Shown: in pieces, positions 1 through 64,000 of the stretch
How the letters are laid out: each line of letters opens with the position of its first letter
How positions within the stretch are numbered: the first letter of the stretch is position 1
Source of the DNA: a virus
Taxonomy: Duplodnaviria > Caudoviricetes
DNA: 64,000 bases
Direction: 5' to 3' (one strand)
IMG/VR virus record: IMGVR_UViG_2974796119_000001
Location: 14,834 to 78,833 of that record
The notes under the pieces: generated by a model
Database searches by the model: none
What the model was told of the DNA's origin: nothing
Seen by the model: the letters and a program-made list of their open reading frames with translations, nothing else
Position numbers and translations under genes: made by a program

Positions 1-1
1 T

Positions 2-445
2 GAAGATGCTTATGAAGATAAATCTAAGTTCGACAACTACGAAAAAGATTTAAAAGCTTACAATGACTGGGTTAAATCTGGAAAAGACCAAAGAGAAACT
101 GTAGATAACCTTAACAAAAAGCTAGATGAAATTCAAGCTGAAAGAGTAGAGGTAATTCAAAACTCTAATTTACCAGAAGATTTTGAAATGAACGAAGAAG
201 GATTATTTTACAAAGGATTACCTTTAGACCATAATCAACTTTCAAGTTCTGCTAAATACATTTGCGCTTTAAAACTAGGTGTTTTATTCCTTGGTAAAAT
301 CAGGACAATGCATTTTGACTGCTCTTTCTTAGATAAAAATTCACTTCAAGAAGTTCAAGACTGGGCTAAAACACAAGACTTGCAACTTTTAATTGAGCGT
401 CCTGATTTTGAAGCAAGAGATATTCAGTACAACATTTTAAACTAA
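2..445 (+). CDS. C-terminal end of SMC/Rad50-like ABC-type ATPase (5' truncated by window edge)
   Basis: Frame is open from base 2, upstream of the annotated ATG at 188; coiled coil, then signature-like LSSSAK and Walker B/D-loop-like MHFDCSFLD. Confidence 0.6.
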   Translation, partial: EDAYEDKSKFDNYEKDLKAYNDWVKSGKDQRETVDNLNKKLDEIQAERVEVIQNSNLPEDFEMNEEGLFYKGLPLDHNQLSSSAKYICALKLGVLFLGKIRTMHFDCSFLDKNSLQEVQDWAKTQDLQLLIERPDFEARDIQYNILN

Positions 446-459
446 AAATAAACTAATAG

Positions 460-493
460 AATGTCCAGTTTTTTAACTAATAAACTGGACATT
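460..493 (+). repeat. 12-bp perfect inverted repeat upstream of ORF 511
   Basis: AATGTCCAGTTT (460-471) / AAACTGGACATT (482-493); no U-tract follows. Confidence 0.6.
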
Positions 494-510
494 TAAAACA
501 ACCTTAAATT

Positions 511-1041
511 ATGACAAAAACACCTGAACAATTTATAAAAGAATTATTTCCTGACGTACCTCATAAAGACAGAAAAATAATTACAAATACAATTTTAATC
601 GCCTCTAATAGATTCAATAAACCTTTCGATAGTTTAGCTCTTGAATATAAAGAAAAGCACGACAAGGAAAGAGAAGAAGGGTTGCCGATAATGCTAAACC
701 ATTGTTTAAATACCGCTTTACTTATAGAAAGTAATCACTCATTACAAGGAAGCTATTTCAGTAGTTACTACAATAAAATATCAGGTAACAATGGTAGAGC
801 TTTTATGAACGCTCAAAACAAGCTTTATTTAAAAGAATTTAACCACTTAGCAACAGAACAAAGCGCTAACATAAATGACTTATTAAAATTCAAAGAAATA
901 GCCCTAGAAGCATTAAGTCATAGTTTTGATGAAGACTTTGAGGATTTAGCTGAAATTATAGATGTTTGGAGTAAGAATAAAGGCGAAAGAAAAAGAATTT
1001 TAGGTATCGCTAGAAAAATCAAAAAAGATGAAAATAGCTAG
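511..1041 (+). CDS. hypothetical protein
   Basis: 176-aa ORF with A-rich leader TAAAACAACCTTAAATT. Confidence 0.8.
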   Translation: MTKTPEQFIKELFPDVPHKDRKIITNTILIASNRFNKPFDSLALEYKEKHDKEREEGLPIMLNHCLNTALLIESNHSLQGSYFSSYYNKISGNNGRAFMNAQNKLYLKEFNHLATEQSANINDLLKFKEIALEALSHSFDEDFEDLAEIIDVWSKNKGERKRILGIARKIKKDENS

Positions 1042-1471
1042 TTCAATAACCCTTCCAGTTCAAATAAAAAACGGTAAGTTCAATTCTAATTTAAACACGA
1101 TTATAGATATTATAAAAGCTTACGAAGGGCATACAATAGATATAACTTTTAAAAAGCGTAGCAACAAACGAAGCAACAAACAGAATAAATATTACTGGTC
1201 AGTAATTATCCCCATATTTAATAATTGCATAAAAGTTGAATGGGATGAAATTTGGAGTCTTGAAGAAACACATAATTTTCTTAAAAGCAATTGTAATTAC
1301 GAAGAATTAGTAAATGAAGATACTGGAGAGATAATTAGAAGAACAAAAAGCACAACCGAAAACTCCACAACAGATCAGGAGCTATATCACAAGCAATGTA
1401 GGCGATTAGCTGATGAATTTTTCAACACAGAAATTCCATTACCAAATAAAAAATTAACCCTTAAATTCTAA
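1028..1471 (+). CDS. NinB/Orf-like recombination accessory protein
   Basis: KRSNKQNKYYW resembles the NinB RSxxQNxxxW motif. Confidence 0.6.
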   Translation: MKIASSITLPVQIKNGKFNSNLNTIIDIIKAYEGHTIDITFKKRSNKRSNKQNKYYWSVIIPIFNNCIKVEWDEIWSLEETHNFLKSNCNYEELVNEDTGEIIRRTKSTTENSTTDQELYHKQCRRLADEFFNTEIPLPNKKLTLKF

Positions 1472-1475
1472 AATT

Positions 1476-1901
1476 ATGAGCAATTTATTAAAAAACACAG
1501 ACACTAAATTAATACTTAAAACAGTAGAACAATACACAGGTATTTCTTACAAACAAGCAAATGTTAATTCAAGAAAAAGACCTATAGTTCAAACAAGGCA
1601 ACTAATTTGCTATCTTCATTGCTTATACACTAAGCACTCATTATACGTAATAGGCTCTTTATTTAATTACGACCACGCAACCGTATTGCATGCAAAAAAA
1701 ACAATAGCAAACCTCATATTTTCTGAACCTAAACTTAGAGAAACTACCGATTTAATTAAGACAGAAATAGTTAAAAAAATAGAGATAGTAAATTCACCCA
1801 GAGAGACTAAAGAAAGTGTATTTAAAACACTTTTAAAAGAGGTAAAAACGGACGATTTTAAAACAGAAGACTGGATCGAAAGATTTACAGACGCTATTTA
1901 G
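1476..1901 (+). CDS. stand-alone DnaA C-terminal (domain IV) HTH protein
   Basis: SRKRPIVQTRQLICYL...SLYVIGSLFNYDHATVLHA matches the DnaA domain IV signature (RDHTTVLHA-like). Confidence 0.75.
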   Translation: MSNLLKNTDTKLILKTVEQYTGISYKQANVNSRKRPIVQTRQLICYLHCLYTKHSLYVIGSLFNYDHATVLHAKKTIANLIFSEPKLRETTDLIKTEIVKKIEIVNSPRETKESVFKTLLKEVKTDDFKTEDWIERFTDAI

Positions 1902-1943
1902 AAAAAAGTTATTAACACGTTCTTTTTTAACACAATAAAGCAT

Positions 1944-1951
1944 TATATTTG
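1944..1951 (+). promoter_or_regulatory. Bacteroidota sigma70-type -7 promoter element for replication genes
   Basis: TATATTTG matches TAnnTTTG. Confidence 0.7.
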
Positions 1952-1967
1952 CAATGTTAGTATATTA

Positions 1968-2063
1968 GTAGGATTCTATACGTAGCAAAAAACATAAAGA
2001 AACAATCTTCTTAGATGACAGGCGAATCCTACAACAGCCTTGATTTTAAGGAGATTTTTTTTT
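1968..2063 (+). promoter_or_regulatory. structured 5' leader (loop-leader pairing switch) of the replication initiator
   Basis: GTAGGATTC (1968-1976) is complementary to GAATCCTAC (2024-2032), which sits in the loop of hairpin AATCTTCTTA/TAAGGAGATT followed by a T-run. Confidence 0.6.
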
Positions 2064-2070
2064 AACTAAC

Positions 2071-2838
2071 ATGAACTATATAGAGATTATCAATAACTTT
2101 TGGGCATACACAGAAGATAAAGACATATCCTCAAGTGATACATCTGTTTATTTCGCCTTATTAAAATACAACAATTCACTTAACTGGATAAAAGAATTTA
2201 GATGTGATTATGCAGTGATTTGTCAATACTCAAGAGTGTCTAAAAACACCTTCTACAAATCAATAGATAACCTTTCTGATTTAAAATTAATTCAATACGA
2301 AAAAGGAGTTAGAAACCATCTTAAACCTAAAGTTTCTATTCTTAAAATTAAGAACAGAAAGGGAATAATAAAGGAACAGAAAGGGAACACAGAAGGAACA
2401 CAAGAGGAACAGAAAGGGAACTTATATAAACTACTAAACATAGAAACTATTAAACTATTAAACAATAAAAACTATTCAAAAAAAATTAATGATAATTTAA
2501 AAATTTGGTTAGGACTTGAAGAAGGAGTTTTTAATTTTAGAAAAGAACTTTTAAGTTTAGGCGCTAAAGAAGATTTAGCAAATGACTGGTTAAAAGTTAG
2601 AAAAAATAAAAAAGCTTCAAATACAAAAACAGCTTTTAAACTATTTCACAACCAAGTAATAAAATCAAAAAAAGAAATAAACGAAATTTTGACTATTTGC
2701 ATAGCTAAAGATTGGAAATCGTTTAATGCTAGTTGGAAAATAGAAACACAAAATTCAAACACCAACGATAGAAACTATAATTTCAATAATCAGCCAGGAG
2801 GAATACCAAGCGTTCCCTTTGAAACAAACAGAGATTAA
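2071..2838 (+). CDS. phage replication initiator (lambda O/DnaD-like, N-terminal wHTH)
   Basis: N-terminal HTH-like segment, internal direct repeats, directly upstream of a loader ATPase. Confidence 0.7.
   Translation: MNYIEIINNFWAYTEDKDISSSDTSVYFALLKYNNSLNWIKEFRCDYAVICQYSRVSKNTFYKSIDNLSDLKLIQYEKGVRNHLKPKVSILKIKNRKGIIKEQKGNTEGTQEEQKGNLYKLLNIETIKLLNNKNYSKKINDNLKIWLGLEEGVFNFRKELLSLGAKEDLANDWLKVRKNKKASNTKTAFKLFHNQVIKSKKEINEILTICIAKDWKSFNASWKIETQNSNTNDRNYNFNNQPGGIPSVPFETNRD
2352..2420 (+). repeat. three 14-bp iterons, putative origin of replication inside the initiator gene
   Basis: GAACAGAAAGGGAA at 2352-2365, 2374-2387 and 2407-2420, followed by an AT-rich AAACTA-repeat tract. Confidence 0.65.
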
Positions 2839-3736
2839 AATGGAAAAACCTGATATAAACAAAATCATAGAGGAAAACTTCAAAGTAATCGGTAGACATA
2901 AGTACAACAAACTTAAAAGCTATAATTTCGATGAAATGACAACCGAAGAAATGGTAAAATTCAGAGAAAGAAATAAAATTTCTGTAGCTGAAGCTCTAAA
3001 ACAAATTGAAAAATACGAATCTAAAAACCAAGCAAATCAGAATCAAAGCGAGAAGTCAAAAGAATACTTCAAGAAAGTTCGAGAAAATGTAGTTCCAGAA
3101 AAAAAAAAAATGACTAAAGAATGGTTATGGGATAAGTTTAACCGAGAGTATTTTAAACAAAATAAAGTTAAATACTCAACAGAAGATGTTTACTTAGAAA
3201 ACCTTAAACCGTTAATTTATTATTTCATTGGTGATTTTGAAAACTTCAAGAAATGCAAGCATCTTTCAAAAATATCAGAAGCAAGTTTCAATAAAGGGAT
3301 TTTGATGATTGGAGGTTACGGTAACGGTAAAACATCTACAATGAAAGCTTTTGAAGCTGTTTTAAAGAACACAAATGTAATATTTAAAGGTTACTCCGCA
3401 AATGAGTTAGTTACGCTATATGAGGGTTGTCAAAATCCATTAGACAAACAAGAGTTTCAGAGAATTTCTGTAAAAGGAACAAGATATTTTGATGATGTTT
3501 TAACTGAAAGAATGGCATCAAACTATGGTAAATCCAATCTTATAAAAGATATTTTAGAAGAAAGGTATAATAAAAATTTAAGAACCTACGCTTCAATAAA
3601 TCATAAAGAAGGGTTTGGTCAGGATATAAAAAAATCTATTGAGCAGATAGGAGAAAAATATGGACCAAGAGTTTATGATCGTATTTTCGATATGTTTAAT
3701 GTGATTGAGTTTAAAGGAAGTAGTTTTAGAAAATAA
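2819..3736 (+). CDS. DnaC/IstB-like AAA+ helicase loader
   Basis: Walker A GGYGNGKT, Walker B YFDD, ERYN and RVYDRIFDM motifs; adjacent to initiator. Confidence 0.75.
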   Translation: MKQTEIKMEKPDINKIIEENFKVIGRHKYNKLKSYNFDEMTTEEMVKFRERNKISVAEALKQIEKYESKNQANQNQSEKSKEYFKKVRENVVPEKKKMTKEWLWDKFNREYFKQNKVKYSTEDVYLENLKPLIYYFIGDFENFKKCKHLSKISEASFNKGILMIGGYGNGKTSTMKAFEAVLKNTNVIFKGYSANELVTLYEGCQNPLDKQEFQRISVKGTRYFDDVLTERMASNYGKSNLIKDILEERYNKNLRTYASINHKEGFGQDIKKSIEQIGEKYGPRVYDRIFDMFNVIEFKGSSFRK

Positions 3737-3757
3737 ACGTAAAACAATAAAATAATC

Positions 3758-3940
3758 ATGAGATTTCATGGGCAATATTGCGTTGTATGCGAACAGCAAA
3801 CTATGTTCATTGAGAAGCTAAAAGACCCTAAAGACGGGTTTTGTGAAGAGATAGTAGATGTTTGTTTAGAATGTAATAATAAGTTCTCGGCAAAACCTGA
3901 GAAGAAAAAAATTAAAATAACCTTTAAAACAATAAAATAA
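3758..3940 (+). CDS. small zinc-ribbon protein
   Basis: CVVC...CLEC. Confidence 0.6.
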   Translation: MRFHGQYCVVCEQQTMFIEKLKDPKDGFCEEIVDVCLECNNKFSAKPEKKKIKITFKTIK

Positions 3941-4329
3941 TGAAAACAGAATTATCAAATCAAAAATTAGTATTCGTGCCAGTAAAATTAAGTGAAAGAA
4001 AACCTGACTTAAACCAAAGAATATTTTTTTATAACTCAAGAACTAAAGGAGGTCTTATATCAGAGTATATTCCAAATGAACTCATAGAAACATCAAAAGG
4101 CAAACTAAAAGAATTAAAAAATGTTAAGGTCGCTGTAGATATGATTATTAATAATCACACACATTGGCTAGAACCAACAGTAGTTACAACTAAAAAATTT
4201 GTGCTTAGAAATGATAAAAATTATGATTTTTTATTAAAAAAAGAACACTTACTTGAGCTTATAAACGAAGCAAGACACCCTAGAAGTATTAATAAAACAC
4301 CAGAGGAATTATACAATAAGTATTTTTAA
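3940..4329 (+). CDS. hypothetical protein
   Basis: 129-aa ORF translationally coupled to the previous gene. Confidence 0.75.
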   Translation: MKTELSNQKLVFVPVKLSERKPDLNQRIFFYNSRTKGGLISEYIPNELIETSKGKLKELKNVKVAVDMIINNHTHWLEPTVVTTKKFVLRNDKNYDFLLKKEHLLELINEARHPRSINKTPEELYNKYF

Positions 4330-4340
4330 AAAATAAAGTA

Positions 4341-4562
4341 ATGGCATTAAGTAACGTAGAAGAAATTAGAAAAGGAATAGCTTTACAAACTTACAATAAA
4401 GCATTACATAGATTTATTCCTGGAGAAGAAGTAACGATTTCTTTAATTCAGAAAAAATGTAGATGTGGTTATTATTCAGCTTCAGAAGCTTATAGATTGC
4501 TTATTTCAAACAATGAAATAAAAGAAACAGAAGGTAAAACAGGAGTTGGAATAGTAATTTAA
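4341..4562 (+). CDS. stand-alone FtsK gamma-like winged-helix protein
   Basis: YNKA...VTISLIQKKCRCGYYSA...L...I...EG follows the FtsK-gamma pattern ASxSxLQRxLRIGYNRA. Confidence 0.55.
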   Translation: MALSNVEEIRKGIALQTYNKALHRFIPGEEVTISLIQKKCRCGYYSASEAYRLLISNNEIKETEGKTGVGIVI

Positions 4563-4576
4563 ACAACAAAGAAATT

Positions 4577-4867
4577 ATGGAAATTAAATTTGAAAGAATA
4601 CAAGAAAATTTACAAGAAAACCTAGAGGATTATAAATTAAAAACAAACGAACAGTTAATTAATTATATAATTGAGTTCGGGTGTGGTGAAACAGGATTTC
4701 ACACAGGAGACATTGAAAGATTAATCAAAGAAAATCAATGGCTAAAAAAGAAACAAGAAGAAATAAAATGTAGTTCATGCGGAAAAGGAACTCCAGAACT
4801 ATGCGGTAGTTGTGTTAGTGATATAGCACAAGAAACAGGTGAACAAGCAATTAACTCAATAATATAA
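4577..4867 (+). CDS. hypothetical protein with CxxC-CxxC motif
   Basis: CSSC...CGSC. Confidence 0.7.
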   Translation: MEIKFERIQENLQENLEDYKLKTNEQLINYIIEFGCGETGFHTGDIERLIKENQWLKKKQEEIKCSSCGKGTPELCGSCVSDIAQETGEQAINSII

Positions 4868-4869
4868 GC

Positions 4870-5079
4870 ATGACACCAAAAGACAACGCTAGAGTAATAA
4901 CAGATAAGTTCTACAAAATTCAAATTACAGCAGGTAAAACTCCTGATTGGGATATAGCCAAAAAACAAGCAGAATTTTTATGTAGTGAAGTTATAGCAGT
5001 TATTCCAATGTACACAAGGAAATTAAATCCTAAATGGAAATTATGGAATGACACTAAAGAACAATTATTAAAATTATAA
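4870..5079 (+). CDS. hypothetical protein, paralogue-like to 54608-54892
   Basis: TPK..A...AKKQAEFLCSEVI...W..TKE pattern shared with the 54.6 kb ORF. Confidence 0.7.
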   Translation: MTPKDNARVITDKFYKIQITAGKTPDWDIAKKQAEFLCSEVIAVIPMYTRKLNPKWKLWNDTKEQLLKL

Positions 5080-5083
5080 AATA

Positions 5084-5278
5084 ATGAAAGACTCACAAGG
5101 TAATAATTGGATTAAAGCAGATAAACCCCAAAGAGAATATCCAATAGGAACAATGTTTAAAGCAATAACCGGAGGATATTGGATAAGAGTAGGACATGGT
5201 TTCAGATGGTGTACAGGAAGCACGTTCCCAACCGTTGGAGGTGATTGGGATGGAACAGTATGTTTACCAGTAAATTAA
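5084..5278 (+). CDS. hypothetical protein
   Basis: 64-aa ORF in a tightly packed operon. Confidence 0.7.
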   Translation: MKDSQGNNWIKADKPQREYPIGTMFKAITGGYWIRVGHGFRWCTGSTFPTVGGDWDGTVCLPVN

Positions 5279-5299
5279 TAATTAAAACAACGATAAATT

Positions 5300-5665
5300 A
5301 TGGATCAGATTAAAGAACTTTTAGACATTTTAAAAGAAACTCCAGAAATGGCATTATGGGGTATAAGTATATATTTTATTTTTATACTTATAAAACTATC
5401 AAGTTGGATATTAGCTATTAAATTAGTTGCAAGTCAGTTTATAAAAAGATTTTTCGACCATAAAGAAACACTTACTGCTTTAGAGGTTAAAAAACTAAAT
5501 AATAAAAGAGGTATAAGTATAGCTGAAAACTTCAAGGAAAATGCAATATCAAATGTAAATTACAATCTGTTTTTAGAATTAATTAATGAGTTAAAATCAA
5601 CCAATTACATACATGAATCAGATATTAGAAAAGCAATAAACATACTTAAAAACAGTAAGAAATAA
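5300..5665 (+). CDS. membrane-anchored hypothetical protein
   Basis: hydrophobic segment ALWGISIYFIFILIKLSSWILAI. Confidence 0.7.
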   Translation: MDQIKELLDILKETPEMALWGISIYFIFILIKLSSWILAIKLVASQFIKRFFDHKETLTALEVKKLNNKRGISIAENFKENAISNVNYNLFLELINELKSTNYIHESDIRKAINILKNSKK

Positions 5666-6045
5666 TGAAAAGAGAAATATTATATAAAGGTGAAACAGTA
5701 GGTAGTAAAAAATTGGTAGAAGGATACATAATGCCTTGTTACGAGAACAATCAATTTAAAATAAGTTACTGGGAAGATATTCTAGTTGATGGAGAAACAA
5801 ACACTTATGAGCCAGTTATATTTAGTTATGAAGTAATTCCAGAAACAGTAAGCCAATTCATAAGACTAGATTCAGATAAAAAAAGAGTATTCGAAGGTGA
5901 TATTTTAGACGAAGAATATACTGCTAAATGGAGCAATGAAAAATGTGGTTTTTACCTAGAAAGTAAGTTTGGAAGCGATCACAATAAACCTATGAGCTTC
6001 ATAGATGAAAACAACTTAAAAGTAACAGGAAATATACACGATTAA
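5665..6045 (+). CDS. YopX-family protein
   Basis: MKREILYKG...VIPETVSQF...VFEGDIL...VTGNIHD. Confidence 0.8.
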   Translation: MKREILYKGETVGSKKLVEGYIMPCYENNQFKISYWEDILVDGETNTYEPVIFSYEVIPETVSQFIRLDSDKKRVFEGDILDEEYTAKWSNEKCGFYLESKFGSDHNKPMSFIDENNLKVTGNIHD

Positions 6046-6047
6046 TC

Positions 6048-6356
6048 ATGAAACTATATAGATACAAATCAGAAGTATGGTCTTTATTTACAGACGAAGG
6101 AGAATGGTTAGAAAACCCTGAACCTAGAACTATTTTAGAAGAACATACTGTAGTAAGGGAAACACCAAAAACATATTTAATAAGGTTAAACGGTAAAGAA
6201 AAAAGAATATCAAAAACCGCTAAAAACACTTTTGCTTACAAAACAAAAGAAAAAGCTTTAAACAATTATAAAAAAAGATGTATTAGTAATTTCGCACATT
6301 GCAAAAGAGCTTTTGAAATAGCAAAGATATTTTACGAAAACAGCAAGACCATGTAA
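6048..6356 (+). CDS. hypothetical protein
   Basis: 102-aa ORF in operon. Confidence 0.7.
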   Translation: MKLYRYKSEVWSLFTDEGEWLENPEPRTILEEHTVVRETPKTYLIRLNGKEKRISKTAKNTFAYKTKEKALNNYKKRCISNFAHCKRAFEIAKIFYENSKTM

Positions 6357-6359
6357 ACA

Positions 6360-6524
6360 ATGACTAAACTATCACTTAAAGAACTACATGAAATAGAAGT
6401 AATACATAGCGTAGTATCATTTTGCACTTGTGTAGACGACACTAATGTCGTTAACAGAAATAAAACCTGTAGTAAATATGGGTTGGAAATTATAAAGCCT
6501 GACACCTTAAAAAAAAAACAATAA
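6360..6524 (+). CDS. 54-aa Cys-containing ORF missing from the ORF track, with an eroded attC-like core
   Basis: MTKLSLKELHEIEVIHSVVSFCTC...; ATACATAGCGTAGT (6402-6415) is 12/14 identical to 18615-18628. Confidence 0.55.
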   Translation: MTKLSLKELHEIEVIHSVVSFCTCVDDTNVVNRNKTCSKYGLEIIKPDTLKKKQ

Positions 6525-6539
6525 TTTAATTAATAAAAA

Positions 6540-6737
6540 ATGTACAGCAATCATAACGTATTAACAATACCAAAAAGCAACAAGGACAAATACAAAGTAG
6601 GAGATAGATATTTAGCACCTCAAAATGCAAACTGGAGAATAAAAAGATTCAATGGTTTATTTATAGAAAACATTGATTTCACTTCCGGAATGAGATTACA
6701 TTTTAATTATGAAGAATGGTTTACTAACAAAAAATAG
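6540..6737 (+). CDS. hypothetical protein
   Basis: 65-aa ORF with A-rich leader. Confidence 0.65.
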   Translation: MYSNHNVLTIPKSNKDKYKVGDRYLAPQNANWRIKRFNGLFIENIDFTSGMRLHFNYEEWFTNKK

Positions 6738-6742
6738 AAATA

Positions 6743-7045
6743 ATGAAAACTAATTTTGGAAAAACATTAAAGAAAATAAGAAAAATAAAAGGACTAAGAC
6801 AAGAAGATGTAGAAGCTGCTGCAGGAATGGATCACAGAGTATATAGTGAAACAGAAAATGATAAAAATAACGCTACACTTGCAACACTAGAAAAAGTATC
6901 TAATGGTTTTAACATACCTTTGGCAGTAATATTCTGGTTAGGAATGGATGAAGATAGTATTCCAAAAGACCATAAAAAACACGAATTTCTAATGGTTAAA
7001 CAAAAAATAGATGCCATGTTTAATAATTTATACGATTTAAACTAA
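6743..7045 (+). CDS. XRE-family HTH transcriptional regulator
   Basis: FGKTLKKIRKIKGLRQEDV...YSETENDKNNATLATLEKVS. Confidence 0.85.
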   Translation: MKTNFGKTLKKIRKIKGLRQEDVEAAAGMDHRVYSETENDKNNATLATLEKVSNGFNIPLAVIFWLGMDEDSIPKDHKKHEFLMVKQKIDAMFNNLYDLN

Positions 7046-7056
7046 AAATAAACAAA

Positions 7057-7509
7057 ATGAGGGGATTAAAAATATTATTAGTAATAATGTGCATTAGTTG
7101 GGGGGCAAATGCACAACAAACAACATACGATTTTTCAGTATCAAGTTCAACGAATTTTAGCAAAGGAGCCGAATTAAGAGGTAACTTTAAAACATGGTAC
7201 ATAGCTTTTCAATTAGAACACTTCTTAAAAGATAAAGACTTTCTTTTAAACTGGGGTGCAGCTATTGGAATAATGAAAAACTACAATGATTTTACCTTTA
7301 CAGGAGGTGTAAGATTTGGATTTATTATTAAAAACGGCTACACGAAGCCATCTAAAGGATTAGAAACAGAAATAGATTACAACGTAACAGACACTATGTT
7401 CTTTGGGGTTCGTGGAGCGTACGATGTTTACCATGATAGCCCTGATATAAATACACCAACATCAAAAGATATGATTAGAGCTTTTGTGAAAGTTGGTTTT
7501 AAATTTTAA
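7057..7509 (+). CDS. secreted outer-membrane beta-barrel-like protein
   Basis: signal peptide ending ANA-Q, alternating hydrophobic strands, C-terminal VKVGFKF (BAM-type aromatic end). Confidence 0.7.
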   Translation: MRGLKILLVIMCISWGANAQQTTYDFSVSSSTNFSKGAELRGNFKTWYIAFQLEHFLKDKDFLLNWGAAIGIMKNYNDFTFTGGVRFGFIIKNGYTKPSKGLETEIDYNVTDTMFFGVRGAYDVYHDSPDINTPTSKDMIRAFVKVGFKF

Positions 7510-7521
7510 AAAACAACAAAA

Positions 7522-7938
7522 ATGAGACACTTAATAATTAGATTATTTTTTCTTAGTTACTTAACTAGGTTTCTAGGAATAACATTTAGATTCACAAGGT
7601 TAGCACCAGTTATAGTCCCTTTAATTTGCTTAGGTGGGTATTTATCCATTAAAGACAAACAGAGCGCAATTCTATACTCTATAACAGCATTAATTGTAAT
7701 AATATTTTACGTACCAAATTACTACTTAAAGAAAACTAAAATAAGACTGCAGGAATTAAACAACGATCAAAAATGGTTTTTCATAAGAAGAACATTTATT
7801 AAAAAAATAGACTACAAACAAGTAGAATCTATTAATTACAAAATGAAAATAAACAACAATAAATATTTTTACAATGTTGTTCCATTTTTATTCATATCAA
7901 TACCACCAACTATAATTATTTTATTACTTATATTTTAA
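7522..7938 (+). CDS. inner-membrane protein
   Basis: 3-4 hydrophobic segments. Confidence 0.7.
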   Translation: MRHLIIRLFFLSYLTRFLGITFRFTRLAPVIVPLICLGGYLSIKDKQSAILYSITALIVIIFYVPNYYLKKTKIRLQELNNDQKWFFIRRTFIKKIDYKQVESINYKMKINNNKYFYNVVPFLFISIPPTIIILLLIF

Positions 7939-7940
7939 CC

Positions 7941-7975
7941 AAACCCTATCTTTTTAAAAAGGATAGGGTTTTTTT
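7941..7975 (+). terminator. intrinsic terminator (AAACCCTATC family)
   Basis: AAACCCTATC/GATAGGGTTT stem plus T-run. Confidence 0.8.
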
Positions 7976-8445
7976 GTGCTTTCAAGATACCTATCGATTA
8001 CACTTGTAGCACGACTATCATCATCCATTATTGCCTTTCTATTTACTCCAACATACTTATCGCTATCAGTAAAAGACTTTAAAAGATTTATAACCAAAAG
8101 AACACCCGAAGCAGAAAGACTTATTAGCTTCTTTCCGTTCATAGAATAATCATCTTCCAGAAACCCTTTCTTATACAGTTTACTCAAACTAAAACCACCA
8201 CTTTCCAATTCTATTATCGTAGAAAACATTCCTAATTCATAAAGATAAAGCAACATCAAAACGTCACTATGAGATATATTATTCTTTTTAGAAGATAAAT
8301 CTACATGTAGTATTAAATAGCATAAATCAATTTTTGAAGAGTCTATTTTTATATCGTCATAACGATACTTTTTAGAATAATCTATATTCTTATCTTCTAC
8401 TTCACCAATCACAACAATCCTTCTTTCAGTACTTTTTTCAGCCAT
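7954..8445 (-). CDS. MarR-like winged-helix protein, candidate late-gene regulator
   Basis: ISHSDVLMLLYLYE...LSKLYKKGFL...LISLSASG; divergent from the head operon. Confidence 0.5.
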   Translation of the reverse strand: MAEKSTERRIVVIGEVEDKNIDYSKKYRYDDIKIDSSKIDLCYLILHVDLSSKKNNISHSDVLMLLYLYELGMFSTIIELESGGFSLSKLYKKGFLEDDYSMNGKKLISLSASGVLLVINLLKSFTDSDKYVGVNRKAIMDDDSRATSVIDRYLESTKKPYPF

Positions 8446-8484
8446 AAACTTCTATTTCGAGAATAAAATTATAAATAAATCCTA

Positions 8485-8530
8485 ACATTACCAATACTTT
8501 TATAAGTTTTTCTAATATATACTATAATTG
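8485..8530 (+). promoter_or_regulatory. late-type promoter of the scaffold/capsid operon
   Basis: ACATTACCAATA - 26 nt - TATAATTG. Confidence 0.6.
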
Positions 8531-8557
8531 CATATAGAAATAATAAAAAGAAATTAA

Positions 8558-9793
8558 ATGTCAACAGCAGCAGATCAAAATGGAGGTGTAACTACACAGT
8601 TTTTCGGTACTGGCAATACCGAAGAAACTCAGCCAAAAGAAATAGTTACAACTTCTGATTCAGGAACAGAAACTACTTTTTTTTCAGACGAAGCTAAAGA
8701 AGATGAACCGGGTAAGGAAACTAGCTCAGAAGAAACATCTACAGAAGCTAAAAAGGAAGAAGAACAAGCAGATTCAAAAACTGACGAAACAAAAACTGAT
8801 GCAACAGAAAAAAAACCAACATTTAAAGTAAACCGTACAGGAACCAAAACCGAAACAGAAACTAAAACCGAAGAAGCAAAAACAGAAACTAATAAGGAAA
8901 CTTATTCTGTAACAGATGATTCAGTTATTAACTTTCTAAAAACAAAAGGTCTTGATATTTCATCTTTAGACGAGGTTACTAAAAAAACAAAACTACCTGA
9001 TGCAGTAGAAGAATTTAAAAAATTCAACGAAAAAACAGGCGGTGGTATTGAAGCTTACTACAATGCTAACAAAGATTGGGCTGCTCAACCAAAAGACAGT
9101 ACACTAAAAGAGTACATTAAATATCAGAATCCAGGAGCAAGTGATGAAGATATTAATACTCAATTAGAACTTTTATCGGTATCTGAAGAAGAACAAGACG
9201 AGTTATCAGAAAGAGAGCTTAAACAAAGAAAACTTGATTACAGTAAAGAGTACAACAAGGCTTTAAAATTCATGCAAGGAGTTTCTAATGAGTACAAGAT
9301 TCCAAAAGAGAATCAAAATACTCAACAAAAACCTCCTACTCCAGAAGAAATTGAGGCAGCTCACAGACCTTGGAGAGAGCAAAGAGACAAATCTTTAGAA
9401 AAACTAAATGAAATCAGTTTACCTATTGAGGGATTAGGAGATATTAAGTTACCTATAACAGAGGAACAAAAAAGCTTAATAGTTAACGCTACCCAAACTC
9501 AAGAAGCATTTTTTGACCGTTGGAAAAACAAAGACGGAACTCTTAATTCTGACAAAAGTTCTTTAGATACAGCTTGGGGTATTCAGGAAGTACGTGATGA
9601 ATTAATCGCGAATATGCTTTCAGAAGCTCACACAATGTTTATAGAAAACTTCTCTAAAGACAAGAGAAACGTAACATTAGGAAAACCAAAACAAGAGAAA
9701 ACAGGAGAATCAAACGGTTCTATGACTGTTTTAGGAAACAGTAAATCAGAGGGTTCTACAAAAATGGGAACACCTCTATTCGTAAGACAATAA
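8558..9793 (+). CDS. putative capsid scaffolding protein
   Basis: acidic low-complexity N-terminus, helical body, immediately upstream of the capsid gene. Confidence 0.55.
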   Translation: MSTAADQNGGVTTQFFGTGNTEETQPKEIVTTSDSGTETTFFSDEAKEDEPGKETSSEETSTEAKKEEEQADSKTDETKTDATEKKPTFKVNRTGTKTETETKTEEAKTETNKETYSVTDDSVINFLKTKGLDISSLDEVTKKTKLPDAVEEFKKFNEKTGGGIEAYYNANKDWAAQPKDSTLKEYIKYQNPGASDEDINTQLELLSVSEEEQDELSERELKQRKLDYSKEYNKALKFMQGVSNEYKIPKENQNTQQKPPTPEEIEAAHRPWREQRDKSLEKLNEISLPIEGLGDIKLPITEEQKSLIVNATQTQEAFFDRWKNKDGTLNSDKSSLDTAWGIQEVRDELIANMLSEAHTMFIENFSKDKRNVTLGKPKQEKTGESNGSMTVLGNSKSEGSTKMGTPLFVRQ

Positions 9794-9819
9794 AATAATA
9801 AATTTAATTTAATTTAGAA

Positions 9820-11220
9820 ATGGCAATAACAGCTAATCAGAACACAAACCCTCATAACAATACAGCACCAGTTGTATTGAATAATGACAATTACACCGAT
9901 CCAATTACATTAGCAACAGAAATGCAAGCTAGACAAGGCCTTCCAAAAGAAATGCTAGACCAAGTTTTTACTGATTGTGAAAATTTAGTAAAAGATTCAT
10001 GGTTAGGATTTTTAGATATGTTTCAAATGAACGTATCGGTAAGAACAAAAGCAGTAAACTTTATAGAAACTGAAACACCTGACTACGTTATTGACGATGA
10101 TGGAGCTGTAGCAAGAGCATTAGAGGTGTTTACTATTGACTGGACTAAAGTACAAGGACACGCAACAGGAGAAGATAGTTTTTTCTTTCGTGTTAACGAT
10201 ACCATAATGGTAGTTGATGATGTTAAAAGAGAAATTGGTGTTATAACCGCAGTCAATAAATCAGCGAATACATTCACCGCAAAAACAAGAAATGGTTCTG
10301 CATGGACTATAAAAACATCAAATCTTTCTATAGATGTTCTAGGTTCAGATCATGACAGAGGTTCATGTGGTCCAGAAGGATTAATGGAGCTAAGAAAACG
10401 CAAGTCAAGAGTTTTAAACTTAGTTGTAATGAAAGATGCAATTAAAGCTTCTGCAGGAAAAAGATTTGCTTTTCAATATAAAGATGAAGTAAAATGGTAC
10501 GATGATAATACCGTAACATTAATGAAGCGATTAAATAAGAAAATTGCCAAAACATTAATGTTAGATATCGAATCTAAAACAGGTAGTGCTGCTTTAGCTG
10601 CAGGTAAACACGGTACTCAAGGTTTATTCGATAACTTAGAAGAAAACGGTTTATTACATACTGGTTATATTGATACTGTAGCTGCTTTAGAAGCAATTAC
10701 TACTTACTGGGATGGATTAGGTTACTCTAACAAAGAATTTATTGCACACGTTGATACTATTCAATACAGACACTTAGAGGTTATAGCAGGTGAAATTGCT
10801 AAAGCTAAAGGAGTTGAATTACATGTTATTTTAGATAATAAATTAAATAACTATTCTCAATTTGGATTTACTGCATTAAATAAAGACGGATATACAATCT
10901 ACTTCTCTAAATGGAGTTTAACTACAGGTAATAGCCCATTCGGTAAAAAACGTATTAAAGACCAAATGCCAAAGGGAATCATAATGCCAATGGGAACAGT
11001 AGAAACTGTTATCGAAGGTAGAACAATGCAAGTACCTTACATTTTTAAAGTGTACTTAGATGATAGTTTAACAAACCCAAATGCTCCTGCAGGAATGATG
11101 AGAACATTTTTAAGTGGTGGTTACAACGGTGATGGAGATTGTGAATACTCTAAAATAACTAAATCTACTACAGTTGGTATTGCTTGTGTAGTTCCTGAAG
11201 CTATTACTTTAATTAAGTAA
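9820..11220 (+). CDS. major capsid protein
   Basis: 466 aa, TQGLFDNLE motif, strongly biased codons, followed by a strong terminator. Confidence 0.8.
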   Translation: MAITANQNTNPHNNTAPVVLNNDNYTDPITLATEMQARQGLPKEMLDQVFTDCENLVKDSWLGFLDMFQMNVSVRTKAVNFIETETPDYVIDDDGAVARALEVFTIDWTKVQGHATGEDSFFFRVNDTIMVVDDVKREIGVITAVNKSANTFTAKTRNGSAWTIKTSNLSIDVLGSDHDRGSCGPEGLMELRKRKSRVLNLVVMKDAIKASAGKRFAFQYKDEVKWYDDNTVTLMKRLNKKIAKTLMLDIESKTGSAALAAGKHGTQGLFDNLEENGLLHTGYIDTVAALEAITTYWDGLGYSNKEFIAHVDTIQYRHLEVIAGEIAKAKGVELHVILDNKLNNYSQFGFTALNKDGYTIYFSKWSLTTGNSPFGKKRIKDQMPKGIIMPMGTVETVIEGRTMQVPYIFKVYLDDSLTNPNAPAGMMRTFLSGGYNGDGDCEYSKITKSTTVGIACVVPEAITLIK

Positions 11221-11250
11221 CATTAAGCACTTCAAATTATATTCATAAAA

Positions 11251-11285
11251 AAACCCTATCATTAATTGATAGGGTTTTTTTATTA
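11251..11285 (+). terminator. intrinsic terminator after the capsid gene (AAACCCTATC family)
   Basis: AAACCCTATC/GATAGGGTTT stem plus T-run. Confidence 0.85.
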
Positions 11286-11314
11286 ACAAAGTGTAAAACT
11301 TTTTTTTTATTCTT

Positions 11315-11360
11315 ACATTACCAATAAATCTACGCATTACTACTAATTTTACTATCATTG
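11315..11360 (+). promoter_or_regulatory. late-type promoter driving a short intergenic transcript
   Basis: ACATTACCAATA - 26 nt - TATCATTG. Confidence 0.55.
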
Positions 11361-11402
11361 CAACGCTGTAAAGATTTAATGATACACCATTATTTCTATT
11401 TA

Positions 11403-11438
11403 GAATGGCATTACCGAAAGGTGATGCCATTCTTGTTT
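11403..11438 (+). terminator. 13-bp GAAA-tetraloop hairpin, probable terminator
   Basis: GAATGGCATTACC-GAAA-GGTGATGCCATTC followed by TTGTTTT. Confidence 0.7.
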
Positions 11439-11450
11439 TAAAAAAAAGTC

Positions 11451-11458
11451 TATATTTG
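11451..11458 (+). promoter_or_regulatory. -7 promoter element
   Basis: TATATTTG upstream of 11489. Confidence 0.65.
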
Positions 11459-11488
11459 CTAAAGAAAAATATATTATATTAGAAAATA

Positions 11489-12256
11489 ATGGAAAAAACA
11501 TATACTTTATTTAAGTCAATTAAACCTCATAATGCTATGATTGTAAAACAGCCATTTATGGTTGTTAAAAGGCACAAGTCAGGAAAAGATAAAGGAAAAG
11601 TTATTTCAAGAACATTATCTCAATACAATGAGATTATGGACACTATTTCTGTAAAAGAGCAAAAAGAGTTTGAAGATAAACCAATGCCAACAGCATTATA
11701 TATCCGAAAAAGCCAAATGATAGTTGATAACGATGAAACATCAAAGTTAGAAGCTATGAGGATGCACGAAGATAATACTGCAAATGGCGGTAAGCTTTTT
11801 AGAGAAGTAGATATAGAAAAAGAAGAAGATTTCGAAATAGAAGCTTTTGAATTATTAGATGCAGCAATATCTGTAGTTATGGATTCTAGCGCATCAGAAT
11901 TAAAAACTTTAGCTATTGATGTAATCGGTGTACACGAACTAAGTACAAGAACTTCTGTTCTTAAAAAGAAACTTAGAGTATTAGCTACAAATAATTCAGA
12001 GATAAGAGATAAAGTAATTGCTTTTTCTAAAGATAAAAGCAAACAAGAAAGATTATTAACAACTATTGCTTTAGATGAGAATATTATTAGCATCCATAAT
12101 GGTAAAAGTATAGCGTGGCCTGATTCAGAAGAAATTATTTATTCTGCTTCACAAACCAAAGACGTTGTTAACGAGTTTTCTACTTGGTTAAAAACTGACG
12201 AGCAAGGTCGAAAAGTTTACGCTTCCCTAACTAAAAAGTTAGAAGGTAAGCTGTAA
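11489..12256 (+). CDS. conserved morphogenesis-region protein
   Basis: 255-aa ORF between capsid and tail ring genes. Confidence 0.7.
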   Translation: MEKTYTLFKSIKPHNAMIVKQPFMVVKRHKSGKDKGKVISRTLSQYNEIMDTISVKEQKEFEDKPMPTALYIRKSQMIVDNDETSKLEAMRMHEDNTANGGKLFREVDIEKEEDFEIEAFELLDAAISVVMDSSASELKTLAIDVIGVHELSTRTSVLKKKLRVLATNNSEIRDKVIAFSKDKSKQERLLTTIALDENIISIHNGKSIAWPDSEEIIYSASQTKDVVNEFSTWLKTDEQGRKVYASLTKKLEGKL

Positions 12257-12306
12257 AGAATCCGTTTTTTTAGACGAAATGGAGGTAATGGTAATTTAAT
12301 TCGAGC

Positions 12307-12331
12307 AAAAGCACCCAATAGGGTGCTTTTG
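12307..12331 (+). terminator. intrinsic terminator
   Basis: AAAAGCACCC-AATA-GGGTGCTTTT. Confidence 0.7.
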
Positions 12332-12377
12332 TTATTACTAATAATACCTAATTAAACACAGTCTTTATTTATATTTG
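12332..12377 (+). promoter_or_regulatory. late-type promoter of the tail genes
   Basis: TTATTACTAATA - 26 nt - TATATTTG. Confidence 0.65.
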
Positions 12378-12392
12378 TATAAATATAACATT

Positions 12393-13085
12393 ATGATTGA
12401 TAGACTTTTTCAATTTATCCAAGATAGTTTGAATAAAGAACAAATGGAGTTTTTAAAACCTCGTTACTTTAATTCTTATTTAAACACTTCTTTAATTTCT
12501 ATTTACAATAAGTTACTTTCAGATGTTAAATCAAACACTAGAAAGTCTAACTGGATGCTTGACGGTAAAAACTTAGCAGATTTTTCAAAGCACACTCAGC
12601 AATTATTAGAACACTTTTTAAGTACTAAACAATTACCTTTATTGAATGGTAGTTTCGCTTTAGATAAAGACATACAGCTAATTCAGGACGTATATACAAC
12701 TTCAGGAAACAAAGTAGATAAAATTGATTTAAACGATTTTAATCTAATAAAAAGAAATAACTACATTGTGCCTAGTGAATGTGAGGCTAAATGCACTAAA
12801 TTAGGCGATAAACTATTAGTGCTACCTACTACAATAACTACTTTAGATGTGTATTATTTAAGGCTACCAAAAATAGCTAGATGGACTTATGAAGAAGTAA
12901 ATGGTAAACCGATGTTTGATCCTGGAAAATCAGATTTTCAAGATGTAGATATTCCTGAAATGTTATTTGATGAATTAGCAAACCTAATATTAGAAAAAGC
13001 AGGATTAACTATTAGAGATACTACAGTTATACAATCAGCTAATCAAGATCAGCAACAAGATTTACAAATAGAAAATAATAGATAA
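12393..13085 (+). CDS. tail ring/adaptor protein (crAss-like ring protein type)
   Basis: YYLRLPK..RWTY...FDP motif; start moved to ATG 12393 because the TTG at 12375 lies inside the promoter. Confidence 0.6.
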   Translation: MIDRLFQFIQDSLNKEQMEFLKPRYFNSYLNTSLISIYNKLLSDVKSNTRKSNWMLDGKNLADFSKHTQQLLEHFLSTKQLPLLNGSFALDKDIQLIQDVYTTSGNKVDKIDLNDFNLIKRNNYIVPSECEAKCTKLGDKLLVLPTTITTLDVYYLRLPKIARWTYEEVNGKPMFDPGKSDFQDVDIPEMLFDELANLILEKAGLTIRDTTVIQSANQDQQQDLQIENNR

Positions 13086-13086
13086 G

Positions 13087-13896
13087 ATGTTATCAACTAC
13101 AGACAAAGAATACCACGATAATAAAGAGTTCTGGGGAGAGCATCAATTTGTTACTTTACAGAACATAATTGACAATATAGAGTTAACGTCAGGACAGGAC
13201 AGTTATTTTAAAAAGGTAAACAGACATTCAGCTTCTATTTTTGGTAAACAAGGTATAAAAAGATTAGAAGTTGACATAAAACCAAAACCAAGAGCAGTAA
13301 GTTTTCAAGTTGGCCCAAGTAAAACATTTCCATACCCTAGATTCATGATGAATTGGCACAGGGTTTCAATGGTAAATGATTGTGGTAAGCTAATACCTAT
13401 AAATATAAAAAATGACCCTCTAACAAGAGATTACCTTCAAGACCATGAGTACGAATTATTGTATGATAATAATGGAGATATTTTAGAAGGAAAAAGTAAA
13501 AATTACAATTACGGAGAATGTGTACATAAATTAGAATGTTGTTGTGACGATAAAACATTGATTGAGGACCCTGAGTATTGGGTTAAAGGACATGATGTAT
13601 CACAGCAATTTATATTTTCTGATAATTTATACGACAAAGAAGTTGTTATTGAATTTAGGTCTTCCGGATTAGACACCTTAAATGATTGTGATATTTTAGT
13701 ACATAGCGACTTAGAGCTAACATTAACGTACTGGATTAAGTGGAATTTAATTCAAGGAAATAAAAACGCTTCTCAATCAAGAATAGATTTTTTCTGGAAC
13801 TACTATAAATTAGAAAAGAAAAGAAGTAAAAGATTATTAGGGAATAAAATAACTATTAATCAAATATTAGAATCAGTTTCATTAAAATATAGATAA
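13087..13896 (+). CDS. tail ring/adaptor protein 2
   Basis: position before the nozzle gene; FPYPRFMMNWHRVS...DYLQD. Confidence 0.55.
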   Translation: MLSTTDKEYHDNKEFWGEHQFVTLQNIIDNIELTSGQDSYFKKVNRHSASIFGKQGIKRLEVDIKPKPRAVSFQVGPSKTFPYPRFMMNWHRVSMVNDCGKLIPINIKNDPLTRDYLQDHEYELLYDNNGDILEGKSKNYNYGECVHKLECCCDDKTLIEDPEYWVKGHDVSQQFIFSDNLYDKEVVIEFRSSGLDTLNDCDILVHSDLELTLTYWIKWNLIQGNKNASQSRIDFFWNYYKLEKKRSKRLLGNKITINQILESVSLKYR

Positions 13897-16800
13897 TGCC
13901 TAAGTTATTAAACACATTTACAAAAGGAGCAATGAATAAAGATATTGATCCATCTTTAATGCCCCAAGACACCTATATTCATGCAGAAAACATAAGATTC
14001 ACTAATAATAACGGTAACGATGGTATCGGAAACAACATCAAAGGTACTTTACAAGTAAGTGATTCTACTGAAGGAAGTTCTGATTTTAAATGTATATCAG
14101 CAATTTTTGATAAAAATACTGATTGCATATTTTACTTCTTAGCTTCTACAGATGGAGTTATTAGTAAAATTGTAGAGTATGATATAACCAATAATCAAAC
14201 TACAGACGTTCTACACGATGATCAGAGTGTATTGAAACTTATTAAATCAGGATATATAACTGGAGTAGATGAAATAAACGGTTTATTAATATTTAGTGAA
14301 TGGGGTAATAACCCAAGAAGAGTCAATATAGAAAGAGCAAAAGCATACGGTAAAAACAACTTTACAGAAGAGGAAATTTCTTTAATGGTTAAGCCACCTG
14401 CTCAGAAATTAAAAACGACATTAAGAGAATCTACAACTATTTATGAGGAAGAAAATAACATTAAAGAAAAAATGTTTGCTTTTTCTTACATTTACAGATA
14501 TTTAGATGGTGAATATAGTTCACCTGCTCCTTTTAGTAATTTCGCTTTCGAGCCAGAACAATTTAATTACGACTTTTCTACTCAATCCAATAAAGCAATG
14601 GTTAACAAGTTTAATCAAGTTGTTTTAGAATTTAACACAGGAAGTAAATTAGTTACTGAAATACAGTTAATATTTAAGCAAAGTGATACCTTGCAAGCTT
14701 ACATAATAGATGATTTCAATAAGAAGCAACTGGGTTGGGGAGATAACCAAACAAAAGAATTTGTTTTTGATAATTTAAAATCAATTAGACCCTTACCTAA
14801 AGAAGTTTTAAGAAATAACTTCAGCAGAATACCTTTAACAAATAAAAGTCAATCTTTAATTGATGGTAGATTAATATTATCTAATTATCTAGAAGACTAC
14901 AATATAGAAGACGCTAATAAAAATAAAATTGAAATTGATTATTCACTTGAATTAAAAAGTGAAGATGTACTCAACTTACACCCAAAAAGAACGATAAAAT
15001 CAATAAGAGGTTACGAAGTTGTTGTCGTTTATAAAGACAAATGGTTTAGAGAAACTACAGCTTTAAGCAGTAAGACAAATACAGTTTTTGTAAAAAACAA
15101 TCTTAGCTCTAAAAGCAACACTATAGATGTTGTTATAAAAAACAAACCTCCTTTTTGGGCAAGTTACTTTCAATTTTTTATTAGACAAAACGCTAAAGAT
15201 TACGATCAAATTCTTCCAACAACATTTTATAGTGACGGTGTATTTAGATGGATGAAGATAGAGCAATCAGACATAGATAAAGTAAAGGAAGGAGATTTAT
15301 TATTTGTTAAATCTGACACAAGAGAGCTGTTAGAAAACTTAGTTAAAGTTAAAGTTTTAGAAATAACAGTACAAGAAAAAAACTTTTTAGAAGAAACAGA
15401 AACAAACTCTCTAAAGCAAATACCTGGAGTTTATATTAAAATAAAACCAGAAAACTTTAGAATATATGAAGATGATATAAAAATATATGATTTTAGCGGA
15501 TATGATAATAATAGCGGAGGAAACAATGTTATAGGAGATAACCCTAATGTTGTTCAAAAACCTGTTTATTATGGATCTTCAGGACTAAACGACTTAACAT
15601 CTTCAGGTACATATAACGGAATAGACGATGAAAGATATTTAGTCGAGATAGATAATATTCAAAAAAGTGCAACAGGTACAATTACATTAGACTCAGGAAG
15701 TTCAGGTTCTATAGATGAAATTACATCTAACGGTATAACAATAACTAGCTCAACAGTAATTTTTGACACAGATTTACCAACAACAGCTAATAATTTAGCT
15801 GCAAATATAACAGCTCATTTATCAGTACCAAACTATACAGCTACAGCTGCAGGTAATGTAGTTACGGTTACAGCTGATGTTAAGGGGTCAGCTAGTAATG
15901 GATTTGTAATAGCAGCAACAAACACTACAATTACTACCTCAACTACAAACATGGTTGGTGGTGCTGAAGACACTTTTAAATGGAGTAAAAACAATGGTTC
16001 TACATACGAGCAATTAGATGTGTTAATTACAGCAGGAAATCCACAATTATTAAACGATGGAGTTGAAATAACATTTAATTCAGCAACAGGACACGTTCCT
16101 ACTGATAAATGGATTATTGGAGCTAAATCGAATACTACTAATAAATTCGGAAATAATGAAGATTCTAGAATATTTGCAATATTTAAAGGCCCAGATGAAG
16201 ATTTTATATCTAGTGGAGCCGTAATTAAAATTATTTATGATGAATATGGTGACGAAAAAAAATACATAGAAAAAGTATATATCTCATCTTCTAATTACGA
16301 GAATTTAGAAGAATGGTTTATAGGGGATGATATTATAGCTACATTAGGTATGGATAGTAATAGAGTTTACTTTAGAAGGGGTAATGTAGCTCCTTATGGT
16401 AAAAGCAAGAAGACACAAATAAATATTACTACGGATGGAACAGGTACAATGAATCTAATTATTAGAGGTATTGGTTATGAAAACTCTAATTTTGATAAAA
16501 CAGCTAAAGTAAAAACTTTTTTAGAGGTTCGTCAAATGACAAATTTGATAATATTCGAAACAGAGCCAAATGATTCTTTGCCAGAAATATTTTATGAAAT
16601 AGGTAGGACTTACGAGATTAAAAACGGAATGCATCAAGCCGACACAGTAAATACCCCAACAGACGTAAATCAAACAGATATACTGGACGCAAGAATAAAA
16701 CTAGATTGGTTTAACGCATGGAGTTTTGGAAATGGTGTAGAAAGCTATAAGGTTTATGATGAATTTAATAAAAAAGGTTTAGACGAAGGAGTTAGGGTAA

Positions 16801-18056
16801 CTTCAAGAATTAAAGAAGAATACAAGCAGGTACACCGAGAAGAAGATGTTACTTGGAGTGATGTTTATAATAGTGATTCTAACTTTAATGGATTAAGTGC
16901 ATTTAACGCCTCTCTTTTAAACTGGATCAGATTAGATAAAGAAAACGGAAGTATTCAGAAAACACATAACAGCAATGGAAACCTAATGGTCTTGCAAGAA
17001 GAAGGAGTAGGATTGTTACCTTACAATAAAAATGTAATTTACGATACAGAAGGAGGAAGCGTAATAGGTATATCAACAAACGTACTTGATAAAAAAAGTT
17101 ATAGACCATACGCACACGGAAAAATAGGAATCGGATTAAACCCTGAAAGTTTTGTGCCTGTAGGAAGTAGAAACTACTTTACAGATAAACCAAGAGGTAA
17201 TTTAGTAAGATTATCAATAGATGGAGTTACAGAAATAAACACATACGGAATGGAACATGAGTTTTCAGACCTAATGGTTAAAAACAAAACAAACTTCCTT
17301 GTAGGGGGCCATGATCCAAAAAACAATGAATACAAATTACATCTTCCTTCAGAAAACGGATGCTTAGTATTTGTAGAAAAAGGGAGAGGATTTCCAGAAT
17401 ACCAAACTTTTGAGCCAGACTTTATGTTATCTGCCAATAACGAATTTTACTCATGGAAAAACGGTGTAATGTACCAACACAGCGCAAATGAAACTAGAAA
17501 TAATTTTTATGGAGTTCAATACGAAAGTAAATTAAAGTTTTCTGTTAATCATAGTTTTGGATCAGGTAAAATATTTAACGCTTTAGGTATTTATTCAACT
17601 CACCCTTGGCTTGCTAAATTAAAAACACTATCAACAGCAAGAGAAATACCTAAAGATTCTTTTGATAAGCAAAATGAATTTTGGTTTTCTGAAATAATGG
17701 GTAACACCAATGATGATATTTACAACAATAGTGTTTTTGGATTAGGATCATACCCGGTAACAGCAGGTGTAATAAATACAAACTTTATTCCTGACGGAAT
17801 GTGTGTTGGGGATAAAATAATAAGCAAAGACATAACTTTTATAGCAAATGAAATAACCGATATACAAGGAACTGTAATTACTTTAAAAGACAGCGTAGCC
17901 CATGCTTCTACATTTTTAATGTACGCGAAAAATCAAAACATTGATGGAGCCAGTATAAAAGGAAATATCATGGAAGTAGAGCTTATATCAGATGAAACAG
18001 AAAAAGTAGAGATACGAGCTGTAAAAACAGAAGCAATAAGGAATGTCAATACATAA
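13896..18056 (+). CDS. tail nozzle/stabilisation protein (P22 gp10-like, crAss muzzle type)
   Basis: 1386 aa; N-terminal FTKGAMNKDIDP...YIHAENIR and C-terminal NNFYGVQY motifs. Confidence 0.75.
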   Translation: MPKLLNTFTKGAMNKDIDPSLMPQDTYIHAENIRFTNNNGNDGIGNNIKGTLQVSDSTEGSSDFKCISAIFDKNTDCIFYFLASTDGVISKIVEYDITNNQTTDVLHDDQSVLKLIKSGYITGVDEINGLLIFSEWGNNPRRVNIERAKAYGKNNFTEEEISLMVKPPAQKLKTTLRESTTIYEEENNIKEKMFAFSYIYRYLDGEYSSPAPFSNFAFEPEQFNYDFSTQSNKAMVNKFNQVVLEFNTGSKLVTEIQLIFKQSDTLQAYIIDDFNKKQLGWGDNQTKEFVFDNLKSIRPLPKEVLRNNFSRIPLTNKSQSLIDGRLILSNYLEDYNIEDANKNKIEIDYSLELKSEDVLNLHPKRTIKSIRGYEVVVVYKDKWFRETTALSSKTNTVFVKNNLSSKSNTIDVVIKNKPPFWASYFQFFIRQNAKDYDQILPTTFYSDGVFRWMKIEQSDIDKVKEGDLLFVKSDTRELLENLVKVKVLEITVQEKNFLEETETNSLKQIPGVYIKIKPENFRIYEDDIKIYDFSGYDNNSGGNNVIGDNPNVVQKPVYYGSSGLNDLTSSGTYNGIDDERYLVEIDNIQKSATGTITLDSGSSGSIDEITSNGITITSSTVIFDTDLPTTANNLAANITAHLSVPNYTATAAGNVVTVTADVKGSASNGFVIAATNTTITTSTTNMVGGAEDTFKWSKNNGSTYEQLDVLITAGNPQLLNDGVEITFNSATGHVPTDKWIIGAKSNTTNKFGNNEDSRIFAIFKGPDEDFISSGAVIKIIYDEYGDEKKYIEKVYISSSNYENLEEWFIGDDIIATLGMDSNRVYFRRGNVAPYGKSKKTQINITTDGTGTMNLIIRGIGYENSNFDKTAKVKTFLEVRQMTNLIIFETEPNDSLPEIFYEIGRTYEIKNGMHQADTVNTPTDVNQTDILDARIKLDWFNAWSFGNGVESYKVYDEFNKKGLDEGVRVTSRIKEEYKQVHREEDVTWSDVYNSDSNFNGLSAFNASLLNWIRLDKENGSIQKTHNSNGNLMVLQEEGVGLLPYNKNVIYDTEGGSVIGISTNVLDKKSYRPYAHGKIGIGLNPESFVPVGSRNYFTDKPRGNLVRLSIDGVTEINTYGMEHEFSDLMVKNKTNFLVGGHDPKNNEYKLHLPSENGCLVFVEKGRGFPEYQTFEPDFMLSANNEFYSWKNGVMYQHSANETRNNFYGVQYESKLKFSVNHSFGSGKIFNALGIYSTHPWLAKLKTLSTAREIPKDSFDKQNEFWFSEIMGNTNDDIYNNSVFGLGSYPVTAGVINTNFIPDGMCVGDKIISKDITFIANEITDIQGTVITLKDSVAHASTFLMYAKNQNIDGASIKGNIMEVELISDETEKVEIRAVKTEAIRNVNT

Positions 18057-18081
18057 TAAAATCAACATAAATTAATAATAT

Positions 18082-18114
18082 AACACCTCTTACCATTAAG
18101 AGGTGTTTTTTTTT
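18082..18114 (+). terminator. intrinsic terminator after the nozzle gene
   Basis: AACACCTCTTA-CCAT-TAAGAGGTGTT plus T-run. Confidence 0.85.
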
Positions 18115-18120
18115 ACATTT

Positions 18121-18218
18121 GCCTAACGGCAAAGTATAAGGTTAGTACGCTTTGCACAAATGTTTAAATTAAAGTACTAACCATCACAAGCGTATTAATT
18201 TTATACAATGTTGTACGC
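18121..18218 (+). mobile_element. attC-like recombination site 1
   Basis: R'' GCCTAAC (18121-18127); arms GTATAAGGTTAGTACGCT / AGCGTATTAATTTTATAC; R' GTTGTACGC (18210-18218). Confidence 0.65.
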
Positions 18219-18235
18219 TTTTAAAATTACGACCT

Positions 18236-18430
18236 ATGGGTATTAAATATAAAAAAATAGAGAAAAGCAAAAAATATAAATACGTTTACAAAGTAATGGA
18301 TCAGCACGGCAATTATTTTTGGGCTGGAAAAGGCAAGATGAAAGATACTGAGCGTGAAGCGGCTTTATATGTAGATAAACAATTATTAGAAAAAGGCAAA
18401 GAGCCTGTTAATATACTGATACGTAAGTAA
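18236..18430 (+). CDS. cassette-borne small basic protein (AP2-like DNA-binding fold possible)
   Basis: TEREAALYVD motif; flanked by complementary cores GTTGTACGC / GCGTACAAC. Confidence 0.65.
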   Translation: MGIKYKKIEKSKKYKYVYKVMDQHGNYFWAGKGKMKDTEREAALYVDKQLLEKGKEPVNILIRK

Positions 18431-18438
18431 TTTTTATT

Positions 18439-18633
18439 GCGTACAACGATGTAATGTATGGTGCGTTGCTGAATTAATAACTGACTTAAATAAATAAAGA
18501 ATGAGTTTTACAGACAAAGAAATAAGCGATAGGATTGAATCTAATAATAAACTTGTAGATAAAATACAAAGTAAAATAGACTTAATTAAAAAAGAAGAAA
18601 CCGAGCAATGCACTATACATAGTGTTGTAGGGC
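18439..18633 (+). mobile_element. attC-like recombination site 2 with a long, ORF-containing loop
   Basis: R'' GCGTACAAC (18439-18447); arms GTATGGTGCGTTGCT / AGCAATGCACTATAC; R' GTTGTAG (18624-18630). Confidence 0.65.
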
Positions 18634-18728
18634 GAAGCGAACAGTGTTGCGAGCCAGTAAGCGAAGGTTTATATTTAGGCATTTCCTGTCCAAAATGTAA
18701 ACGACCATTTAGGCAAAACCTAAAATAA
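18501..18728 (+). CDS. small protein straddling the attC-like crossover point, with C-terminal Cys motif
   Basis: ...CTIHSVV-GRSEQCC...CPKC. Confidence 0.65.
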   Translation: MSFTDKEISDRIESNNKLVDKIQSKIDLIKKEETEQCTIHSVVGRSEQCCEPVSEGLYLGISCPKCKRPFRQNLK

Positions 18729-18782
18729 GCAGCATTGCCACAACTATCTGATAAACCCACCTAAGGTGGTAATTTTAACATT

Positions 18783-19043
18783 ATGGTAATAAAGTTTAAG
18801 TACGGATTTGAATATAAAAATTTTCTTTACGGATGGAATAAGAAAGAATTATACAGGCTACCTATTATTGTTCATAAAAGAAGCTACCCATTAAAGAAGC
18901 TAAACTCTATAAAAATAAATAGCCATAAAGGTTATAGAATAGTAAAAGATAAAAAAACAATTAAACAGTTACAATAATTAACAGAAATTATAAACTACGA
19001 TTATGTTATTAATGGAGCTAATAATAAAGATTGTCCTTTTTAA
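18783..19043 (+). pseudogene. hypothetical gene interrupted by an in-frame TAA
   Basis: KQLQ*LTEIINYDYVINGANNKDCPF*; frame stays open after TAA 18975-18977 to TAA 19041-19043. Confidence 0.5.
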
Positions 19044-19057
19044 TACATAATTTTTTA

Positions 19058-19165
19058 TATATTTGTCATGTAGTTACGCTCTCACAATAAAGTAACTTAA
19101 AGATATTTAACAAAAACCTTATAATGAAAGTAGTGGTGAGAGCCTACTGGATTTATAAGGTTTCT
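19058..19165 (+). promoter_or_regulatory. promoter plus loop-leader RNA switch upstream of the antirepressor
   Basis: TATATTTG (19058-19065); GCTCTCAC (19078-19085) complementary to GTGAGAGC (19136-19143) in the loop of hairpin AAACCTTATAA/TTATAAGGTTT. Confidence 0.6.
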
Positions 19166-19181
19166 TGTATTAAATAACATT

Positions 19182-19910
19182 ATGAAGCAATTAATCAACA
19201 TCACAGATTCAGAAAAAGGAAAAGCAGTAAACGCAAGAGAATTGCATACTTTTTTAGAAAGTAAACAAGATTTTACCACCTGGCTTAAAGCTAGAATTTA
19301 TAAATATGACTTTATAGAAGGAGAAGATTATACGTTCCATAAAGTTATGGAGGGTAATACTAAAAAGCACGAATACGCATTATCAATTGATTGCGCTAAA
19401 GAAATAGCAATGGTTGAAGGAAATGAAAAAGGTAAACAAGCAAGAAGATATTTTATAAATTGTGAAAAACAATTAAATAAACATAAACTACCAACAACTT
19501 TCGTAGAAGCTCTAAAATTAGCAGTTAAACAAGCAGAAGAATTAGAGCATAAAACACTTAAATTAAATAAAGCAGAAGAAACAATAAAAGTAAACGAACC
19601 CAAAGTTGTTTTTGCTAATACAGTAATGGGAAGTACTAATTCTATTCTAATAAGACAATTTGCAAAAGATTTATGTGATGGCAAATTTAAAATAGGTCAA
19701 AACAAATTATTTGAATGGTTTAGGGATAATAAATACATAAATAAATCAAACGAACCATATCAAAACTACGTAGATCAAGGTTTGTTTGAAGTTATCACTC
19801 GTTCTATAGGTAGTGGCGAAGAAACTTTCACTAGTAAAACAACAAAAATTACTTCTAAAGGAACTGTTTATTTCACTCATAAAATAAAATTAAATTACAA
19901 TGCATCCTAA
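19182..19910 (+). CDS. phage antirepressor (AntA/AntB N-terminus plus KilAC/ANT C-terminus)
   Basis: VNARELHTFLESKQDFTTWLK...AKEIAMVE...ARRYFI; PKVVFA...ILIRQFAK...GQNKLFEWFR. Confidence 0.9.
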   Translation: MKQLINITDSEKGKAVNARELHTFLESKQDFTTWLKARIYKYDFIEGEDYTFHKVMEGNTKKHEYALSIDCAKEIAMVEGNEKGKQARRYFINCEKQLNKHKLPTTFVEALKLAVKQAEELEHKTLKLNKAEETIKVNEPKVVFANTVMGSTNSILIRQFAKDLCDGKFKIGQNKLFEWFRDNKYINKSNEPYQNYVDQGLFEVITRSIGSGEETFTSKTTKITSKGTVYFTHKIKLNYNAS

Positions 19911-20481
19911 AGATAATAATATTATTAAGTGTATTCCTTTTTTAAAAGTAAACAACAACGATTCTATTATAAGACTGGATAACCCACATTTAAAATCTAG
20001 AAAAAAAACACGTGATTTTTTTAAAAAGAATGGTTATTGGAAACCTAAAACGTATGTTGGGAATAAAGGATATATATATATGCATTTAATCGATAGACCT
20101 GTTCTACTACATAGAGTAATAGCTATTCTTTTAATAAAGAATCCATTAAACTTTACTTGTGTTAATCATAAAGACGGGAATAAATTAAATAATCATGTTT
20201 CTAATTTAGAGTGGTGTAGCTATAGTTATAACACTAAGCATTCATACAATGTTATAAAAACTCAGTCATATAATGACTTAGTTCTTAAAGGTAAAAAAGG
20301 CAATATGAAGAGAATAGTTTTAACAAAGAAATTATCAATAAAAATATACAGAGATTACCTAATTGGTAACACTTCATATAGGGAGTTAGCTAAAAAATAT
20401 TCAATAGGAAAAACCACCGTTGAAAGAGCTGTAAAAAGTAAAGGACAGATTTACTTTGCTAAAAAAATTAAACAACAATAG
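19900..20481 (+). CDS. HNH homing endonuclease with C-terminal HTH
   Basis: LHRVIA...VNHKDGNKLNNHVSNLEWC. Confidence 0.9.
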   Translation: MHPKDNNIIKCIPFLKVNNNDSIIRLDNPHLKSRKKTRDFFKKNGYWKPKTYVGNKGYIYMHLIDRPVLLHRVIAILLIKNPLNFTCVNHKDGNKLNNHVSNLEWCSYSYNTKHSYNVIKTQSYNDLVLKGKKGNMKRIVLTKKLSIKIYRDYLIGNTSYRELAKKYSIGKTTVERAVKSKGQIYFAKKIKQQ

Positions 20482-20485
20482 AATT

Positions 20486-20884
20486 ATGATGGAAGAAAAA
20501 TTAGAGCAAAAAATTAAAGAACTAAAAAAATTTATTGAACAAAAAACTGATTTAGGTACGGCAAATTACTTAGGGAAAGAAATACGAGAGATTTGCGGAA
20601 TGGTTGAAACAACAAAAGTTAAAACAGATAAAGAAACATTCGAAAAGTTTATGGGATGGATGGGCATGAAAGCATCTAGGACTAAACAAATTAAAAACCA
20701 CACAGTTGTTGAATATGAAGATACTGATACTTGTGACGAGAGATTTACTAAGCAAGCTTATGGAGAATTTGATACAGGTGCGGTGTTCGATGAAAACGGA
20801 AAACTATTAAAAGGATATATAGATAGTCACGTTGCCGTAGCATCTAGCAATAGCAGTGATATTTATATATTACTGAAAGATTAA
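20486..20884 (+). CDS. hypothetical protein
   Basis: ATG at 20486 preferred over the in-frame TTG at 20456. Confidence 0.7.
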   Translation: MMEEKLEQKIKELKKFIEQKTDLGTANYLGKEIREICGMVETTKVKTDKETFEKFMGWMGMKASRTKQIKNHTVVEYEDTDTCDERFTKQAYGEFDTGAVFDENGKLLKGYIDSHVAVASSNSSDIYILLKD

Positions 20885-20898
20885 AACAACAATAAATT

Positions 20899-21207
20899 AT
20901 GAGAGATACAAAACCAACTAGTTTGTTGACTGATGAATTAAGAGCTAGTTTTATTAAATGGGGAGAATCTAAAAATTTGGATTATATACCAGACGGTAAA
21001 GATGGTTACAGTTATAGAGCTTATCAGACTATAAGGTCTAGTACATTATTTTCATGGGATTACATAGATAGATGCCCAGATAGTCATAAGTACCACATCC
21101 TTAAAATGTACTTTAAAGAAGTTCATTCTCTAGGTATTAGTGGATTTTCTTTCGAAGAAATGGACGCAGGAATAATTACAAAAGTAAAATATTTAAAACA
21201 ACAATAA
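20899..21207 (+). CDS. hypothetical protein
   Basis: leader TTAAAACAACAATAAATT-ATG. Confidence 0.7.
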   Translation: MRDTKPTSLLTDELRASFIKWGESKNLDYIPDGKDGYSYRAYQTIRSSTLFSWDYIDRCPDSHKYHILKMYFKEVHSLGISGFSFEEMDAGIITKVKYLKQQ

Positions 21208-21210
21208 ATT

Positions 21211-21759
21211 ATGATATACGTAACAGACAACTTCCTTCCAGAACAAGACTTTAAAAAACTACAAGACTATTGCTATAGTAATGACTTTAAAATACACGAT
21301 ACAGGAGAAAAAGAATTTCTAGTGCTTCCAACTCCAAAAGAACTACTACCTCAACTAAAACAACAAGGACTTGAAATATCACTTTCTTTTATTAGAAAAG
21401 CACACAAAGATTTCGATACAGATTTAAGGATTCATTGCGATTCAATAATTAACGGTAAACAAACAGTAATGGCATCTGTTCTATACATTAACAAGGCAGA
21501 AGGTGTTACCCAAAACGGAACAAGATTCTATAACCATAAAATATATGGGCCTAAATTAGAAGCTGACGATCCTAAAATTTTTGACGACCTTATTTCAAAC
21601 CATAGCGAAATAAAAGAAAACTGGGAGCCTACAGATAAAGTTTACAGTAAGCCAAATAGATTACTTGTTTATGACGCATTAAAATTTCACAGTAAATGGC
21701 CTCAAGTAATTGAAGAAGGAGAAAGAATGGTGTTAGTAACTTTTTATACCGATAAATAA
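21211..21759 (+). CDS. 2OG-Fe(II) dioxygenase (DUF6445-like)
   Basis: HCD facial-triad start, VLYIN...GTRFY, PNRLLVY...FHS, terminal R..LVTF. Confidence 0.8.
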   Translation: MIYVTDNFLPEQDFKKLQDYCYSNDFKIHDTGEKEFLVLPTPKELLPQLKQQGLEISLSFIRKAHKDFDTDLRIHCDSIINGKQTVMASVLYINKAEGVTQNGTRFYNHKIYGPKLEADDPKIFDDLISNHSEIKENWEPTDKVYSKPNRLLVYDALKFHSKWPQVIEEGERMVLVTFYTDK

Positions 21760-21872
21760 TGAAAAAAATACCGACAAAAGAATTAAGATTTGAAAAAAGA
21801 AGAATCCCTTTAGAAGAAACAATTAAAATCTATGCAATTCATACATTGTTGGCAAATCGTTTTTATTATTAA
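21759..21872 (+). CDS. 37-aa ORF crossing an attC-like core
   Basis: MKKIPTKELRFEK...IHTLLANRFYY; ATG overlaps the previous stop. Confidence 0.4.
   Translation: MKKIPTKELRFEKRRIPLEETIKIYAIHTLLANRFYY
21841..21856 (+). mobile_element. attC-like right half-site (R' core)
   Basis: ATACATT-GTTGGCAAA; exact complement TTTGCCAAC at 22301-22309. Confidence 0.55.
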
Positions 21873-21932
21873 TTAATTTTTAAGGTTTTAACTCCGCCGA
21901 TTTTAAAAGTGAGTAATTAAATTCAAAATATT

Positions 21933-22298
21933 ATGCAAACAGGAGATTTAATAGTGACGGTTCTTTGCGGGGTAATAGCTTTACTTATTATTTACGCCTT
22001 GCCGTTAATTATGACTGATGATTACGATTACCCAAGTGAAATTAGGTTTAAGTATTTAATTAGATTTTTAGATTTTTACTTGTGGATAGTTAGTTTTTTA
22101 TTCGTAGTAGGTGGAACTTTAGGTGTCGGATTGATTTTTATAATAGCGTGCTTAGTTTTAATGCCAATTGGTTTGTTTTTTGATTTTTCTTTTTTCGACT
22201 CAAAAGAAATGTTCTTAATAAATTTTTTCGGGGGTTATTATTATTTTGTGGTTGCCTACAGCATATTTAGGCATTCAAAATATTGCAAAATTAGGTAA
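21933..22298 (+). CDS. cassette-like membrane protein
   Basis: 3-4 TM segments, T-rich atypical composition, bracketed by complementary cores. Confidence 0.7.
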   Translation: MQTGDLIVTVLCGVIALLIIYALPLIMTDDYDYPSEIRFKYLIRFLDFYLWIVSFLFVVGGTLGVGLIFIIACLVLMPIGLFFDFSFFDSKEMFLINFFGGYYYFVVAYSIFRHSKYCKIR

Positions 22299-22300
22299 TG

Positions 22301-22309
22301 TTTGCCAAC
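22301..22309 (+). mobile_element. attC-like left half-site (R'' inverse core)
   Basis: TTTGCCAAC two bases after the stop codon of 21933-22298. Confidence 0.55.
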
Positions 22310-22355
22310 ACCAAAATAAAAAGTCGTTTTAAAATAAATCAATAAAATAGAAATT

Positions 22356-22550
22356 ATGGCAAAATCAAAAAGAAGTATTAAAAGAAGAAAAAAAGTAAAA
22401 AGTAAACCTAAATACAACTCAATACACACAGAAGATAATTCTTTCGAAAAAGGATATATGAAAACTGATGGAATGAGTAGGATTTGTAAATATGATAAAA
22501 ACCACAACTTTTTAGGATACGCTACTGAAGAAGAATCTGAAAATTTTTAA
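22356..22550 (+). CDS. small basic hypothetical protein
   Basis: Lys/Arg-rich N-terminus. Confidence 0.6.
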   Translation: MAKSKRSIKRRKKVKSKPKYNSIHTEDNSFEKGYMKTDGMSRICKYDKNHNFLGYATEEESENF

Positions 22551-22957
22551 AAGTTATAAACCATATTAGTCATGTTTTTATCCCCATAAATAAAACCATT
22601 ATCTAAATACTTATTAATCAGGTGTTCGTTTTTAATCCATGAAAGGATAGTTACGGCACCTGCTTTTTTTGCTAATTCAATAATGCTTTTAATAGTGTAG
22701 TCAACAACTTTTTTTCTAGCTTCTTTATCCTTTATTTTTGGATTACTTATTATAAATTCCATTATAAATACCTTACTAGCAGAAGTACTGTATAAAAAAC
22801 CAGCACAAGCAGGTTCACCATTTACAGATATTAAAATACCATCTTCCATATTATCAGGTAAAGCAACCCTTGGTACTGGAGTCCACCTCCAAAGCTTCCA
22901 CCATTCTGCTAACATTTTATAATCTTCCTCAGTTAAATGTCTTAAAGTGTATTCCAT
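22547..22957 (-). CDS. GNAT-fold acetyltransferase-like protein (T7 gp13-like position)
   Basis: beta-strand/helix pattern ACAGFLY...MEFIISNP...LINKYLDNGF; next to the ejection genes. Confidence 0.65.
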   Translation of the reverse strand: MEYTLRHLTEEDYKMLAEWWKLWRWTPVPRVALPDNMEDGILISVNGEPACAGFLYSTSASKVFIMEFIISNPKIKDKEARKKVVDYTIKSIIELAKKAGAVTILSWIKNEHLINKYLDNGFIYGDKNMTNMVYNF

Positions 22958-22964
22958 ATACCTA

Positions 22965-22972
22965 CAAATATA
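22965..22972 (-). promoter_or_regulatory. -7 promoter element for the GNAT gene
   Basis: CAAATATA = TATATTTG on minus strand. Confidence 0.6.
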
Positions 22973-22975
22973 GTC

Positions 22976-23022
22976 TAATTACTAACAATCTTAAATAATT
23001 AAACTCAAATGTAATATATTTG
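22976..23022 (+). promoter_or_regulatory. late-type promoter of the ejection/packaging operon
   Basis: TAATTACTAACA - 27 nt - TATATTTG. Confidence 0.55.
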
Positions 23023-23055
23023 TTTTTAATATTAATTCCTTAAAAACAATATAGT

Positions 23056-23733
23056 TTGGCAGTAGTAACAGCAAGTGTAATCGGAATAGGAACTTCTTTA
23101 TACAAAACAGGTAGTGCTATAGCAGAAGGTAACAAAGCGCAAGATGCTATTGATGCTTTTAAACCACAAGATTTAAGAAATCCTTATGCTGATTTAGCTA
23201 TTGACACTACAGCAGCGGATCAACAAACAGCAGCTAATATTTCTAACGTAGCATCAAGTATAGATGCAGTGCAAAGAACTGGATCAAGAGGTGTTGCAGC
23301 AGCGGTACCAAGACTTACAGAGTCAAGTGCTATCATACAAGATAGAATTTCAGCAGATTTAACAAAACAATCACAACGTAGAGACGAACTTATCGCTAGA
23401 GGTGAAGATAAAATACAAGACCTTCAAGAACAAAGAGAACGTGAAATACTTGCCGGATTAGGACAGAGATTAAATGTAGCTAGACAAGACTTAATAACAG
23501 GTGCTACAGGAGTTGTTTCTAACACTTTAGCTTTAGGTAGTGCTTTAGGCACTCCTGCTCAAACAGGTGTGCCAAGACCTGCAGCAACGACAGCATCAAG
23601 TTTAACCTCAGCAGGGCTTAGTACAGATTATATACAACCTGCTTCTAACTTAACACCCGCAGGATTTCAGAATGTTGGAACAGGACTACCTACAATTCCA
23701 GGAATAAATCCTTTATTACAAAACACATTTTAA
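23056..23733 (+). CDS. internal virion (ejection) protein 1, TTG start
   Basis: Ala/Gly/Gln-rich with hydrophobic N-terminus; first of three size-ordered genes. Confidence 0.65.
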   Translation: MAVVTASVIGIGTSLYKTGSAIAEGNKAQDAIDAFKPQDLRNPYADLAIDTTAADQQTAANISNVASSIDAVQRTGSRGVAAAVPRLTESSAIIQDRISADLTKQSQRRDELIARGEDKIQDLQEQREREILAGLGQRLNVARQDLITGATGVVSNTLALGSALGTPAQTGVPRPAATTASSLTSAGLSTDYIQPASNLTPAGFQNVGTGLPTIPGINPLLQNTF

Positions 23734-23739
23734 TATATT

Positions 23740-25275
23740 ATGGCAAACGGAGCAGCAGCAGCATACAAACAACTACAACCTATTAAGCCTATTCAAACTG
23801 GAGCTATAATAGAAGAGCATATTAGGTATTGGAAAAAATATGATGATGCTAAAGATGCAGCGGATAAAGCAAGAAAAGCTAAAGAAGCAGAAGCTTTAGG
23901 GAAACAAAAAGCAGAAGCTTTTAAATTGTATTCTGGATTAACTCCAGAAGAAAACCAAGGATTTTTAAATTCACAGATTATAGGTAATTTTGAGAAGCAT
24001 AAAAGCGAATATGCTGAGTTGGCAAAAAAAGCATCAAGAGGTGATGTAGATGCAAGGCTTAAACTACAAAATATAAAAAATAAAATTGACAACATAACCA
24101 AAGCTAATAAAGTTTATGGTGAAAAAGCAGTAGCATTAGCAAAACAAAAAGCAGAAGGAAATTATAATGAATACATAGATAAGCCTATTGAAGATTTTGG
24201 TAATGCAACCAGTAAAGGAATGTACAAGGTTAACGATGATTGGAGTATGGATATGTATGACCCAACTTCTAATGAAGTGAAAAAAGTGCCTTCAGGAGCT
24301 TTGTTAAGTAATGAATACTTAAACGCTTCTTATAATAAAGCACCACAATTTCAAACAAATGGGCCTTTAATCGCAAAAACATTATTAGATACAGCAGACG
24401 GTCAAAAATTAATTGATTCTGACACAAAAGTAAAAGGAACTCGATTAGTTAAAAACTTATTCGCTCAAGACCCAACAGAAGCAATAAGTTGGTACGGTAA
24501 ATACATGAAAGAGTTAGGTGTTGATTCTTATCAGCAAAAACCTTTTTCACAGCTTTCAGATTTAGAAGCAAATATTATTGCAGAATCATATTACAATCAA
24601 AATGTATTACCAAGAATACAAGAAGTAACTAAAGACACTACTTTAGATGATGCTAATAAAAAAGCAGCTTTAATCAATAAACAACTTGAGGCTAAAAAGA
24701 AAAGATTAGCTATTAGAAAATCCAACAGAAAAGATACTGCAAATATAATTACAGTAGCTACAAATGAAAAAGGAGATATTTTAAAGGGTCTACAGGCAGA
24801 ATACCCAACAACAGCTATAAGCCCAGATTCAGAAATTTATATCGTAGGAAACAACGGTGTAAGCTTAAAAGATGTTAAAGGAGATAAAGAAACTGAAAGT
24901 ACATTAACTAATTTAGTTATTGAATCTAATGGTGATGTTGTAGGTTTAGCTAAAAAAGTAGTTAAAACACCAATAAGAGATTCAGAAGGCGATCTTACAG
25001 GTAAATTCGATGAAGAAATAGTAGATGAAGTAATTACTAATAAAAACGAGTTAAATAAGTTTGCTACAATTATAGAAAAAGACAATGGTAAAAAGCATAA
25101 AAACTTAAAGCAGCTTGTTAATACTATGGCAAAAGCAAGAGCTGAAGTAGCACCTAAAGTTGAAACAACTAGAGAAATAGTACAGCCAGAACAACCAACA
25201 ACAAGAACAACAACTCAGGAAACTAAAGAAGCTAGAATCGCTAGAATGAGAGCAGCTATTAAAGGAGATCAATAA
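23740..25275 (+). CDS. internal virion (ejection) protein 2
   Basis: 511-aa helical protein between ejection protein 1 and the giant protein. Confidence 0.6.
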   Translation: MANGAAAAYKQLQPIKPIQTGAIIEEHIRYWKKYDDAKDAADKARKAKEAEALGKQKAEAFKLYSGLTPEENQGFLNSQIIGNFEKHKSEYAELAKKASRGDVDARLKLQNIKNKIDNITKANKVYGEKAVALAKQKAEGNYNEYIDKPIEDFGNATSKGMYKVNDDWSMDMYDPTSNEVKKVPSGALLSNEYLNASYNKAPQFQTNGPLIAKTLLDTADGQKLIDSDTKVKGTRLVKNLFAQDPTEAISWYGKYMKELGVDSYQQKPFSQLSDLEANIIAESYYNQNVLPRIQEVTKDTTLDDANKKAALINKQLEAKKKRLAIRKSNRKDTANIITVATNEKGDILKGLQAEYPTTAISPDSEIYIVGNNGVSLKDVKGDKETESTLTNLVIESNGDVVGLAKKVVKTPIRDSEGDLTGKFDEEIVDEVITNKNELNKFATIIEKDNGKKHKNLKQLVNTMAKARAEVAPKVETTREIVQPEQPTTRTTTQETKEARIARMRAAIKGDQ

Positions 25276-28200
25276 TGGGAAAACAACAAACTCAACCAAC
25301 ATATTTAAGTCAAGAAGAATATGATAAAAAACTTGACACCGAAATATCTACTTTAATAGATCAAGATTTTGGTGATGAAGATATAAAGCTATATGGTGAA
25401 GACTTTAAATCAAGATATGCCGTAAAAAAAAAAGACGAAGAAGTTACGTCACCAGATTTACAATTGGATGGGGAAAAAGATGTTACCACTTCTACTTCGG
25501 TTGGAGATCAGTCGATTCCGACTAATGGGCCTACACCAGAAGATATTATTCAAGCTTTAAGAGATACTGGATATACTGATGAACAAATTAAAGTTCAAAG
25601 AGAGTCAATGCAACAAGAACCTCTAGGAACTATAAAAGAACCTTTTAAATTCGAAAAGGAAGAACAACCTTTAGCTGAAAGATCAGGTTTGCCCGGTTTT
25701 GAAGGTAAAGTATCAGCAGCAGAAGTAGATGTTGATGTATCAGAATTACAACCACAGATAAACTTTGCTCAAAAAGAAGAAAGTCTTAACGCATTTAAGC
25801 AATTAAAAGATAAAGGTGAAATATCTGAAGAACAGTATAAAAATTTCGAGAAGATAATAACCGATCCTACTAAGAAAAAAATAGCTGAATTTGAGAAGTT
25901 AAAAGAACAATACAATCCTCAAAGAATGATTGACTTAACTAATAAGTTTAAAGAATCAGGTGTTTTATCTAATCAAGAAATAGGTTCTATAGATAAAGAA
26001 ATAGATAGGAAACGTAGAGGCGATTTTACTTTTTTAGAAAAAGCAAAAATTGCGTTAAATTTCGATAGTGAAAGAAATATTAAAAACATTAATATAAACG
26101 ACAGAAATTCAGTTGTAGCCAATGCGGTTCGCCAAAAGCAAGCGGACTTTATGAGTGGTTTAGATAATGATGAAAGGTTGTTGTTTGAATCTTATTTAGT
26201 AAAAAGAAATGAAAAACTATCTGAATCTGTAAAAACCGCAGAGAATTTTAACGATAATATTGTTAAAACAGCTTTACCAAGCGAAGTAAGTAAATTAAGA
26301 GCTTATGATGCTGAAATGTCTAAAATAACATCTAAACCTAGAAATCAACTTACTCAAGAAGATACACAAAATTATAACGAACTATTAACCAAAAGAAAAC
26401 AGCAGGAAGGTGTTATTAATTCATTAGGCGAGCAATACGAAGCGAACAGAAAAACAATGCTAGATAATAGCGATGATTTAATGCAGTTTAATGATGAATT
26501 GGACTTAGCTAAAAGAGATTATAGTTTTTATACAAATAGAGTAAAAGCTATTGATAGAGGATTCCAATTTTTAGTAGAAAATGCCGTTTCTTTTACCGGT
26601 AATACACTTGTTACAATAGCAAAAGAAGTTCCAAGAGTAAGATTAGCCGTTGGTGATGAGAAATTACAAAAAGCCCAAGATATTTTTAACGCTTGGCAAA
26701 TTAACATTGCAGAAACAAAAGAAAAGTTTGAAGCAGGTAAAGGTATTAGTAAAAGTTTTGCTGACGTAAAAGGTGTTAAAGATTTTGGAACCTATGTTGC
26801 TGATTTATTTACAGACCAAGTGCCAATTTTAGCAACAATATACGCAACAGGTGGAGCAGGATTATATACCGTTGCAGCATCTTCTGGAGGGGAAAGAACA
26901 GGGCAATTATTAAAAGAAGTAAAAGAGGGTAAAAAAGATTATACTCAGCAAGAAATAATCGGTAATGGGTTATTATATGCCGGTGGAGAATTTATTGGAG
27001 AAAGAATAACTTTAGGTATCATGAATGATTACCGTAGGTTACTAAACACGGTAAATAAATCTGGAGCAGCTAAAACATCTTTCAGAGAAGGGTTTAAAAA
27101 TCAAATTAAAGGAACTATAAAAGGAGTATCTACAGCGAACAAAGAAGGTTTATCGGAAGTTTATACCGAGTTCTTTCAGTTATTAGCTGATAATGCTCAA
27201 TTAGACGAAAAAAGGTCAAGCCAGTTCTTAGAATCATACGTAGGTGGTTTTGTAATGGGTAAAGGTATGCACGTTGCAGGAACTATACCTAACATGGCTT
27301 TAGGTTCGTATAGTAAATATGCCAACAGACAGCAAGTAGAAAAAACTACAAGACAAATAAACGAGTATCAAAAAGTAATAGCCAAAGGTGATTTAAGCGA
27401 TGCTATAAAATTAACTTATCAGAAAAAAATAACTGACTTAATAAATAAAAACGAAAATACCATAAACCAATCGGTAGATGCTATTCAAAATTTAGATTCA
27501 AGTCAATTAAAAGAAGTTACAGGTATTAACCAACAATTAATAGAACTTCAAAAAGCATTAGAAAAAGATAATCCAAAAGAAGTTAAAGATGCTTTAGGAG
27601 CAGAGATAAAACAATTAAGCGATAGTAAAGATAAAATGTTATCAAGTCCTCAGGAACAATTAGAGGTATTACCTGATAATGGAGTTGCATTAAAAGAAGA
27701 AGCTTCTAAAATACTTACAAAAGAAAAACAAGATTCAGGAGCAAAAGAGTTTAAAATATCTGACACCGAAATAGCTTTTAAAGCAGCAGAGCTTTTAAAT
27801 AAACAAGAAACAGAGGATGCAGGTATAAAAGTAGAAAAACCTAAAAACGATGTTTCTAAAAGCACAATGGATTTTGTTGAAGGCTTAGGTGTATTAAAAG
27901 ATGTTTCTGCTTTTGTACCAAAATCAATAAAGGTAATTGTTGAAGACGCTAGTGCAATGATCGGTGAAACCGACAATGGAAACATATTTTTAGAAACAAT
28001 TTATGTTCCAACAAAATCAAGAGGTCAAGGAAAAGCCAGTAAAGTACTAGATTCTTTAACCGAAAGAGCAGACGAACAAGGAAAAACTATTGAGTTGGTA
28101 GCAGCTCCAATGGACGCTACAACAGATTTCAATAAACTTGTAAAACTTTACGAATCTAAAGGTTTTGAAAAAGGTCCTAGATTCACAGAAGATACAGGTA

Positions 28201-31200
28201 ACATGATAAGAAAACCTAAAACTGATGATGCTTTTTCAGGTATTGATATTGCGTTGGCAGAAGCCCCAACTGAGGTAGCTACAGAGGTGGTCGTTCCGGC
28301 CACCCCAACGCCTGTTAAAAGAACAACTGAATTTAAACCGGAAATTACAGTAGAAACAAAATCAAACAACTATGATGTTTCTATTGTTAATGGAGAATTA
28401 CAGATAAAAGCTAAACTTGGTGAGCCTAAAATTTCAACAAGTGAAAGGGCAAAAATAGTTAGTGAGTACATTAATAATACAGATTTTTCAAAAGGACCAA
28501 CAGCTAGTTTTGAAGGAAAAGGTAGTTTGTCAGATACTCAACAATCTCAGGTTATCGCTAATGAAAGTAACAATCCATTGGAAATTGCTCAAGAAATTGT
28601 ACGCGTACAAAACGCATCTACTGAAAGAATACAGCAATTAGAAACGACAAAAGACGATGCTATTGCCAATGTGTTAAAGTCATACGCTTTAAATAAAGAT
28701 GCTAAGAAAGAAGTAACCGATTTAGGTAGATATTACACAAATAAAGCTAATAAGCAAAAGAACCCTATCAGTATTGATAAAGCAAGGGAATTAGCGCAAA
28801 GTGAATTAGGAGCAGAAGTTTCATTTCAAGAGGTTTTAGATTTCTTAGAAAACAACCCAAGTATTGCACAATACAACGAAAGCTTATATGAATCAATTCC
28901 CGAAATAGCAGATTTAAAGAACAAGTTCAAAGAATTAACCGGATTAGAAGCTACAGATAAAATATTAAATAAAGTAGTAGAAAAACAAGGAGAAGTTACG
29001 GAAGAAACAACGGAAGAAACAACAGAAGATACTACTGATGAAGTTCCTTTTCAACTAGAAAGTAAGCAAACAAAAATTGCAGGAGCAGAATTAGGTGGAC
29101 TAGTAAATAGATTAAAGAAAACTGGATTAGCTGATGATGTTAGAATATTATCGGATGCACAAGCACAAAAAATACTTTCAGAAATTAAATCTGGAGAAGC
29201 AGTTACTCAAACACCAAATGGGTTTATTTACAATAACATTGTTTACCTAAACAGAGCTAAAGTAAAAATAGACACGCCTATACATGAGTTTGGGCATTTA
29301 TGGAGCTATTATATCAAAGAAATCAATCCTGATGTTTATCAAAAAGGGTTAAACTTAATTGAAAATAGTGAATATCATAATGATATTAAAAACAACTCTT
29401 TGTATGATAATCTTACCGAAGAACAAAAACTTGAAGAAGCATTAGCACAAGCTATTGGTGAAAAAGGTGTTAAGATTTTAAATGAAGCTAAAAAATCTAA
29501 ATTCTCTACCTGGTTCAAAAATTTATTCTCAAAAATTGCACAAGGATTAGGGTTAAGAAATATTTCTGGAAAACAATTATCAGAAATTACACTTGAAAAG
29601 TTTACAGATTTAGCAAGTGCTGAATTATTATCAGGAATTGAAATTGTAAAAGGAAAGGCCCCGAAACCGACAAAAAGTGAAATTGCCGATGTAAACCAAA
29701 TAGATGTTATCGTATCTGAAAGACAAGCTATCATAAAAGAACGTCAAAGATTAAAAGAATTAGTTAATTCTAAGAAGACAGTTACCGAAGCTGTAAAAAA
29801 GGAACTTGTAAAATATATAAACTCGCAACTAGATAGCCAAAAGTTATCTCAGGCAGGTAAATCTGATGTTACAAGACTTTTAAACACTGTTAGAGCAGCT
29901 AAGACTAAAACCAATTTATTAAGAGCTTTTGAACAGGTTAATGAAGTCTTCACTAAGTTGGAAAACAAAGTGTTATTCAAAGGAATAAACGATATACTTG
30001 ACAAGAAACTTTCAAAAAAAGAAAGCGGTAGAAGAAAAGCTAATTTAGTTACTGAGGAGGTTGAAACTATATTAAGAAGCGTAAAGGAAAACATTAAAAA
30101 CATACCTAAAGACGTTACTGTTCCTGCAAAAAGAAGTACTAAAAACAGAATAAATGAATATTTAGTAGAGCTTTTTGAAAAACGAGACAGTATTTTATCA
30201 AAAGAAAATCAAACTGATTCTGATTATATAGAGCTAGAGTCTTTAGTTATATCTATTGATATTTTAACTGGAATAACAGCGGAAAACTCAAATACTACTA
30301 ATGAAAATTTTACTGAAAGTTTAGGTAATTTAGCTTCAATATATGAAAACGGAAGAAGTCAATTAAAAGAACTCAGAGATCAAAGAAAAGAACAAGACCA
30401 AGAATTAATAGACGATATAATTAATGATGTAAATCCGGAAGGAATAACTACCATAAAAACTGAAAAAGAAATTAACGCTGAAAGAAAAAAAATAACTAAT
30501 GGATTAAATCGATTAATATTTAATGCAGGTTCAGGATGGTTTACAGGAAACCTAGATAGTATAATGAGTATCATTTCAAGAAGAACAGGTGAAAGCCCAT
30601 TGACTAACCTTGTTAGTGAAATGAAGAGTAAAGAAACCGGTAAAAAAAGAAGAACTAATTTATTCTCAAATAGAGTAAATCAAGCTCAGGTGGATTTATT
30701 TGGTTCTTTAACAAAAGCAGATATAGCTTTAAATAAAATAAACGAAGTAACTGTTTCAAGACAAGCTGTAGGCACCGATATTAATACACCTAAATCTCAA
30801 CAAGAATTGCCTTTTTCTAATTCACAGTTGTTGAATTTATGGATGAATAACCACAACTCTAAACTTCAAGCGGGATTAGAAGCAAATGGTTTTGACGCTA
30901 AGTTTTTTGAAAAGGTAAATAAAGTATTACCATTAAAAGTAAAAGAATACGGTGAATCATTATTTGATATTTATGATGAATTACATATTGAAGCGGATCA
31001 AGTTTACAAAGAAATGAATTTTCACTCAATGGGTAAACAAGATTTCTATGCAGGAAAAGTTTACAGAAGTGATTTTGAAACAAAACCAGATGAATTAAAA
31101 ATAGATTCAGGTAACTTCAGTATAAACAGCACAGGTTTTGGTAGCCAAAAAGAACGTACCGCAAATGATAAACCTATTGAAGCTTCAGATGTAAACACAC

Positions 31201-32723
31201 TTGTATTACGAGCTATTCAAGAAACTTCACATTATGTAGCTTTTGCGGAAGTTCATAGGAAATACGCCAAAATCCTAAAAGATAAAGGCTTTAAAAACGC
31301 AGTAAATGTTACTAATAAAAAAAACGGTGACACAATATTAAATATTCTAAATTTTTACAAAGAAAGAGATTTAGAAAGAGGTGGCTACAGAGGTAGTCCT
31401 ATTTTAGATGCACTTGCTAGAAATATATCAAGAAGTACTCTTGCATTAAAAACAAAAATTGGTGTTACTCAGATGGTATCTTTTTTCAATGGTGGAATAG
31501 ATATGCCACAATTGTCAGCTGTAGAATATGTAAAATACTATAACCCAGTAGAACTTGTAACAACAATGCGTAAACTATTAAAAGAATCAGACTATCTTAA
31601 AAATAGATATGATGTTGATGGTATAGAAAACGCAATGACAGGATTATCAGCTATTGCAGCTAAATCAGAATTTTCATTACCTAATAATACACTTGAAGCT
31701 AATAGAAAAGCTGCATCAAGATTTGTAAATAAAGCTTTTAATTATGCTTTAGCAAATGTAAAATATGGTGATATGGTTGGTGTTACTGGTGCTGTTCCTG
31801 CATATTTAGCATGGAAAGACAAATACAAAAAACAAGGATTGTCAGAAGAAGCAGCAAATCAAAAAGCTTTAAAAAGGTTTGAAGCTTCAGTAGATAAATC
31901 ACAACAAACAACATCTTCTTTTGGTAAATCACCTTTTCAGAAACACCCAGTAGGAAGATATTTTGCTATGTTCGCCACGGCTCCTATTCAAAATATCCAA
32001 AACGCAAACCTTCATTGGAGAGAGCTTTACAGAAACTTAGCTAAAGAAGGTTCTGGAAAAGGAACAAACTTTCAGCACATTATGGGTATTATGAATTATC
32101 AATTTGCCCAGCCAATGTTATATACTTATATATCTGGATTAATGGCAGGTAGTATAGCAACTGCATTAGGTTTTGGCGATGAAGAAGCAGATGATTTAGA
32201 TAAGTCATTATTAAGTTCAGCTATATTAAGTAATTACGGTTCAGCTCCTATATTTGGTTCTATTGTGACTAAAATAGTAGATATGTCTTTAGGTAAAGAA
32301 TTTACTTTTGGTGGATTATTAAGTAGTGTACTTTTTAGCACAACCGATAAATTGAACGATAACTTCAATAAGTGGATGAAAGCTAAAACAAAATCTTCTG
32401 CCGAAAAATATAAAGAAAAAACATTAAAACAAGTAGCTACTTTATTTCTTAGTATTCCTACAATGGCTACAGATACATACCTAGATTGGGATGAAATTTA
32501 CTGGAATGATAATGTTGACCAATCAGTAAAAGTTCTTAAAGCAATGGGATATAGTGATTACTTAATAGAGCAATCATTAACTACTCGAATAAGTAAAGAA
32601 TCTTCAGCAAAGAAAAAAAGAAAACAAGAAAAAAAGTTTAAAGCTTCAATTAAAAAATATGAAAAGAAAAAAACAAAAGTAAATCCATTGTTTAGGGTTG
32701 GTGGACCTAAAAACAAAAGATAA
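25275..32723 (+). CDS. giant polyvalent internal virion protein with GNAT and zincin metallopeptidase domains
   Basis: 2482 aa; GNAT motif IYVPTKSRGQGKASKVL...LYESKGF (about 27978-28175); HEFGH (29283-29297) plus EEALA. Confidence 0.75.
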   Translation: MGKQQTQPTYLSQEEYDKKLDTEISTLIDQDFGDEDIKLYGEDFKSRYAVKKKDEEVTSPDLQLDGEKDVTTSTSVGDQSIPTNGPTPEDIIQALRDTGYTDEQIKVQRESMQQEPLGTIKEPFKFEKEEQPLAERSGLPGFEGKVSAAEVDVDVSELQPQINFAQKEESLNAFKQLKDKGEISEEQYKNFEKIITDPTKKKIAEFEKLKEQYNPQRMIDLTNKFKESGVLSNQEIGSIDKEIDRKRRGDFTFLEKAKIALNFDSERNIKNININDRNSVVANAVRQKQADFMSGLDNDERLLFESYLVKRNEKLSESVKTAENFNDNIVKTALPSEVSKLRAYDAEMSKITSKPRNQLTQEDTQNYNELLTKRKQQEGVINSLGEQYEANRKTMLDNSDDLMQFNDELDLAKRDYSFYTNRVKAIDRGFQFLVENAVSFTGNTLVTIAKEVPRVRLAVGDEKLQKAQDIFNAWQINIAETKEKFEAGKGISKSFADVKGVKDFGTYVADLFTDQVPILATIYATGGAGLYTVAASSGGERTGQLLKEVKEGKKDYTQQEIIGNGLLYAGGEFIGERITLGIMNDYRRLLNTVNKSGAAKTSFREGFKNQIKGTIKGVSTANKEGLSEVYTEFFQLLADNAQLDEKRSSQFLESYVGGFVMGKGMHVAGTIPNMALGSYSKYANRQQVEKTTRQINEYQKVIAKGDLSDAIKLTYQKKITDLINKNENTINQSVDAIQNLDSSQLKEVTGINQQLIELQKALEKDNPKEVKDALGAEIKQLSDSKDKMLSSPQEQLEVLPDNGVALKEEASKILTKEKQDSGAKEFKISDTEIAFKAAELLNKQETEDAGIKVEKPKNDVSKSTMDFVEGLGVLKDVSAFVPKSIKVIVEDASAMIGETDNGNIFLETIYVPTKSRGQGKASKVLDSLTERADEQGKTIELVAAPMDATTDFNKLVKLYESKGFEKGPRFTEDTGNMIRKPKTDDAFSGIDIALAEAPTEVATEVVVPATPTPVKRTTEFKPEITVETKSNNYDVSIVNGELQIKAKLGEPKISTSERAKIVSEYINNTDFSKGPTASFEGKGSLSDTQQSQVIANESNNPLEIAQEIVRVQNASTERIQQLETTKDDAIANVLKSYALNKDAKKEVTDLGRYYTNKANKQKNPISIDKARELAQSELGAEVSFQEVLDFLENNPSIAQYNESLYESIPEIADLKNKFKELTGLEATDKILNKVVEKQGEVTEETTEETTEDTTDEVPFQLESKQTKIAGAELGGLVNRLKKTGLADDVRILSDAQAQKILSEIKSGEAVTQTPNGFIYNNIVYLNRAKVKIDTPIHEFGHLWSYYIKEINPDVYQKGLNLIENSEYHNDIKNNSLYDNLTEEQKLEEALAQAIGEKGVKILNEAKKSKFSTWFKNLFSKIAQGLGLRNISGKQLSEITLEKFTDLASAELLSGIEIVKGKAPKPTKSEIADVNQIDVIVSERQAIIKERQRLKELVNSKKTVTEAVKKELVKYINSQLDSQKLSQAGKSDVTRLLNTVRAAKTKTNLLRAFEQVNEVFTKLENKVLFKGINDILDKKLSKKESGRRKANLVTEEVETILRSVKENIKNIPKDVTVPAKRSTKNRINEYLVELFEKRDSILSKENQTDSDYIELESLVISIDILTGITAENSNTTNENFTESLGNLASIYENGRSQLKELRDQRKEQDQELIDDIINDVNPEGITTIKTEKEINAERKKITNGLNRLIFNAGSGWFTGNLDSIMSIISRRTGESPLTNLVSEMKSKETGKKRRTNLFSNRVNQAQVDLFGSLTKADIALNKINEVTVSRQAVGTDINTPKSQQELPFSNSQLLNLWMNNHNSKLQAGLEANGFDAKFFEKVNKVLPLKVKEYGESLFDIYDELHIEADQVYKEMNFHSMGKQDFYAGKVYRSDFETKPDELKIDSGNFSINSTGFGSQKERTANDKPIEASDVNTLVLRAIQETSHYVAFAEVHRKYAKILKDKGFKNAVNVTNKKNGDTILNILNFYKERDLERGGYRGSPILDALARNISRSTLALKTKIGVTQMVSFFNGGIDMPQLSAVEYVKYYNPVELVTTMRKLLKESDYLKNRYDVDGIENAMTGLSAIAAKSEFSLPNNTLEANRKAASRFVNKAFNYALANVKYGDMVGVTGAVPAYLAWKDKYKKQGLSEEAANQKALKRFEASVDKSQQTTSSFGKSPFQKHPVGRYFAMFATAPIQNIQNANLHWRELYRNLAKEGSGKGTNFQHIMGIMNYQFAQPMLYTYISGLMAGSIATALGFGDEEADDLDKSLLSSAILSNYGSAPIFGSIVTKIVDMSLGKEFTFGGLLSSVLFSTTDKLNDNFNKWMKAKTKSSAEKYKEKTLKQVATLFLSIPTMATDTYLDWDEIYWNDNVDQSVKVLKAMGYSDYLIEQSLTTRISKESSAKKKRKQEKKFKASIKKYEKKKTKVNPLFRVGGPKNKR

Positions 32724-32744
32724 ATAGAAATAAAAACAGAAATA

Positions 32745-33056
32745 ATGGTAAAAGAGTACAAGCAGCAATTAAAAGATCACATTACAGCCTTAGAAAAAGG
32801 ATATGATAACTTAATATTAATTCTAAAGGAAGATGTAGAAAAAGATGATGAAGGTAAAATAGCACTAAAAGATGATAAGATAAAAAGTTATGCTGATGGT
32901 ATTCTTAAAGCAGCACAAGCTTCAGATGATTTTTTATTAAGAATTAAAACTAAAAAAACAGAACTTGAAGAATTAGAAAACGAAGGTGAACCTATTCCTA
33001 AAGAAAAAGATAAACCTAAAAACAGCCAGAACCCTATAAATAAACGCTTACAATAA
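32745..33056 (+). CDS. putative terminase small subunit
   Basis: 103-aa helical protein overlapping the terL start. Confidence 0.5.
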   Translation: MVKEYKQQLKDHITALEKGYDNLILILKEDVEKDDEGKIALKDDKIKSYADGILKAAQASDDFLLRIKTKKTELEELENEGEPIPKEKDKPKNSQNPINKRLQ

Positions 33057-35326
33057 TGGATAAAAGTTATAGAGACAGAATAGGTAAAAAGATTAATATT
33101 TCTGACATTGTTCCGTTAGACGTTTACAAAACAAAAAATGAAAAAAAATCATGGGAGTATAGAGAATACCCTCAGTACAATATAAACTTTATATGTATTT
33201 CTAAAGATGGTACTTTAGGTGAAATATGGAAAGTAGGTGATTTGTTTATTGGTCTTCCTTCTGTAGAGGGTAAAGAAATTATAAACGCAGGTAAACCCCC
33301 AAAAGAATCAAAATGGGTTAGAGAAAAACCACCAGTAGAGTTTCGTAAATTATGGTTTAAGTACAAGAGCGAAATGGGAGAAACACATCAATCAAAATCA
33401 CCTGAAGTTCGTAAGCGTTTTGTTCAGGAGAGAAATGAATTAATAACTAAAAATATTGATTTTGTAAATGGTGAATTTGACAAAAGAGAATATGGTTTAT
33501 TTATAAAAATTGATGAAGAAGTTCACTACTTCACAGGTGAATATTGGATGTTCTTATCACACTATTACCTTACTGAATCTAATATGTATGGTTTCTTTAG
33601 AACCGTAGCTATGGAAGCATTATGGCATTGGGAAGCTTGTAAAGCAGATACTAGAGTATGGGGAGAAATTAGAGGAAAAGGACGTAGAACAAGTTGGAGT
33701 GTTGAAAGTTCTAGTATGGCCCTAAATGCTTTTACAATTACAAAATTCGCTAAAATACCTATTGTTTCAGAACGTAGTCAATTAGCAAAAGAACTATTTC
33801 AAGGTAAAATTGTAAGCTCATTTGAGTATTATCCTATTTATTTTAAGCCTTTAATTAATTTACCCAATAGTAGTGTTTCTAGTAATTTAACAGTAGAATT
33901 TGAAACAGACGAAGCTGAAAGATCAGTTATAAATCATTATCCAACAAAAACAACAGCATACGATTCAACAAAGGTTAAAAACATATCGATTAATGATGAA
34001 ATTGGTAAATGGGAAAACGAATCTTTAATAGATTTTATATCAAGACACTCAAGATGCCATACGGAAGGAGGTGCTACCGGAAGATTTGGAAGTACTGCCG
34101 GAGAGTATGCAAACGGTGGAGGTGAGGAATTTGAGATTGAATTTATGTCAGCTAACGCAAATGAAAGAAATGCTTTAGGTAGAACAAAAAATGGTTTAGT
34201 ATCATTCTTTATAGATGTTTGCTACACCATGACACAACCAGTAAGTTACTTTGATGAATGGGGTTATTCTATAGTTAACGACCCAATTGAGCCAATAATT
34301 AATGAGCAGGGTAAATTAATATCTATTGGAGCTGTAACAGATTGGCAAATAGTACATGATGATTTAAAGAAAAGTGGTAAAAAGAAAGCTTATAATTCTT
34401 TTTTAAGAGATATGCCAAGAACATTAAACCACATGTTCACTAACGAAGGAGGTACAAATAATGATTTTGATATTAATAATTTAAACGAACATGAAAACTA
34501 CCTTAAAAGTATTCCTAGCATTGAAATTAATGAAAAGATATTTAGAGGTAATTTAATTTTTGCAGGAGAAAAATTTAATTCACCTGTAATATGGAGGCCT
34601 AATGACAATGGTAGAATACAAACAACCTGGCTACCGGAAGAAGCATTACAAAACCAATCATATACTAAAGATTTTTATGGCAAAAAATTAAAGTTCCCAT
34701 CAAATAACCATATTGGCTGTTTTGGAGTAGATAGTTATGATATATCTAAAACAGTTGACGATAATGGTTCAAACGGAGCAGTTGTGGGTTATAGTAAGTT
34801 CAATATGGCGGGCGCACCGTCAAATTCATTTTTTTTAAAATACCTACATAGACCAGATAAACGTGATGATTTTTATGACGATACAATTTGCATGCTTCAA
34901 TACTTCTCAATGTTTGCTTTGGTAGAAAATAACAAGCCAAGACTTTTAGAGTACATGAAAGACTACGGCTATAGAGGTTATTCAATGACTAGACCTGATA
35001 AAAAATGGAAAGATTTATCAGATTTCGAAAAAGAGCATGGAGGAATCCCCGCTTCAGCACAGACAAATAAAGATTGTGCTAGTTTACACAAAGATTACAT
35101 ACTGGATTTTATAGGTCAAAACGTGGAAAAAGAATGTAATTGTTACTTTATAGACATGATTCAAGAATGGAAAAAATTCGATGTAAACAAACGTAAGAAA
35201 TTTGATTTAACCGTTGCAGGAGAATTAGCATTAATGGGCAGTCAATATAAAGTCAAACAAAGAAAGTCTTTAAATATTGGAGTTAATAATCGCACGAGTT
35301 TTTCGTTTAGCGACTTTGGAGCCTAA
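33056..35326 (+). CDS. terL: terminase large subunit
   Basis: Walker A-like KGRRTSWS, Walker B ISINDE, nuclease GVDSYD and FDLTVA. Confidence 0.9.
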   Translation: MDKSYRDRIGKKINISDIVPLDVYKTKNEKKSWEYREYPQYNINFICISKDGTLGEIWKVGDLFIGLPSVEGKEIINAGKPPKESKWVREKPPVEFRKLWFKYKSEMGETHQSKSPEVRKRFVQERNELITKNIDFVNGEFDKREYGLFIKIDEEVHYFTGEYWMFLSHYYLTESNMYGFFRTVAMEALWHWEACKADTRVWGEIRGKGRRTSWSVESSSMALNAFTITKFAKIPIVSERSQLAKELFQGKIVSSFEYYPIYFKPLINLPNSSVSSNLTVEFETDEAERSVINHYPTKTTAYDSTKVKNISINDEIGKWENESLIDFISRHSRCHTEGGATGRFGSTAGEYANGGGEEFEIEFMSANANERNALGRTKNGLVSFFIDVCYTMTQPVSYFDEWGYSIVNDPIEPIINEQGKLISIGAVTDWQIVHDDLKKSGKKKAYNSFLRDMPRTLNHMFTNEGGTNNDFDINNLNEHENYLKSIPSIEINEKIFRGNLIFAGEKFNSPVIWRPNDNGRIQTTWLPEEALQNQSYTKDFYGKKLKFPSNNHIGCFGVDSYDISKTVDDNGSNGAVVGYSKFNMAGAPSNSFFLKYLHRPDKRDDFYDDTICMLQYFSMFALVENNKPRLLEYMKDYGYRGYSMTRPDKKWKDLSDFEKEHGGIPASAQTNKDCASLHKDYILDFIGQNVEKECNCYFIDMIQEWKKFDVNKRKKFDLTVAGELALMGSQYKVKQRKSLNIGVNNRTSFSFSDFGA

Positions 35327-35371
35327 TTTTACCAATAAAACCACTAAAAATAATTAATTAAAGTATTTTTA
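35326..35371 (+). promoter_or_regulatory. late-type promoter of the portal gene
   Basis: ATTTTACCAATA - 26 nt - TATTTTTA. Confidence 0.5.
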
Positions 35372-35375
35372 CGAT

Positions 35376-37841
35376 ATGATGAACGATTTATACGGAAATT
35401 TCCCAGACGATTTTGCTACAAATGCAGAAAAAGACAACCTATCTTTTGGTAAAGAGGTTGGTAAAGCTGCAGCTAGTTTGTGGTATAATGGTAAGTTGTC
35501 AGCAAGAAGAAAATGGATTACTGAAATGAGACAGTATTCCAGAGGAGAGCAAATGACTAACTATAAAGAAATGATAGAGGGTAGTCGAAAGAATGGGAAA
35601 ATGGATATGAAAACCCATAAAATAGACTATGATCGTAAATTAAAAACACTTGCGGTTTTTAAAGATATTGTTACAAATCAAATTGACGAATCTTTATTTA
35701 AACCTAGAGCTGAAGCCGTAAATAGAATAGCTGTAAATAAAAAGAAAGATTACTTTAAAAAACTAGACGATGATTTTTACACTAAAGATATTGCATCTTT
35801 AATAAGTGGAGCTACAGGTGTTGATTTAGGTACTGATAATATGCCTAAAGACGAGCAAGATTTAAAGGTTAAAAAACTAGAATATAAACCAGACATTGAA
35901 ATAGCTCAAGAATTAGCTATTGAAAATGTAATGAAGCATCAGAAATTCGAAGTCGTAAAAGATAGAATGGATGAAGATTTATTTAATTTAGGTTTTGCAG
36001 TAGGAAGACACTACACAGATAATACCGAAGGCATAAAGCTTAAATATGTTGACCCTTATAATTATATTCACACTTCATTTGAAATGGAAGATGGTAGAGA
36101 TATACGGCTACATGGAGAATTAAATGAAGACACTATTTCTAATTTAGCTAAAATGGCAGGTGGTTTTTCTGAGGAACAATATTTAGCTTTAAAAAAATTA
36201 GCTTTAGGTAGAGATAAAGTTGAGACTTACAACGACAAAGAAGACGGAAATAGATTAATCGAATACATATATTTTGCTTATGAATTACCAAAAAGTAAAA
36301 TATTTAAAAAACTAAGAAAAAACAAGATTACAAAGTTAATAGACCGTACTTTAGATGGGTACGAACCTACAAACAAAAACAAAAAAGTAGAAATACCTTT
36401 TAATACATGGTATGAAGGTATGTATATTCCTCAAGCAGACATTATAGTAAAATGGAGCGAAATGGAAAACCAAGTAGAGGATAATATCAACAACCCGGTA
36501 AGTCCTTTTGTTGTTTATGCGCCAAATGTAAAGAGATTATCAGAAACAGGTACTACACGTTTTGATAGTATGGTTGAAAGAGCTATACCAATTGTAGATG
36601 ATATTCAAAGAGACTGGTACAAGTTCCAACAATTAAAAATGGAATTAAGGCCAAACACTACTGAAATCGATGTAGATGCTATTCAGAATGTAGCTTTAAA
36701 CGGTCAAAAATTAGACCCAAAAGACGTATTGGATTTATTTTTTGGTAGAGGTTTATTACTTAAACAAAAATACGATGAAGATGGTGATGTTATTGAAAAC
36801 GCAGTAAGAGAATCACCTTCCTCAGTTAATTACAATGCTATTCAGTTTTTATCAACAGAATTTACAAACAATTACAATCGATTAAGACAGTTATTAGGTA
36901 TAAACGAACTTAGAGACGGTACGACACAAACTAATACAAGAATGAGTGCTACGGTACAAAAATTACTTTTAGCTAGTTCTAATAACGCTACAAATCATAT
37001 TGTAAAAGCTAGTTTCAGTATGTCGCTAATGTTTTCTCAGGCGGTATCATATAGATTATATGATGTACTTAAAGAGCCTAGTTTAAAAAGTATGTATATG
37101 GACGTTATAGGTACTACCAACGTAGAGTTGTTAGATGCTATAAAAGAAATACCAATGCATAAATTTGGTATCTATTTTGATTTCAAACCAGATAACGAAG
37201 AAAGATTAGCTTTTGAACAATCATTGGTAAACGCATTAAATGGTCAAGAAATAAATAGCGCACAATATAACAAAGCTAGACAGATTAGAAATGTTAAAAA
37301 TGCGATTAGATATATTGAAATTGTTATTGAAGAAAATATTGAAAAAAAAGAACAGGCAAAACTTCAAAATATTCAAGCCCAAGCTCAGGCAAATGCTCAA
37401 TCTACAGTTGTTGCAGAAAGAGCAAAACAAGCTACAGAACTTCAAAAATGGAACTTAATAAAACAAGAGCTTTTATTAAAGGATCAGCTAGAAGAACGAA
37501 AAGACAGAAGAAACGCTTTAAAAGATGATATTTTAGCAGAAAGAAAACATAGGAGAACTATGGAGATAGAAGAAAAAAAGCTCCAAGCTTCAATGTCTTT
37601 AAATCAATACAAAGAAGATAAAAAAGACGATAGGATAAACCAAGTTGCTACTAACACTTCAGCAATTGTAGATCAAAAAGTAAACCAAAAACCGGCAATA
37701 GACTTCAAAAATCAAATAGATGATATATTTAGCTCTACAAGTCTAATAGATAATCAACCTCCTTTATCAGAGCAGTTATCAGAAACACCTACAAATACAG
37801 GAGTGCAAGAGCAAATTACTGAAGTAGAAACAAATATTTAA
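35376..37841 (+). CDS. portal protein
   Basis: 821 aa after terL; LKYVDPYN, LRQLLGINELRDG, C-terminal coiled-coil barrel. Confidence 0.85.
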   Translation: MMNDLYGNFPDDFATNAEKDNLSFGKEVGKAAASLWYNGKLSARRKWITEMRQYSRGEQMTNYKEMIEGSRKNGKMDMKTHKIDYDRKLKTLAVFKDIVTNQIDESLFKPRAEAVNRIAVNKKKDYFKKLDDDFYTKDIASLISGATGVDLGTDNMPKDEQDLKVKKLEYKPDIEIAQELAIENVMKHQKFEVVKDRMDEDLFNLGFAVGRHYTDNTEGIKLKYVDPYNYIHTSFEMEDGRDIRLHGELNEDTISNLAKMAGGFSEEQYLALKKLALGRDKVETYNDKEDGNRLIEYIYFAYELPKSKIFKKLRKNKITKLIDRTLDGYEPTNKNKKVEIPFNTWYEGMYIPQADIIVKWSEMENQVEDNINNPVSPFVVYAPNVKRLSETGTTRFDSMVERAIPIVDDIQRDWYKFQQLKMELRPNTTEIDVDAIQNVALNGQKLDPKDVLDLFFGRGLLLKQKYDEDGDVIENAVRESPSSVNYNAIQFLSTEFTNNYNRLRQLLGINELRDGTTQTNTRMSATVQKLLLASSNNATNHIVKASFSMSLMFSQAVSYRLYDVLKEPSLKSMYMDVIGTTNVELLDAIKEIPMHKFGIYFDFKPDNEERLAFEQSLVNALNGQEINSAQYNKARQIRNVKNAIRYIEIVIEENIEKKEQAKLQNIQAQAQANAQSTVVAERAKQATELQKWNLIKQELLLKDQLEERKDRRNALKDDILAERKHRRTMEIEEKKLQASMSLNQYKEDKKDDRINQVATNTSAIVDQKVNQKPAIDFKNQIDDIFSSTSLIDNQPPLSEQLSETPTNTGVQEQITEVETNI

Positions 37842-37849
37842 ACCAAAAA

Positions 37850-37881
37850 AAACCCTATCATTACTAATAATAGGGTTTTTT
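37850..37881 (+). terminator. intrinsic terminator after portal (AAACCCTATC family)
   Basis: AAACCCTATC...AATAGGGTTT plus T-run. Confidence 0.75.
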
Positions 37882-37903
37882 ACTTAATTATATTTTAAAT
37901 TAG
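37858..37903 (+). promoter_or_regulatory. late-type promoter nested in the portal terminator loop
   Basis: TCATTACTAATA - 26 nt - TAAATTAG. Confidence 0.55.
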
Positions 37904-37921
37904 CCGTAAATAGTAGAGATA

Positions 37922-38119
37922 ATGAGTGATAAATTAAAAAACATAATTACTAATGTTTTAGCATTAATTTTTTTCGGAATAAGTGTTTGTTTTTTTTTAG
38001 ATAAAGATTTGAAATTTAGCTTAATTGCTTTAGTTGTAGGATTATCTTTATTTGCTTATAAAGTAAGTGAGTCTAAGGTTTGGTTAGATAAGTTGTTTTA
38101 TAAGATATTAAAAAAATAA
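37922..38119 (+). CDS. small two-TM membrane protein (holin/antiholin candidate)
   Basis: two hydrophobic helices, basic C-terminus. Confidence 0.55.
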   Translation: MSDKLKNIITNVLALIFFGISVCFFLDKDLKFSLIALVVGLSLFAYKVSESKVWLDKLFYKILKK

Positions 38120-38123
38120 TAAA

Positions 38124-38894
38124 ATGGCTAAGATTAACAACGAAATTATATATGGTAAAAACCCATTACCAAAACTAGAAGATACATTTATAGGTACTGA
38201 TAAAGATGATTTTAAAAAAACAAAAACGTATTCTATTTCAGGAATTTTCAGTTTGTTTAATAACCTAATAAATAATAAACTAAGCGGTTATAAATTTTCA
38301 GAATCAGACCCTAACATAACAAAAGCGGTATTTAGAAAAGAAATAGGGAATGTTTTAACTTTTAGTTATTTAGATAACTTAGGTTTTAATAATAAAGACT
38401 TTTTCAAGAATTTATTATTAAACAAAGAGTTTATTCTTATTCAAATAAAATCTAATTCAAATGAATTTAGAATTTTTAAAATAATATCTGGTACAGAAAG
38501 TTTTTATTCTTTTCAATTCGAATTATCCCCTATAGGAACCTCTTCATTAAGTTCATTAATTTTAGACACGGATTACTCTTTCACTATATCTATAGGTTCA
38601 GCTTCAAAACTTGATTTTGATGAGTCTAATCCTTTAAGTTCAAAATACATAGAGAATAATCCATTTATTAAGATAAATGGAAATCCTTTTAGATTAATAA
38701 AAAACCCTACAAATTCAGACCCCAGTAAAAAAACAACACTAGAATCAAACGACTTTATATCTAATGGATTTTTTAATCCTACAACAATAGTTAAAAAAGC
38801 AAGATATGAAAGCGGTGACATAAATTCTATAGGTACGTTGCTAAATGATTTTGAAGATGGTAGTTTTAGAAACGTAGAATATGACACTCTTTAA
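38124..38894 (+). CDS. tail hub/fibre-associated protein
   Basis: N-terminus paralogous to 40056-41264. Confidence 0.5.
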   Translation: MAKINNEIIYGKNPLPKLEDTFIGTDKDDFKKTKTYSISGIFSLFNNLINNKLSGYKFSESDPNITKAVFRKEIGNVLTFSYLDNLGFNNKDFFKNLLLNKEFILIQIKSNSNEFRIFKIISGTESFYSFQFELSPIGTSSLSSLILDTDYSFTISIGSASKLDFDESNPLSSKYIENNPFIKINGNPFRLIKNPTNSDPSKKTTLESNDFISNGFFNPTTIVKKARYESGDINSIGTLLNDFEDGSFRNVEYDTL

Positions 38895-38919
38895 TATAAA
38901 CAATTAAATACAATAAATT

Positions 38920-39165
38920 ATGAATTCAAATACTTCAAATGCAAATAATTGCGTTTTAATACCTTTCGGTAGCTTTACTGTTTATCGAACTAAGAAAAAC
39001 CAAGAATTATACGGTGAAACAAAATGTCTTAACAAACCATTAGTAGGCGATATTGTAGTAGGTTTTGTTGAAAATGACTTTTTCACAGGTAAATACAAAG
39101 GAGGTGATTTTGATTTACAGTCAAGCTACGATGAACTTCAATCGCAAACAAACACAAATATTTAA
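38920..39165 (+). CDS. small structural-region protein
   Basis: FTVYRTKKN...GDIVVG. Confidence 0.6.
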   Translation: MNSNTSNANNCVLIPFGSFTVYRTKKNQELYGETKCLNKPLVGDIVVGFVENDFFTGKYKGGDFDLQSSYDELQSQTNTNI

Positions 39166-39177
39166 AAAACAGAAAAC

Positions 39178-40026
39178 ATGAAGAAAATAATTTTAACATT
39201 ATTATTGATAGTAATTTCATCATCTACTTTTGCCCAAAATATAACTAGATTACCGAAAAGAGTAAAAGTTGCCACATGGGTACCCGCTAGTTCAACAGAT
39301 AAGATTGTATCAAAAGACCAAGAAGGATTCTTAAATGAAACACAAATAACTGTTCAGCAAATGACCGATGCTATCAACGGAGGTGGTGCGCAAAACTTAC
39401 AGCAAGTTACAAACGAAGGTTCAACAACTACCAATTCAATTACTAGAACAAGAGCAGGTTCAAGTAGACTAAGTTCAGATGCGTTTATTATAAGAGATAC
39501 AGGCTCTAATAGCACAGGTTCAATACTGTTTGATAACGATGGTAATGATTTTAGAATTTCTCAAAATACAAGTGGAGGTGAGATAGGTGCTACAAGTAGT
39601 TTGCGTTTTACTTATTCTAGTGGTTTTATACCGCAACCAATTGACATGCTTGTTTTAGGAACAAATAGCACTTCTTTAAATAACAACTTAACAATAAATT
39701 CAGCTAGTAATCAATTAAGGCTCTTTGATGTCTCAACAAATCGCGGTGTAACATTTAACGCTCAAAATGTAGCTTCTAATGTTATCTTAGAAACACCAAC
39801 GGAAAGTGGTAAATTAGCTTTAAAAAAAGATACAGTAGCTAAAATATCAGCAAACACAAGTTCTTCAGATACAAATGCTTCTTTAAACGCTGCATATCCA
39901 ATAGCAGACAACCCTTTAGGTACAATGGTAGCACAAAAATTTGGATCAGGATTAAGCTCATCCACAAATTTATACGTAAGAATCACCTCTACTGAATGGT
40001 TTAAGTTACCTGGTAGTAATCTATAA
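39178..40026 (+). CDS. fibre-like protein with a Sec signal peptide
   Basis: MKKIILTLLLIVISSSTFA-Q; QNLQQVTNEGSTTTNSIT fibre-type motif. Confidence 0.6.
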   Translation: MKKIILTLLLIVISSSTFAQNITRLPKRVKVATWVPASSTDKIVSKDQEGFLNETQITVQQMTDAINGGGAQNLQQVTNEGSTTTNSITRTRAGSSRLSSDAFIIRDTGSNSTGSILFDNDGNDFRISQNTSGGEIGATSSLRFTYSSGFIPQPIDMLVLGTNSTSLNNNLTINSASNQLRLFDVSTNRGVTFNAQNVASNVILETPTESGKLALKKDTVAKISANTSSSDTNASLNAAYPIADNPLGTMVAQKFGSGLSSSTNLYVRITSTEWFKLPGSNL

Positions 40027-40055
40027 ATAAAGTATTCAATAAACAACAACTAGAC

Positions 40056-41264
40056 ATGGGGTTAATAAATAACGAAGAACTTTACCCAAAAGACAAAAAA
40101 ATAACTATCAACGATCAAGTTATTGGTTCTGATAAAGATAATAATGGAGTTACAAGAAATTACCCCATGTCTGGTATTGTTAGCGTAATAAACGATGCTA
40201 ACGAATTAAAATTTAGCCTATATAAGTACTCTGATGATGATGCTAATCTAAGAAAAGGAGTATTCAATATTACCGGTTCAGATTTTAAGTTTAGCGATAC
40301 AGATCAGGAAAGTAATAATAATACTGCTTTATTTAATGTTATAAAAAACAATAAAGAAAATATTATCTTATACCTTAAAGATGGTACTGAGAATTTCGGG
40401 TATTATCATGTTAAAAATGCGACTCAAAACACTCAAAGTTTTACTTTCGAGTTAGAGCTAATACATAATATTAAAGCAGGTTCTTACGTGTTAGAAAACA
40501 CTTATGTTTTTAACATAGGAATAACAACATCTACATTAACTCAAATACAATCTGACTGGAATGAATCAAACGCTGTAGAGCCAAGTTTTATTAAAAACAA
40601 GCCCCTAATACCTACAAAATACACAGACGAAGAAGTTCGTGATGTAGTAGGAGCTACGCTAGTAGCAGGTTCAAACGTAACAATAACACCAGATGATGCA
40701 GCAGACACTATTACAATAGATGCTACTAGTTCAGGAACAACAGATTTAAGCTATGTGCCAAGTACAAGAACAATAGAATCTAGTAGTGGTAAAAACACTG
40801 TGATACCAACAGTAACTTCTGCTAACGCAGGGTTAATGAAGGCTAATTTTTACGAAGAAGGTACATTCAATCCTGTTTTAAATGCAGTTGGTGTTACTGA
40901 TTATAAAGTGACCCAAGCAACAGGAGGTTATACAAGAGTTGGAAATTTAGTACATTATTACATAACAATATATACATCAGGTAATACTATTGGAACACCT
41001 ACATCGGAATTAAAAATATCAGGTTTACCTTTTAATAGTTTAAGTACTCAATCTTTAGAGGGGGGTGTTGTGAGGTTTTTTGTAGGTTCAAATTTATCCC
41101 TTACTGATGTATCAAATTTAACAATAGGAATTGGGTTTAATTCTACAGATTTATATTTCCATTTAAAACACATAACACCTACTTCTCCCTCACCAATTAC
41201 TTTTTCAGGTGGAGGAATTATAAGAGTATCAGGTACATACACAACAAATTTTTACACCCCATAA
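40056..41264 (+). CDS. tail fibre protein
   Basis: QSDWNE...FIKNKP fibre motif; C-terminal YEEGTFNP...YTRVGNLVHY receptor-binding-type domain. Confidence 0.7.
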   Translation: MGLINNEELYPKDKKITINDQVIGSDKDNNGVTRNYPMSGIVSVINDANELKFSLYKYSDDDANLRKGVFNITGSDFKFSDTDQESNNNTALFNVIKNNKENIILYLKDGTENFGYYHVKNATQNTQSFTFELELIHNIKAGSYVLENTYVFNIGITTSTLTQIQSDWNESNAVEPSFIKNKPLIPTKYTDEEVRDVVGATLVAGSNVTITPDDAADTITIDATSSGTTDLSYVPSTRTIESSSGKNTVIPTVTSANAGLMKANFYEEGTFNPVLNAVGVTDYKVTQATGGYTRVGNLVHYYITIYTSGNTIGTPTSELKISGLPFNSLSTQSLEGGVVRFFVGSNLSLTDVSNLTIGIGFNSTDLYFHLKHITPTSPSPITFSGGGIIRVSGTYTTNFYTP

Positions 41265-41304
41265 CAAATAAGAATATTAATTATTAATCTAAATACAAAT
41301 ACAA

Positions 41305-41433
41305 ATGTCAAATTTAAAAGAAGAGTACAAAATGAAACCTGAATGTGAAGAAAACACATCAACAGAACAAGAAGAACCAATACAAGAAGGTTCTAAAGAT
41401 ATTATTGGTCCAAGGCCTGGAGATAGAGAATAA
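41305..41433 (+). CDS. 42-aa acidic peptide missing from the ORF track
   Basis: MSNLKEEYKMKPECEENTSTEQEEPIQEGSKDIIGPRPGDRE; stop abuts the next ATG. Confidence 0.55.
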   Translation: MSNLKEEYKMKPECEENTSTEQEEPIQEGSKDIIGPRPGDRE

Positions 41434-41772
41434 ATGAAATTAGAAAGCAAAATAATCTGTGTATTCTTACTTATATGGAGTGTTTTAGTTTATCAATTTT
41501 GGGGCTTATTACTAGAAAAATATAGTATAAAAATATTTTACCCTGGCATTGCATTAATGATGCTAGGGTTTGTATTTGTAATTTGGAGTGAATCTAAAAA
41601 CAAATCGTTTAAATATTTTATGGAGCTATTTTTATTATTATCTTTTAGTAATTTAATAGACGAAATATTTTTTGACCCAACAAAATTAGAAATTAATGAA
41701 CTAATTATTGCTTTATTTTTAGTTTTCAGATTTACCTTCATAATATGGAAGACAAAGAAAGAAAAACACTAG
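41434..41772 (+). CDS. multi-TM membrane protein in the lysis cassette
   Basis: 3-4 TM segments with polar motif SNLIDEIFFDPTKLEINE. Confidence 0.7.
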   Translation: MKLESKIICVFLLIWSVLVYQFWGLLLEKYSIKIFYPGIALMMLGFVFVIWSESKNKSFKYFMELFLLLSFSNLIDEIFFDPTKLEINELIIALFLVFRFTFIIWKTKKEKH

Positions 41773-41993
41773 ACATATTGGATTCAAAAGTGACTAAAAT
41801 TTTGTTTCATTTAGAAAGTGACCCCCGAACAAATACAAAAGGATTAGTCGAAAAGTTCGGTATCATGGAAGAGCAAATTAAAGATTTGCTAACTCGTGAA
41901 AGGATTTACAAAGCAAAAGCAGGTGTGTATGGCATCTTTGGAGGTGCTGCTTTGTGGCTTATTAAAGAATTTATAAGTAAAATTATACCTTAA
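41745..41993 (+). CDS. holin-like protein with a single C-terminal TM
   Basis: soluble N-terminus, AGVYGIFGGAALWLI, directly before the endolysin. Confidence 0.5.
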   Translation: MEDKERKTLDILDSKVTKILFHLESDPRTNTKGLVEKFGIMEEQIKDLLTRERIYKAKAGVYGIFGGAALWLIKEFISKIIP

Positions 41994-42027
41994 TAACCAC
42001 AATAGAAATAATTAAAAAAAACAAATA

Positions 42028-42504
42028 ATGTATACTTTCGGAAAAACCAGTAAAGAAAAAATATCAACTTGCCATATAGATTTGCAAAAGATATTCAAAT
42101 TAGCAATATCAAGAAGTGTAGTAGATTTTGGAATTTCAGAAGGTCATAGGCCTATAGAAATTCAAAAACAATATTATGCAATTGGAAGAACAGTTGATCT
42201 TCACAGGAAACCGATAACAAACATAGATGGTGTCAGTAAACTTGGTAAACATAATAAAATCCCTTCAGAAGCAACAGATTTTTATGCTTACCATAGTGAC
42301 ACTAGTACTAGAAAAAAGATTGCTTATGATACCAACCACTTATCTTACATATATGGAGTATTAGATTGTTGCGCTAAAGAGCTATATGAAAAAGGCGAAA
42401 TAACCCATTTATTAAGATGGGGAGCCAATTGGGATAAAGATGGAGTTTTGTATTACGACCAATCTTTTGATGATGCACCACACGTAGAACTTTACAAGCC
42501 TTAA
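42028..42504 (+). CDS. endolysin, M15-family L-Ala-D-Glu peptidase (T5-like)
   Basis: EGHR..Q..YYAIGRT, KHN...ATD, LRWGANW, DAPHVEL. Confidence 0.85.
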   Translation: MYTFGKTSKEKISTCHIDLQKIFKLAISRSVVDFGISEGHRPIEIQKQYYAIGRTVDLHRKPITNIDGVSKLGKHNKIPSEATDFYAYHSDTSTRKKIAYDTNHLSYIYGVLDCCAKELYEKGEITHLLRWGANWDKDGVLYYDQSFDDAPHVELYKP

Positions 42505-42507
42505 ATT

Positions 42508-43155
42508 ATGAAAAAATATATCCAACCTACAATTATTATAATTTTAATAGCTCTATTATTGAATCAATTTTTCTTTAATAGAGCATTAAGCTCAAGATAC
42601 GAAGAGAATATTAAAGCTCAGGAAGACACTACTTCATACTACAGAAACAAGTTAGGCCAAGAAGTATCTACAAAATTATCTTTACAATTAACAAAAAGAG
42701 AATTAAACAAAAAGCTAGAAACTAAATCAGAAGAAAACATTAGACTGAAAGAAGCTTTAAGAAAGATGAAGAAACCAATAGTGGTTATTCAGTCAGATCA
42801 AGAAGTTGAAATAGATACAATCTATGTACCTTTAAAAAACAATAAAGATTATCAATTCTCTTTCAATGAAAAAGTAAACAAAAAATGGTTCTCTTTAGAT
42901 ATTAAAGGAAATGAGAAAGGGTTATATATAAGCGATTTTAAGCTACAAAATAATCAAACATTGGTATTTGGGTGGAAAAAGAAAAATATATTCTATAACC
43001 CTGAATTAAGAGCTGAAATAACGAATACAAATCCATACTTCAAACAAACAAATGTAAAACCTATCTATATAGTGTATAAAAGGTCATGGTACGAAAACCC
43101 GATGTACACAATACCCGCAGGTTTCATATTAGGAGCTGCAGTTTCTAAATTTTAA
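42508..43155 (+). CDS. spanin-like protein with N- and C-terminal hydrophobic anchors
   Basis: N-terminal TM, coiled coil, beta region, C-terminal IPAGFILGAAV; follows the endolysin. Confidence 0.5.
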   Translation: MKKYIQPTIIIILIALLLNQFFFNRALSSRYEENIKAQEDTTSYYRNKLGQEVSTKLSLQLTKRELNKKLETKSEENIRLKEALRKMKKPIVVIQSDQEVEIDTIYVPLKNNKDYQFSFNEKVNKKWFSLDIKGNEKGLYISDFKLQNNQTLVFGWKKKNIFYNPELRAEITNTNPYFKQTNVKPIYIVYKRSWYENPMYTIPAGFILGAAVSKF

Positions 43156-43161
43156 TTAAAT

Positions 43162-43207
43162 ACATTACCAATTAAATACTTATTGATAGATAATTATATT
43201 AATTTAG
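43162..43207 (+). promoter_or_regulatory. late-type promoter of the second fibre module
   Basis: ACATTACCAATT - 26 nt - TAATTTAG. Confidence 0.6.
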
Positions 43208-43235
43208 TGGCACGAATTAATTATTATTTACCACT

Positions 43236-44267
43236 ATGTCTAAACGTTTTAAAACAACTGGCAACTATTTTGTTGTTGGTGATACCGAAACCGGTCTGGA
43301 AGAAATTAGAGAAGCTAAAGGAAATATTTCTTATAAGGAACTTCAGGGTTCTATACTTTTCTTTTTAGTATCTACCGGAATAAAAATTTCAGCAAACTTA
43401 TATAATAAAGATAATATTGTAAATGGAGACAGCAACGATGCTCCTTTTGCTGATATTGCAGCTTTAAAAAAATACCTAGACGATAACACGGCTTTTAGCT
43501 CGGCCTCGGGAAGTAGCGGGGCGTTATCTATTCCAGATAAATTTATATTCGAAACAAATACAGCTAGAGACACTTATTTTACATCAAATCCAACGGAAAA
43601 AACAACCGGTTTAAATATACTTGTTAAACAACCTCAGTTAGTAATAGAGCGATGGAATGGAAGTTCATGGGATTCATCTACTACTGTTATTAAAGGCGAT
43701 GATGGAGTCGGTTTAAAAAACATTTTAAAAGGTATAGAAAACACGAATACTGGAGCAATTTCTATTGCGTTCATGACTACAGATGGAAAAACATATTTAG
43801 TAGAAACACCTCCATTAAAAGGAGATAAAGGATTGCCTGGTGATAAAGGAGATACAGGAGAGGTTTCACTAGCTGAACTACAAAAATACCCACAAGAAGC
43901 TTACTCTTCTTACAATTACATAAGAAGATTAACTAGAGGAAGAGGGTGGGTTTTAGTAGCTAAATTTAGATTTGATTCTTCTAAGGTTAAAATAACTAAT
44001 GTTAATTGTTTAGTAGAATTTCAAAAATCTGAATTAACTGCTGATACTGATTATATATTTAGAAATGCTAATAACACCTTACAGGTTTATTTTTATAAAT
44101 CAAACATAGGTCGTTTAGATGGTTTTAATATTATCAATTTAACAAAATCATTAAGCCATACAAATAATGGGATTTTAGATATAGAAGTAATAGCTAGAAA
44201 AACAAGTTCTACAGGAAAAACAACTTCTTATTCAGTAGATGTAACTTTTGAAGGTATTAATTCTTAA
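43236..44267 (+). CDS. fibre/decoration protein with a short collagen-like stretch
   Basis: KGDKGLPGDKGDTG. Confidence 0.65.
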   Translation: MSKRFKTTGNYFVVGDTETGLEEIREAKGNISYKELQGSILFFLVSTGIKISANLYNKDNIVNGDSNDAPFADIAALKKYLDDNTAFSSASGSSGALSIPDKFIFETNTARDTYFTSNPTEKTTGLNILVKQPQLVIERWNGSSWDSSTTVIKGDDGVGLKNILKGIENTNTGAISIAFMTTDGKTYLVETPPLKGDKGLPGDKGDTGEVSLAELQKYPQEAYSSYNYIRRLTRGRGWVLVAKFRFDSSKVKITNVNCLVEFQKSELTADTDYIFRNANNTLQVYFYKSNIGRLDGFNIINLTKSLSHTNNGILDIEVIARKTSSTGKTTSYSVDVTFEGINS

Positions 44268-44278
44268 TAAGAATAATT

Positions 44279-45391
44279 ATGTTAAAATTTAAATATAAAA
44301 AAACATCGGACGGAAGTTATGGAAATGTAATTTCTTATTCAGATAATGATGCTAGTTTAAAATTAGGTAATAGTACTTACGACAATAATTACGGTTTTAC
44401 ATTTGTTGATGATGATAAATTAATACCGTTAACAGATAATCTTAATGTTACCGATAATGAGTTTCCTGCTTTTATAGAAGAGCCTACTGTAATGTATAAT
44501 GGAAATAAAAATGCATCATTGAATTTTACGGATCAAGATGTTTTATTCGATGGAATGACTTTAAAAGTAGAAAATCAAAGTAATTTTATTTTTACAGTTA
44601 CTTGTGAAAACTCTTCTGAAGATGTTATTATAGATTCAAAACAAAGCAGAATAGTTCAATACTTGTCAGTTCCAAATAGATTTATTGAATTTGCAGGAGG
44701 TAATACAGCATTAACGGTATCAAAAGACGATACCGCTAAAACAATTACTATAAACGGAAATACTTTAGATTTACATACTTGGTTTAATGGTTTAGCACCA
44801 GACACAGATAAACCAACTACTCCTACCAATATTCAATCTAGTAGTATTGGAGATACAACAGCTAGTTTATCATGGACTGCTTCTACAGATAATGCAGGTG
44901 TAATAGGTTATGACGTATATGTAAACGGAGTATTAACTAAATCAGTTACAGGAAATTCAGCTACATTAACAGGATTAACACCAGACACTAATTACTCTAT
45001 AACTATAAAAGCTAAAGATTCAGCAAATAATTATTCTGATTTTAGTCAAGCAACTGCTTTTAAAACATTACAAGTAACTAGTTCAATTAAATCATATAGT
45101 GGTTTTTATAATGGAGCAACTATAGACGAAGTAAATGCTAAAACTTTAACTATTAAACAAGTTTCTAATCCATTAACTAATTGGCACATGACCCAAGACG
45201 GTCAACAAAGTCGATATTCTTACATAATATTACCAACATTAGAAGCAAGTAAAGTAAATAGTGTTAAAACACAAGGAGGTTTACCGGGTAACTGGAATAA
45301 CCAATCACTTACTATAGATAGTATAGCATACACAGCTATTAGAAGCCCATATAAAATGTGGGATGAAAACGTAACTTTTGTAACAGAATAA
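44279..45391 (+). CDS. fibronectin type III domain virion protein
   Basis: DTDKPTTPTN...LSWTASTDNAGVIGYDVY...TGLTPDTNYSITIKAKD. Confidence 0.85.
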   Translation: MLKFKYKKTSDGSYGNVISYSDNDASLKLGNSTYDNNYGFTFVDDDKLIPLTDNLNVTDNEFPAFIEEPTVMYNGNKNASLNFTDQDVLFDGMTLKVENQSNFIFTVTCENSSEDVIIDSKQSRIVQYLSVPNRFIEFAGGNTALTVSKDDTAKTITINGNTLDLHTWFNGLAPDTDKPTTPTNIQSSSIGDTTASLSWTASTDNAGVIGYDVYVNGVLTKSVTGNSATLTGLTPDTNYSITIKAKDSANNYSDFSQATAFKTLQVTSSIKSYSGFYNGATIDEVNAKTLTIKQVSNPLTNWHMTQDGQQSRYSYIILPTLEASKVNSVKTQGGLPGNWNNQSLTIDSIAYTAIRSPYKMWDENVTFVTE

Positions 45392-45401
45392 AAAAATTAA
45401 T

Positions 45402-48400
45402 ATGACAACATTTACAAATAACACACCTATAAACAGCCCTATTACTCCAGGAACAGATAACAGAAACACATGGGCAACTCACTACGCAAAATATGGAGCA
45501 GGAGGTTTCGAAATTGTAGCAAATGACGCAGAAAGAAATTTAATATCTACTGATAGATTAGCTAATAAAATGATTTTTAACTTAGAAACAAATAAGTTTA
45601 ATCATTATAGTCAAAGTGCATGGGTAGAAACAACTGTAGATAATGTACCTCCTGAAGTAATAGCTGACATTAAAGCTAATTCAGGTGAAATAAATAGACT
45701 TAAAACACATATAGGTAATAATCCTGATGGAATTTATTCATATAGAGGTAAAGTAGCACCTACATATCCAGCAACAGCTAAAGAAGGATATTATATATCT
45801 ATGTATGCTTTACAAGCAAATCCTACTAGATTAAATTTACCTTCAGGAAGTTTAGTTAGTGATACCATTTTCTGTTTAGATAACACAGATACAAATGACA
45901 CTATTTTACTTACTGCTGCTACTGGTTTTAACATAGGTGATCTTCAGGCTTCAACAATAAATGTTCCCGCAGGAAATATGGTTTTTCTTGTTTTAGACGT
46001 TCAAAGTGGAGCTGATGATAATTGGGTATTGGCTTTTTCTGGAGCCATACCAAATTCACTTGATGGAATTAGTTCATACATTAAAACTAAATTAGGAGGT
46101 AGCTTACATACTATCGCTGAAATTGAAGCTGTTTTAAAAGATAGACTTCATACATTTAATGAAATTCAAAAAGAGTTTTCAAATCAATTACATACTATTA
46201 CAGAATTAGAATTAAATGGTTTTGAAAAAGATACTTATGAGTACGGATTTGTAGATAATAATGTAGTTCCTAGCGATAGTTCTTGGTTAATTAATCAAGC
46301 TAGAATTGCAGAACCAACAAACATACCTGCTCAAAACAAAGGTAATAAACACTTAGCTTTAGCTATACCTATCATAGTTGAGCCTTTAATTGAAAAACTA
46401 AAAGTTAATGATATAGATACAGTTTATATTTCAGAATATTACACAGGTGGAACAATACCTAGAAAAATATTAATCACTAATAGTCCAGTTGACACTAGTG
46501 CTATTGTAAAGGTTGAATTTCAGATAGGTGTAAATGATGTTGACATAAATAAGCTATGGGATAAAGGAATACAGACCAATATGGTTAAGTATGGCTTTGC
46601 AAAAACATACGCTACAGCACTATCGGATTTTGATTTAAAAGGTGATGCTAACATAGATGAAACTACAAATATTACGGCTCCTGCAGGTAGCCCAATATTA
46701 GTTTTAAGAGTGCCTAGAACATTATCTCTTACTATAGATACAATTGAAGTTGGCAGTACACTTCAAGTAGGAGCTGATTCAGTAGAGGTTAATTTTGGAG
46801 ACAAAGATTATATCTTTTGGAAATTCTCTCAACCAATGACAACTGATGTATCAACAACATTGCATTTTAACCTATATGACAAGTTCCCAAAATCATCTGA
46901 TGGAGGAATAGGTTTAAAAGGTGATGAATCTACAGAAGTATTTATAGGTATTACTGATTTAGAAATGCCAAACAGTATAGTTGAGTCACCACAAGGAGAA
47001 AGTACTACTGCGATTATAAAACCTTATGTAAAAACTACATTTCCTATAGATGACGAAGAAAATCCAAATGCAAATCAGGAATTTAAAGCTACAGCAATGC
47101 AGTTTTTAAAGCCGTTAAAAGGTTTTTCTGATCCTAATGAACAAACTGGTGTTGTTGTAGAGATAGATCATAATGCTTATGAAGAGAAACATAACTCTGG
47201 AATGCTAACTTACTTGTCATATTCAGAACAATTATTAGGTTCGCATGATGATAATTTGAGATACAGAAAAGGAGCTATTTGGTTTGACGATATTATTATT
47301 AATGCTGATGGAGTTGGTATCGTAAAAGATGCATCAAAAAAGTCTTATGGTATTCAAGAATACGATGGTAAAGACCCAAATGTAACAGGTGGAACAGATT
47401 TCTTAATTGCATTTAGAGCATCTTTTAAAGGTCAAGCACAAAACGGAGGATTTATTAGATTAATGTTAATAAACTCTAATGCTACACCTGTAGATACTGT
47501 AGCAGATACTTATATCACAAATAAAGATGGTGGTTTAATGGCTTCTGAAAGATATTACCAACAAGGGGAGTATTTAGAAGACATGGAAGTATTGGGTATT
47601 GTTACCGCTAAACAACTTGAAGAGTTTAAATGTGTTATTATAACTAATATTACTGGTGGAGATATTTATTTGAATGATAAAGAAGATGGAATATCAGGAT
47701 TAATGATACAGTCTTTAAGTTCAACAGAAAAAACAGGGCAAGCACTTGTTCAATATGAATTAGACACTAAACAAGACATTAATTTTATTCAACTGTATTT
47801 AGGGGCCGATAGAGCCACATTCTCTTATGCGTTAACTGATGATGTTGCGTTTAAAACAATGCCTATAAATTCATACACAGATGAATTAAATGGATGGGGT
47901 TATTATGCCGTTGCTCAAAACGGATTTAGCATACAAAATCATTATGTAGAAATAGACAATGATTTTAACATTCACCATATATTTAATGCTGATGAAACTA
48001 GAGCATTAAGAGGAAAGCTAATTAAAGTTACGACTGAGTTAACTAACGTTCAAGTAGGTTATACAGTAGCTTTAGTTAAGCATATTGGAACTCCTAATAA
48101 ATACGACCCTGATATTTTTAAAACTAGAAACCAGTTTGCGCCAGTAATGGAAAGTACCTGGGAGATAGTCGATAGGAATATTATAAATATGACTTCTAGT
48201 GATACATTCCATATCAATATACATAACTTTACAGTACCTATGGATGCTGTTAATTACGCTATTGTTATTTATCCTGAGTCAGATTTTGGAAGTGCTGAAA
48301 TTAAACTAAAAGAATTAAAAGTAGATGTATTAAATCCTTTTAATGCTTACTACTTACACTCTACAAGTAAATTAAATGAAACTCACTTAACACTTGATAA

Positions 48401-49316
48401 AGAGTACGCTCAGTTCTCACAAGATCAAGAGGATTATTACTCTTTAAGATACACTTTAAAGAACTCTCCAACAGCAATGCCTGTAGGTATTTTAAAATCA
48501 GGTAAAGCAGAAATAACCATAGACCCAACTATTAACGTTGTTCAAGGTTCGTCTGCAACTGGAGGGGAAGGAGCTTTAAAGTTTGAAAGAGACGGTATTG
48601 TAACTATAAATAGCCAGTTTAGAGTGTTTAACGAAAAGAAAACAGCGTATAATACTCAGTTCTGGTGGTCGAAAGTTAGTGATGATGGGCAAGTTTTTAC
48701 AAAAATACAAGATTCAGATATTACCGCTTTGATTAATCCTACAGCAACAGGCACGGCAACTACTGGATTAAAAGCAATACCAGTAATAATGAAAATGCCA
48801 GAGTTCTCGTTGGAAGTTAAGGCAGGGGAAAGATTGGCTTTATTCGGTCAATCAGATGTGTTAGATGGTGCTTATATTATATCATATAGTCATGACAAAC
48901 CTTTAGTTGATACTAAAATTAATTATAAAGAAATAGTAGCCACTTCTGATGTTCCTAATACTGGAGAGATTTTAGACACGGATTTAAACCCCGATCATTT
49001 CTCAACGAATGAAACAACTGGTGAAGTTTCATTAACAGATGAAATAATAGGTTTAGATTTAAGTTCATTTGACAGGAAATCAGCACATCAAATAGTTGGA
49101 ATCAAAGATTTTACAAATTCAAGTTCAGTTACTATTCCTTTAGACGTACCTGTAGGAGTAACCGTAGCAGTATTATCTGTTCACCGAAAAACTGGAGACA
49201 GCATAAGGCCTATTGACGGAATAGATTATTCATACAATTCAACAAGTAAACAATTTAATTTTACATTAGGAGGGGTTTATACAGGTCAGATAATTTTAGG
49301 TTTTTATAAAAATTAA
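45402..49316 (+). CDS. large multi-domain fibre/decoration protein
   Basis: 1304 aa beta-rich; N-terminal THYAKYGAGGFEIVANDAER motif. Confidence 0.65.
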   Translation: MTTFTNNTPINSPITPGTDNRNTWATHYAKYGAGGFEIVANDAERNLISTDRLANKMIFNLETNKFNHYSQSAWVETTVDNVPPEVIADIKANSGEINRLKTHIGNNPDGIYSYRGKVAPTYPATAKEGYYISMYALQANPTRLNLPSGSLVSDTIFCLDNTDTNDTILLTAATGFNIGDLQASTINVPAGNMVFLVLDVQSGADDNWVLAFSGAIPNSLDGISSYIKTKLGGSLHTIAEIEAVLKDRLHTFNEIQKEFSNQLHTITELELNGFEKDTYEYGFVDNNVVPSDSSWLINQARIAEPTNIPAQNKGNKHLALAIPIIVEPLIEKLKVNDIDTVYISEYYTGGTIPRKILITNSPVDTSAIVKVEFQIGVNDVDINKLWDKGIQTNMVKYGFAKTYATALSDFDLKGDANIDETTNITAPAGSPILVLRVPRTLSLTIDTIEVGSTLQVGADSVEVNFGDKDYIFWKFSQPMTTDVSTTLHFNLYDKFPKSSDGGIGLKGDESTEVFIGITDLEMPNSIVESPQGESTTAIIKPYVKTTFPIDDEENPNANQEFKATAMQFLKPLKGFSDPNEQTGVVVEIDHNAYEEKHNSGMLTYLSYSEQLLGSHDDNLRYRKGAIWFDDIIINADGVGIVKDASKKSYGIQEYDGKDPNVTGGTDFLIAFRASFKGQAQNGGFIRLMLINSNATPVDTVADTYITNKDGGLMASERYYQQGEYLEDMEVLGIVTAKQLEEFKCVIITNITGGDIYLNDKEDGISGLMIQSLSSTEKTGQALVQYELDTKQDINFIQLYLGADRATFSYALTDDVAFKTMPINSYTDELNGWGYYAVAQNGFSIQNHYVEIDNDFNIHHIFNADETRALRGKLIKVTTELTNVQVGYTVALVKHIGTPNKYDPDIFKTRNQFAPVMESTWEIVDRNIINMTSSDTFHINIHNFTVPMDAVNYAIVIYPESDFGSAEIKLKELKVDVLNPFNAYYLHSTSKLNETHLTLDKEYAQFSQDQEDYYSLRYTLKNSPTAMPVGILKSGKAEITIDPTINVVQGSSATGGEGALKFERDGIVTINSQFRVFNEKKTAYNTQFWWSKVSDDGQVFTKIQDSDITALINPTATGTATTGLKAIPVIMKMPEFSLEVKAGERLALFGQSDVLDGAYIISYSHDKPLVDTKINYKEIVATSDVPNTGEILDTDLNPDHFSTNETTGEVSLTDEIIGLDLSSFDRKSAHQIVGIKDFTNSSSVTIPLDVPVGVTVAVLSVHRKTGDSIRPIDGIDYSYNSTSKQFNFTLGGVYTGQIILGFYKN

Positions 49317-49321
49317 AAAAT

Positions 49322-49906
49322 ATGTACACTAAAAAACACGATATAAAAAATATCACAGAAGCTTCTAGTAGTTGGCTATTACCGATTCCAACAAATGCTG
49401 TATTCCCTAGGGTTTTAGCTATATACGATGAAAATAAAAATCCTGTAAACTGGAAATACACATTGCATATAGAAAATTTACACCTAAAATTAGATTTTGG
49501 ATTTGATTCTTATATTGGATATGCTGTTTACGAATGGGATGAAGATTCAACAACTGATCCAACTAATCCGACAAACCCAAATATACCATGCGATAAAAAT
49601 CAACCTTACAATATTAATATTACTCAGCAAAACACAGGTAGCAATCAAAGTTCACAAAACAATGAAATAAAACCTTTTTATAAAAGAGTAGAGATTAATA
49701 ACTCAACAGAAACAGAAATTAATAACCCTAGTATTTATAGCGTAAATGTAAAAGTTTATTCACTAGAAAGTGATACCGCAGAAAAAAAAATATATAAAGA
49801 CATAACTGAAAGTATAGAAATTTTACACTCAATAAATACTTCTAATCAGAAATTTATAACTGTAAAATCAATTATACCAATAACCGGATTTATCGAATTA
49901 TTTTAA
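49322..49906 (+). CDS. fibre-associated small beta-domain protein
   Basis: two short beta domains joined by a Pro/Thr/Asn linker. Confidence 0.6.
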   Translation: MYTKKHDIKNITEASSSWLLPIPTNAVFPRVLAIYDENKNPVNWKYTLHIENLHLKLDFGFDSYIGYAVYEWDEDSTTDPTNPTNPNIPCDKNQPYNINITQQNTGSNQSSQNNEIKPFYKRVEINNSTETEINNPSIYSVNVKVYSLESDTAEKKIYKDITESIEILHSINTSNQKFITVKSIIPITGFIELF

Positions 49907-49925
49907 CCATTAATATATATATACC

Positions 49926-50906
49926 ATGAAACAAATGAATGTAAAGTTTTCGTTCCCAGTAGGAATAGAAACAACAAAAAACGCTTTATTAGACCATGAA
50001 GTACCTAACTTATCTCAGATTAATAGTTTAATCCAGGGTAATATTTCTCACAAAGTACCTGTAAAAGTAGAAGCCCATACAAATATTGATATTGCTACTG
50101 GAGGATTATTTACTCAAGACTCTTACGCTATACAAGATGGTGATCGTGTTTTATTAGTAAGTCAAACAAATCCTGTAGAAAACGGTATTTATATTGCTGG
50201 TACAGGAACATGGACTAGAGCTACTGATGCTGATGAACAATCTGAATTAAAACCACATACTACTGTAGTAGTTACTGAAGGAGATCACACAGGTCGTGTA
50301 TTTTCTTTAATAAACACTTCTTCTCCAGTAGTAGGTACAGACCCTCAGAATTGGATATTAAAAAATATTATTATTACCTCGGCAGATGAAATTTCAGTTG
50401 ATGAAAGTAACTTAACTAGTATTTCTGGAGCAAATCAGCAAGTTTTAAATGAAAGCATTAACAATAAGATTGACCTTATTGATGCAAAACAATTACAAGA
50501 TTCTCAAGATATTTATAGTGCTTTAGGACTTGTTACTGGCGAAGACAATTATGGCCCTTTTACTGGAACATTATTACCTTTAAATTCAGATTCTAAACAA
50601 TTATTTCAAGTATTAGAAACAGCAGTTGAAACAGCACAATCTACGGCTGTTTCCGCTAGCAACTCTTACAACTTTAATAAATCTGTAAGCTCTACATTTC
50701 CTTTAGCTAGTGGGGCATGGAACACGGTTTTGCATAACTTTAATGAGCAGTTTGTATCTAGTGTTCAAGTTTTTGATGAAAACAACAGCAACATGAGTAT
50801 TACTGATAGCATCCAATGGCGACCAAAATTAGGAGACAATAACGCTATTGAAATTTATCAAGAAAGCGGTTCTGCAATGACAGCTACAATAGTAGTTCGT
50901 AAATAA
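49926..50906 (+). CDS. phage fibre protein
   Basis: DGDRVLLVSQTNPVENGIYIAGTGTWTRATDAD conserved fibre domain. Confidence 0.75.
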   Translation: MKQMNVKFSFPVGIETTKNALLDHEVPNLSQINSLIQGNISHKVPVKVEAHTNIDIATGGLFTQDSYAIQDGDRVLLVSQTNPVENGIYIAGTGTWTRATDADEQSELKPHTTVVVTEGDHTGRVFSLINTSSPVVGTDPQNWILKNIIITSADEISVDESNLTSISGANQQVLNESINNKIDLIDAKQLQDSQDIYSALGLVTGEDNYGPFTGTLLPLNSDSKQLFQVLETAVETAQSTAVSASNSYNFNKSVSSTFPLASGAWNTVLHNFNEQFVSSVQVFDENNSNMSITDSIQWRPKLGDNNAIEIYQESGSAMTATIVVRK

Positions 50907-50927
50907 TACATTTTTACAGCAATTATT

Positions 50928-50958
50928 AAAGGAGCTATTTATTTAGCTCCTTTTTTTT
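50928..50958. terminator. terminator between convergent genes
   Basis: AAAGGAGCTA-TTTATT-TAGCTCCTTT plus T-run. Confidence 0.8.
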
Positions 50959-51295
50959 ATTCTAATACATAACCAACAATAACACCAACCACATCACCAG
51001 GAAGATATATTTTACTTTTTTCGTTTTCATATTCCGCTAAATTCCTTATAGTTCCTTTTAAAATAGATTGATAAAAAGAAGGAGTTAATAGATCCGTAGA
51101 AAATATAACTTCAAGATTATCTCTATCTATAATTGTAGGTTTTAAAACAAGGTCTTTGTATTTTATATCATTAACACATGATACAGCACCGTAAACGTTT
51201 TCATCACAATCTAATCTTACTTTATACACAATAGAATTAAATGTAAAATCAACACTTTCAGCGATTAATCTAATCGTTTTTTTAAAGACTGGCAT
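50957..51295 (-). CDS. hypothetical protein
   Basis: 112-aa ORF. Confidence 0.6.
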   Translation of the reverse strand: MPVFKKTIRLIAESVDFTFNSIVYKVRLDCDENVYGAVSCVNDIKYKDLVLKPTIIDRDNLEVIFSTDLLTPSFYQSILKGTIRNLAEYENEKSKIYLPGDVVGVIVGYVLE

Positions 51296-51639
51296 ATTTT
51301 ATACAGGTTAAATTTTTTAGGTTTTAAATATGATGGAGGATAATTATAAACAGAACTATAATTAGATATATAATGGAGGTTATTTACCCTTACAACACTT
51401 TCTAACTCTCTTTTTTTTCTTAAACGACTATTAAAATCAAGTATAGAAAAAACTTTATCTACAGAATAAAAATAAAGCAATGGTTCAAAATCATAAAGCC
51501 TTTTATAGCTTTTTGGCTCCATATAATAAATAACATTACTCCCTAAATATTCTGCTTTTAATTTGTATGACTGAATTTTAGTATCATAAATCTTACCTTC
51601 TTTTATTAAAAAACCATATTTAATCAAGACTTCCACCAT
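51265..51639 (-). CDS. hypothetical protein
   Basis: 124-aa ORF downstream of a minus-strand promoter. Confidence 0.6.
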   Translation of the reverse strand: MVEVLIKYGFLIKEGKIYDTKIQSYKLKAEYLGSNVIYYMEPKSYKRLYDFEPLLYFYSVDKVFSILDFNSRLRKKRELESVVRVNNLHYISNYSSVYNYPPSYLKPKKFNLYKICQSLKKRLD

Positions 51640-51655
51640 ATAAACACTTATTTTA

Positions 51656-51717
51656 TTATTTCTATAACAAATATATTCTTTTTTATTTTCTATACCTAAT
51701 ATATTATATTAGATTTG
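51656..51717. promoter_or_regulatory. divergent promoters with tandem direct repeats
   Basis: minus TATATTTG (51668-51675), plus TAGATTTG (51710-51717); repeats at 51656-51677 and 51683-51705. Confidence 0.6.
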
Positions 51718-51722
51718 CATAT

Positions 51723-51932
51723 ATGTCAGAAGGAAACAACACAAGCGTTTATTTAAAATTTAAGTTCAGGGATGAACTAGATGAATACGCAATAAATAAT
51801 GGATTTACCTACGGAAAGAACAAACCCAATAGGTCAAAGGCTTTAGTGTCTTTAGCTAAAAAAGAATTGAATAGAATTAATGCAGATAAAAGAATAATAG
51901 AAAAGTATAATGGAGAAAAAAAAAGAAGTTAA
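51723..51932 (+). CDS. ribbon-helix-helix-like regulator
   Basis: beta strand TSVYLK, helix, NRSKALVSLAKKEL. Confidence 0.55.
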   Translation: MSEGNNTSVYLKFKFRDELDEYAINNGFTYGKNKPNRSKALVSLAKKELNRINADKRIIEKYNGEKKRS

Positions 51933-52251
51933 GCAAGTTACTAACAAGAGTGTAAAAGTTAGAAGTTTTGAAGTTATTGAAAAGGAACCAATATTTGATG
52001 TTCCTAAATGGAAACTTAGAATAGCTAAAATTTTTAAAATACCGGTATCTAAAAAATTTAGATATGCTTTTAAAATTAATTACTACGGAAGTGAAAGATT
52101 AAAGCCTAGTGATGTAATTACCGATGAAAAAGGAAATATCTATACAGTTCTTAAAGAAATGAATAGAATGGCAATGATACTAACATATAAGCCAATGGAT
52201 CACAAACCAAACCTAAACTGTACATTAAAAATTCAAGGAAGAGAAAAATAA
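51910..52251 (+). CDS. hypothetical protein
   Basis: 113-aa ORF. Confidence 0.7.
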   Translation: MEKKKEVKQVTNKSVKVRSFEVIEKEPIFDVPKWKLRIAKIFKIPVSKKFRYAFKINYYGSERLKPSDVITDEKGNIYTVLKEMNRMAMILTYKPMDHKPNLNCTLKIQGREK

Positions 52252-52256
52252 TAATT

Positions 52257-52493
52257 ATGGCTAAAGAAAGATTTGAAGTTATTAACGATATGCACATTAA
52301 CGACAAAAAAGAAAACACTACATACGTTGGTGTTTCGCCAAGTTTTGTTGAAGGTAAAAAAGTACCACAAGGAGGTATTGTATCTATGGGAGTTCCTCAT
52401 GAGCAATTATTAGAGATAAATAACGGTAAAAGATTTCCTATATTATTATTAGTAGACAAAAAAGAATACACAAGAAGAATATCACAAATTTAA
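52257..52493 (+). CDS. hypothetical protein
   Basis: 78-aa ORF. Confidence 0.7.
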   Translation: MAKERFEVINDMHINDKKENTTYVGVSPSFVEGKKVPQGGIVSMGVPHEQLLEINNGKRFPILLLVDKKEYTRRISQI

Positions 52494-52498
52494 AAAAG

Positions 52499-52936
52499 AT
52501 GGCTAAAGAAAGTTTAAGTGTTAAGATTAAAGTGTTAGACCCAAAAGCGGTTTTACCAAAATACGCTAAAGATGGTGATGCAGGAATGGATTTAACTGCT
52601 ATTAGCGTAGAGCAAGTTGGTTCTCAAGAATTAAAATATAGTTTTGGATTAGCTTTTGAAATACCTAAAGGATATGTAGGTTATGTATTTCCAAGATCAA
52701 GTTGTTACAATAAAAATCAATCACTTACTAATTGTGTTGGTGTTATTGATAGTGGGTATAGAGGTGAAGTATCTGCTGTTTTTAGAAGCTCAACTCATAA
52801 TGTAGGTTCTTATAAGGTTGGTGATAGAGTAGCACAAATAATTATAATGCCAATACCATACGTTACTTTTGAAGAAGTTGAAGAACTTTCTGATACTGAA
52901 AGAGGAACTGGAGGTTATGGAAGTACAGGAAATTAA
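52499..52936 (+). CDS. dut: trimeric dUTPase
   Basis: AGMDL, PRSS, GVIDSGYRGEV, DRVAQII, RGTGGYGSTG motifs. Confidence 0.97.
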   Translation: MAKESLSVKIKVLDPKAVLPKYAKDGDAGMDLTAISVEQVGSQELKYSFGLAFEIPKGYVGYVFPRSSCYNKNQSLTNCVGVIDSGYRGEVSAVFRSSTHNVGSYKVGDRVAQIIIMPIPYVTFEEVEELSDTERGTGGYGSTGN

Positions 52937-52953
52937 TTAAAAACAATCATAAA

Positions 52954-53337
52954 ATGAAAACAGGATTAAAAATAGTAGGTGTATTAATTTTAATAGTAAT
53001 ATTCTCATTAATATTTAAAACTTGTTCAGCAGCAACAGGAGTATTTGGTAAAGTTGTAAACTCAGATAACATCATAGAAAGCTATGAAGAATATGAAGAA
53101 ATGTATTCAACTTGTAACAAGATTTGCGATGATTTAAGAGTATTAAATCTAACAGACGACAAAACATACAGTATCGATGCAAGTTTTAGCAAAGGAGAGC
53201 GAATTATTGCTTTAGAAAACAAAATTAACCGTTGGGTTAGAGAGTATAATGCTAAATCAAGAATGTTTAGGAAAAATATGTGGAAATCAAGGGAGTTGCC
53301 TTATCAGCTTTCTAGAAATGATTTCATGTGTAAATAA
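52954..53337 (+). CDS. membrane-anchored helical protein (LemA-like)
   Basis: N-terminal TM; EYNAKSR motif. Confidence 0.5.
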   Translation: MKTGLKIVGVLILIVIFSLIFKTCSAATGVFGKVVNSDNIIESYEEYEEMYSTCNKICDDLRVLNLTDDKTYSIDASFSKGERIIALENKINRWVREYNAKSRMFRKNMWKSRELPYQLSRNDFMCK

Positions 53338-53363
53338 GTAAGTAATTTAAAATAGAAATAAGA

Positions 53364-53945
53364 ATGAAAAATTTATTTAGAGTATTATCAGCAGTATTAT
53401 TAATGGGGTTCTTGATGTCAGCAGAAGGTTGTGAAGGACAAAGAAGTTCTAAAAACAACAATTCAGCTAAACAAGAACAAGTTAGAACTGAAAAAAACCA
53501 ACAACAATTAAACAGAAAACAACCTGCTCCTAATGTATCATGGTCTTTAGAAAGAGATAACTTAATCAATCGATTCAAATTAATGAACGATAGAACGGTA
53601 TCGATGTATATGTATGTATTTATTGAGGGAGTTGGAACACCAATAGGTTATTACATTGTAAACAAAGTATCTTCTGTAAATTCTCAATTAACTAATCCTA
53701 ATCAATTAGTAAGAGGTGATTTGGGTTCTCATTATGGAGATTTTGTTTTAGATTCACCTGCAGAAGATGGATCATACGGAACAAATGGTGATGCCATATT
53801 TGGATTTACACCAGATGGATTATATATGGAACATAATATGAAATACATTGTTGCAACAGCTCCATTAAAATTTAAAAACGTTCCAATGATTGGCGAAATA
53901 AGCATTGATATTTCTAAAAATCTAAAAAGACAATTAGGTAAATAA
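53364..53945 (+). CDS. putative lipoprotein
   Basis: signal peptide with AEG-C; PAEDGSYG motif. Confidence 0.6.
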   Translation: MKNLFRVLSAVLLMGFLMSAEGCEGQRSSKNNNSAKQEQVRTEKNQQQLNRKQPAPNVSWSLERDNLINRFKLMNDRTVSMYMYVFIEGVGTPIGYYIVNKVSSVNSQLTNPNQLVRGDLGSHYGDFVLDSPAEDGSYGTNGDAIFGFTPDGLYMEHNMKYIVATAPLKFKNVPMIGEISIDISKNLKRQLGK

Positions 53946-53952
53946 CAACAAA

Positions 53953-54063
53953 GAAAGGTAAAGCTAACAGGTCAAGCTACAGATGGTAATATCTGTGAAG
54001 TACAGGTTCGAGTCCTGTTTAAGTCTAGGTAGTACATGGCGGGTTCGAATCCCGCTACCTTTC
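53953..54063 (+). ncRNA. tRNA-like RNA with two TPsiC arms
   Basis: GAAAGGTA/TACCTTTC outer stem; D-like AGCT/AGCT; ACAGAT/ATCTGT arm; T-arms ACAGG-TTCGAGT-CCTGT and GCGGG-TTCGAAT-CCCGC. Confidence 0.6.
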
Positions 54064-54093
54064 CTAAATAAATAATAACAATAAACAAAAACT

Positions 54094-54459
54094 ATGGAAG
54101 TTATAGGGAAGATTAAATTAATTAACGAAACACAAACATTTGGAGCTAGCGGATTTAGAAAACGTGAATTAGTTGTTACTACAGATGAGCAATATCCACA
54201 AATGATTATGATTGAATTTGTACAGGATAAATGTGATGTTTTAAATAGTTATGCTGTTGGTCAAGATGTAAAAGTATCTATTAATTTAAGAGGTAGAGAG
54301 TGGATTAATCCAGAAGGAGTTGCGAAATACTTTAACTCTATTCAAGGATGGAGAATTGAAAACATGACACAATCACAAGGACAAGATGTGCCACCTGCAG
54401 ATCAGTTTCAGCCAGGACCAGATTTATCAGCTAACGAACCAGATGATTTACCGTTCTAA
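54094..54459 (+). CDS. DUF3127 family OB-fold protein (SSB-like)
   Basis: FRKRELVVTTDEQYPQ...VSINLRGREW...YFNSIQGWRIE; acidic DDLPF tail. Confidence 0.9.
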   Translation: MEVIGKIKLINETQTFGASGFRKRELVVTTDEQYPQMIMIEFVQDKCDVLNSYAVGQDVKVSINLRGREWINPEGVAKYFNSIQGWRIENMTQSQGQDVPPADQFQPGPDLSANEPDDLPF

Positions 54460-54515
54460 TTATCAAGTAGTTAGCTTTACAAATATAGGTTAAATTACAA
54501 CACAAACAACAAATT

Positions 54516-54590
54516 ATTATAGGGTTTGCATTTAGAGTTAAATCACTCAATCACTTGGGGGCAATAATTGAGGTTGCAAACCTTTATAAT
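54516..54590 (+). promoter_or_regulatory. long intergenic hairpin
   Basis: ATTATAGGGTTTGCA / TGCAAACCTTTATAAT with inner CTCAAT/ATTGAG. Confidence 0.5.
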
Positions 54591-54607
54591 ATTAAAAATA
54601 GAAACAA

Positions 54608-54892
54608 ATGGATAAGAAGCAAACACCAACTGAGATTAAAGCACAAGCAAAAGCAAAAGAGTTAGTGCTTAAATACAATAGATTAGTATATCCATATTTC
54701 GGAAGTAGTATGCTAACTAATGAAACAGATGAAGGCGTTATACTACATAACTCTAAAGAATGTTCCTTGATACTATGCGATCAAATGATAGAGACTTTAA
54801 GTTCAATGAAGGGAATGGCAAGAATAAGTAAAAATACTTTCTGGAAACGTGTTAAAGAAATTTTAGAAGATGGCGACAATAAAGAAGTGTAA
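54608..54892 (+). CDS. hypothetical protein
   Basis: similar pattern to 4870-5079. Confidence 0.7.
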   Translation: MDKKQTPTEIKAQAKAKELVLKYNRLVYPYFGSSMLTNETDEGVILHNSKECSLILCDQMIETLSSMKGMARISKNTFWKRVKEILEDGDNKEV

Positions 54893-55616
54893 AGGTCAAG
54901 GCAAAGCTAAATCGTATGGCTGTGGGGTTGAATTACCTTATTCAGAAAACAATGGCTTAAAAACGTATAAAGCGAAGTATGGGCTTGGTTTAGATTGCAA
55001 GTGTTATTATACATGGCTTTACAGTTCTGAGGAAGGTTCTAAAATAGTTTCGTCTTTAGCTTTAAAAGCAAAAAAGGAAGTTGCTGAAAAATCTAAAAAG
55101 GAGGATAGTGAAAGGATGCAGAAAATGAAAATAGATTCTATGTCTCCAGATAAATATAGAGCTAAATATGTTCAGCCTTTAATTAACAAAATAGCACGTT
55201 ATATAGACCATGGTAACCCATGTACTCCTACCGGTAATTATGAGGGTAAAATGGCGGGGGGCCATTATACAAGTGTTGGAGCGAACAGAACTATTTGTTT
55301 GAATCTACATAATATTTTCATACAGAGTTTTGCTTCTAATAGTTGGAAAGGCGGTGATGATAAAAAATACAGAGCTGCTTTAGAAAGAATATTCGGACTA
55401 AAGTATCTTGAATTTGTGGAGGGATTAAATTCACATAGGTCAATTCAGCTAAGGAAGCCTCAACTAATTGAAATAAAAGAAAAGGCCGAGAAAATAGCAC
55501 TTCATTTAAAGAAAAATTTACAAGTATTAAGTTCAGAACAAAGAATAGAAGTTCGAAATACTATAAATGTAGAATTAGGAATTTATGACGAAGGGTATTG
55601 TCAGTTTATAAAATAA
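54870..55616 (+). CDS. NinG/Rap-like protein with N-terminal Cys domain
   Basis: QPLINKIARYID.G.PC...GGHY.SVGA...LHNIFIQ. Confidence 0.7.
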   Translation: MATIKKCKGQGKAKSYGCGVELPYSENNGLKTYKAKYGLGLDCKCYYTWLYSSEEGSKIVSSLALKAKKEVAEKSKKEDSERMQKMKIDSMSPDKYRAKYVQPLINKIARYIDHGNPCTPTGNYEGKMAGGHYTSVGANRTICLNLHNIFIQSFASNSWKGGDDKKYRAALERIFGLKYLEFVEGLNSHRSIQLRKPQLIEIKEKAEKIALHLKKNLQVLSSEQRIEVRNTINVELGIYDEGYCQFIK

Positions 55617-55629
55617 AACAACTATAATC

Positions 55630-56142
55630 ATGTACAAGGAAATATTTAAGAGTGGGCTAAACGATAAGTCTTTAGCAGCTGCAGGAGAATATGCTTTAGT
55701 AAAGGTTATGTACGGTGTTAATCATAGAGAAAAAATAAGACAAATATTTGAGCTTTATAATGAAAAAGGTATTATTCTAAAAGAATCAAATGAAAAAAGT
55801 GATGTTTTAGAGTATTTCAAAAAACCAAATAACACTTATGACTTGATTAAAGAATCTCTTAAAATAAAACCTATTGTTAAAGTTCCTACAGCAGAACTAC
55901 ATATTATTCATAAAGACGGTTCCATAGATATTAAGCATTACCCTACTAAAAGTGATTCATACGATGGTTCCAAAATAAACAATCTTTACATAAACGATGA
56001 AGTGGGTCATTGGTCCGATCCTAAATTAGCTAATCTACCTTCTTTTGGTGTAGGATGGACAGCAAACCCTAAATACGTATCAGGAATAGACCCATACGAT
56101 ATAAACGATGAAGAGTCTAAAGGAAGTTTAAAATATAAATAA
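55630..56142 (+). CDS. mini-protein containing terminase Walker B and nuclease motif fragments
   Basis: aa 101-128 are 16/28 identical to TerL aa 292-319; GIDPYDI...GS resembles TerL GVDSYDI...GS. Confidence 0.75.
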   Translation: MYKEIFKSGLNDKSLAAAGEYALVKVMYGVNHREKIRQIFELYNEKGIILKESNEKSDVLEYFKKPNNTYDLIKESLKIKPIVKVPTAELHIIHKDGSIDIKHYPTKSDSYDGSKINNLYINDEVGHWSDPKLANLPSFGVGWTANPKYVSGIDPYDINDEESKGSLKYK

Positions 56143-56144
56143 TA

Positions 56145-56297
56145 ATGGCAGTACCGGAAGAATACCTTTACTATCCAAACGGACAAAAGAAAGCTGTACT
56201 AGTTCATATTTTACGAGACTCAGAATGTCCTTGTACCTGGGAAGAAGATGGTAATCACTTCACAGATGGAATTAAAATTTATAAAAGATTAGGATAA
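56145..56297 (+). CDS. 50-aa ORF missing from the ORF track
   Basis: MAVPEEYLYYPNGQKK...; stop overlaps the next ATG. Confidence 0.6.
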   Translation: MAVPEEYLYYPNGQKKAVLVHILRDSECPCTWEEDGNHFTDGIKIYKRLG

Positions 56298-56680
56298 TGG
56301 GAAAATTTTATAAACAAAAAAAAATTGTTATTCCAATTTACGGACAGGATATGTATTTCATAGATACTAACGATTGTGATAAATTAAATAATACACACGC
56401 TACAGAGGAAGAGAAAGAACCTTATGCGGTAGCACTTACTTTATATAAATATAAAAACGGTGACAGCAACGCTTACTATGCTATTGTGTTAAATACTAAA
56501 AGTTCACACGGAAAACCCAGTATTGGAGTTCTAGCGCATGAATGTTTACATATAGTAAATATGATTTCACATAATCTTGGTATGAAACCAGATTTCAAAA
56601 ACGATGAACCTCAAGCTTATTTATTAGATTATTTAGTAGATAAAGCAATGAAGTTTTATTATCCAAAAACATTAATATAA
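56297..56680 (+). CDS. small zincin metallopeptidase
   Basis: LAHECLH...DEPQAYL. Confidence 0.75.
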   Translation: MGKFYKQKKIVIPIYGQDMYFIDTNDCDKLNNTHATEEEKEPYAVALTLYKYKNGDSNAYYAIVLNTKSSHGKPSIGVLAHECLHIVNMISHNLGMKPDFKNDEPQAYLLDYLVDKAMKFYYPKTLI

Positions 56681-56825
56681 TAATGAAAAAGTTTATTAAA
56701 TACTACTTAATATTAATTTTGTTTAGTTTTACCTTACTGTTATTAAGTAGTTTTTTAAAGTAAAATATTTAAGGAGGTTGCGGAAAATCCTAAATAGAGT
56801 ACGCACATTTTAAAACAATTATATT

Positions 56826-57113
56826 ATGAATAACGAATTATTTGATTTTTCACAAGACATGACAAAAGAACAATCTTTAGAACAAAACGTAAAATGCGAC
56901 AAGCAGTTAAGAGTTAATTTAGATGATGAATTACAAAGATTAAAAGGCTTGACTCCATCAAGAGAACGTTCTTTAGCTATTACAAACTTACAACAGTCTA
57001 TTATGTGGTTAGGAATGGATTTAAAACGATTAAATGAAGCAACACCTTATCCTGATAGCTATAAGCCAGAGAACACTAAAATAGCACCAACAGCAGACGA
57101 ACTTAAACTATAA
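56826..57113 (+). CDS. Acb2/Tad1-like helical-hairpin protein (putative signal sponge)
   Basis: PSRERSLAITNLQQSIMWL. Confidence 0.6.
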   Translation: MNNELFDFSQDMTKEQSLEQNVKCDKQLRVNLDDELQRLKGLTPSRERSLAITNLQQSIMWLGMDLKRLNEATPYPDSYKPENTKIAPTADELKL

Positions 57114-57130
57114 ACTAAATATAAATAATT

Positions 57131-57397
57131 ATGGAATTAGTAAATTTTGGAGAAGCGATTAAAGCTCTTAAAGAAGGTAAACGTGTACAACGTCAAGGAT
57201 GGAATGGTAAAGGAATGTATCTTTATTTAGTTAAAGGACAAAGCTTTCCTTCATTAACAGAACACGCTAAAAAAGAGTTTGGAGAAAACACACCTTACAG
57301 ACCTTACATGGCTTTAAAAACAGCCCAAAACGATATAGCAACATGGTCACCAAGTGGTAGCGATGCTTTAGCTGACGACTGGATAGTATTAGATTAA
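57131..57397 (+). CDS. tad2: DUF2829/Tad2 family anti-defence sponge
   Basis: NFGEAIKALKEGKRVQRQGWNGKGMYL...WSPSGSDALADDW. Confidence 0.85.
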   Translation: MELVNFGEAIKALKEGKRVQRQGWNGKGMYLYLVKGQSFPSLTEHAKKEFGENTPYRPYMALKTAQNDIATWSPSGSDALADDWIVLD

Positions 57398-57425
57398 TTA
57401 AATTATTAAATAAAAAACAATAATC

Positions 57426-57965
57426 ATGACGAAAGCAACCAAAAAAACAGAAGTAAAAAAAGTAATTGAACAATCTAAACCAGGTACTCCAATGCCTGCT
57501 TTTGAAAAATTCACTAGAAAAGGTGTTTCAGAAATGAGGCCTTATGTTTTAGGTGAGGACTTAACCGGTGTTTCAGTATCTAAAGAAGATAACCCTGAAA
57601 AAGATATGGGTATGATAGCTAGAAACCCAAAAAATCATAAAGACCAATGGTATGTAGCTAAAGCTTATTTTGATGAAAACCTACAACCTGAAGAAGTAGA
57701 TGCTTCTAAATTAGCAGAAAAATCAGCAACAGAACCTAATTTTTACGATAGATTATTAATCGAAAAAGAACAGTTAGAAGAAAAAACAGTAGGTCTTAAA
57801 ACTTTTATTGACTCAAATCCTGTTTACGGAAAGTTAGATCAAGTTCAAAAAAACTTAATGCTTATACAGCTCAAATCAATGAAGCAATACCTTGACTGCT
57901 TAGACAGAAGAGAAATGATGTTAAGACCTGCAGTAGAAGAAACCCTGCCAACACAAGAGGATTAG
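57426..57965 (+). CDS. two-domain protein: small beta domain plus crAss001_48-like helical hairpin
   Basis: MIARNPKNHKDQWYV; FYDRLLIEKEQLEEK...QLKSMKQYLDCLDRR. Confidence 0.6.
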   Translation: MTKATKKTEVKKVIEQSKPGTPMPAFEKFTRKGVSEMRPYVLGEDLTGVSVSKEDNPEKDMGMIARNPKNHKDQWYVAKAYFDENLQPEEVDASKLAEKSATEPNFYDRLLIEKEQLEEKTVGLKTFIDSNPVYGKLDQVQKNLMLIQLKSMKQYLDCLDRREMMLRPAVEETLPTQED

Positions 57966-57985
57966 GTTTATTCAAAAAGTTTAAC

Positions 57986-58075
57986 TACATTTGATTAAGC
58001 ATACTTTTTTAAAGTCATTCTTTTTCATAGCAATTTTTTTTTATCCTTTCAGTTAATTCTGGAAGGATTTTTTTA
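57986..58075 (+). ncRNA. candidate small RNA (promoter, U-rich body, terminator)
   Basis: TACATTTG (57986-57993); CTTTTTCATAGC; terminator ATCCTTTCAG/CTGGAAGGAT plus T-run. Confidence 0.55.
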
Positions 58076-58091
58076 TTCAATATAATTGTTA

Positions 58092-58099
58092 TATGTTTG
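58092..58099 (+). promoter_or_regulatory. -7 promoter element of tRNA block 1
   Basis: TATGTTTG. Confidence 0.7.
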
Positions 58100-58103
58100 C
58101 CGT

Positions 58104-58166
58104 ATGAAAACAAAATTATATTCATATAGCTGTTTTAGTTCTTGGTTTAAAAACCGAGCAGGATAA
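58104..58166 (+). CDS. attenuator leader peptide 1 (MKTKLYSYSCFSSWFKNRAG)
   Basis: 10 consecutive Tyr/Ser/Cys/Phe/Trp codons; last codons AGCAGGAT complementary to the terminator 5' arm. Confidence 0.8.
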   Translation: MKTKLYSYSCFSSWFKNRAG

Positions 58167-58191
58167 CTATTTGTAATATTTAAACATATAT

Positions 58192-58226
58192 AAAAAGTCC
58201 TGCTATCATAGTAGGACTTTTTTTTA
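58192..58226 (+). terminator. attenuator terminator 1
   Basis: AAAAAGTCCTGCT-ATCAT-AGTAGGACTTTTT plus T-run, directly before tRNA-Tyr. Confidence 0.85.
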
Positions 58227-58227
58227 T

Positions 58228-58296
58228 GGGAGTAATTCTAAGGAGAAACCGAGATTGTAACCCTCCAAATAGTAAGTTCGATTCTTGCTACTCCCA
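58228..58296 (+). tRNA. tRNA-Tyr(GTA), atypical
   Basis: acceptor GGGAGTA/TACTCCC, T-arm GTAAG-TTCGATT-CTTGC, loop TTGTAAC; 4-nt D-loop, weak anticodon stem, short variable loop. Confidence 0.65.
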
Positions 58297-58303
58297 CAAA
58301 AAC

Positions 58304-58371
58304 ACATCTAAGCCTATGGAGGCAAGCGGATTCCAAACTCGTAGAACAGAGTTCGACTCTTTGTAGATGTG
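58304..58371 (+). tRNA. tRNA-Trp(CCA)
   Basis: acceptor ACATCTA/TAGATGT, loop TTCCAAA, G73; 4-nt D-loop. Confidence 0.75.
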
Positions 58372-58376
58372 CTAAT

Positions 58377-58449
58377 GGTTTTATAGCTCAGTTGGTAGAG
58401 CGTCAGGTTGAAGACCTGAGCGTCATTGGTTCGAATCCAATTAAAACCA
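58377..58449 (+). tRNA. tRNA-Phe(GAA)
   Basis: canonical cloverleaf, TCAGG-TTGAAGA-CCTGA. Confidence 0.95.
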
Positions 58450-58453
58450 CTAT

Positions 58454-58543
58454 AGAAGAATAAGCCGAGTTGGTCTATCGGCAGCGCACTTGAAATGCGT
58501 CAATCCTTAAAAGGGTGTGTGAGTTCGAGTCTCACTTCTTCTG
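58454..58543 (+). tRNA. tRNA-Ser(TGA)
   Basis: long variable arm, GCGCA-CTTGAAA-TGCGT, G73. Confidence 0.95.
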
Positions 58544-58548
58544 CAAAA

Positions 58549-58622
58549 GTTTTCGTAGTCAAGCGGTCCAAGACAGATGATTGCAACCCTGAAGGTCACC
58601 AGTTCGAATCTGGTCGAAAACT
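58549..58622 (+). tRNA. tRNA-Cys(GCA) with disrupted anticodon stem
   Basis: acceptor GTTTTCG/CGAAAAC, U73, loop TTGCAAC; GATGA/CCTGA barely pairs. Confidence 0.65.
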
Positions 58623-58626
58623 CTAT

Positions 58627-58709
58627 AGGAAGGTGGCAGAGTGGTAATGCAGCGTCCTGCTAAGACGTAGAACCGAAAGGTTCCCTGAGTTCGAATCTCA
58701 GTCTTCCTG
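58627..58709 (+). tRNA. tRNA-Ser(GCT)
   Basis: long variable arm, GCGTC-CTGCTAA-GACGT, G73. Confidence 0.95.
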
Positions 58710-58741
58710 CAAATTTTATTTTGCTATCTAATAAAAAAGAT

Positions 58742-58749
58742 TATATTTG
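58742..58749 (+). promoter_or_regulatory. -7 promoter element of tRNA block 2
   Basis: TATATTTG. Confidence 0.75.
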
Positions 58750-58753
58750 CAGT

Positions 58754-58825
58754 ATGAAAACAAATAATTTACATATACAACAAAATAACCTACCGGTATT
58801 CCTGGAAGGATTTCTGTATATGTAA
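58754..58825 (+). CDS. attenuator leader peptide 2 (MKTNNLHIQQNNLPVFLEGFLYM)
   Basis: sensor run AAT AAT TTA CAT ATA CAA CAA AAT AAC CTA CCG; TGGAAGGATTT (58803-58813) complementary to the terminator 5' arm. Confidence 0.8.
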   Translation: MKTNNLHIQQNNLPVFLEGFLYM

Positions 58826-58850
58826 GTGAAACAAAATACGCTTGTCATAC

Positions 58851-58883
58851 AAATCCTTCCAATTAATTTTGGAAGGATTTTTT
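58851..58883 (+). terminator. attenuator terminator 2
   Basis: AAATCCTTCCAA-TTAATT-TTGGAAGGATTT plus T-run. Confidence 0.85.
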
Positions 58884-58927
58884 CATTTCTAGTGGTCAAG
58901 TATAATGTTCAATTCATTTAAAACGAC

Positions 58928-58935
58928 TATATTTG
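58928..58935 (+). promoter_or_regulatory. -7 promoter element of the HNH gene
   Basis: TATATTTG. Confidence 0.65.
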
Positions 58936-58958
58936 TATTGAACATTTATAGTTGAATA

Positions 58959-59465
58959 ATGAAACAAGATATTTTAAGATTAAGAAAAGAAGGTAAAACA
59001 TATACAGAGATACAAAATTCTTTAGGTTGCTCTAGGGGAACAATATCATATCACTGTGGTAAAGGTCAGAAAGAGAAAACAAAAGCCAGAACCATTAAAA
59101 ATCGAAGGAATACTAAAAGTAAAATATTAAGAAAAATAGATTTATTTATAAATAGAAATTCTGATAATAAATTATCATACAGAAAGAGGAGTGAGATACA
59201 CGTGAAAATGTTAAATAAAGTTTTAGACAATCCTATCTGTTATTTAACAGGTAAAGAAATAAATTTACATGAATCAGAATCTTATAATTTAGATCACATA
59301 ATACCATTTAGCAAAGGAGGTGAAAATACTTTAAGTAATATGGGCTTAACAAGTAAAGACGCTAATCATTCTAAAAGTTATTTAACATTTAATGAATATA
59401 TTAACTTATGTAAAGATGTTTTAAACAACAATGGATATAAAGTATCGAAACGAGTAATGGACTAA
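58959..59465 (+). CDS. HNH homing endonuclease with N-terminal HTH, inside the tRNA cluster
   Basis: GKTYTEIQNSLGCSRGTISYH; LDHIIPFSKGGENTLSNM...ANHSK. Confidence 0.9.
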   Translation: MKQDILRLRKEGKTYTEIQNSLGCSRGTISYHCGKGQKEKTKARTIKNRRNTKSKILRKIDLFINRNSDNKLSYRKRSEIHVKMLNKVLDNPICYLTGKEINLHESESYNLDHIIPFSKGGENTLSNMGLTSKDANHSKSYLTFNEYINLCKDVLNNNGYKVSKRVMD

Positions 59466-59525
59466 TTGGTAAGTCGCCTACTTTGGATGTAGGACATCAT
59501 GCAGGTTCGAGTCCTGCTTACTCGA
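59451..59525 (+). tRNA. tRNA-Pro(TGG)
   Basis: acceptor CGAGTAA/TTACTCG, CCTAC-TTTGGAT-GTAGG. Confidence 0.9.
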
Positions 59526-59585
59526 CGAAGTAGATTGTTACTAATTCATAGACTGGGCGAAAAATCAGAGCATAGAATTAGACAT

Positions 59586-59657
59586 TGAGATATGGTGTAA
59601 TTGGTAACACACGTGCTTTTGGCGCACGCATTTTAGGTTCGAGTCCTTGTATCTCAA
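59586..59657 (+). tRNA. tRNA-Gln(TTG)
   Basis: T1-A72, CGTGC-TTTTGGC-GCACG. Confidence 0.9.
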
Positions 59658-59663
59658 CAAAAT

Positions 59664-59737
59664 GGTCTTTTAGCTCAGTTGGTTAGAGCAATCCCCTCAT
59701 AAGGGATAGGTCACAGGTTCGAATCCTGTACAGACCA
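59664..59737 (+). tRNA. tRNA with CAT anticodon, probably Ile2 (lysidine, reads ATA)
   Basis: ATCCC-CTCATAA-GGGAT; no initiator features; leader 2 contains ATA. Confidence 0.8.
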
Positions 59738-59746
59738 CATTAAAAA

Positions 59747-59819
59747 GGGTTATTAGCTCAGTCGGTAGAGCAGGACGCTGTTAACGTCAAGGTCATAGGT
59801 TCGAATCCTTTATAACCCG
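59747..59819 (+). tRNA. tRNA-Asn(GTT)
   Basis: GGACG-CTGTTAA-CGTCA, G73. Confidence 0.93.
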
Positions 59820-59825
59820 CTAAAT

Positions 59826-59899
59826 GCTTCGATGATGGAAATGGCTTACATGATCGGCTTAGACCCGATTTTATACGAGTTCGAATCTCGTTCGAAGTA
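59826..59899 (+). tRNA. tRNA-Leu(TAG) with short variable loop
   Basis: ATCGG-CTTAGAC-CCGAT, 5-nt variable loop TTTAT, A73. Confidence 0.75.
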
Positions 59900-59913
59900 C
59901 TAAAGTTTAGAGC

Positions 59914-59945
59914 AAAAAAAAAGAAGCACGAATCACCATGCTTCT
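59914..59945 (-). terminator. intrinsic terminator of the leftward operon
   Basis: minus strand AGAAGCATG-GTGATT-CGTGCTTCT plus T-run. Confidence 0.85.
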
Positions 59946-60008
59946 AAAACAACCTTAAAAATTACGGTATAATGAAAAAAATACACGCTATATAAGGTTA
60001 CAAATATA
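59914..60008 (-). ncRNA. candidate small RNA on the minus strand
   Basis: TATATTTG (60008-60001) about 80 nt upstream of the terminator, with a U-rich body. Confidence 0.45.
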
Positions 60009-60047
60009 TAGATTTATAAGGGTAGCATCAAATAAAGTTACTAACAC

Positions 60048-60284
60048 CTATATAAACTCAGTATTACAAGTATCACATACGTAACAATCCATTTCTGCAG
60101 CATTAACAATAGTTTTATCATGGTACAGGACACCTTCGGGACAATGAGGACACTTATCACTTGTAAATAGATTAAATAGCTTAGGGAGTCTATTTTTAAT
60201 TAAAGAATTAATTTTTACAATAACAACAGAAAGTAATCCGCATCCTGCGAGTAAAACCAATACTAAGTTTAATGTATCATTCAT
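60048..60284 (-). CDS. membrane-anchored zinc-ribbon protein
   Basis: TM helix plus CPHC...CDTC; start set at ATG 60284, just after the upstream stop. Confidence 0.65.
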   Translation of the reverse strand: MNDTLNLVLVLLAGCGLLSVVIVKINSLIKNRLPKLFNLFTSDKCPHCPEGVLYHDKTIVNAAEMDCYVCDTCNTEFI

Positions 60285-60285
60285 A

Positions 60286-60768
60286 TTATTTATGGTATTT
60301 AGATTTGTTATCAAGAATATCTATTGTAGGTTTTTTAATAACAGGAATATTATTCCATCCTGCTATTCTTCGTTTACCAAAGCTATAACCCTGAGCCTCT
60401 TGGTATTCAACCATGGCCTTATTAATATCTTTTCTATTCTGAGGTGTTAAGTAAGGATTGTCAAACGGACCAAATACACCTTGCTTTTCTGAAATTGATG
60501 TTATATCGTTCCATGCTTTTTCTATATCTTTAAATGATATGTCACGTAAAGGTGTTGGAGATTCTGCAACTGCTTTTTCTAATTGAGCAAATAAACCGCC
60601 AGTACATACAAAGCCATCTTTATCTGTTTCTGTATTTTCGTGGCAAGGTGTTTTAAATACAACAGGTGTTTTATTAATTTTAGCTAGTAAAAAAACTTTA
60701 CCAACACATGAAGGTTTACCAATATGCGCTGCTATTCCTATGTGTTTTAATTTTTTATTTATTGCCAT
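60286..60768 (-). CDS. hypothetical protein with major-capsid-like motifs
   Basis: TGGLFAQLE...I...W and FGKRRI versus capsid TQGLFDNLE...I...W and FGKKRI. Confidence 0.6.
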   Translation of the reverse strand: MAINKKLKHIGIAAHIGKPSCVGKVFLLAKINKTPVVFKTPCHENTETDKDGFVCTGGLFAQLEKAVAESPTPLRDISFKDIEKAWNDITSISEKQGVFGPFDNPYLTPQNRKDINKAMVEYQEAQGYSFGKRRIAGWNNIPVIKKPTIDILDNKSKYHK

Positions 60769-61339
60769 CTTTTAAACATTTAGGTTCAATAGTAAATCCT
60801 TCGGTACAAGTAAACATACACTCTTCATTACAACCTACACATGGTCTTTTATATCCATTAATATAAAATGGACTCATATCAGGTTTAAATACAATCTCAG
60901 GAATAATATCACCTTCAGGAACAACATCATTATAACCTTTACCTGCAGGAACAAGCCAATTAACTTTACCGTAGATTTCAAAATGAAAGACTACCTTTTT
61001 AGGAACCTCTTTTATTAAGCCAAAATCTAAAGCCATTCGGTAATTAGAACTGCTTTTACGCAAACGATCTAACTGTAAACTTATTTCGTTTCGGAACTGC
61101 TCAAGATTAAAAGTAGATTTCCATCTATTGCATCTGGCACAGCTTGGATTATAATTGCTTTCTTCATCAATACCTTTAACAACATTCATTTTAAGGCAAT
61201 CTTCTTCAGTATCATTTCTATACAATGGTTTTATATGGTCCACTTGCATTTTATCATACTCCAGTTTCTTTCCGCAATAAGCACATTGACAACCGTACTT
61301 ATTCCAAACCCTTTTTCTAATTTCTTTTTTATTTGCCAT
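60755..61339 (-). CDS. HNH endonuclease
   Basis: CAYCG...MQVDHIKP...NYNPSCARCNRWK. Confidence 0.9.
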   Translation of the reverse strand: MANKKEIRKRVWNKYGCQCAYCGKKLEYDKMQVDHIKPLYRNDTEEDCLKMNVVKGIDEESNYNPSCARCNRWKSTFNLEQFRNEISLQLDRLRKSSSNYRMALDFGLIKEVPKKVVFHFEIYGKVNWLVPAGKGYNDVVPEGDIIPEIVFKPDMSPFYINGYKRPCVGCNEECMFTCTEGFTIEPKCLKDGNK

Positions 61340-61766
61340 AATTTTTATTAAGTTGTTTTTTATAAGAATTAGTTACGTCCAGTAAAACATCTTCAATTTC
61401 ATCTTCATCAAACTCTATATTGTCTTCTATAGCTACTTTCAGCATTTTAATACTATCGTCAATACTTATCTTAGTACTTGGCTCATAACCTTGCACTACA
61501 TAGTTGAGGTCTTTTAAGTAGCTTTTTACGCTATAATACATTTTTAAGTCAATATTAGCCCAACCGATGTTTGTTCTATGCCCAATAGTTTTTAAATCAC
61601 CTTCTTCATGGTTTAGTAATATCCAAACACAGTTATTGGCCCCAAGCATAATCTGATTTTTATCTACTACTGTTTCAAAAGTATTAAAGTTAAAAATATA
61701 GTTATTATTAATTAAAGAAGCTACATGAAATAACTCTTCTTTTTTTAGTTCAGTTATCTTTTTCAT
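61329..61766 (-). CDS. hypothetical protein
   Basis: 145-aa ORF in operon. Confidence 0.7.
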   Translation of the reverse strand: MKKITELKKEELFHVASLINNNYIFNFNTFETVVDKNQIMLGANNCVWILLNHEEGDLKTIGHRTNIGWANIDLKMYYSVKSYLKDLNYVVQGYEPSTKISIDDSIKMLKVAIEDNIEFDEDEIEDVLLDVTNSYKKQLNKNYGK

Positions 61767-61775
61767 TAGTTACCC

Positions 61776-62192
61776 CTATCTTTCTTTTTTTTCTACTATT
61801 TTATAATACTTACTTGTATGAAGTGGATTAATAATAAACCACTTTTTATGAGGTGTGGGGATCAACAACTCAAATTCTACAAACTTTCTTTTTGTCTCTA
61901 CAAATACCCTATCGCTGCATACTTCCTGGAAGTCCGGATAAGTAAGAAAAACAACACCACTTTTTACATAATCTCTACTTTGCTTTATAGTAGTCATTAT
62001 AGCGGTCCATAAGTAAACTTCTATTGGGCTAAACTCAGCCACAAGTATTTCATCTAAAACATTGCTTCTACTGTACTTTCCTACGTGACTAGCGTAGCTA
62101 TACCAAATCTCATCTTTTTCTTCTCCACAGCGGTATTTCTTACCTTCCCAGTACTCTACAACAAAATCTCTTACAGCTTCGCTTATACTCAT
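61776..62192 (-). CDS. RepL-like winged-helix protein
   Basis: EVYLWTAIM...FVETKRKFVEFELL...WFIINP. Confidence 0.45.
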   Translation of the reverse strand: MSISEAVRDFVVEYWEGKKYRCGEEKDEIWYSYASHVGKYSRSNVLDEILVAEFSPIEVYLWTAIMTTIKQSRDYVKSGVVFLTYPDFQEVCSDRVFVETKRKFVEFELLIPTPHKKWFIINPLHTSKYYKIVEKKER

Positions 62193-62197
62193 ACTTA

Positions 62198-62866
62198 TTA
62201 TTTATTTTGTTTACCAATTAAATAATCTAAAGCTAGTCTATAAGCTGACTCTTTACTTTTACCAGGCTCTATATTGCTATTAAGAGAAACAGCACTTAAA
62301 ATAAAATGAGACATTCTATATGGGGCTGTATCTAAACCTTGAAGCTCTAAATGATAAGCTACATTCCCTTCATAAAACTCTTCACCTAGTGAGTTAGTAT
62401 AAAAAAGTTTTGGTTGAGGTTTAATTCTATATTTACTAAATGGATTAAAAAGAGGGGTATCGGTATATTTCCAACCACCTGCAACGAAAACCTCAATCGT
62501 AGCTTTTGGATCCCTCAAATACTCAACTATCAATTCACCATGCTCAAATAACTGCTGCGCACTATATCCATTAGGCTCTAATTTATTTTCACTCATATAT
62601 TCTTTTTCAGCTATTATCAAAGGCTGTTTATGACAGAACTCCAAAGCATTTTTTAAAGCTGTAGCATTAGCTTCTAAATATTCTTTACTTATTTCTTCTG
62701 ATCTATCATCCTCGTAAATCTTCATAAATTCACTCCATGATTCAGTAGCTTCTTTTTTAGATTTAATAATGTTTTGCTTATGAAAAGCATCATTAATTTC
62801 TTTCTCCCTATTAGCTTTTATCAATTCGTTGTTTTTTTCTAAAAACTCAAAAAATAGATGAAACAT
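62198..62866 (-). CDS. hypothetical protein with YRIKP-type phage domain
   Basis: HGELIVEY...W...P.F....YRIKP. Confidence 0.7.
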   Translation of the reverse strand: MFHLFFEFLEKNNELIKANREKEINDAFHKQNIIKSKKEATESWSEFMKIYEDDRSEEISKEYLEANATALKNALEFCHKQPLIIAEKEYMSENKLEPNGYSAQQLFEHGELIVEYLRDPKATIEVFVAGGWKYTDTPLFNPFSKYRIKPQPKLFYTNSLGEEFYEGNVAYHLELQGLDTAPYRMSHFILSAVSLNSNIEPGKSKESAYRLALDYLIGKQNK

Positions 62867-62875
62867 AATTTCTAT

Positions 62876-63172
62876 TTATTTAATTAATATTTCGTCACCT
62901 TTCTGAAGTACTCTAACCATTAACTCACCTTCTCTGTATCTTAAAGGACTTATAGCCTTATACGAATAACCTATAGTAATAATCCAAGTACTATAAATAT
63001 TAGTTGAAATATTTTGTGTTTGAACACCACTTTCTTGTTCAATAGTTATCTTCTGAATCAATCTACCTTTAGCAAAATAACTATCAGAACAATGAGTAAC
63101 AACAGCTACTTCACCTTCTTTTAATTCACTTGCATTTATACTACTACCTTTTACTTTTAATTCTAATCCCAT
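62876..63172 (-). CDS. hypothetical protein
   Basis: 98-aa ORF starting MGLE. Confidence 0.7.
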   Translation of the reverse strand: MGLELKVKGSSINASELKEGEVAVVTHCSDSYFAKGRLIQKITIEQESGVQTQNISTNIYSTWIITIGYSYKAISPLRYREGELMVRVLQKGDEILIK

Positions 63173-63185
63173 AATTTCTAATATT

Positions 63186-63377
63186 TTATTTTAAAAACCC
63201 TACATCTCTTAACCTGTACTCTATCTCTTTAAGCGTCTGCTCTAATTCCCAAGAACCTTCTTCAGTATAATCCCCATCATAATCATCTGGAATAACCACT
63301 TCATTGTATTTGTCCCATAATTCGTTATTAGAATACTCTTTAATCTTTTTAATAAAGTTATCTTTCTCTAATCCCAT
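63186..63377 (-). CDS. small acidic hypothetical protein
   Basis: 63-aa ORF starting MGLE, first gene after the promoter. Confidence 0.7.
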   Translation of the reverse strand: MGLEKDNFIKKIKEYSNNELWDKYNEVVIPDDYDGDYTEEGSWELEQTLKEIEYRLRDVGFLK

Positions 63378-63422
63378 AATATTTTAATATTTTATTTGCA
63401 TAACTTAATTATTATCCATACG

Positions 63423-63497
63423 CAAATCTACCAACAAAAATTGATTTAAAGTCAATAAACACCTATAAGTTATTAACACAAATTGACTTCAAGTCAA
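63423..63497 (-). promoter_or_regulatory. leftward promoter with two palindromic operator-like sites
   Basis: TAGATTTG (63430-63423); TTGATTTAAAGTCAA (63441-63455) and TTGACTTCAAGTCAA (63483-63497). Confidence 0.65.
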
Positions 63498-64000
63498 GAA
63501 ATAAAAGCACCTAAAGAACTGATAATCACATACATTAACCCTTAAAACAAGCAAATATACTATAATAAGTGTACTAAAGAACCCCTATCATGGGCAGAAT
63601 AAACTATTTACAGTAAAATAAACAACTCCAGATGTTGAGGTTTTTGAAATTTCCGTTTGTAATTAAATACGGTGACCTAGTATGTGCGCGTGGGGAGATT
63701 TTTCGTTTTGGCAATTGGTTTTCATTTATACACCCCCCTATTGATTTCGTTGCGAATGATTCATATTTTTGAACTTTTACCCCTCTGACAATGCTGTGTA
63801 TGAAAATTAACCTCACTATGTATCGTATATGTTATTGTAGTGACGTTCTTTCGCTTGGTTTCTTTCGGTTGAGGTTATTATACTATCTATTGATACACTT
63901 ACTTGTATTGTTAGCTCGTTCCTACTGCATCTTCTTTGCTTGGGTGGTACACTTATATAGTTGAATTGATTTTGTTCGCTTAGAAGCGAGGATTTGAGCT

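Follow-up and report, generated by a model that had tools for sequence, protein, structure and literature searches.

Between the muzzle gene of a marine phage and its next structural gene lies an island of small genes whose left edge is occupied by attC-like sites, and the question that this locus raises is whether these genes are cassettes and, if so, what would move them. Integrons are the textbook gene-capture system, and the initial annotation of this DNA had proposed that the phage captures or shuffles integron-type cassettes with the help of a host or trans-acting integrase. Our analysis points, with fair confidence, to a related answer: ~18125-18744 would comprise two gene cassettes (carrying ORF1 and ORF2) in a short Bacteroidota-type attC-like array that has no recombinase and for which, by analogy with recombinase-linked arrays elsewhere, we propose exchange by an Xer-like enzyme.

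The window, that is, the whole 64,000-nt stretch that we analysed and to which all positions refer, represents bases 14834-78833 of the source record, a complete 78,833-bp virus genome with direct terminal repeats. The phage is a marine, Pervagoviridae-like podophage of Flavobacteriia. Its 1386-aa gene at 13896-18056 encodes a crAss-type muzzle protein (Pfam PF25731, PF25729) that is ~35% identical to its counterparts in Cellulophaga phage phi38:1 (Pervagoviridae) and Maribacter phage Panino; in both of these phages the structural genes come directly after the muzzle gene, with no such island in between. A search of viral contigs found no close relatives of the muzzle C-terminus and no match to the terminator 22-mer. 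Besides ORF1-3, the island contains an antirepressor (Ant), an HNH endonuclease and more small ORFs; a homologue of Panino CDS0073 is also there, in inverted orientation. The features needed below are the following, of which the terminator and the half-site were read directly from the sequence, as was the finding that no R' GTT follows the hairpin of site 3.

18057-22957 (~4.9 kb), no strand assigned: accessory island, preceded by the muzzle gene and followed by the next structural gene (23056-)
18086-18112, + strand: terminator hairpin (inverted repeat) and T-run 3' of the muzzle gene
18114-18121, + strand: box TACATTTG, a putative Bacteroidota-type -7 promoter, overlapping the extended R'' of site 1
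18119-18218, + strand: site 1, a complete attC-like site of 100 nt, architecture score 20
18119-18127, + strand: R'' of site 1, TTGCCTAAC, followed by a 6-nt spacer
18134-18152 (L'') with 18188-18206 (L'), + strand: L stem of site 1, 19 bp, 35-nt loop
18204-18230, + strand: left arm of the ORF1 bracket, complementary to 18427-18453 and spanning R' of site 1
18210-18218, + strand: R' of site 1, GTTGTACGC, after a 3-nt spacer from L'
18236-18430, + strand: ORF1, 64 aa, proposed cargo of cassette 1, no Pfam family
18427-18453, + strand: right arm of the bracket, running from the ORF1 stop codon across R'' of site 2
18439-18632, + strand: site 2, a complete attC-like site of 194 nt, architecture score 21
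18439-18447, + strand: R'' of site 2, GCGTACAAC, followed by a 6-nt spacer
18454-18470 (L'') with 18604-18620 (L'), + strand: L stem of site 2, 17 bp, 133-nt loop
18501-18728, + strand: ORF2, 75 aa, with a site-encoded 41-aa N-terminus and a 34-aa Cys-rich tail
18624-18632, + strand: R' of site 2, GTTGTAGGG, after a 3-nt spacer from L'
18737-18769, + strand: degenerate site 3: R'' GCCACAAC (18737-18744), then a spacer region of 6 nt and, at 18757-18769, a short hairpin
18783-18977, + strand: ORF3, 64 aa; in the dominant strain of metagenome X5 (see below), it is the first gene retained 3' of the variable segment
21826-21856, + strand: half-site, the end of an L' arm and R' TGTTGGCAAA, 5' of the ORF at 21933-22298
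22301-22310, + strand: R'' TTTGCCAACA, just 3' of the stop codon of the ORF at 21933-22298 and complementary to the R' at ~21847

As the initial annotation had described, two complete sites with AAC and GTT cores and long inverted repeats are present, and they have the two top architecture scores of the genome. We scanned the whole genome for the order AAC, spacer, stem, loop, stem, spacer, GTT, with a left spacer 3 nt longer than the right one and a score cut-off of 12. Sites 1 and 2 came out on top (20 and 21), three other genome hits scored 12-16, and shuffled genomes gave 0-3 hits each at the same cut-off; the presence of AAC and GTT in the sites is itself uninformative here, because the scan requires both. 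The spacers of site 1 are 6/3 as first reported, and we read those of site 2 as 6/3 too, the 8/5 given earlier being another register of the same stem. Only sites 1 and 2 are complete, site 3 and the pair at 21.8-22.3 kb being degenerate; the degenerate third R'' that had been noted at the start of site 3 is indeed there. So is the box said to abut the first site, which fits a TAnnTTTG box (TAyATTTG) recurring in ~15 intergenic gaps and may function as a promoter. All three non-Watson-Crick pairs in the L stem of site 1 are G.T on the + strand, and the RNA fold of this site has -26.3 kcal/mol (z -2.3). Folded as single-stranded DNA, site 1 gives three small hairpins and not the long stem, and the bottom strand of site 2 (201 nt) folds like its shuffles (z -0.05). 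No conserved extrahelical bases or bulge were seen in the listed L stems (17-25 bp), and the asymmetry of the stems sits in the spacers (5-6 versus 2-3 nt). Other kinds of element were considered on the sequence alone: a transposon or MITE was dropped as there is no target-site duplication, pdif/Xer 28-mers were dropped as there is no dif-like palindrome, and an inverton was likewise dropped.

The two sites are tied together by a relation that runs from one site to the next. It had been pointed out that R' of site 1 is complementary to R'' of site 2 around the gene at 18236-18430, and indeed the two are complementary at 9/9 positions, GCGTACAAC occurring exactly twice in the window, on opposite strands and on either side of ORF1. 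The match is part of a larger bracket, a 27-nt inverted repeat with 22 Watson-Crick pairs, whose GC-weighted inverted-repeat score of 21.5 is tied for the window maximum (the maximum of 10 shuffles was 19.5). This bracket belongs to the junctions and not to the gene, since a flanking inverted repeat is absent at 25/27 loci of the ORF1 family. Within each site of the window, on the other hand, R' matches its own R'' at background level only. The same relation was examined for adjacent sites <800 nt apart in phages and in the chromosomal array of Formosa described below: R' of site n and R'' of site n+1 are complementary at 8-9/9 positions in 11 of the 15 adjacent pairs, as compared with 3.8% of other R'/R'' pairings. 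Judged from these sequences, complementarity between R' and the next R'' is the signature of units carrying both halves of a site; it corresponds to the cassette rule of integrons, by which the R' that opens a cassette is complementary to the R'' belonging to that cassette.

Strain differences, which we followed in Logan contigs and not in reads, occur in the same units. In the independent metagenome X5, the match of the dominant strain (~99% identical, depth ~30) to the window breaks off after 18128 and is taken up again at 18740, the contig ends on either side being unlike the window; 18129-18739 is missing or replaced in this strain, and parts of it are carried by X5 contigs of lower depth (~3-12). 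The wastewater run X7 contains 18442-18739 with zero differences, between flanks that are unlike the window. X5 also skips 21769-22306, which removes the ORF at 21933-22298, a gene with its own R'/R'' pair, and therefore places a break at GCC|AAC (the bar marks the break). The breaks at 18125-28, 18442-46, 18739/40 and 22306/7 are each at most 5 nt from an AAC core, and the breakpoint 18739|18740 recurs in two independent metagenomes. The expectation that relatives would differ by whole units was thus borne out, whereas the breaks had been predicted at the GTT cores and are found at the AAC cores; the latter would be the integron-equivalent position if the + strand recombines. Neighbouring junctions share core letters, which blurs the exact crossover in the strain contigs, and contig ends at shared cores would also result from homologous recombination at conserved motifs. 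X7 additionally contains the joints 18232>18421, 18448>18623, 18231>18426 and 18223>22980, whose sides are 21-28 nt only; the last of these would be a variant without the island.

Elements of the same kind as sites 1 and 2 (YAACG...TGTTR) form a family with at least 58 members in phages and chromosomes of Flavobacteriia, a set that includes a few low-scoring window hits, probably due to chance. In the family layout, YAACG is separated by 4-5 nt from a stem of 17-25 bp, whose arms enclose a loop of 5-170 nt and whose second arm is followed by 1-2 nt and TGTTR; the longest members reach ~220 nt. AAC is followed by G in 50/58 elements and GTT is preceded by T in 54/58, so that AACG is able to pair with TGTT through a G.T. 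When ~350 kb of phage DNA was scanned for long stems without bias towards these cores, AAC/GTT flanks were found on 10 of ~16 stems, and most of the others were terminator-like. The 53-kb provirus G001, which is otherwise unrelated to this phage, contains a stretch (L031:2929-3125) with 81% identity to site 2 and a little sequence 5' of it (18430-18625). This homology stops at GT|T, not at an AAC core. In a hand alignment with the provirus copy, the L stem of site 2 differs by three compensatory double changes, and at another place in G001 the arms of site 2 are found again as a compact hairpin whose loop measures 5 nt. The 133-nt loop of site 2 contains the ATG and ~34 of the first 41 codons of ORF2, the rest being contained in the L' arm and spacer. 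The first 23 codons of ORF2 differ from those of the L031 homologue by four synonymous and two non-synonymous changes, and in that homologue (with its intron removed in silico) the same N-terminus is joined in frame to a different, 83-aa C-terminus.

Further members are found in Polaribacter phage P12002L, which has at least nine with homologous stems and cores, and in Formosa sp. L2A11, where sites of ~125 nt with homologous cores and stem feet lie after each gene in a co-directional run. TTGCCTAAC and the stem foot of site 1, GTAT(A/G)..GGTTAGT..GC, match the Formosa and P12002L sites, and so do the arms of site 2. A 14-mer scan gave mostly chance or unrelated matches, together with one clear member (L219) and two possible ones (L148, L217). 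At gathering thresholds, an Rfam scan of the window reported only tRNAs, and nothing credible within 18000-19300. A weak, sub-threshold match to WsnRNA46 was seen on two sites at the phage locus L005.

Which enzyme might act on such sites? The initial annotation had found no integrase in the window, and this extends to the complete 78.8-kb genome, which contains no tyrosine recombinase (PF00589); the window is therefore an array without recombinase (CALIN-type). P12002L, too, has no recombinase of the type found in Formosa and G001, which is Xer-like. The Formosa array recombinase (376 aa) passes the Xer-type model NF040815, and a 268-aa recombinase lying directly 3' of the array in provirus G001 is 40% identical to it. 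The recombinases beside sister arrays fall short of the cut-off of the IntI model TIGR02249, and model positions 183-238, the region of the IntI-specific insertion, are unmatched in them. Nothing in five array-carrying bacterial genomes scores above that cut-off; the best match to this model lies 0.3 to ~11 kb from the intron-bearing loci in three of the five and ~14 kb away in the fourth, and in the fifth it is a 60-aa fragment beside the intron. As the phage encodes no Xer-like enzyme, the recombinase would come from a host cassette platform or from a co-infecting or resident phage.

Of the earlier idea of cassette capture, the real site family, the cassette rule and the whole-unit strain differences speak for its first half, and IntI as the enzyme has to be given up. 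In the mechanism that we propose instead, one DNA strand would fold, here the + (sense) strand, by analogy with integrons; an Xer-like tyrosine recombinase would exchange strands within the AAC/GTT core, with a predicted crossover at AA|C on the + strand; and units made up of a gene and a site would move out or in, or replace each other, as wholes. Catalysis by an Xer-like recombinase and its supply to this phage in trans, the recombining strand and the exact crossover point are what we infer from the comparisons above.

The choice of strand bears on a possible role of the sites in RNA. Scoring was strand-symmetric, and every element was read on its YAACG...TGTTR strand. On that strand, family stems have ~76 G.T versus 6 A.C pairs (5:0 in the window, 24:0 in Formosa), and in Formosa it is the strand antisense to the genes, which places the G.T bias at the level of DNA. 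In the window, P12002L, G001 and three further loci (L003, L005, L044) it is the sense strand that folds better, and in the Formosa array the antisense strand. In about half of the phage examples, the start codon of the next gene lies inside the loop; this is the case for site 2, for the L003 and L005 sites and for 5-6 of nine P12002L sites. Because the folding strand is transcribed in the phages, the sites probably double as mRNA hairpins that hold the next start codon in the loop. The sense polarity and the start codons in loops thus make an extra role in mRNA plausible, and this could be the selected function in phages. For 18122-18640, RNA folding gave z -3.9 on the + strand versus z -1.6 on the minus strand.

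The sites also resemble places where group II introns insert. Provirus G001 carries three identical group II introns of ~1.86 kb, each with a reverse transcriptase/maturase and none with a detected endonuclease domain, and each of them sits 1-4 nt 3' of a site hairpin, at ...TGT|T. One of the three, in sense orientation, splits the ORF2 homologue at the position equivalent to window 18625|18626, and in-silico splicing restores an open frame with the same 41-aa N-terminus and a different C-terminus. The same intron clade is found at 78 Bacteroidota loci at ...TATAC-N3-4-TGT|T, mostly antisense to the flanking genes, and removing the intron in silico restores the full site architecture in 27/47 bacterial insertion sites. 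IIC-attC introns are known to insert at TTGT|T after the hairpin of the attC bottom strand (PMC7923331). The introns of G001 and of the 78 loci are similar in that they insert at (K)TGT|T, 1-4 nt after a hairpin, and the cases differ in that the window has no intron and that the G001 intron is sense and lies inside a gene that stays open after in-silico splicing. No intron was found in the window by the Rfam scan, and none was seen in the examined stretch of P12002L. Sites 1 and 2 both have the intron-target pattern of a stem-loop and then TGT|T (site 1 ...TATACAATGT|TGTA; site 2 ...TATACATAGTGT|TGTA), which is shared by the occupied sites in G001 and in 47 bacterial loci; going by this pattern, the sites match the homing sites of a group IIC-type intron clade.

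How do these sites compare with known cassette systems? Integron attC sites are 57-141 nt long, a range into which site 1 falls and site 2 does not, and have extrahelical L-box bases that mark the bottom strand, antisense to the cassette genes. The present family resembles classical integrons in its folded imperfect palindromes, AAC/GTT cores, unpaired spacer and variable loop, and shares the cassette rule with them. Unlike classical integrons, the family is associated with recombinases without the IntI-specific domain, its L stems are long and nearly perfect, its sites reach ~220 nt, and the folding strand in phages is the sense strand of the genes. Virulent phages, P12002L among them, have been reported to carry clusters of attC sites without an integrase (CALINs); of six phage attC sites assayed with IntI1, five recombined and P12002L_attC1 alone gave no verified product (Qi et al., 2023, PMC9892861). 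That site belongs to the window's site family, with the layout AAC-6 nt-stem-loop-stem-3 nt-GTT, and its lack of a verified IntI1 product argues against IntI, not against an Xer-like enzyme. P12002L is like the window in other respects as well, being a lytic phage of marine Flavobacteriia that has no integrase and carries its attC-like sites between small accessory genes. In that study, two P12002L sites were called with integron-trained tools and IntI1 was used for the assay; the family, its sense polarity, the start codons in loops, the Xer-like partner and the intron targeting are not part of it (PMC9892861). A second parallel is rAID-1 of Bacteroidales, in which an XerD-like tyrosine recombinase heads co-directional gene arrays with intergenic repeats that the authors found "reminiscent of integrons" (Ross et al., 2019, bioRxiv 10.1101/471110). 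The Formosa array, whose sites are homologous to those of the window, shares the rAID-1 layout, layout being what was compared. rAID-1 is chromosomal, occurs in gut bacteria and carries immunity genes, whereas in the window a recombinase is lacking and the sites have the opposite orientation with respect to the genes.

Could the data be explained without a cassette recombinase? The sites might be purely RNA-level punctuation, that is, 5' stabiliser or processing hairpins and long-range stems exposing start codons, and the cassette-like variation might be a by-product of homologous recombination at conserved motifs. The stronger fold of the + strand and the start codons in loops are in line with this, as is the position of the TACATTTG box, from which transcription is expected to start at about the beginning of site 1. 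Among known systems, the PeSL 'mobile regulatory cassettes' of T4-type phages and the RNase III sites between T7 early genes are punctuation between small genes, and such stem-loop and promoter punctuation coincides with units of gene gain and loss, as here. To our knowledge, it needs no dedicated recombinase, its cores do not covary by cassette, and chromosomal arrays linked to a recombinase contain no homologues of it. The Formosa sites are antisense and lie outside the mRNA, yet show the same G.T bias, and the covariation of R' and R'' by cassette, together with a dedicated recombinase next to the array, has no obvious explanation at the RNA level, so we regard this reading as unlikely, if worth serious consideration. 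A smaller share of our belief goes to the introns, for which the hairpins would be homing or terminator-like targets of the group IIC kind, the modules being shuffled by recombination between intron copies and by intron loss. It is true that the three identical G001 introns and the 78 Bacteroidota loci occupy such places, and that window and L031 are homologous exactly as far as the intron insertion point, beyond which a different 3' exon continues in frame. But the sites of the window and of the examined P12002L stretch have no intron match, introns choose their targets and do not create them, the strain breaks fall on the AAC side and not at GT|T, and intron mobility does not predict the R'/R'' rule; as an account of the array as a whole we find this quite improbable.

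The reading with which this DNA was first annotated, that of canonical integron attC sites recombined by a host IntI, owes its appeal to the AAC/GTT cores, the imperfect palindromes and the cassette rule, and to the published phage CALINs with five sites that were recombined by IntI1 (PMC9892861). It does not survive the comparison with the wider family, given the Xer-like recombinases of the sister arrays, the sense folding strand and the P12002L result, which concerns the only family member assayed. There is also no IntI in the genome and no TIGR02249 match above cut-off in the five array genomes, site 2 has a length of 194 nt, no conserved extrahelical bases were seen in the listed stems, the polarity relative to the genes is reversed, and hardly any integrons are reported from Bacteroidetes in the IntegronFinder 2.0 paper. 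We therefore hold it to be very improbable. Finally, inverted repeats could arise by chance in AT-rich intergenic DNA. Indeed, strict RYYYAAC...GTTRRRY pairs are not enriched in the window (12 versus ~20 by chance), nor is the 9-mer with one mismatch allowed; R'' of site 1 (GCCTAAC) fits the strict integron consensus, and the other cores miss it at one position (site 1 R' GTTGTAC, site 2 R'' GTACAAC) or two (site 2 R' GTTGTAG). Against this stand scores far above those of shuffles, the provirus copy of site 2 with its compensatory stem changes, the conservation of sites across the family and the cassette rule, which leave chance with a negligible probability.

Two cassettes in a recombinase-free array with Xer-like exchange is thus the reading that we prefer. 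A wider proposal, which we advance tentatively and rate at somewhat less than even, is that Flavobacteriia phages and their hosts share a non-IntI cassette network. In it, an Xer-like recombinase, taken from the host or from other phages and acting on the folded sense strand of the phage, would put together the accessory genes of phages, strictly lytic ones included, as single-gene cassettes; the sites would also be mRNA loops presenting the start codon, would sometimes encode a shared N-terminal peptide and would be homing sites for group IIC introns that reshuffle what lies downstream. Phage 'CALINs' have so far been judged only by the tools and enzymes of classical integrons. The present array links the unexplained published phage 'attC', the Xer-headed chromosomal arrays and a group IIC intron clade, a link that rests on sequence homology, the shared cassette rule and cassette differences between strains. 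If the recombination is real, it would offer a mechanism by which small accessory genes, anti-defence genes probably among them, turn over fast in marine phages, and a route of gene flow between lytic phages and host chromosomes that is missed by current integron finders.

As to the cargo, ORF1 is a small conserved phage protein with the C-terminal end ...EPVNILxRK, which has homologues of 45-58% identity, and homologues also in 26 viral loci with unrelated contexts. Structural look-alikes of its model hint, as a lead only, at an AP2 or integrase-arm-like DNA-binding fold. ORF3 has one relative only among metagenome contigs, with 44% identity, and exactly the same ORF1 is encoded by three contigs.

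The stretches L005:20-330 and L005:2049-2360, in a phage locus that carries sites of the family, belong to two paralogous DNA methyltransferase genes, which have their first 62 codons in common together with a site that is nearly identical in the two. The identity between the paralogues starts exactly at the TAAC core, and it is from this same core onward that the locus is matched by Flavobacterium phages of the hemulen/stinky group.

By length, the sites occupied by introns in the bacterial loci (L047-L124) form classes of ~58, 123–125 and 185–189 nt. At least five intron copies are spread across ~35 kb in G002 (OZ245049), adjoining a recombinase. The provirus G001, which has a similar site array and a Xer-like recombinase, contains three group II introns, identical to one another and oriented in tandem, inside 6.5 kb, and one of the three copies makes an in-frame split in a small gene. 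If such copies recombined, downstream exons could be exchanged in this provirus. The intron and the further features considered here are as follows.

Features of the window and of related loci
L031:3126-4980 (in the G001 locus whose adjoining stretch resembles window site 2): group II intron; copies at 9784, 12082 and 14251 of the reverse complement of G001
L219:1819-1935 (IMG/VR contig): site; loop of 66 nt, R' GTTAGCGG
window 40043-40185: long stem flanked by AAC...GTT, 14-bp arms with 99 nt between them
window 19066-19181: second TATATTTG promoter and structured leader, upstream of the antirepressor gene
window 22547-22957, minus strand: homologue of Panino CDS0073, closing the accessory island

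The L219 site has arms almost identical to the arms of window site 2. The stem at 40043-40185 is unrelated in sequence to sites 1 and 2; it surrounds the start of a 402-aa ORF (40056-41264), which belongs to the structural region. Within the loop of site 1, window 18160-18183 holds an ATG and, after it, a mini-ORF of 6 codons, possibly what is left of a gene start like those inside the loops of larger sites.

The leader preceding the antirepressor gene is ~107 nt long and has a fold z of -2.1. At the far end of the island, the CDS0073 homologue is inverted, whereas in the Maribacter phage Panino CDS0073 comes after the muzzle gene and shares its strand. The dominant strain in metagenome X5 also differs from the window at 22333-22568, beside the 3' end of this homologue, and its muzzle gene carries a 12-nt in-frame insertion at window 16391 as well as scattered substitutions.

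Follow-up and report, generated by a model that had tools for sequence, protein, structure and literature searches.

Gene content of the locus

The window, a 64,000-nucleotide stretch of phage DNA, carries a small gene whose product is 100% identical to UniProt entry A0A8E4ZL12, which is listed as uncharacterised and comes from Tenacibaculum phage Gundel_1; the window belongs to this marine phage. Gundel_1 is a podovirus of 78.5 kb from the family Pachyviridae, and both the phage and its host, Tenacibaculum sp. AHE14PA/AHE15PA, are in culture (PMC8776804). The open reading frame is intact over its 170 codons, as the original prediction had it. The features relevant to the analysis are the following:

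55630..56142, + strand: mosaic open reading frame of 170 aa (hereafter, the ORF)
55630..55767, + strand: module A (aa 1-46), an N-terminal helix, pLDDT 73-90 over aa 1-40
55846..55917, + strand: module B (aa 73-96), probably copied from the KP-I segment of the large terminase (TerL aa 263-274)
55930..56013, + strand: module C (aa 101-128), copied from the stretch of TerL that ends in Walker B
56083..56130, + strand: module D (aa 152-167), which reproduces in shortened form the beta-hairpin of the nuclease with the first catalytic Asp
33056..35326, + strand: large terminase (TerL), 756 aa, the template; Walker B block at 33929-34012, nuclease motif at 34724-34777
54870..55616, + strand: ninG, which marks the slot that holds seven of the 11 members of the family
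56145..56680, + strand: two genes that separate the ORF from the sponge genes, one of 50 aa and one of 127 aa with an HExxH motif
56826..57965, + strand: Acb2/Tad1-hairpin, Tad2-like and crAss001_48 (PF21825, Sequestin) genes, a cluster of nucleotide-signal sponges

The template was identified as a large terminase by its match to phrog_6681 (E 1e-81). In the predicted structure, its nuclease folds like the T4/RB49 gp17 nuclease (Foldseek probability 1.0, but E 6e-3) and residues 554-580 form a beta-hairpin with the first nuclease Asp, while the ATPase core is left unresolved by AlphaFold (pLDDT <50).

The ORF lies about 20 kb from terL, among accessory and anti-defence genes. The original prediction placed it immediately before the Acb2/Tad1-like and Tad2 genes; in fact, two genes intervene, a distance of about 680 bp. 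A scan for sigma-70 promoters gave results at chance level. The first of the intervening genes (50 aa, 56145-56297) is conserved (30-82%) in six related loci, and has no family match. The second (127 aa, 56297-56680) has a conserved HExxH motif, belongs to phrog_1365, lies beside sponge genes in loci L001, L005, L018 and L025, and probably encodes a small zinc protease. The ninG homologues of the slot (window 54870-55616, L001, L009 and L018) have similar N-terminal halves and different C-terminal halves, a pattern that suggests domain swapping. A 160-aa ORF found at 60286-60768 was considered as a capsid mimic and discarded, as 115 of 500 shuffles matched its score; a homologue of this ORF occurs in L018 (39% over 76 aa).

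Match of the ORF to the terminase of the same phage

Residues 79-138 of the ORF align with residues 263-329 of TerL (E 1.2e-9). The score of the match is 118, a value reached by none of 1000 shuffles (maximum 60). The block singled out in the original prediction, aa 101-128 against TerL aa 292-319, has exactly 16 identities in 28 positions, Walker B included, and the match runs further upstream than that block, from aa 79. D123 and E124 of the ORF thus correspond to D314 and E315 of TerL, while a His takes the place of the TerL-invariant Lys318. No other small ORF of Gundel_1 matches a core protein as well (1e-10); the runner-up is a diffuse match (3e-5) to a 2482-aa protein.

The nuclease motif required a more cautious treatment. 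The reported spacings are correct (24 aa between the motifs in the ORF and 238 aa in TerL), and the motif lies at aa 152 as claimed, with D154 equivalent to D559 of TerL. The match to the phage's own TerL is by itself at chance level (125 of 1000 shuffles) and becomes credible when homologues are included: in profile-profile alignment with hhalign, module D matches the TerL family with probability 63 and a pairwise E of 7e-5. Using the same kind of alignment, modules B and C together match TerL with probability 94 and E 9e-8. Module B alone is not significant (E 0.03) and shows no enrichment in the ranking by block profiles described below, so its status as a copy of TerL is probable on the strength of the joint alignment with module C. 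A further candidate, resemblance of aa 14-36 to the C-terminal helix of TerL, was attributed to chance (106 of 1000 shuffles). Module A has no match in TerL (E 0.5 against the TerL profile).

Comparison with 84 TerL sequences revealed that the two catalytic pieces differ in their relatedness to the terminase of Gundel_1. Module C scores 106 against its own TerL and 67 against the next, hence it tracks the motor of its own lineage. Module D is generic: the phage's own TerL is only rank 17 of 84, and the module resembles the TerL family at large.

At the DNA level, the ORF has diverged from terL, with 53 of 84 nucleotides identical over the Walker B block. By codon position, the identities are 20, 24 and 9 of 28 for the first, second and third positions, all of them biased upward since the block was picked for similarity, and the third position is near saturation. 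This distribution indicates that module C is an old copy, itself constrained as protein. The view that the gene is not the scar of a recent duplication is upheld.

A family of small proteins with variable sets of terminase pieces

Searches for homologues yielded a family of 11 members of 62-170 aa: the Gundel_1 ORF and ten others of 62-169 aa, one of which comes from a Tenacibaculum genome, in a region that resembles a phage. Seven of the 11 lie no more than two genes from ninG. A segment of about 28 aa of module A, which starts the sole confidently predicted helix, is common to all of them. The remainder of each protein is a varying set of TerL pieces drawn from B (TerL aa 263-274, weak), C (292-322) and D (554-580). 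The arrangements are as follows:

A-B-C-D: Gundel_1, P0002 and P0003
A-C-D: P0004
A-D, without C: P0007, P0012 and P0014
Little beyond A-B, with little or none of C and D: P0005 and P0006
A-C, in-frame TAA, then D: P0010 (L011:2365-2880)
D, short C, A, possible third-Asp-like helix: P0011 (L007:549-977)

Modules have thus been gained and lost within the family, and on one occasion reordered. The reordered member, P0011, occupies the same slot; the ninG that precedes it is 82% identical to that of Gundel_1, and the order of its modules (nuclease motif, Walker B, helix) is not one that plain decay through deletion can give. In P0010, the part downstream of the TAA has its own ATG, an arrangement that admits more than one explanation: a pseudogene, an assembly error or a two-part version of the gene. 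P0004 (L006:2264-8315) has other surroundings: a Cpn60 gene lies opposite to it, and an Acb3 gene is found at a distance of 5.5 kb.

The closest relative of TerL that could be found (52%) belongs to G001, where the slot is kept and the gene is absent; the gene can therefore be considered accessory. The 50-aa gene is among those conserved in G001. Sponge genes or other anti-defence genes occur within about 6 kb of the family member in the window and in L001, L005, L006, L010 and L018, although they are not adjacent to it, and Cpn10/Cpn60 genes are found near two members. A gene for an Rv2179c-like 3'-5' exonuclease follows the small gene in three loci (in L011, after two small ORFs) and is also present in the same region of G001; the Gundel_1 slot lacks it. 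These exonuclease genes are:

L005:10447-11334
L010:10267-11199
L011:2996-3907
L018:10196-10987
L110:12757-13635

Other searches were negative. Longer (fused) forms were not detected at E 0.001, which is weak evidence. Pattern scans of IMG/VR, JGI metagenomes and GTDB provided no additional members, and their sole match, L024, turned out to be a chance antisense match. None was found in 401 Bacteroidia genomes, and GenBank phages other than Gundel_1 itself contributed no further members. A search of the ESM Atlas gave no usable match, and comparison with a viral structure library retrieved the ORF itself only. Module A is single-copy in the Gundel_1 genome, and the idea that it might be a tag common to many mini-proteins of the phage was consequently rejected. 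In the course of these searches, a crAss-like-looking terL broken into three ORFs in translation table 11 was found in a 97.7-kb record (G002, L109:999-3038); a TAG lies inside the match, which is probably a case of stop-codon recoding.

Retention of catalytic residues and selection

Block profiles built from the 84 TerL sequences were run on the members and on 636 other ORFs. Relevant observations can be listed as follows:

(i). With the Walker B block, members occupied ranks 1-5 and 10. The Asp-Glu pair equivalent to D314/E315 is kept in 5 of 5 members that have module C, while the TerL-invariant K318 is replaced in every case within the family.

(ii). With the nuclease block, members were found at ranks 1, 2, 4, 5 and 6; the sequence at rank 7 was the second half of P0010, separated from the first by the stop. 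The equivalents of G557, D559 and Y561 are kept in 9 of 9.

(iii). With the Walker A block, no member was above rank 98 of 647.

(iv). Two members show a weak resemblance to terminases in searches of the 38,880 PHROGs: the TerL family is the sole match of P0004, at motif D (weak, E 0.14), and of P0011 (weak, E 0.06). A possible third-Asp-like stretch was seen in P0011 only (PHROG E 0.06, block rank 43).

Conservation within the family follows conservation in TerL (Spearman 0.32, p 0.015), a correlation that is indicative only, as the sequences are related.

Values of dN/dS lie between 0.33 and 0.74 in seven of eight pairs of members, and reach 0.88 in the poorly aligned pair P1/P7. For module A, dN/dS is about 0.3 and pN is lower than pS in 45 of 45 pairs. 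Module D has a dN/dS of 0.35 in P7/P14. In P1/P2, the closest full pair, the values are 0.8 for module C and about 1.1 for module D, on few changes. Homologues of the ORF thus exist, and most of them are intact and under purifying selection.

Predicted fold and catalytic capacity

The confident part of the structural model is limited to the helix of module A. Residues 46-170 are mostly below pLDDT 50, on a shallow alignment of ten sequences; beyond the helix, this admittedly weak test yields a two-strand hairpin of low confidence and nothing like a 4-6-stranded sheet. The ORF has no match among PHROGs, and the Pfam TerL_ATPase model gives 14.9 bits, under the cut-off of 23.7. A search for an RNase-H nuclease domain with its three acids detected only the hairpin with the first Asp. 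Without a Walker A, an ATPase sheet or a nuclease fold, the protein cannot package or cut DNA, and the prediction that it would be non-catalytic holds. By the features tested, it is neither a terminase nor a domain of the vs.8/Ksap type.

Possible roles of the ORF

The observations above describe a family of mini-proteins with terminase motifs that is real, selected and previously uncharacterised. Bacteria rely on terminase as one of the main signatures of a tailed phage, which they detect with Avs1-3 and Upx. To our knowledge, host sensors are the known readers of terminase active sites, and a phage cannot change these sites. The ORF product is probably a molecular mimic, and its most plausible role is that of a decoy. 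Our preferred reading, to which we give somewhat less than an even chance, is that an accessory gene under selection, part of which originated from the TerL of its own lineage, encodes a non-enzymatic helix with flexible active-site peptides that acts as decoy for terminase sensors.

The mechanism might operate as follows. A helical scaffold private to the family, module A, would carry a flexible string made of the Walker B segment and the catalytic hairpin of the nuclease. If these residues are retained without catalysis, they may be retained for recognition. Made in infection before or alongside TerL, the protein would occupy a host sensor (Upx-like or Avs-like) that reads opened active-site strands; since the decoy would lack a full ATP-bound ATPase surface, the sensor would not be triggered. 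Abortive immunity would be blunted in this manner, as DSAD1 does for DSR2.

Certain properties of known sensors make a string of motifs a suitable bait. EcAvs2 has been reported to hold a nuclease helix pulled from its fold, and Upx has been modelled to thread disengaged, unfolded strands of the ATPase core; both are thus reported or modelled to bind unfolded terminase elements (PMC13601566). The residues retained in the family are the catalytic acids that terminase sensors reportedly approach. In the host class Bacteroidia, Avs2 and Avs1 are present but were rare in the sample: of 301 genomes, 2 exceeded the cut-off for Avs2 and 1 for Avs1. A 1264-aa gene beside an Avs1 operon was considered as a candidate Upx of Bacteroidia and rejected, as it encodes a secreted repeat protein.

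Other observations are difficult to accommodate in the decoy reading. The universal part of the family is a helix unrelated to TerL, the TerL pieces are lost piecemeal, one copy has an in-frame stop, selection on the motifs is weak in P1/P2, and G001 does without the gene. Avs sensors have also been described as enveloping folded cores (PMC13581612). Furthermore, the terminase-like proteins vs.8 and Ksap1/2 activate Avs2 (PMC13601566), so that a mimic might trigger the sensor instead of blocking it.

The main rival explanation is that the helix of module A does the work, and that the TerL pieces are what is left of an old terminase duplicate or of captured fragments, a loosely constrained tail in the process of being trimmed. 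The fact that module A alone is both universal and confidently folded fits this view, as do the variable loss or truncation of C and D, the copy split by a stop, the dN/dS near 1 for C and D in P1/P2, and the B-C-D order, colinear with TerL in most members. However, what survives of the 756 residues of TerL is grouped around the catalytic acids of the two domains, the 238 aa between them having been removed, and the catalytic residues are invariant in the family. The excess of identity at second over third codon positions (24 versus 9 of 28), the constraint on module D in P7/P14 and the reordering in P0011 are also at odds with mere trimming. We consider this explanation unlikely.

Another possibility is that the peptides act on the packaging motor, either swapping into the contacts of TerL, TerS or the portal or competing with them, and thereby time the phage's own packaging or poison co-infecting relatives. 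It is a general principle that fragments of a protein can be dominant negatives, and module C is closer to its own TerL than to any of 83 others. Nevertheless, the copied residues are presumably the buried catalytic ones, and we know of no assembly surface of TerL to which they belong. In addition, an inhibitor resembling the owner's motor would harm the owner, module D is not self-like, and the gene is located far from terL, with accessory and anti-defence genes around it, and is missing from G001. All this makes an action on packaging improbable.

A small chance can also be given to mimicry of TerL towards some other host factor that recognises it when nascent or unfolded (a protease, a chaperone or an undescribed sensor), or to a small protein that binds metal or nucleotides and has put the acidic motifs to use in a new fold, because all three catalytic acids are kept and both nucleotide sponges and, in two cases, Cpn10/Cpn60 genes are found nearby; but no fold is predicted for aa 46-170, and the independent retention of C or D by different members argues against one shared site.

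Returning to the terminase-sensor decoy, an attractive speculation is that phages stitch active-site peptides of essential proteins onto a carrier helix and shuffle them as modules, the family described here being a decoy made of terminase epitopes, able to jam the sensors that read unfolded TerL. In this general form the proposal is possible but rather doubtful. If true, a decoy built from active sites would be a counter-strategy undescribed in the literature searched, and the residues kept in it would map what the sensor reads. The idea is directly testable: Gundel_1 and its host are in culture (PMC8776804), co-expression assays for terminase sensors are established in E. coli (PMC13601566), and the natural module-deletion variants could serve as controls.

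Comparison with known systems

The source of modules B (probably), C and D is a large terminase of the Pachyviridae type (phrog_6681). The equivalents of D314, E315 and D559 are kept, whereas the ORF retains only about 70 of 756 residues and lacks the coupling region and the second and third nuclease acids.

No motif-mosaic mimic of terminase was found in the literature searched. The nearest parallels are vs.8 of T4 and Ksap1/Ksap2, non-terminase activators of Avs2 that resemble the terminase ATPase and for which an anti-defence role has been speculated upon by the authors of their description (PMC13601566). Like them, the ORF encodes a lineage-restricted small phage protein resembling the TerL ATPase, and vs.8 shares with it sequence homology to the TerL of its own phage. 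However, vs.8 and the Ksap proteins are folded beta-sheet domains (with Walker A and B in the case of vs.8) that activate Avs2, while the ORF has neither a Walker A nor a predicted sheet. Further differences are its nuclease motif, its private helix and the variation of its family in the content and order of modules.

A parallel of a different kind is DSAD1 of SPbeta, which has been proven to target DSR2 (PMC11263360). The likeness concerns the proposed logic: a phage protein would sit in the sensor pocket of a phage trigger, the tail tube protein in the case of DSR2, and cause no activation. As in trigger competitors of the DSAD1 kind, the gene is accessory, selected and near anti-defence genes, in six loci and without adjacency. 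Unlike DSAD1, the Gundel_1 ORF is made up of pieces that can be recognised as parts of the trigger itself.

Follow-up and report, generated by a model that had tools for sequence, protein, structure and literature searches.

Which host immune signals, if any, would a phage neutralize with three consecutive small genes at positions 56826–57965, and how far does such a counter-defense function extend into the genes around them? We addressed this question in a 64,000-nucleotide window (the whole stretch of DNA analyzed, to which all coordinates refer) from a complete, A+T-rich 78.8-kb phage whose host probably belongs to the Bacteroidota. The three genes appear to sit in an early/replication-side block of rightward genes, and we consider it probable that they form an operon of immune-signal sponges with the coverage set out below, as predicted from the ligands of related proteins. 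Each product is a small protein that would be expected to homo-oligomerize, with pockets at the subunit interfaces that would bind and hide nucleotide second messengers made by host defense systems upon infection, so that the effectors would never be switched on.

Layout of the locus

ORF1 (56826..57113, 95 aa), ORF2 (57131..57397, 88 aa), and ORF3 (57426..57965, 179 aa) all lie on the + strand and, according to the ORF list, are separated by gaps of only 17 and 28 nt. ORF1 matches Pfam PF24729 Acb2_Tad1_hairpin marginally, at 27.4 bits (0.4 bits over the cut-off of 27), and is assigned as an Acb2-family helical-hairpin sponge. ORF2, which we place with Tad2 (DUF2829) sponges like MoTad2/ModTad2, matches PF11195 Tad2-like (DUF2829) at 93.2 bits (cut-off 25) over profile positions 2–72 of 73. 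Alignments dissect ORF3 into a Lys-rich leader (residues 1–21), an unnamed, conserved, beta-rich domain that we refer to as the N-module (residues 24–88; 57495..57689, + strand), and a Sequestin domain (residues 104–162; 57735..57911, + strand) that matches PF21825 crAss001_48 at 57.2 bits (cut-off 24.8); Pfam 38.1 names this family Sequestin, formerly “crAss001_48 related.” The Pfam matches confirm the consecutive Acb2/Tad1-like hairpin, DUF2829, and crAss001_48-like genes that a preliminary description of this DNA had reported, and the family membership of all three supports its view that the locus is a tandem array of genes for nucleotide-signal sponges.

The complete 78,833-bp genome contains a single Acb2 hairpin, a single Tad2, and a single Sequestin domain, and 56826–57965 is where all three are located. 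The probability that three given genes are consecutive by chance, 6/(n(n−1)), is ∼5e-4 for an estimated n of roughly 110 genes. A related 77-kb phage has a corresponding locus in the same slot, following the same 50-aa and 127-aa genes, that encodes a 120-aa Tad2, a 73-aa protein without assignment, and a protein composed of N-module and Sequestin, with no Acb2. This difference in sponge content fits an exchangeable anti-defense slot. A Megablast search of the sponge locus against 50,697 phage records gave no match, nor did an NCBIfam search with six local proteins.

A terminator-like hairpin (58043..58068, + strand; 10-bp stem followed by a T-run) lies 78 nt past the ORF3 stop codon and is probably the 3′ end of the three-gene unit. 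It is the sole such site in 55500–58400, where ∼1.2 are expected by chance, and is thus weak evidence by itself. At the other end, the 145-nt gap before ORF1 contains a candidate hairpin (56702..56757, + strand) in which an 11-bp A+T-rich stem precedes a U-run, and the motif TAATTTTG is located in its loop at 56714–56721. The fold z-score of this hairpin is only −0.79, and the window has no excess of TAnnTTTG (102 occurrences versus 113 expected). Hairpin and motif were rejected as operon start signals, being no better than chance, and we regard the hairpin as a possible boundary.

Families and predicted ligands of the three sponges

Judged by its sequence, ORF1 is a member of the Acb2 family. 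The ORF1-family profile matches the C-terminal hairpin of Tad1 in PDB 8kbb (E = 3.6e-6), and the clade motif of ORF1 is found at least 32 times in the Acb2 homolog table of Hadary et al. The AF2 model (mean pLDDT 82) consists of two helices, residues 14–40 and 46–69, and no strands, followed by a conserved tail, PYPDSY..PTAD.LKL. The closest tested relative is Acb2 #5 of Hadary et al. (IMGVR_UViG_3300017963_000102, 97 aa), to which ORF1 is identical at 36 of 68 positions (53%). The two proteins share the arrangement of two long antiparallel helices, the motif ...SRERSLA.TK.QE.IMWLGMDLK..., and the conserved C-terminal tail, and differ by a 10-residue insertion in #5. In a search of PDB sequences ORF1 matched only the Tad1 hairpin, with no match to the Acb2 chains of PaMx33 or T4; PaMx33 Acb2 is a homohexamer with pockets for cyclic di- and trinucleotides involving, for example, Y11 and K26. 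ORF1 is not a full Tad1: a Tad1 of about 125–140 aa has an N-terminal beta-sheet domain preceding its C-terminal hairpin, whereas ORF1 has 95 aa and a strandless model, and its matches cover only Tad1 residues ∼50–116, that is, the hairpin. Foldseek of the ORF1 model against the PDB returned nothing at E≤0.001, and Tad1 chains appeared only amid many generic helical hairpins; a fold search is unable to discriminate a helical hairpin such as this one.

Acb2 #5, the one tested member of the ORF1 clade, inhibited 3′3′-cGAMP CBASS only, and we infer from such relatives that ORF1 would sequester cyclic dinucleotides of CBASS, such as 3′3′-cGAMP. Ligand specificities differ widely among Acb2 and Tad2 proteins, and Hadary et al. 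found 19 of 84 homologs to inhibit none of seven systems; identities of 53–59% to a tested relative, as for ORF1 and ORF2, do not fix the ligand.

The relatives of ORF2 can be ranked more sharply. Its match to ModTad2 (PDB 8v3e/9eib; E = 1.6e-32, 114.6 bits) compares with 60.9 bits (E = 1e-15) for SPO1 Tad2 and 48.4 bits for HgmTad2-like. Residues 1–87 of ORF2 align without gaps to residues 1–87 of ModTad2, with 51 of 87 identical (59%); ORF2 and MoTad2 are both 88 aa long, while 41% of their residues differ. Among tested Tad2s, the ORF2 signature YRPY...NDIATW is common to MoTad2 only. ORF2 is also nearer to MoTad2 than to the Tad2s that act on type I Thoeris and has the same insertion architecture after strand β2, which places it in the MoTad2 clade. 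MoTad2 (ModTad2) is the Tad2 of a prophage of Myroides odoratus, a member of the Bacteroidota, which is also the likely host phylum of the present phage; its structure is available as apo protein (PDB 8V3E) and with His-ADPR (PDB 9EIB). MoTad2 sequesters His-ADPR, the signal of type II Thoeris, and cUMP/cCMP, the signals of Pycsar, and does not inhibit type I Thoeris; its His-ADPR pocket is located at the A–B interface and its cUMP pocket at the A–C interface. Because ORF2 is closest to MoTad2, its ligands are likely to be His-ADPR and possibly cUMP/cCMP rather than gcADPR, which runs against the type I gcADPR ligand assumed for the Tad2 in the preliminary description. ORF2 also matches DUF2829 entries described as “Inhibitor of Type II CRISPR-Cas system” and AcrIIA7 (E = 8.6e-12 and 4e-11), and could on that basis be an AcrIIA7-like anti-CRISPR or have some other DUF2829 function in place of a Thoeris/Pycsar sponge activity. 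We consider this very improbable, since those entries score 46–48 bits against 114.6 bits for ModTad2, the length and ungapped alignment are those of ModTad2, and sponge genes flank ORF2 on both sides.

The C-terminal domain of ORF3 is assigned by its Pfam match and its key residues as a member of the Sequestin family. It is identical to SequestinA at 23 of 60 positions (38%) in an ungapped alignment, in which R109, E113, Q148, and R162 of ORF3 coincide with R8, E12, Q47, and R61 of SequestinA. These are the ligand-contacting residues reported by Tal et al., who found E12, Q47, and R61 to be essential; all four are retained. In the AF2 model of ORF3 (mean pLDDT 87.9), the Sequestin hairpin (helices 106–130 and 139–166) is predicted at a pLDDT of about 96. 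This is a model of the monomer; Sequestins assemble into antiparallel homodimers or tetramers whose pockets lie at the interfaces. PF21825 is the validated family of Sequestins, sponges of 3′cADPR, of which 10 of 13 tested members inhibited type I Thoeris. The domain would thus be predicted from its closest tested relatives to capture 3′cADPR (1′′–3′ gcADPR) of type I Thoeris, and the crAss001_48-like gene does not count among the unknown neighbors. Sequestins such as SequestinA/B and T4 Y16Q are usually stand-alone proteins of 60–80 aa, whereas here the domain is the C-terminal part of a 179-aa fusion. Fusions between sponges have been described (Acb4-Tad2 of Pasteurella phage Pm86, Tad2-Sequestin, and Sequestin-Acb4), and ORF3 resembles them in carrying two small modules per chain. 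The published partners of Sequestin are, however, Tad2 and Acb4, not the N-module, which is not a member of any described family.

The N-terminal module of ORF3

Homologs of the N-module form 1,094 clusters (50% identity, E≤1e-3) and are encoded on 491 IMG/VR contigs, but occur in only 2 of 50,697 records of cultured phages. Very often the module is a stand-alone protein of 65–80 aa. Among the 1,094 clusters, the 150 best show conservation of at least 90% at R38, Y40, G43, E44, S50, D55, A65, R66, N67, P68, D73, W75, F82, and N85, and the consensus reads ..RKGLSEMRPYV.GEDL.GISVS..D.P...GMIARNP.NH.DQWYVA..YF..N.E. In the ORF3 model the module has a pLDDT of 83–97, with predicted strands at residues 27–31, 33–39, 63–66, and 74–77 and a predicted helix at 79–85. 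It is found fused to four validated sponge families, namely Tad2, Sequestin, the Acb2/Tad1 hairpin, and Lockin, and also to WDGH, MazG, dUTPase_2, DUF551, and zinc ribbons; an identifiable partner is nearly always a sponge. In a Rhizobium phage of similar size, a stand-alone N-module gene lies between tRNA-Pro(tgg) and tRNA-Gln(ttg).

The N-module matched nothing in Pfam, PHROG, NCBIfam, or the PDB sequences, and five stand-alone homologs likewise matched no PHROG. A Pfam search of 150 module-bearing proteins at E≤5 revealed no family recurring on the module, and PGDYG, to which the ESM Atlas had pointed (score 0.86, TM 0.55), was absent from that search and was dropped. Foldseek of the whole ORF3 model against the PDB gave nothing at E≤0.001. 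A VIA-align comparison of ORF3 with 48,161 chains returned a list occupied by the generic helical hairpin (residues 91–171) and so in effect covers the hairpin, not the N-module. The literature searched held no description of the module; Tad3–Tad8 were compared through PDB sequences only.

Acb4 (PF13876) matched neither ORF3 at E≤1 nor any of the 150 module-bearing proteins at E≤5, and a search of the genome for PF13876 found none. Lockin (PF26760) was represented by the LockinA/B core ..LLCKASSQ..GWMKSTK..VQVTTQQRNPDGSY..; ORF3 scores 24 over 10 residues against the LockinA core, and genuine fusions of N-module and Lockin score 146–247, but in their other half. TadIV-1, from T4-like phages, forms a helical dimer in which two antiparallel helices are accompanied by a flexible loop at the N terminus, whereas the N-module is predicted to have several beta strands and lacks a PDB sequence match. 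The N-terminal domain of phage N4 gp49 resembles the module in its size of about 80 aa, its lack of a Pfam family, and its fusion to Tad2 and Sequestin. A profile–profile comparison by hhalign gave a probability of 6.5% (P = 0.0056, 24 columns; reversed control 0.2%), and the single N4 sequence scored 12.9 against 10.2±2.1 for shuffles. The conserved motifs differ as well (EGYLVEYPD...GYISWSP in gp49, GMIARNP.NH.DQWYV in the N-module), and identity of the two is not supported, with no significant sequence relationship between them. The N-module and the separate N4 domain together suggest that several such partner domains remain undescribed.

We tentatively propose that the N-module founds a new phage family, the eighth of the sponge type, that sequesters or cleaves an immune nucleotide signal. 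In ORF3 it would be a fourth, undescribed unit, and we think that binding or processing of yet another such signal is its most likely function; that signal could be one not yet assigned to any sponge. Fusion to validated sponges is the logic by which Sequestin was discovered, and the fusion of the N-module to four validated families counts for a signal-binding role in the same way. Two circumstances would explain its escape from notice so far: lacking a Pfam model, it could not have surfaced in the published fusion screen, which was based on Pfam, and it is nearly absent from cultured phages. Genomic neighborhood is too weak as support: in a set of 138 ORFs, of which 125 flank the module and 13 are long module-bearing ORFs, about 6 match sponge or anti-defense families.

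An accessory role is somewhat doubtful in our assessment, although several observations would suit it. The N-module could be a handle for oligomerization or stabilization, or could dock onto a host or phage protein, in which case the cluster would encode three sponge activities only. Its partners differ in symmetry (dimer, tetramer, and hexamer) and include the non-sponge proteins named above, its genomic neighbors are heterogeneous, and Dec of phage L, a capsid-decoration barrel, appears in the Foldseek list of ORF3, albeit far down (E = 2.6). The frequent stand-alone occurrence of the module is not, however, what would be expected of a mere handle, the predominance of sponges among identifiable partners argues in the same direction, and the ∼14 highly conserved, mostly polar or aromatic positions form a pattern that suits a ligand site over a generic interface.

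Nor is the N-module likely to be a small enzyme that degrades a signal, instead of a sponge; the precedent for such an enzyme is Acb5, whose 72-aa chains form a tetramer that cuts 3′3′-cGAMP. The two are similar in size, several beta strands are predicted in the N-module, and the module carries conserved His, Asp, Glu, Arg, and Trp residues. Moreover, hhalign against Acb5A yields 31 columns with 39% identity, in which W38, the base-stacking residue of Acb5A, stands opposite the nearly invariant W75. The comparison is nevertheless not significant: the HMM score is 0.6 bits, a value equaled or exceeded by 87 shuffles, and hhalign gives a probability of 5.6%. The hhalign alignment does not extend to H61 of Acb5A and, in our reading, sets R10 opposite the non-conserved L42 of ORF3, and the core motifs of the N-module are absent from all 1,480 Acb5 homologs gathered by sequence and structure. 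A resemblance to Acb5 that we first noticed by eye is without statistical support.

New immune signals have repeatedly come to light through sponges used as baits, gcADPR through Tad1 and His-ADPR through MoTad2. If the signal-binding reading of the N-module holds, the module would represent a new counter-defense family and would also help to identify the signal that it recognizes. The three named genes, which come from a phage likely to infect Bacteroidota, are a compact example, useful for annotation and not surprising; the value of the locus lies in the unnamed module, which is abundant, strongly conserved, and joined in single chains with members of four sponge families that have been validated by experiment. 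Of the nearby unknowns that the preliminary description had proposed as anti-defense candidates, the suggestion holds for this one item, which had not been singled out.

Genes flanking the cluster

The preliminary description had further interpreted 55.6–59.9 kb as a single layered counter-defense island of sensor decoy, signal sponges, and tRNA rescue. In such a model a mini-terminase would act as a decoy for defenses that sense terminase, the zincin and small ORFs would be further inhibitors, and the tRNAs would rescue translation from tRNA-cleaving defenses. The sponge operon is indeed flanked by small genes without known function and by nine tRNA genes, and sponges or candidate sponges lie beside tRNA blocks at least twice, here and in the Rhizobium phage. 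The labels “mini-terminase” and “zincin,” however, are based on motifs alone. The only terminase signal in the upstream 170-aa ORF (55630–56142) is a sub-threshold match to TerL_ATPase (E = 0.022), and a search of the genome with the same model found no such family elsewhere. The “zincin,” a 127-aa protein encoded upstream at 56297–56680, has an HExxH motif, a match to phrog_1365 (unknown function), and a sub-threshold similarity to Peptidase_M91 (E = 0.12). The related 77-kb phage retains the 50-aa and 127-aa genes but not the 170-aa ORF. Codon supply is the ordinary explanation of phage tRNA genes. Taken together, a layered island of this extent seems improbable to us. The downstream tRNA blocks themselves stand as described, at 58377–58710 and 59451–59900, with eight genes called by ARAGORN and nine by Rfam, and an HNH endonuclease gene (58959–59465) is located between them.

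Three tandem sponge-family genes

The source record is a complete viral genome (78,833 bp) that carries direct terminal repeats; the window spans its positions 14834–78833 and has a G+C content of ~30%. Three adjacent plus-strand genes, ORF1 (56826–57113, 95 aa), ORF2 (57131–57397, 88 aa), and ORF3 (57426–57965, 179 aa), are separated by gaps of 17 and 28 nt. The family labels that the preliminary description gave to this co-directional cluster were reproduced by Pfam, which assigned ORF1 to Acb2_Tad1_hairpin (27.4 bits, cut-off 27), ORF2 to Tad2-like/DUF2829 (93.2 bits), and ORF3 residues 104–162 to crAss001_48 (PF21825, 57.2 bits). Each domain occurs once in the genome, within the cluster, and the genome contains no Acb4 domain match. 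ORF1, ORF2, and ORF3 each add a member to a known family; the novelty of the cluster lies in the N-terminal half of ORF3, which carries an unnamed domain (N-module). The earlier reading of the cluster as sponges, small proteins that sequester immune nucleotide signals, was right in kind, but its details need correction.

The AF2 monomer model of ORF1 displays a two-helix hairpin (helices 14–40 and 46–69) followed by a conserved, poorly modelled C-terminal tail; fold searches do not discriminate among folds as simple as this hairpin. A profile of 61 ORF1-family members matched the C-terminal hairpin of Tad1 (8kbb) with E = 3.6e-6. Judged from its sequence, ORF1 is Acb2-like in architecture, because the N-terminal β domain of Tad1 is absent. 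The Acb2 homologue table published by Hadary et al. contains at least 32 copies of the motif that marks the ORF1 clade (..SRERSLAITKLQEAIMWLGMDLKRL..PTADGLKL). Their Acb2 #5, the one clade member tested, is identical to ORF1 at 36 of 68 positions; of seven systems, it inhibited only the 3'3'-cGAMP CBASS of E. albertii.

Among all PDB sequences, ORF2 is closest to ModTad2, the Tad2 of a Myroides odoratus prophage (8V3E, 9EIB; E = 1.6e-32), with residues 1–87 of both aligned without gaps and 51 of 87 identical; SPO1 Tad2 (1e-15) and HgmTad2/AcrIIA7-like chains (~1e-11) follow. In Table S2 of the corresponding study, which lists 84 homologues and control sponges, only ModTad2 has the YRPY...NDIATW signature of ORF2. 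ModTad2 does not inhibit type I Thoeris and blocks both Pycsar systems, holding cUMP/cCMP in a second pocket (Table S2, row 93). Since this closest relative spares type I Thoeris, the earlier expectation that ORF2 captures gcADPR has to be replaced; its 59% identity to ModTad2 points instead to His-ADPR, with or without cUMP/cCMP, as the probable ligand.

The function of PF21825 is now known. In a search for Pfam families fused to Tad2 or Acb4, Tal et al. identified it, observed inhibition of type I Thoeris by 10 of 13 members, and named the protein, which binds 3'cADPR and releases it intact, Sequestin, the name that PF21825 carries in Pfam 38.1. ORF3 aligns with SequestinA, a tested member, over 60 gap-free residues (23 identical), and its R109, E113, Q148, and R162 occupy the positions of R8, which touches the phosphates, and of the essential E12, Q47, and R61. 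The predicted model of this region displays the expected helical hairpin (pLDDT ~96).

The N-terminal module of ORF3

In most ORF3 homologues similarity is confined to residues ~24–88, and this N-module is a discrete unit that can be N-terminal or C-terminal in the proteins carrying it. It matched nothing in Pfam (even at E ≤ 5), PHROGs, NCBIfam, or, by sequence, PDB chains, and retrieved only unnamed viral clusters from the ESM Atlas. When 1.84 billion representatives were searched exhaustively with phmmer, 1,094 clusters matched at E ≤ 1e-3 and 337 at E ≤ 1e-10; many of the matches are stand-alone proteins of 65–80 aa. The module is encoded on 491 IMG/VR contigs and by cultured phages in only 2 of 50,697 records, both N4-like Rhizobium phages.

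Several fusion partners of the module can be identified. Among the best 150 of the 1,094 clusters, just three Pfam partners recur: Tad2 (5), Sequestin (5), and the Acb2/Tad1 hairpin (2). The homologues include fusions to Tad2 (P0135, P0178, P0180, P0194), Sequestin (P0121–P0123, P0162), the Acb2/Tad1 hairpin (P0131, P0193), and WDGH, MazG, dUTPase_2, and DUF551. In six others (P0124, P0144, P0158, P0172, P0183, P0190) the second half is 63–77% identical to the LockinA core; PF26760, which corresponds to the Lockin sponge family, is present in precomputed annotations and absent from the Pfam copy searched. Such N-module–Lockin fusions also occur, without comment, in the published Lockin table. 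Because the published screen for fusions considered Pfam families only, it missed the module, for which no Pfam model exists. P0131 (L088:4001–4930, 309 aa) appears from its sequence to be a multi-module fusion, with an Acb2/Tad1-type hairpin at 103–128 (a sub-threshold Pfam match of 24 bits), unassigned sequence, and a C-terminal N-module at 241–309. Weak zinc-ribbon matches in several of the 150 proteins (Zn_Ribbon_TF in four, best E = 1.6e-4) would be an additional partner class outside the known sponges.

None of the described families compared, including Acb4, Lockin, and TadIV-1, fits the module; a resemblance to the cGAMP-cleaving Acb5A was not significant when tested, and the module's motifs are absent from the 1,480-member Acb5 table. 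The unnamed N-domain that precedes Tad2 in the phage N4 "gp49" CDS belongs to a family likewise fused to Tad2 and Sequestin, yet profile-profile comparison with the N-module gave only 6.5% probability over 24 columns, and on current evidence the two appear to be separate domains. Conservation reaches 90% or more at ~14 positions in the best 150 clusters, including R38, E44, D55, R66, N67, D73, and W75; this conservation and the frequent stand-alone form would speak for a ligand site rather than a passive linker. The neighbourhood census is weak, with ~6 of 138 ORFs matching sponge or anti-defence families. The N-module is a well-supported candidate, open to direct test, for another family that acts on immune signals; we rate such a role as slightly less likely than not.

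The first 21 residues of ORF3 (57426–57491) form a Lys-rich leader that is modelled less confidently (pLDDT ~70). Several homologues begin exactly at the module, and residue 23 of ORF3 is an in-frame Met, so the true start could be 57492. In N4 (EF056009.1, 33632–34485), the CDS next to "gp49", annotated "gp48", encodes the PF13876 (Acb4-family) protein, though PF13876 is named after "N4 Gp49"; the Acb4-family gene thus lies directly beside a Tad2 gene of two modules.

Genomic setting of the cluster

Upstream of the cluster, Pfam and PHROGs identify SSB (DUF3127) and NinG/Rap genes, followed by 170-aa and 50-aa ORFs and a 127-aa HExxH protein. The "mini-terminase" and "zincin" of the preliminary description correspond to sub-threshold Pfam matches only (170-aa ORF, TerL_ATPase, E = 0.022; 127-aa protein, Peptidase_M91, E = 0.12), and no test here lends support to the decoy and tRNA-rescue functions proposed alongside them. 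A possible hairpin and a TAnnTTTG motif upstream of ORF1 do not exceed chance expectation; a terminator-like hairpin (58043–58068) lies downstream of ORF3.

A related 77-kb phage contig (GCA_014845145.1) has the same gene order, with SSB, NinG, other genes, and the 50-aa and 127-aa genes preceding the sponge slot; the 170-aa ORF is not conserved. Its slot encodes a 120-aa Tad2, a 73-aa protein, and an N-module+Sequestin protein, without Acb2. Because the same position holds different sponge content, the slot looks like an anti-defence locus with exchangeable genes. The 73-aa ORF (L002:5766–5987), which lies between the Tad2 and N-module+Sequestin genes in the position of ORF2, has no match in Pfam, PHROG, or NCBIfam and is a candidate further small anti-defence protein.

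Downstream, nine tRNA genes form two blocks separated by an HNH endonuclease gene (58959–59465; HTH + HNH, phrog_6050), whose final 15 nt overlap the 5' end of tRNA-Pro(tgg) (59451–59526). The ninth tRNA (58549–58622) was detected by Rfam only (42.3 bits) and missed by ARAGORN; 58229–58376, shortly after a terminator-like hairpin, looks tRNA-like by eye and is called by neither. In Rhizobium phage RHph_N38 (MN988517.1), a stand-alone 70-aa N-module gene (73057–73269) near the right end of the 78-kb N4-like genome is flanked by tRNA-Pro(tgg) and tRNA-Gln(ttg); the same two tRNAs adjoin the window's sponge operon, and the genomes are of the same size. Elsewhere in the window, a 2,482-aa ORF (25275–32723) without a PHROG match at E ≤ 1e-5 lies directly upstream of the large terminase (33056–35326) and portal (35376–37841) genes, and its product may be a giant virion protein or polymerase like those of crAss-like or N4-like phages.

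Follow-up and report, generated by a model that had tools for sequence, protein, structure and literature searches.

A putative leader-peptide attenuator ahead of the phage tRNA genes that read its own codons

Why phages carry tRNA genes is a long-standing question, and the usual answers are compensation for codon usage, loss of host tRNAs and evasion of anticodon nucleases. The control of their expression has, to our knowledge, received hardly any attention. The question is raised by a block of six tRNA genes in the stretch of marine phage DNA analysed here (64,000 nucleotides, hereafter the window), which is preceded by a promoter, a very short ORF and an intrinsic terminator. We consider it likely that this cassette is a ribosome-mediated (leader-peptide) transcription attenuator gating the phage tRNA operon, a function that we infer in the absence of expression or termination data, with no RNA sequencing run on record for it.

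The anatomy of the locus can be read from the DNA itself. An earlier note on this stretch had described the promoter, a leader of 20 amino acids, the terminator and the six tRNA genes, and each lies where it was placed. The elements of the first cassette are the following.

58043-58076, plus strand: intrinsic terminator of the upstream gene (57426-57965), a 10-bp stem then a T-run.
58092-58099, plus strand: Bacteroidota sigma-A -7 box TATGTTTG (TAnnTTTG), with the ATG 4 nt further on.
58104-58166, plus strand: leader ORF of 20 codons and a stop, MKTKLYSYSCFSSWFKNRAG (ATG at 58104, stop at 58164-58166).
58118-58179, plus strand: hairpin 1:2 (anti-antiterminator), pairing the sensor codons with the segment that contains GAGCAGGAT in the minimum-energy fold.
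58119-58148, plus strand: sensor run (region 1), ten codons for Tyr, Ser, Cys, Phe and Trp with both Ser boxes.
58156-58165, plus strand: core of region 2, GAGCAGGATA, the antiterminator strand, which overlaps the stop codon and is complementary to the 5' arm of the terminator.
58192-58225, plus strand: intrinsic terminator (regions 3:4), stem AAGTCCTGCTA / TAGTAGGACTT, loop TCA and 8 T (hairpin 58192-58222).

The terminator at 58043-58076 shields the cassette against transcription reading in from the upstream gene. At the other end, the core stem of the leader terminator has a predicted energy of -13.8 kcal/mol, and the first tRNA starts at 58228, 2 nt past the T-run that ends at 58225; this gap leaves no space for a promoter between them. 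The fold of the whole leader has a z-score of -4.5. The 4-nt gap between the -7 box and the ATG was found again in the relatives checked, and from the spacing of these motifs alone we infer that the first transcribed base is probably the A of the ATG, in which case the mRNA would be leaderless. In flavobacteria the TAnnTTTG box lies at -12 to -5, leaderless transcripts make up only about 5.5% of mRNAs, and amino-acid operons show signs of leader-peptide attenuation upstream (PMC9723704). This box placement, the existence of some leaderless mRNAs and the signs of attenuation make such a cassette plausible in a flavobacterial host. Translation of the leader is inferred as well; its indels between close relatives are multiples of three.

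The sensor codons are TAT TCA TAT AGC TGT TTT AGT TCT TGG TTT (leader codons 6-15), and all ten are decodable by the tRNAs of block 1, which bears out the earlier observation that they are confined to the five amino acids of the block and include both Ser boxes. Given the phage's own codon usage, a run of at least 10 block-readable codons in 19 has a probability of 2.5e-7, and coverage of all five amino acids in this leader one of 0.004. The block comprises six genes.

58228-58296, plus strand: tRNA-Tyr(GTA)-like gene with a short variable arm and 3 of 5 anticodon-stem pairs (27.8 bits against the 29-bit Rfam cut-off).
58304-58371, plus strand: tRNA-Trp(CCA) with a small D arm (25.7 bits, just under the 29-bit cut-off).
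58377-58450, plus strand: tRNA-Phe(GAA), 73 bits (ARAGORN and Rfam).
58454-58544, plus strand: tRNA-Ser(TGA), 36.5 bits (ARAGORN and Rfam).
58549-58622, plus strand: tRNA-Cys(GCA)-like gene (42.3 bits), its anticodon stem nearly open with 1 of 5 pairs.
58627-58710, plus strand: tRNA-Ser(GCT), 54 bits (ARAGORN and Rfam).

Phe-GAA, Ser-TGA and Ser-GCT are canonical, and the Tyr-like, Trp and Cys-like genes are not. With RF00005, four of the six score above 29 bits and the Tyr-like and Trp genes fall slightly under. Default ARAGORN overlooks three of the six, and thresholds under about 85% gave clear false calls, for which reason we retained only calls backed by Rfam or by homologues. The Trp gene is called at 90% thresholds, and its homologues in the contigs L003 and L009 at default thresholds. 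All three non-canonical genes have homologues in the tRNA blocks of related phages: the L111 homologue of the Tyr-like gene has the same acceptor and D arms and a different, better paired anticodon stem, and the odd anticodon arm of the Cys-like gene is kept in L003, L178 and phage phi4:1. With two scores under the cut-off and a Cys-like stem that is nearly unpaired, it remains unproven that these three genes yield working tRNAs. The leader codons nevertheless offer a route, needing nothing but sequence, to the identities of odd, low-scoring phage tRNAs, and here they back the Tyr, Trp and Cys identities.

A second cassette of the same design lies downstream.

58742-58885, plus strand: TATATTTG box, leader MKTNNLHIQQNNLPVFLEGFLYM (58754-58825), antiterminator strand (58802-58814) and terminator (58851-58880).
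59451-59900, plus strand: tRNA block 2 (Pro-TGG, Gln-TTG, CAT, Asn-GTT, Leu-TAG).

Block 2 fits leader 2 and not leader 1. When both leaders were set against both blocks, the runs of readable codons were 10 and 7 for the true pairs and 1 and 1 for the crossed ones. The match is incomplete in leader 2, where TTA and CAT codons have no cognate gene.

The earlier note had suggested asking whether leader codons co-vary with tRNA gene content in related phages. We compared 12 cassettes, two from the window and ten from viral contigs and cultured phages (the cultured carriers being Maribacter phage Panino and Cellulophaga phage phi4:1); relatives were found through the L178 block and leader sequence. 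The layout of a promoter followed by a short ORF recurs in the 11 cassettes other than the first, and every cassette has a terminator between leader and tRNAs. At codon positions 4-17, 132 of 168 codons match the cassette's own block where 46 are expected, a match that was equalled in 0 of 50,000 permutations, and for six distinct cassettes the true assignment of leaders to blocks is the single best of 720. The leaders change with the blocks that they precede, as these examples illustrate.

L005 and phi4:1 block 1: leaders RLHLEQLEQP / QRLHLQELEQP, then Pro, Glu, Gln, His, Leu-TAG, Leu-TAA and Arg-ACG.
L003, L178 and Panino: leaders rich in F, N, S, W, Y and C, then Tyr, Ser, Ser, Asn, Trp, Phe and Cys.
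phi4:1 block 2: leader TKTGITVIDKTKGARA, then Ala, Lys, Ile, Gly, Met, Asp, Thr, Val and Arg-TCT.

The Asn tRNA and the codons that it reads change block together, lying with block 1 in the relatives and with block 2 in the window, and Arg codons follow the box of the Arg gene (CGT/CGC with Arg-ACG, AGA with Arg-TCT). Codons without cognate genes also occur among the relatives, namely Ser and His in the L111 leader and Ser and Cys in that of L141. The earlier note would have counted against its own proposal any related phage that kept the same leader with a different tRNA set. One such case exists, since L006 retains the leader of L178 with all tRNAs but Phe deleted; its antiterminator is weakened too, and it looks like a decaying copy.

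The codon-box agreement bears on what would be sensed. An attenuator of this kind might report amino-acid starvation or general translation stress rather than tRNA supply: stalling depends on charged tRNA, so a shortage of Ser, Tyr, Phe, Trp or Cys should bring about read-through as well. Extra tRNA would not cure amino-acid starvation, however, and the tRNAs sensed and the tRNAs encoded are one and the same set, even at the level of the codon box (Arg CGY versus AGA, Ser TCN plus AGY, Leu TTA plus CTN), as predicted for a circuit that feeds its output back on its input. We therefore regard starvation sensing as improbable.

The leaders begin with MKT(K/N), those of phi4:1 blocks 1 and 2 excepted, and the family occurs in phages of marine Flavobacteriia. 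For the window region, the phage collection gave matches at the tRNA level only and contained no near relative in DNA sequence. A metagenome pattern scan contained one true cassette (L178) among the matches listed, and 0 of 30 short MKT ORFs in bacterial genomes were followed by tRNAs (120 loci, among the matches listed), no more than a weak hint that the MKT family is phage-borne. The candidate leader L192 was rejected as the end of a longer ORF. The gene upstream of the first cassette had no exact protein match, and eight viral contigs with relatives of its product had no tRNAs close by, which shows that gene and cassettes are not carried along together. Nor is the design universal, because a small block of tRNA genes (Gln, Met, Leu) in Bacteroides phage DAC19 has no evident cassette.

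The second element of an attenuator is an alternative partner for the terminator. The pairing that the earlier note had pointed out, between AGCAGGAT (58157-58164) and GTCCTGCT (58197-58204), holds up as a duplex of 8 bp with one G-U and a computed -13.8 kcal/mol; for GAGCAGGAT with AGTCCTGCT, at the same energy, 0 of 500 shuffles were equal. In each of the 12 cassettes, leader nt 41-85 show complementarity to the 5' arm of the terminator that follows, and the complementary strand itself lies at about nt 50-81. The antiterminator strands vary from cassette to cassette (GAGCAGGAT, CTGGAAGGATTT, GGGAGGG, ACGAAGG, ACAGGATC), and the complementarity is specific to the locus: the summed pairing energy was -140.9, against -99.6 ± 7.5 for permuted pairs, and was reached in 0 of 20,000 permutations.

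These comparisons weigh on two other accounts of the short ORF. It could match the adjacent tRNAs by chance, as short ORFs are common in AT-rich DNA and binomial tests on whole leaders, one cassette at a time, give only moderate P values (about 4e-6 to 0.03), but the run probability of 2.5e-7 and the failure of any permutation to equal either the codon match (0 of 50,000) or the antiterminator pairing (0 of 20,000) effectively refute a chance match. Alternatively, the ORF could encode a functional small peptide, for instance a Cys-rich one, with the hairpin a leaky gene terminator and the tRNAs made constitutively through read-through. The Panino leader is indeed annotated as a hypothetical protein, and the type-A leaders are Cys-rich and have a CNCGG motif in common. 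A functional peptide is disfavoured because the order of residues is scrambled between lineages while composition is retained and follows the tRNA set. In addition, differing leaders (RLHLEQLEQP, TKTGITVID) precede other blocks and match those instead, and the stretch that is conserved, GGAGG/CAGGA, corresponds to the antiterminator strand, which co-varies with each terminator. We find this account very hard to sustain, and the attenuator remains our preferred reading.

Does the geometry give the direction of control expected of an attenuator? We folded the leader with the footprint of a ribosome masked. When the mask covered codons 7-13, and the 3' arm of the terminator had still to be made, 9-10 of 11 nt in the 5' arm were paired in the antiterminator; when it covered the stop codon, 0-5 of 11 were. 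In these computed folds, ribosome position selects the structure: region 2 is free under a stall on the sensor codons and blocked once the ribosome has reached the stop codon. The trp/his-type geometry put forward earlier, in which stalling frees the antiterminator, thus finds support, from folding only. In every masked full-length fold at equilibrium the terminator prevails, so that the switch must be kinetic, like that of trp.

We accordingly envisage the following sequence of events. Four of its elements are inferred, namely where transcription starts, that the leader is translated, that the switch depends on a stall, and what the physiological trigger is. Transcription would begin about 5 nt past the -7 box, with the A of the ATG as its probable first base, and the resulting leaderless mRNA would be translated through its 20 codons, of which codons 6-15 are served by precisely the six tRNAs of the block that follows. 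When decoding is fast, the ribosome at the stop codon would cover GAGCAGGAT, or hairpin 1:2 would re-form behind it; the terminator (58192-58225) would then fold and RNA polymerase halt 2 nt short of the first tRNA. If any sensed charged tRNA were scarce, the ribosome would stall on region 1 and leave GAGCAGGAT free to pair with the emerging 5' arm, and polymerase would read through into the tRNA genes. The tRNAs are thus probably made only when ribosomes slow at the matching codons, and the fresh tRNAs would lift the stall, a negative-feedback circuit of supply.

Among the nearest described counterparts of this design are the attenuators of enterobacterial amino-acid operons. The trpL, hisL, pheL, thrL and ilvGMEDA leaders likewise have a codon-rich translated leader and mutually exclusive 1:2, 2:3 and 3:4 pairings, with an intrinsic terminator ahead of the regulated genes and read-through upon stalling, and several amino acids are sensed together by thrL (Thr, Ile) and the ilvGMEDA leader (Ile, Val, Leu). 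The phage cassettes differ in sensing 5-9 amino acids, mostly through 1-4 codons each and without long homopolymeric runs, and in their probably leaderless mRNA, Bacteroidota-type promoter and phage setting. In Rfam, the Phe_leader (RF01859) and Thr_leader (RF00506) families gave 27.9 and 23.1 bits against 55-bit cut-offs; the likeness to them is in architecture only. The main difference lies in the output. Enterobacterial leaders regulate biosynthetic enzymes, whereas the genes behind the first cassette are six tRNAs rather than classical biosynthesis, transport or aminoacyl-tRNA synthetase genes, and the loop closes on tRNA supply because these tRNAs decode the sensor codons. The pheST (pheM) leader comes near in attenuating a component of the translation apparatus, an aminoacyl-tRNA synthetase operon, with one amino acid sensed and a protein enzyme as output. 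T-box riboswitches also report the status of one tRNA through a terminator/antiterminator switch, but they bind uncharged tRNA directly, without translation, while the signal here lies in the codons of an ORF; the T-box family was absent from Rfam matches to E = 1 across 57900-60200. In its regulated output, ribosome-mediated attenuation acting on tRNA genes would depart from the known kind. The earlier note knew of no attenuator with its cognate tRNA genes as output, and in the literature covered, which excludes most subscription journals and older papers, we likewise came across no account of tRNA genes under the control of a leader peptide. Work from the 1980s on the tRNA region of phage T5 reportedly mentions short ORFs there.

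What the circuit is for is a separate matter. The earlier note had put anticodon nucleases and starvation forward as triggers. The cassettes could be sensors for an inducible counter-defence, off until anticodon nucleases deplete specific host tRNAs, with loss of any sensed tRNA, through a nuclease or phage-induced host shut-off, turning the replacement set on. This would refine the attenuator explanation and does not exclude an attenuator. The circuit would answer the loss of any single sensed tRNA, and the unusual anticodon arms of several block tRNAs are conserved between phages, which could fit evasion of anticodon-directed nucleases. Sequence cannot, however, separate nuclease attack from supply-demand feedback, from a mismatch in codon usage or from a loss of host tRNA brought on by the phage, and the 5-9 amino acids sensed per cassette are wider than the targets of any one nuclease. 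We hold this purpose to be possible, though doubtful. Direct testing is within reach, since phi4:1 and Panino are cultured along with their hosts.

Were the counter-defence purpose confirmed, the leader would amount to a live assay of the host tRNA pool, and phage tRNA arrays would be self-regulating modules, each with a written list of its contents. The design would offer a compact, natural, multi-input sensor of tRNA availability. If the attenuator operates as proposed, the phage would gauge decoding speed codon by codon and replenish only the tRNAs that are scarce, and the logic of attenuation would be closed on the translation apparatus itself.

The window covers bases 14834-78833 of an IMG/VR virus record that spans 78.8 kb with direct terminal repeats; near its tRNA locus the G+C content is about 34%, and the promoter boxes are of the Bacteroidota type TAnnTTTG. 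A study of Flavobacterium psychrophilum places the sigma-A box TAnnTTTG at -12 to -5, counts 5.5% of mRNAs as leaderless and reports signs of leader-peptide attenuation upstream of amino-acid operons (PMC9723704). Downstream of a gene with a crAss001_48-related domain, we found each element (promoter, leader, terminator, tRNA genes) from which an earlier note had proposed a tRNA-sensing attenuator of tRNA block 1.

Elements of cassette 1
58092-58099, -7 promoter box TATGTTTG
58104 (ATG) to 58164-58166 (stop), leader ORF MKTKLYSYSCFSSWFKNRAG
58192-58222, terminator hairpin, then eight T
58228, start of the first tRNA of block 1, 2 nt past the T-run

The 2-nt gap after the T-run leaves no space for a promoter, so the block 1 tRNAs require terminator read-through. 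The gap between box and ATG is exactly 4 nt in nearly all cassettes checked, which makes the first base of the start codon position +1; the leader mRNA is thus likely leaderless, its transcription start being inferred from box spacing.

The proposed sensor, codons 58119-58148, matched block 1 as claimed: 10/10 are readable by its tRNAs, both Ser boxes included. Under this phage's own codon usage, where 17.7% of all codons are block-1-readable, a stretch of at least 10 such codons in 19 has P = 2.5e-7, and coverage of all five amino acids, rare Trp and Cys included, has P = 0.004. The six tRNA genes reported for the block are also present, but half of them (3/6) are non-canonical. ARAGORN with default settings detected Phe-GAA, Ser-TGA and Ser-GCT, and Rfam (cut-off 29 bits) added Cys-GCA-like (42.3 bits) and, slightly below the cut-off, Tyr-GTA-like (27.8 bits) and Trp-CCA (25.7 bits); all three additions have homologues in related phages' tRNA blocks. 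The Tyr-like gene has its acceptor and D arms in common with the copy at locus L111 of a relative; in that copy the anticodon stem has another sequence and is better paired. The Cys-like gene has intact acceptor, D and T arms and 1/5 anticodon-stem pairs, and its odd anticodon arm recurs in relatives L003 and L178 and in Cellulophaga phage phi4:1, whose copy is a pseudo-tRNA in GenBank. These Cys-like tRNAs (58549-58622; L003:1944-2018; L178:1739-1813; L308:4354-4428) retain U33-GCA-A37 on an anticodon stem that hardly pairs; different phages conserve the arm as AGATGnTTGCAAnCnTGAAG, and the stem in relative L009 is canonical. Rather than simple decay, this may reflect conservation of a non-canonical anticodon arm.

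A second cassette follows, its leader opened by a promoter-plus-start string, TTTGCnGTATGAAAACAAA, common to both window cassettes.

Elements of cassette 2 and its surroundings
58742-58885, cassette 2, leader MKTNNLHIQQNNLPVFLEGFLYM
58851-58880, terminator 2
58959-59465, HNH homing-endonuclease ORF (Pfam HNH_4 with N-terminal HTH), between terminator 2 and tRNA-Pro (region 58886-59525)
Block 2 tRNAs: Pro-TGG, Gln-TTG, CAT, Asn-GTT, Leu-TAG
60755-61339, minus strand, second HNH-domain ORF (Pfam HNH, 27.5 bits), directly downstream of the tRNA region

In leader 2, 9/11 codons of NNLHIQQNNLP are read by block 2, provided that the CAT tRNA reads ATA (Ile2-type; assignment unsettled); the TTA and CAT codons have no cognate gene. 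Each window leader matches its own block only, with own-block runs of 10 and 7 and other-block runs of 1 and 1.

Scanning viral and metagenome contigs for the pattern, with script analysis and an Rfam check, yielded the relatives. Two cultured, published phages have the cassette design: Maribacter phage Panino, in which the leader bears the annotation hypothetical protein PANI_CDS0108, and phi4:1, whose three cassettes between them precede all ~25 tRNAs.

Leader sensor parts in relatives and the tRNAs downstream
L003: FNSFWSYSNCSSCNC; Tyr, Ser, Ser, Asn, Trp, Phe, Cys
L178: FSFWNYSNCSNCNC; the same seven tRNAs as L003
L009: YSFWSNCSQSCN; same set as L003 and L178
L005: RLHLEQLEQP; Pro, Glu, Gln, His, Leu-TAG, Leu-TAA, Arg-ACG
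L111: QSYQFNFNHESN; Tyr, Asn, Gln, Glu, Phe
L141: SLYLSFCDSLL; Tyr, Asp, Phe, Leu-TAA
phi4:1 leader: QRLHLQELEQP; Pro, Glu, Gln, His, Leu, Leu, Arg-ACG
phi4:1 leader: TKTGITVIDKTKGARA; Ala, Lys, Ile, Gly, Met, Asp, Thr, Val, Arg-TCT, Met
phi4:1 leader: NYCTYNNSNWSFSY; Tyr, Ser, Ser, Asn, Trp, Phe, Cys-like gene

Leader codons and tRNA gene content co-vary in related phages, a check that the earlier note had suggested. Across 12 intact cassettes, 132/168 codons at positions 4-17 specify amino acids that belong to the leader's own block, against 46 expected, a count reached by 0/50,000 permutations of blocks among leaders. Among six cassettes whose tRNA sets are distinct, none of the other 720 possible leader-block pairings, the real one being included in that number, did as well as the real one. 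In these sequences the covariation extends to the codon-box level: Arg codons are CGT/CGC with Arg-ACG blocks and AGA with Arg-TCT blocks, and Asn codons track the Asn tRNA, being in the block 1 leader in relatives and in the block 2 leader in the window. Some codons in leader 2, L111 and L141 lack a cognate gene. Residue order is scrambled between lineages while composition is kept, and leader indels between close relatives are multiples of three, which fits a translated ORF putatively selected for its codons, not its peptide.

The tRNA blocks (58228-58710; 59451-59900; L308:697-4428) are sorted by first codon letter. One type serves UNN codons (Tyr, Trp, Phe, Ser-UCN, Cys) plus AGY and AAY, another CNN codons (Pro, Gln, His, Leu-CUN, Arg-CGN) plus Glu and Leu-UUR, and phi4:1 block 2 serves GNN and ANN codons; this sorting may be related to classes of position-37 modification. 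In a phi4:1-like contig (L174, G001:C1:1-2400, minus strand), a 44-codon ORF (MEFIVGVIAGAIGMFLIL..., rc 1036-1170) with a hydrophobic N-terminal half separates the promoter from the second leader (MMTITGVTAIDRTKGK...), and is absent there in phi4:1. A bacterial short ORF, MKTNTHVHHHVTCLQR (L397, a genome contig match), follows the same promoter-plus-start string and resembles a classical His-type leader; MKTTRHFIAITT(R/H)L is also present in Campylobacter concisus.

Every cassette carries a G+C-rich hairpin and T-run 20-30 nt past the leader stop. When the free RNA is folded (z-scores -4.5 for leader 1 and -5.8 for leader 2), hairpin 1:2 joins the sensor codons to a segment further downstream, and the terminator (3:4) also forms. 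That segment, which spans leader nt ~50-81 over the intact cassettes and nt 49-69 in most of them, is complementary to its own cassette's terminator 5' arm despite sequence differences between cassettes.

Leader strand and terminator 5' arm
Window 1: GAGCAGGAT; AGTCCTGCT
Window 2: TGGAAGGATTT; AAATCCTTCCA
L005: GGGAGGG; CCCTTTC
L009: ACGAAGG; CCTTCGT
phi4:1 block 3: ACAGGATC; GATCCTGT

The pairing claimed between the leader end and the terminator 5' arm is thus present in window 1, and over 12 cassettes the own-pair energy summed to -140.9 kcal/mol, against -99.6 ± 7.5 for permuted pairs (0/20,000). With a ribosome masking codons 7-13 and the terminator 3' arm unmade, 9-10/11 nt of the 5' arm lay in the antiterminator in both window leaders, versus 0-5/11 with the ribosome on the stop codon. 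A stall on the sensor codons is therefore predicted to favour the antiterminator, a direction supported by folding only; the trigger for such a stall may be anticodon nucleases or simply feedback from tRNA supply. Equilibrium masked folds of the window leaders always favoured the terminator, so the choice of structure must be kinetic, as it is in the trp attenuator.

A leader kept while its tRNA set differs, which the earlier note held would refute the claim, was met once. L006 has the leader of L178, but all that is left of its block is tRNA-Phe and a truncated remnant, beside opposite-strand genes; its antiterminator pairing is no better than shuffles, and L006 looks like a decaying copy. 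At L177 (G005:C1:7400-8700, minus strand), a decayed cassette, a leader almost matching that of L178 is followed by only tRNA-Phe, a truncated tRNA remnant and then opposite-strand ORFs, with a drifted terminator and no antiterminator pairing left.

Block 2 varies between near-identical phages. A 44-kb contig from metagenome run X5 is near-identical to the window up to 58896 and lacks the first HNH gene, 42 nt replacing 58897-59502, which indicates a recent insertion. Its CAT-anticodon tRNA (59663-59744) is swapped for a different 78-nt stretch. In the window, the HNH ORF next to terminator 2 shares 15 nt with tRNA-Pro and has its own TATATTTG box at 58928, through which attenuator 2 of this genome may be bypassed. 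With the second HNH ORF downstream, the tRNA locus is flanked by homing-endonuclease-type genes.

An Rfam search ruled out a T-box and membership of an Rfam leader family for the cassette. In full-text literature searches, no description of tRNA genes controlled by a leader peptide turned up. Sequence features, covariation and folds all bore out the anatomy of a leader-peptide attenuator, and every sequence-testable feature of ribosome-mediated attenuators was met except the kind of genes regulated. With no RNA data on read-through for this DNA, we conclude that cassette 1 probably represents ribosome-mediated attenuation that differs from known attenuators in the nature of the regulated genes, which here are tRNA genes.
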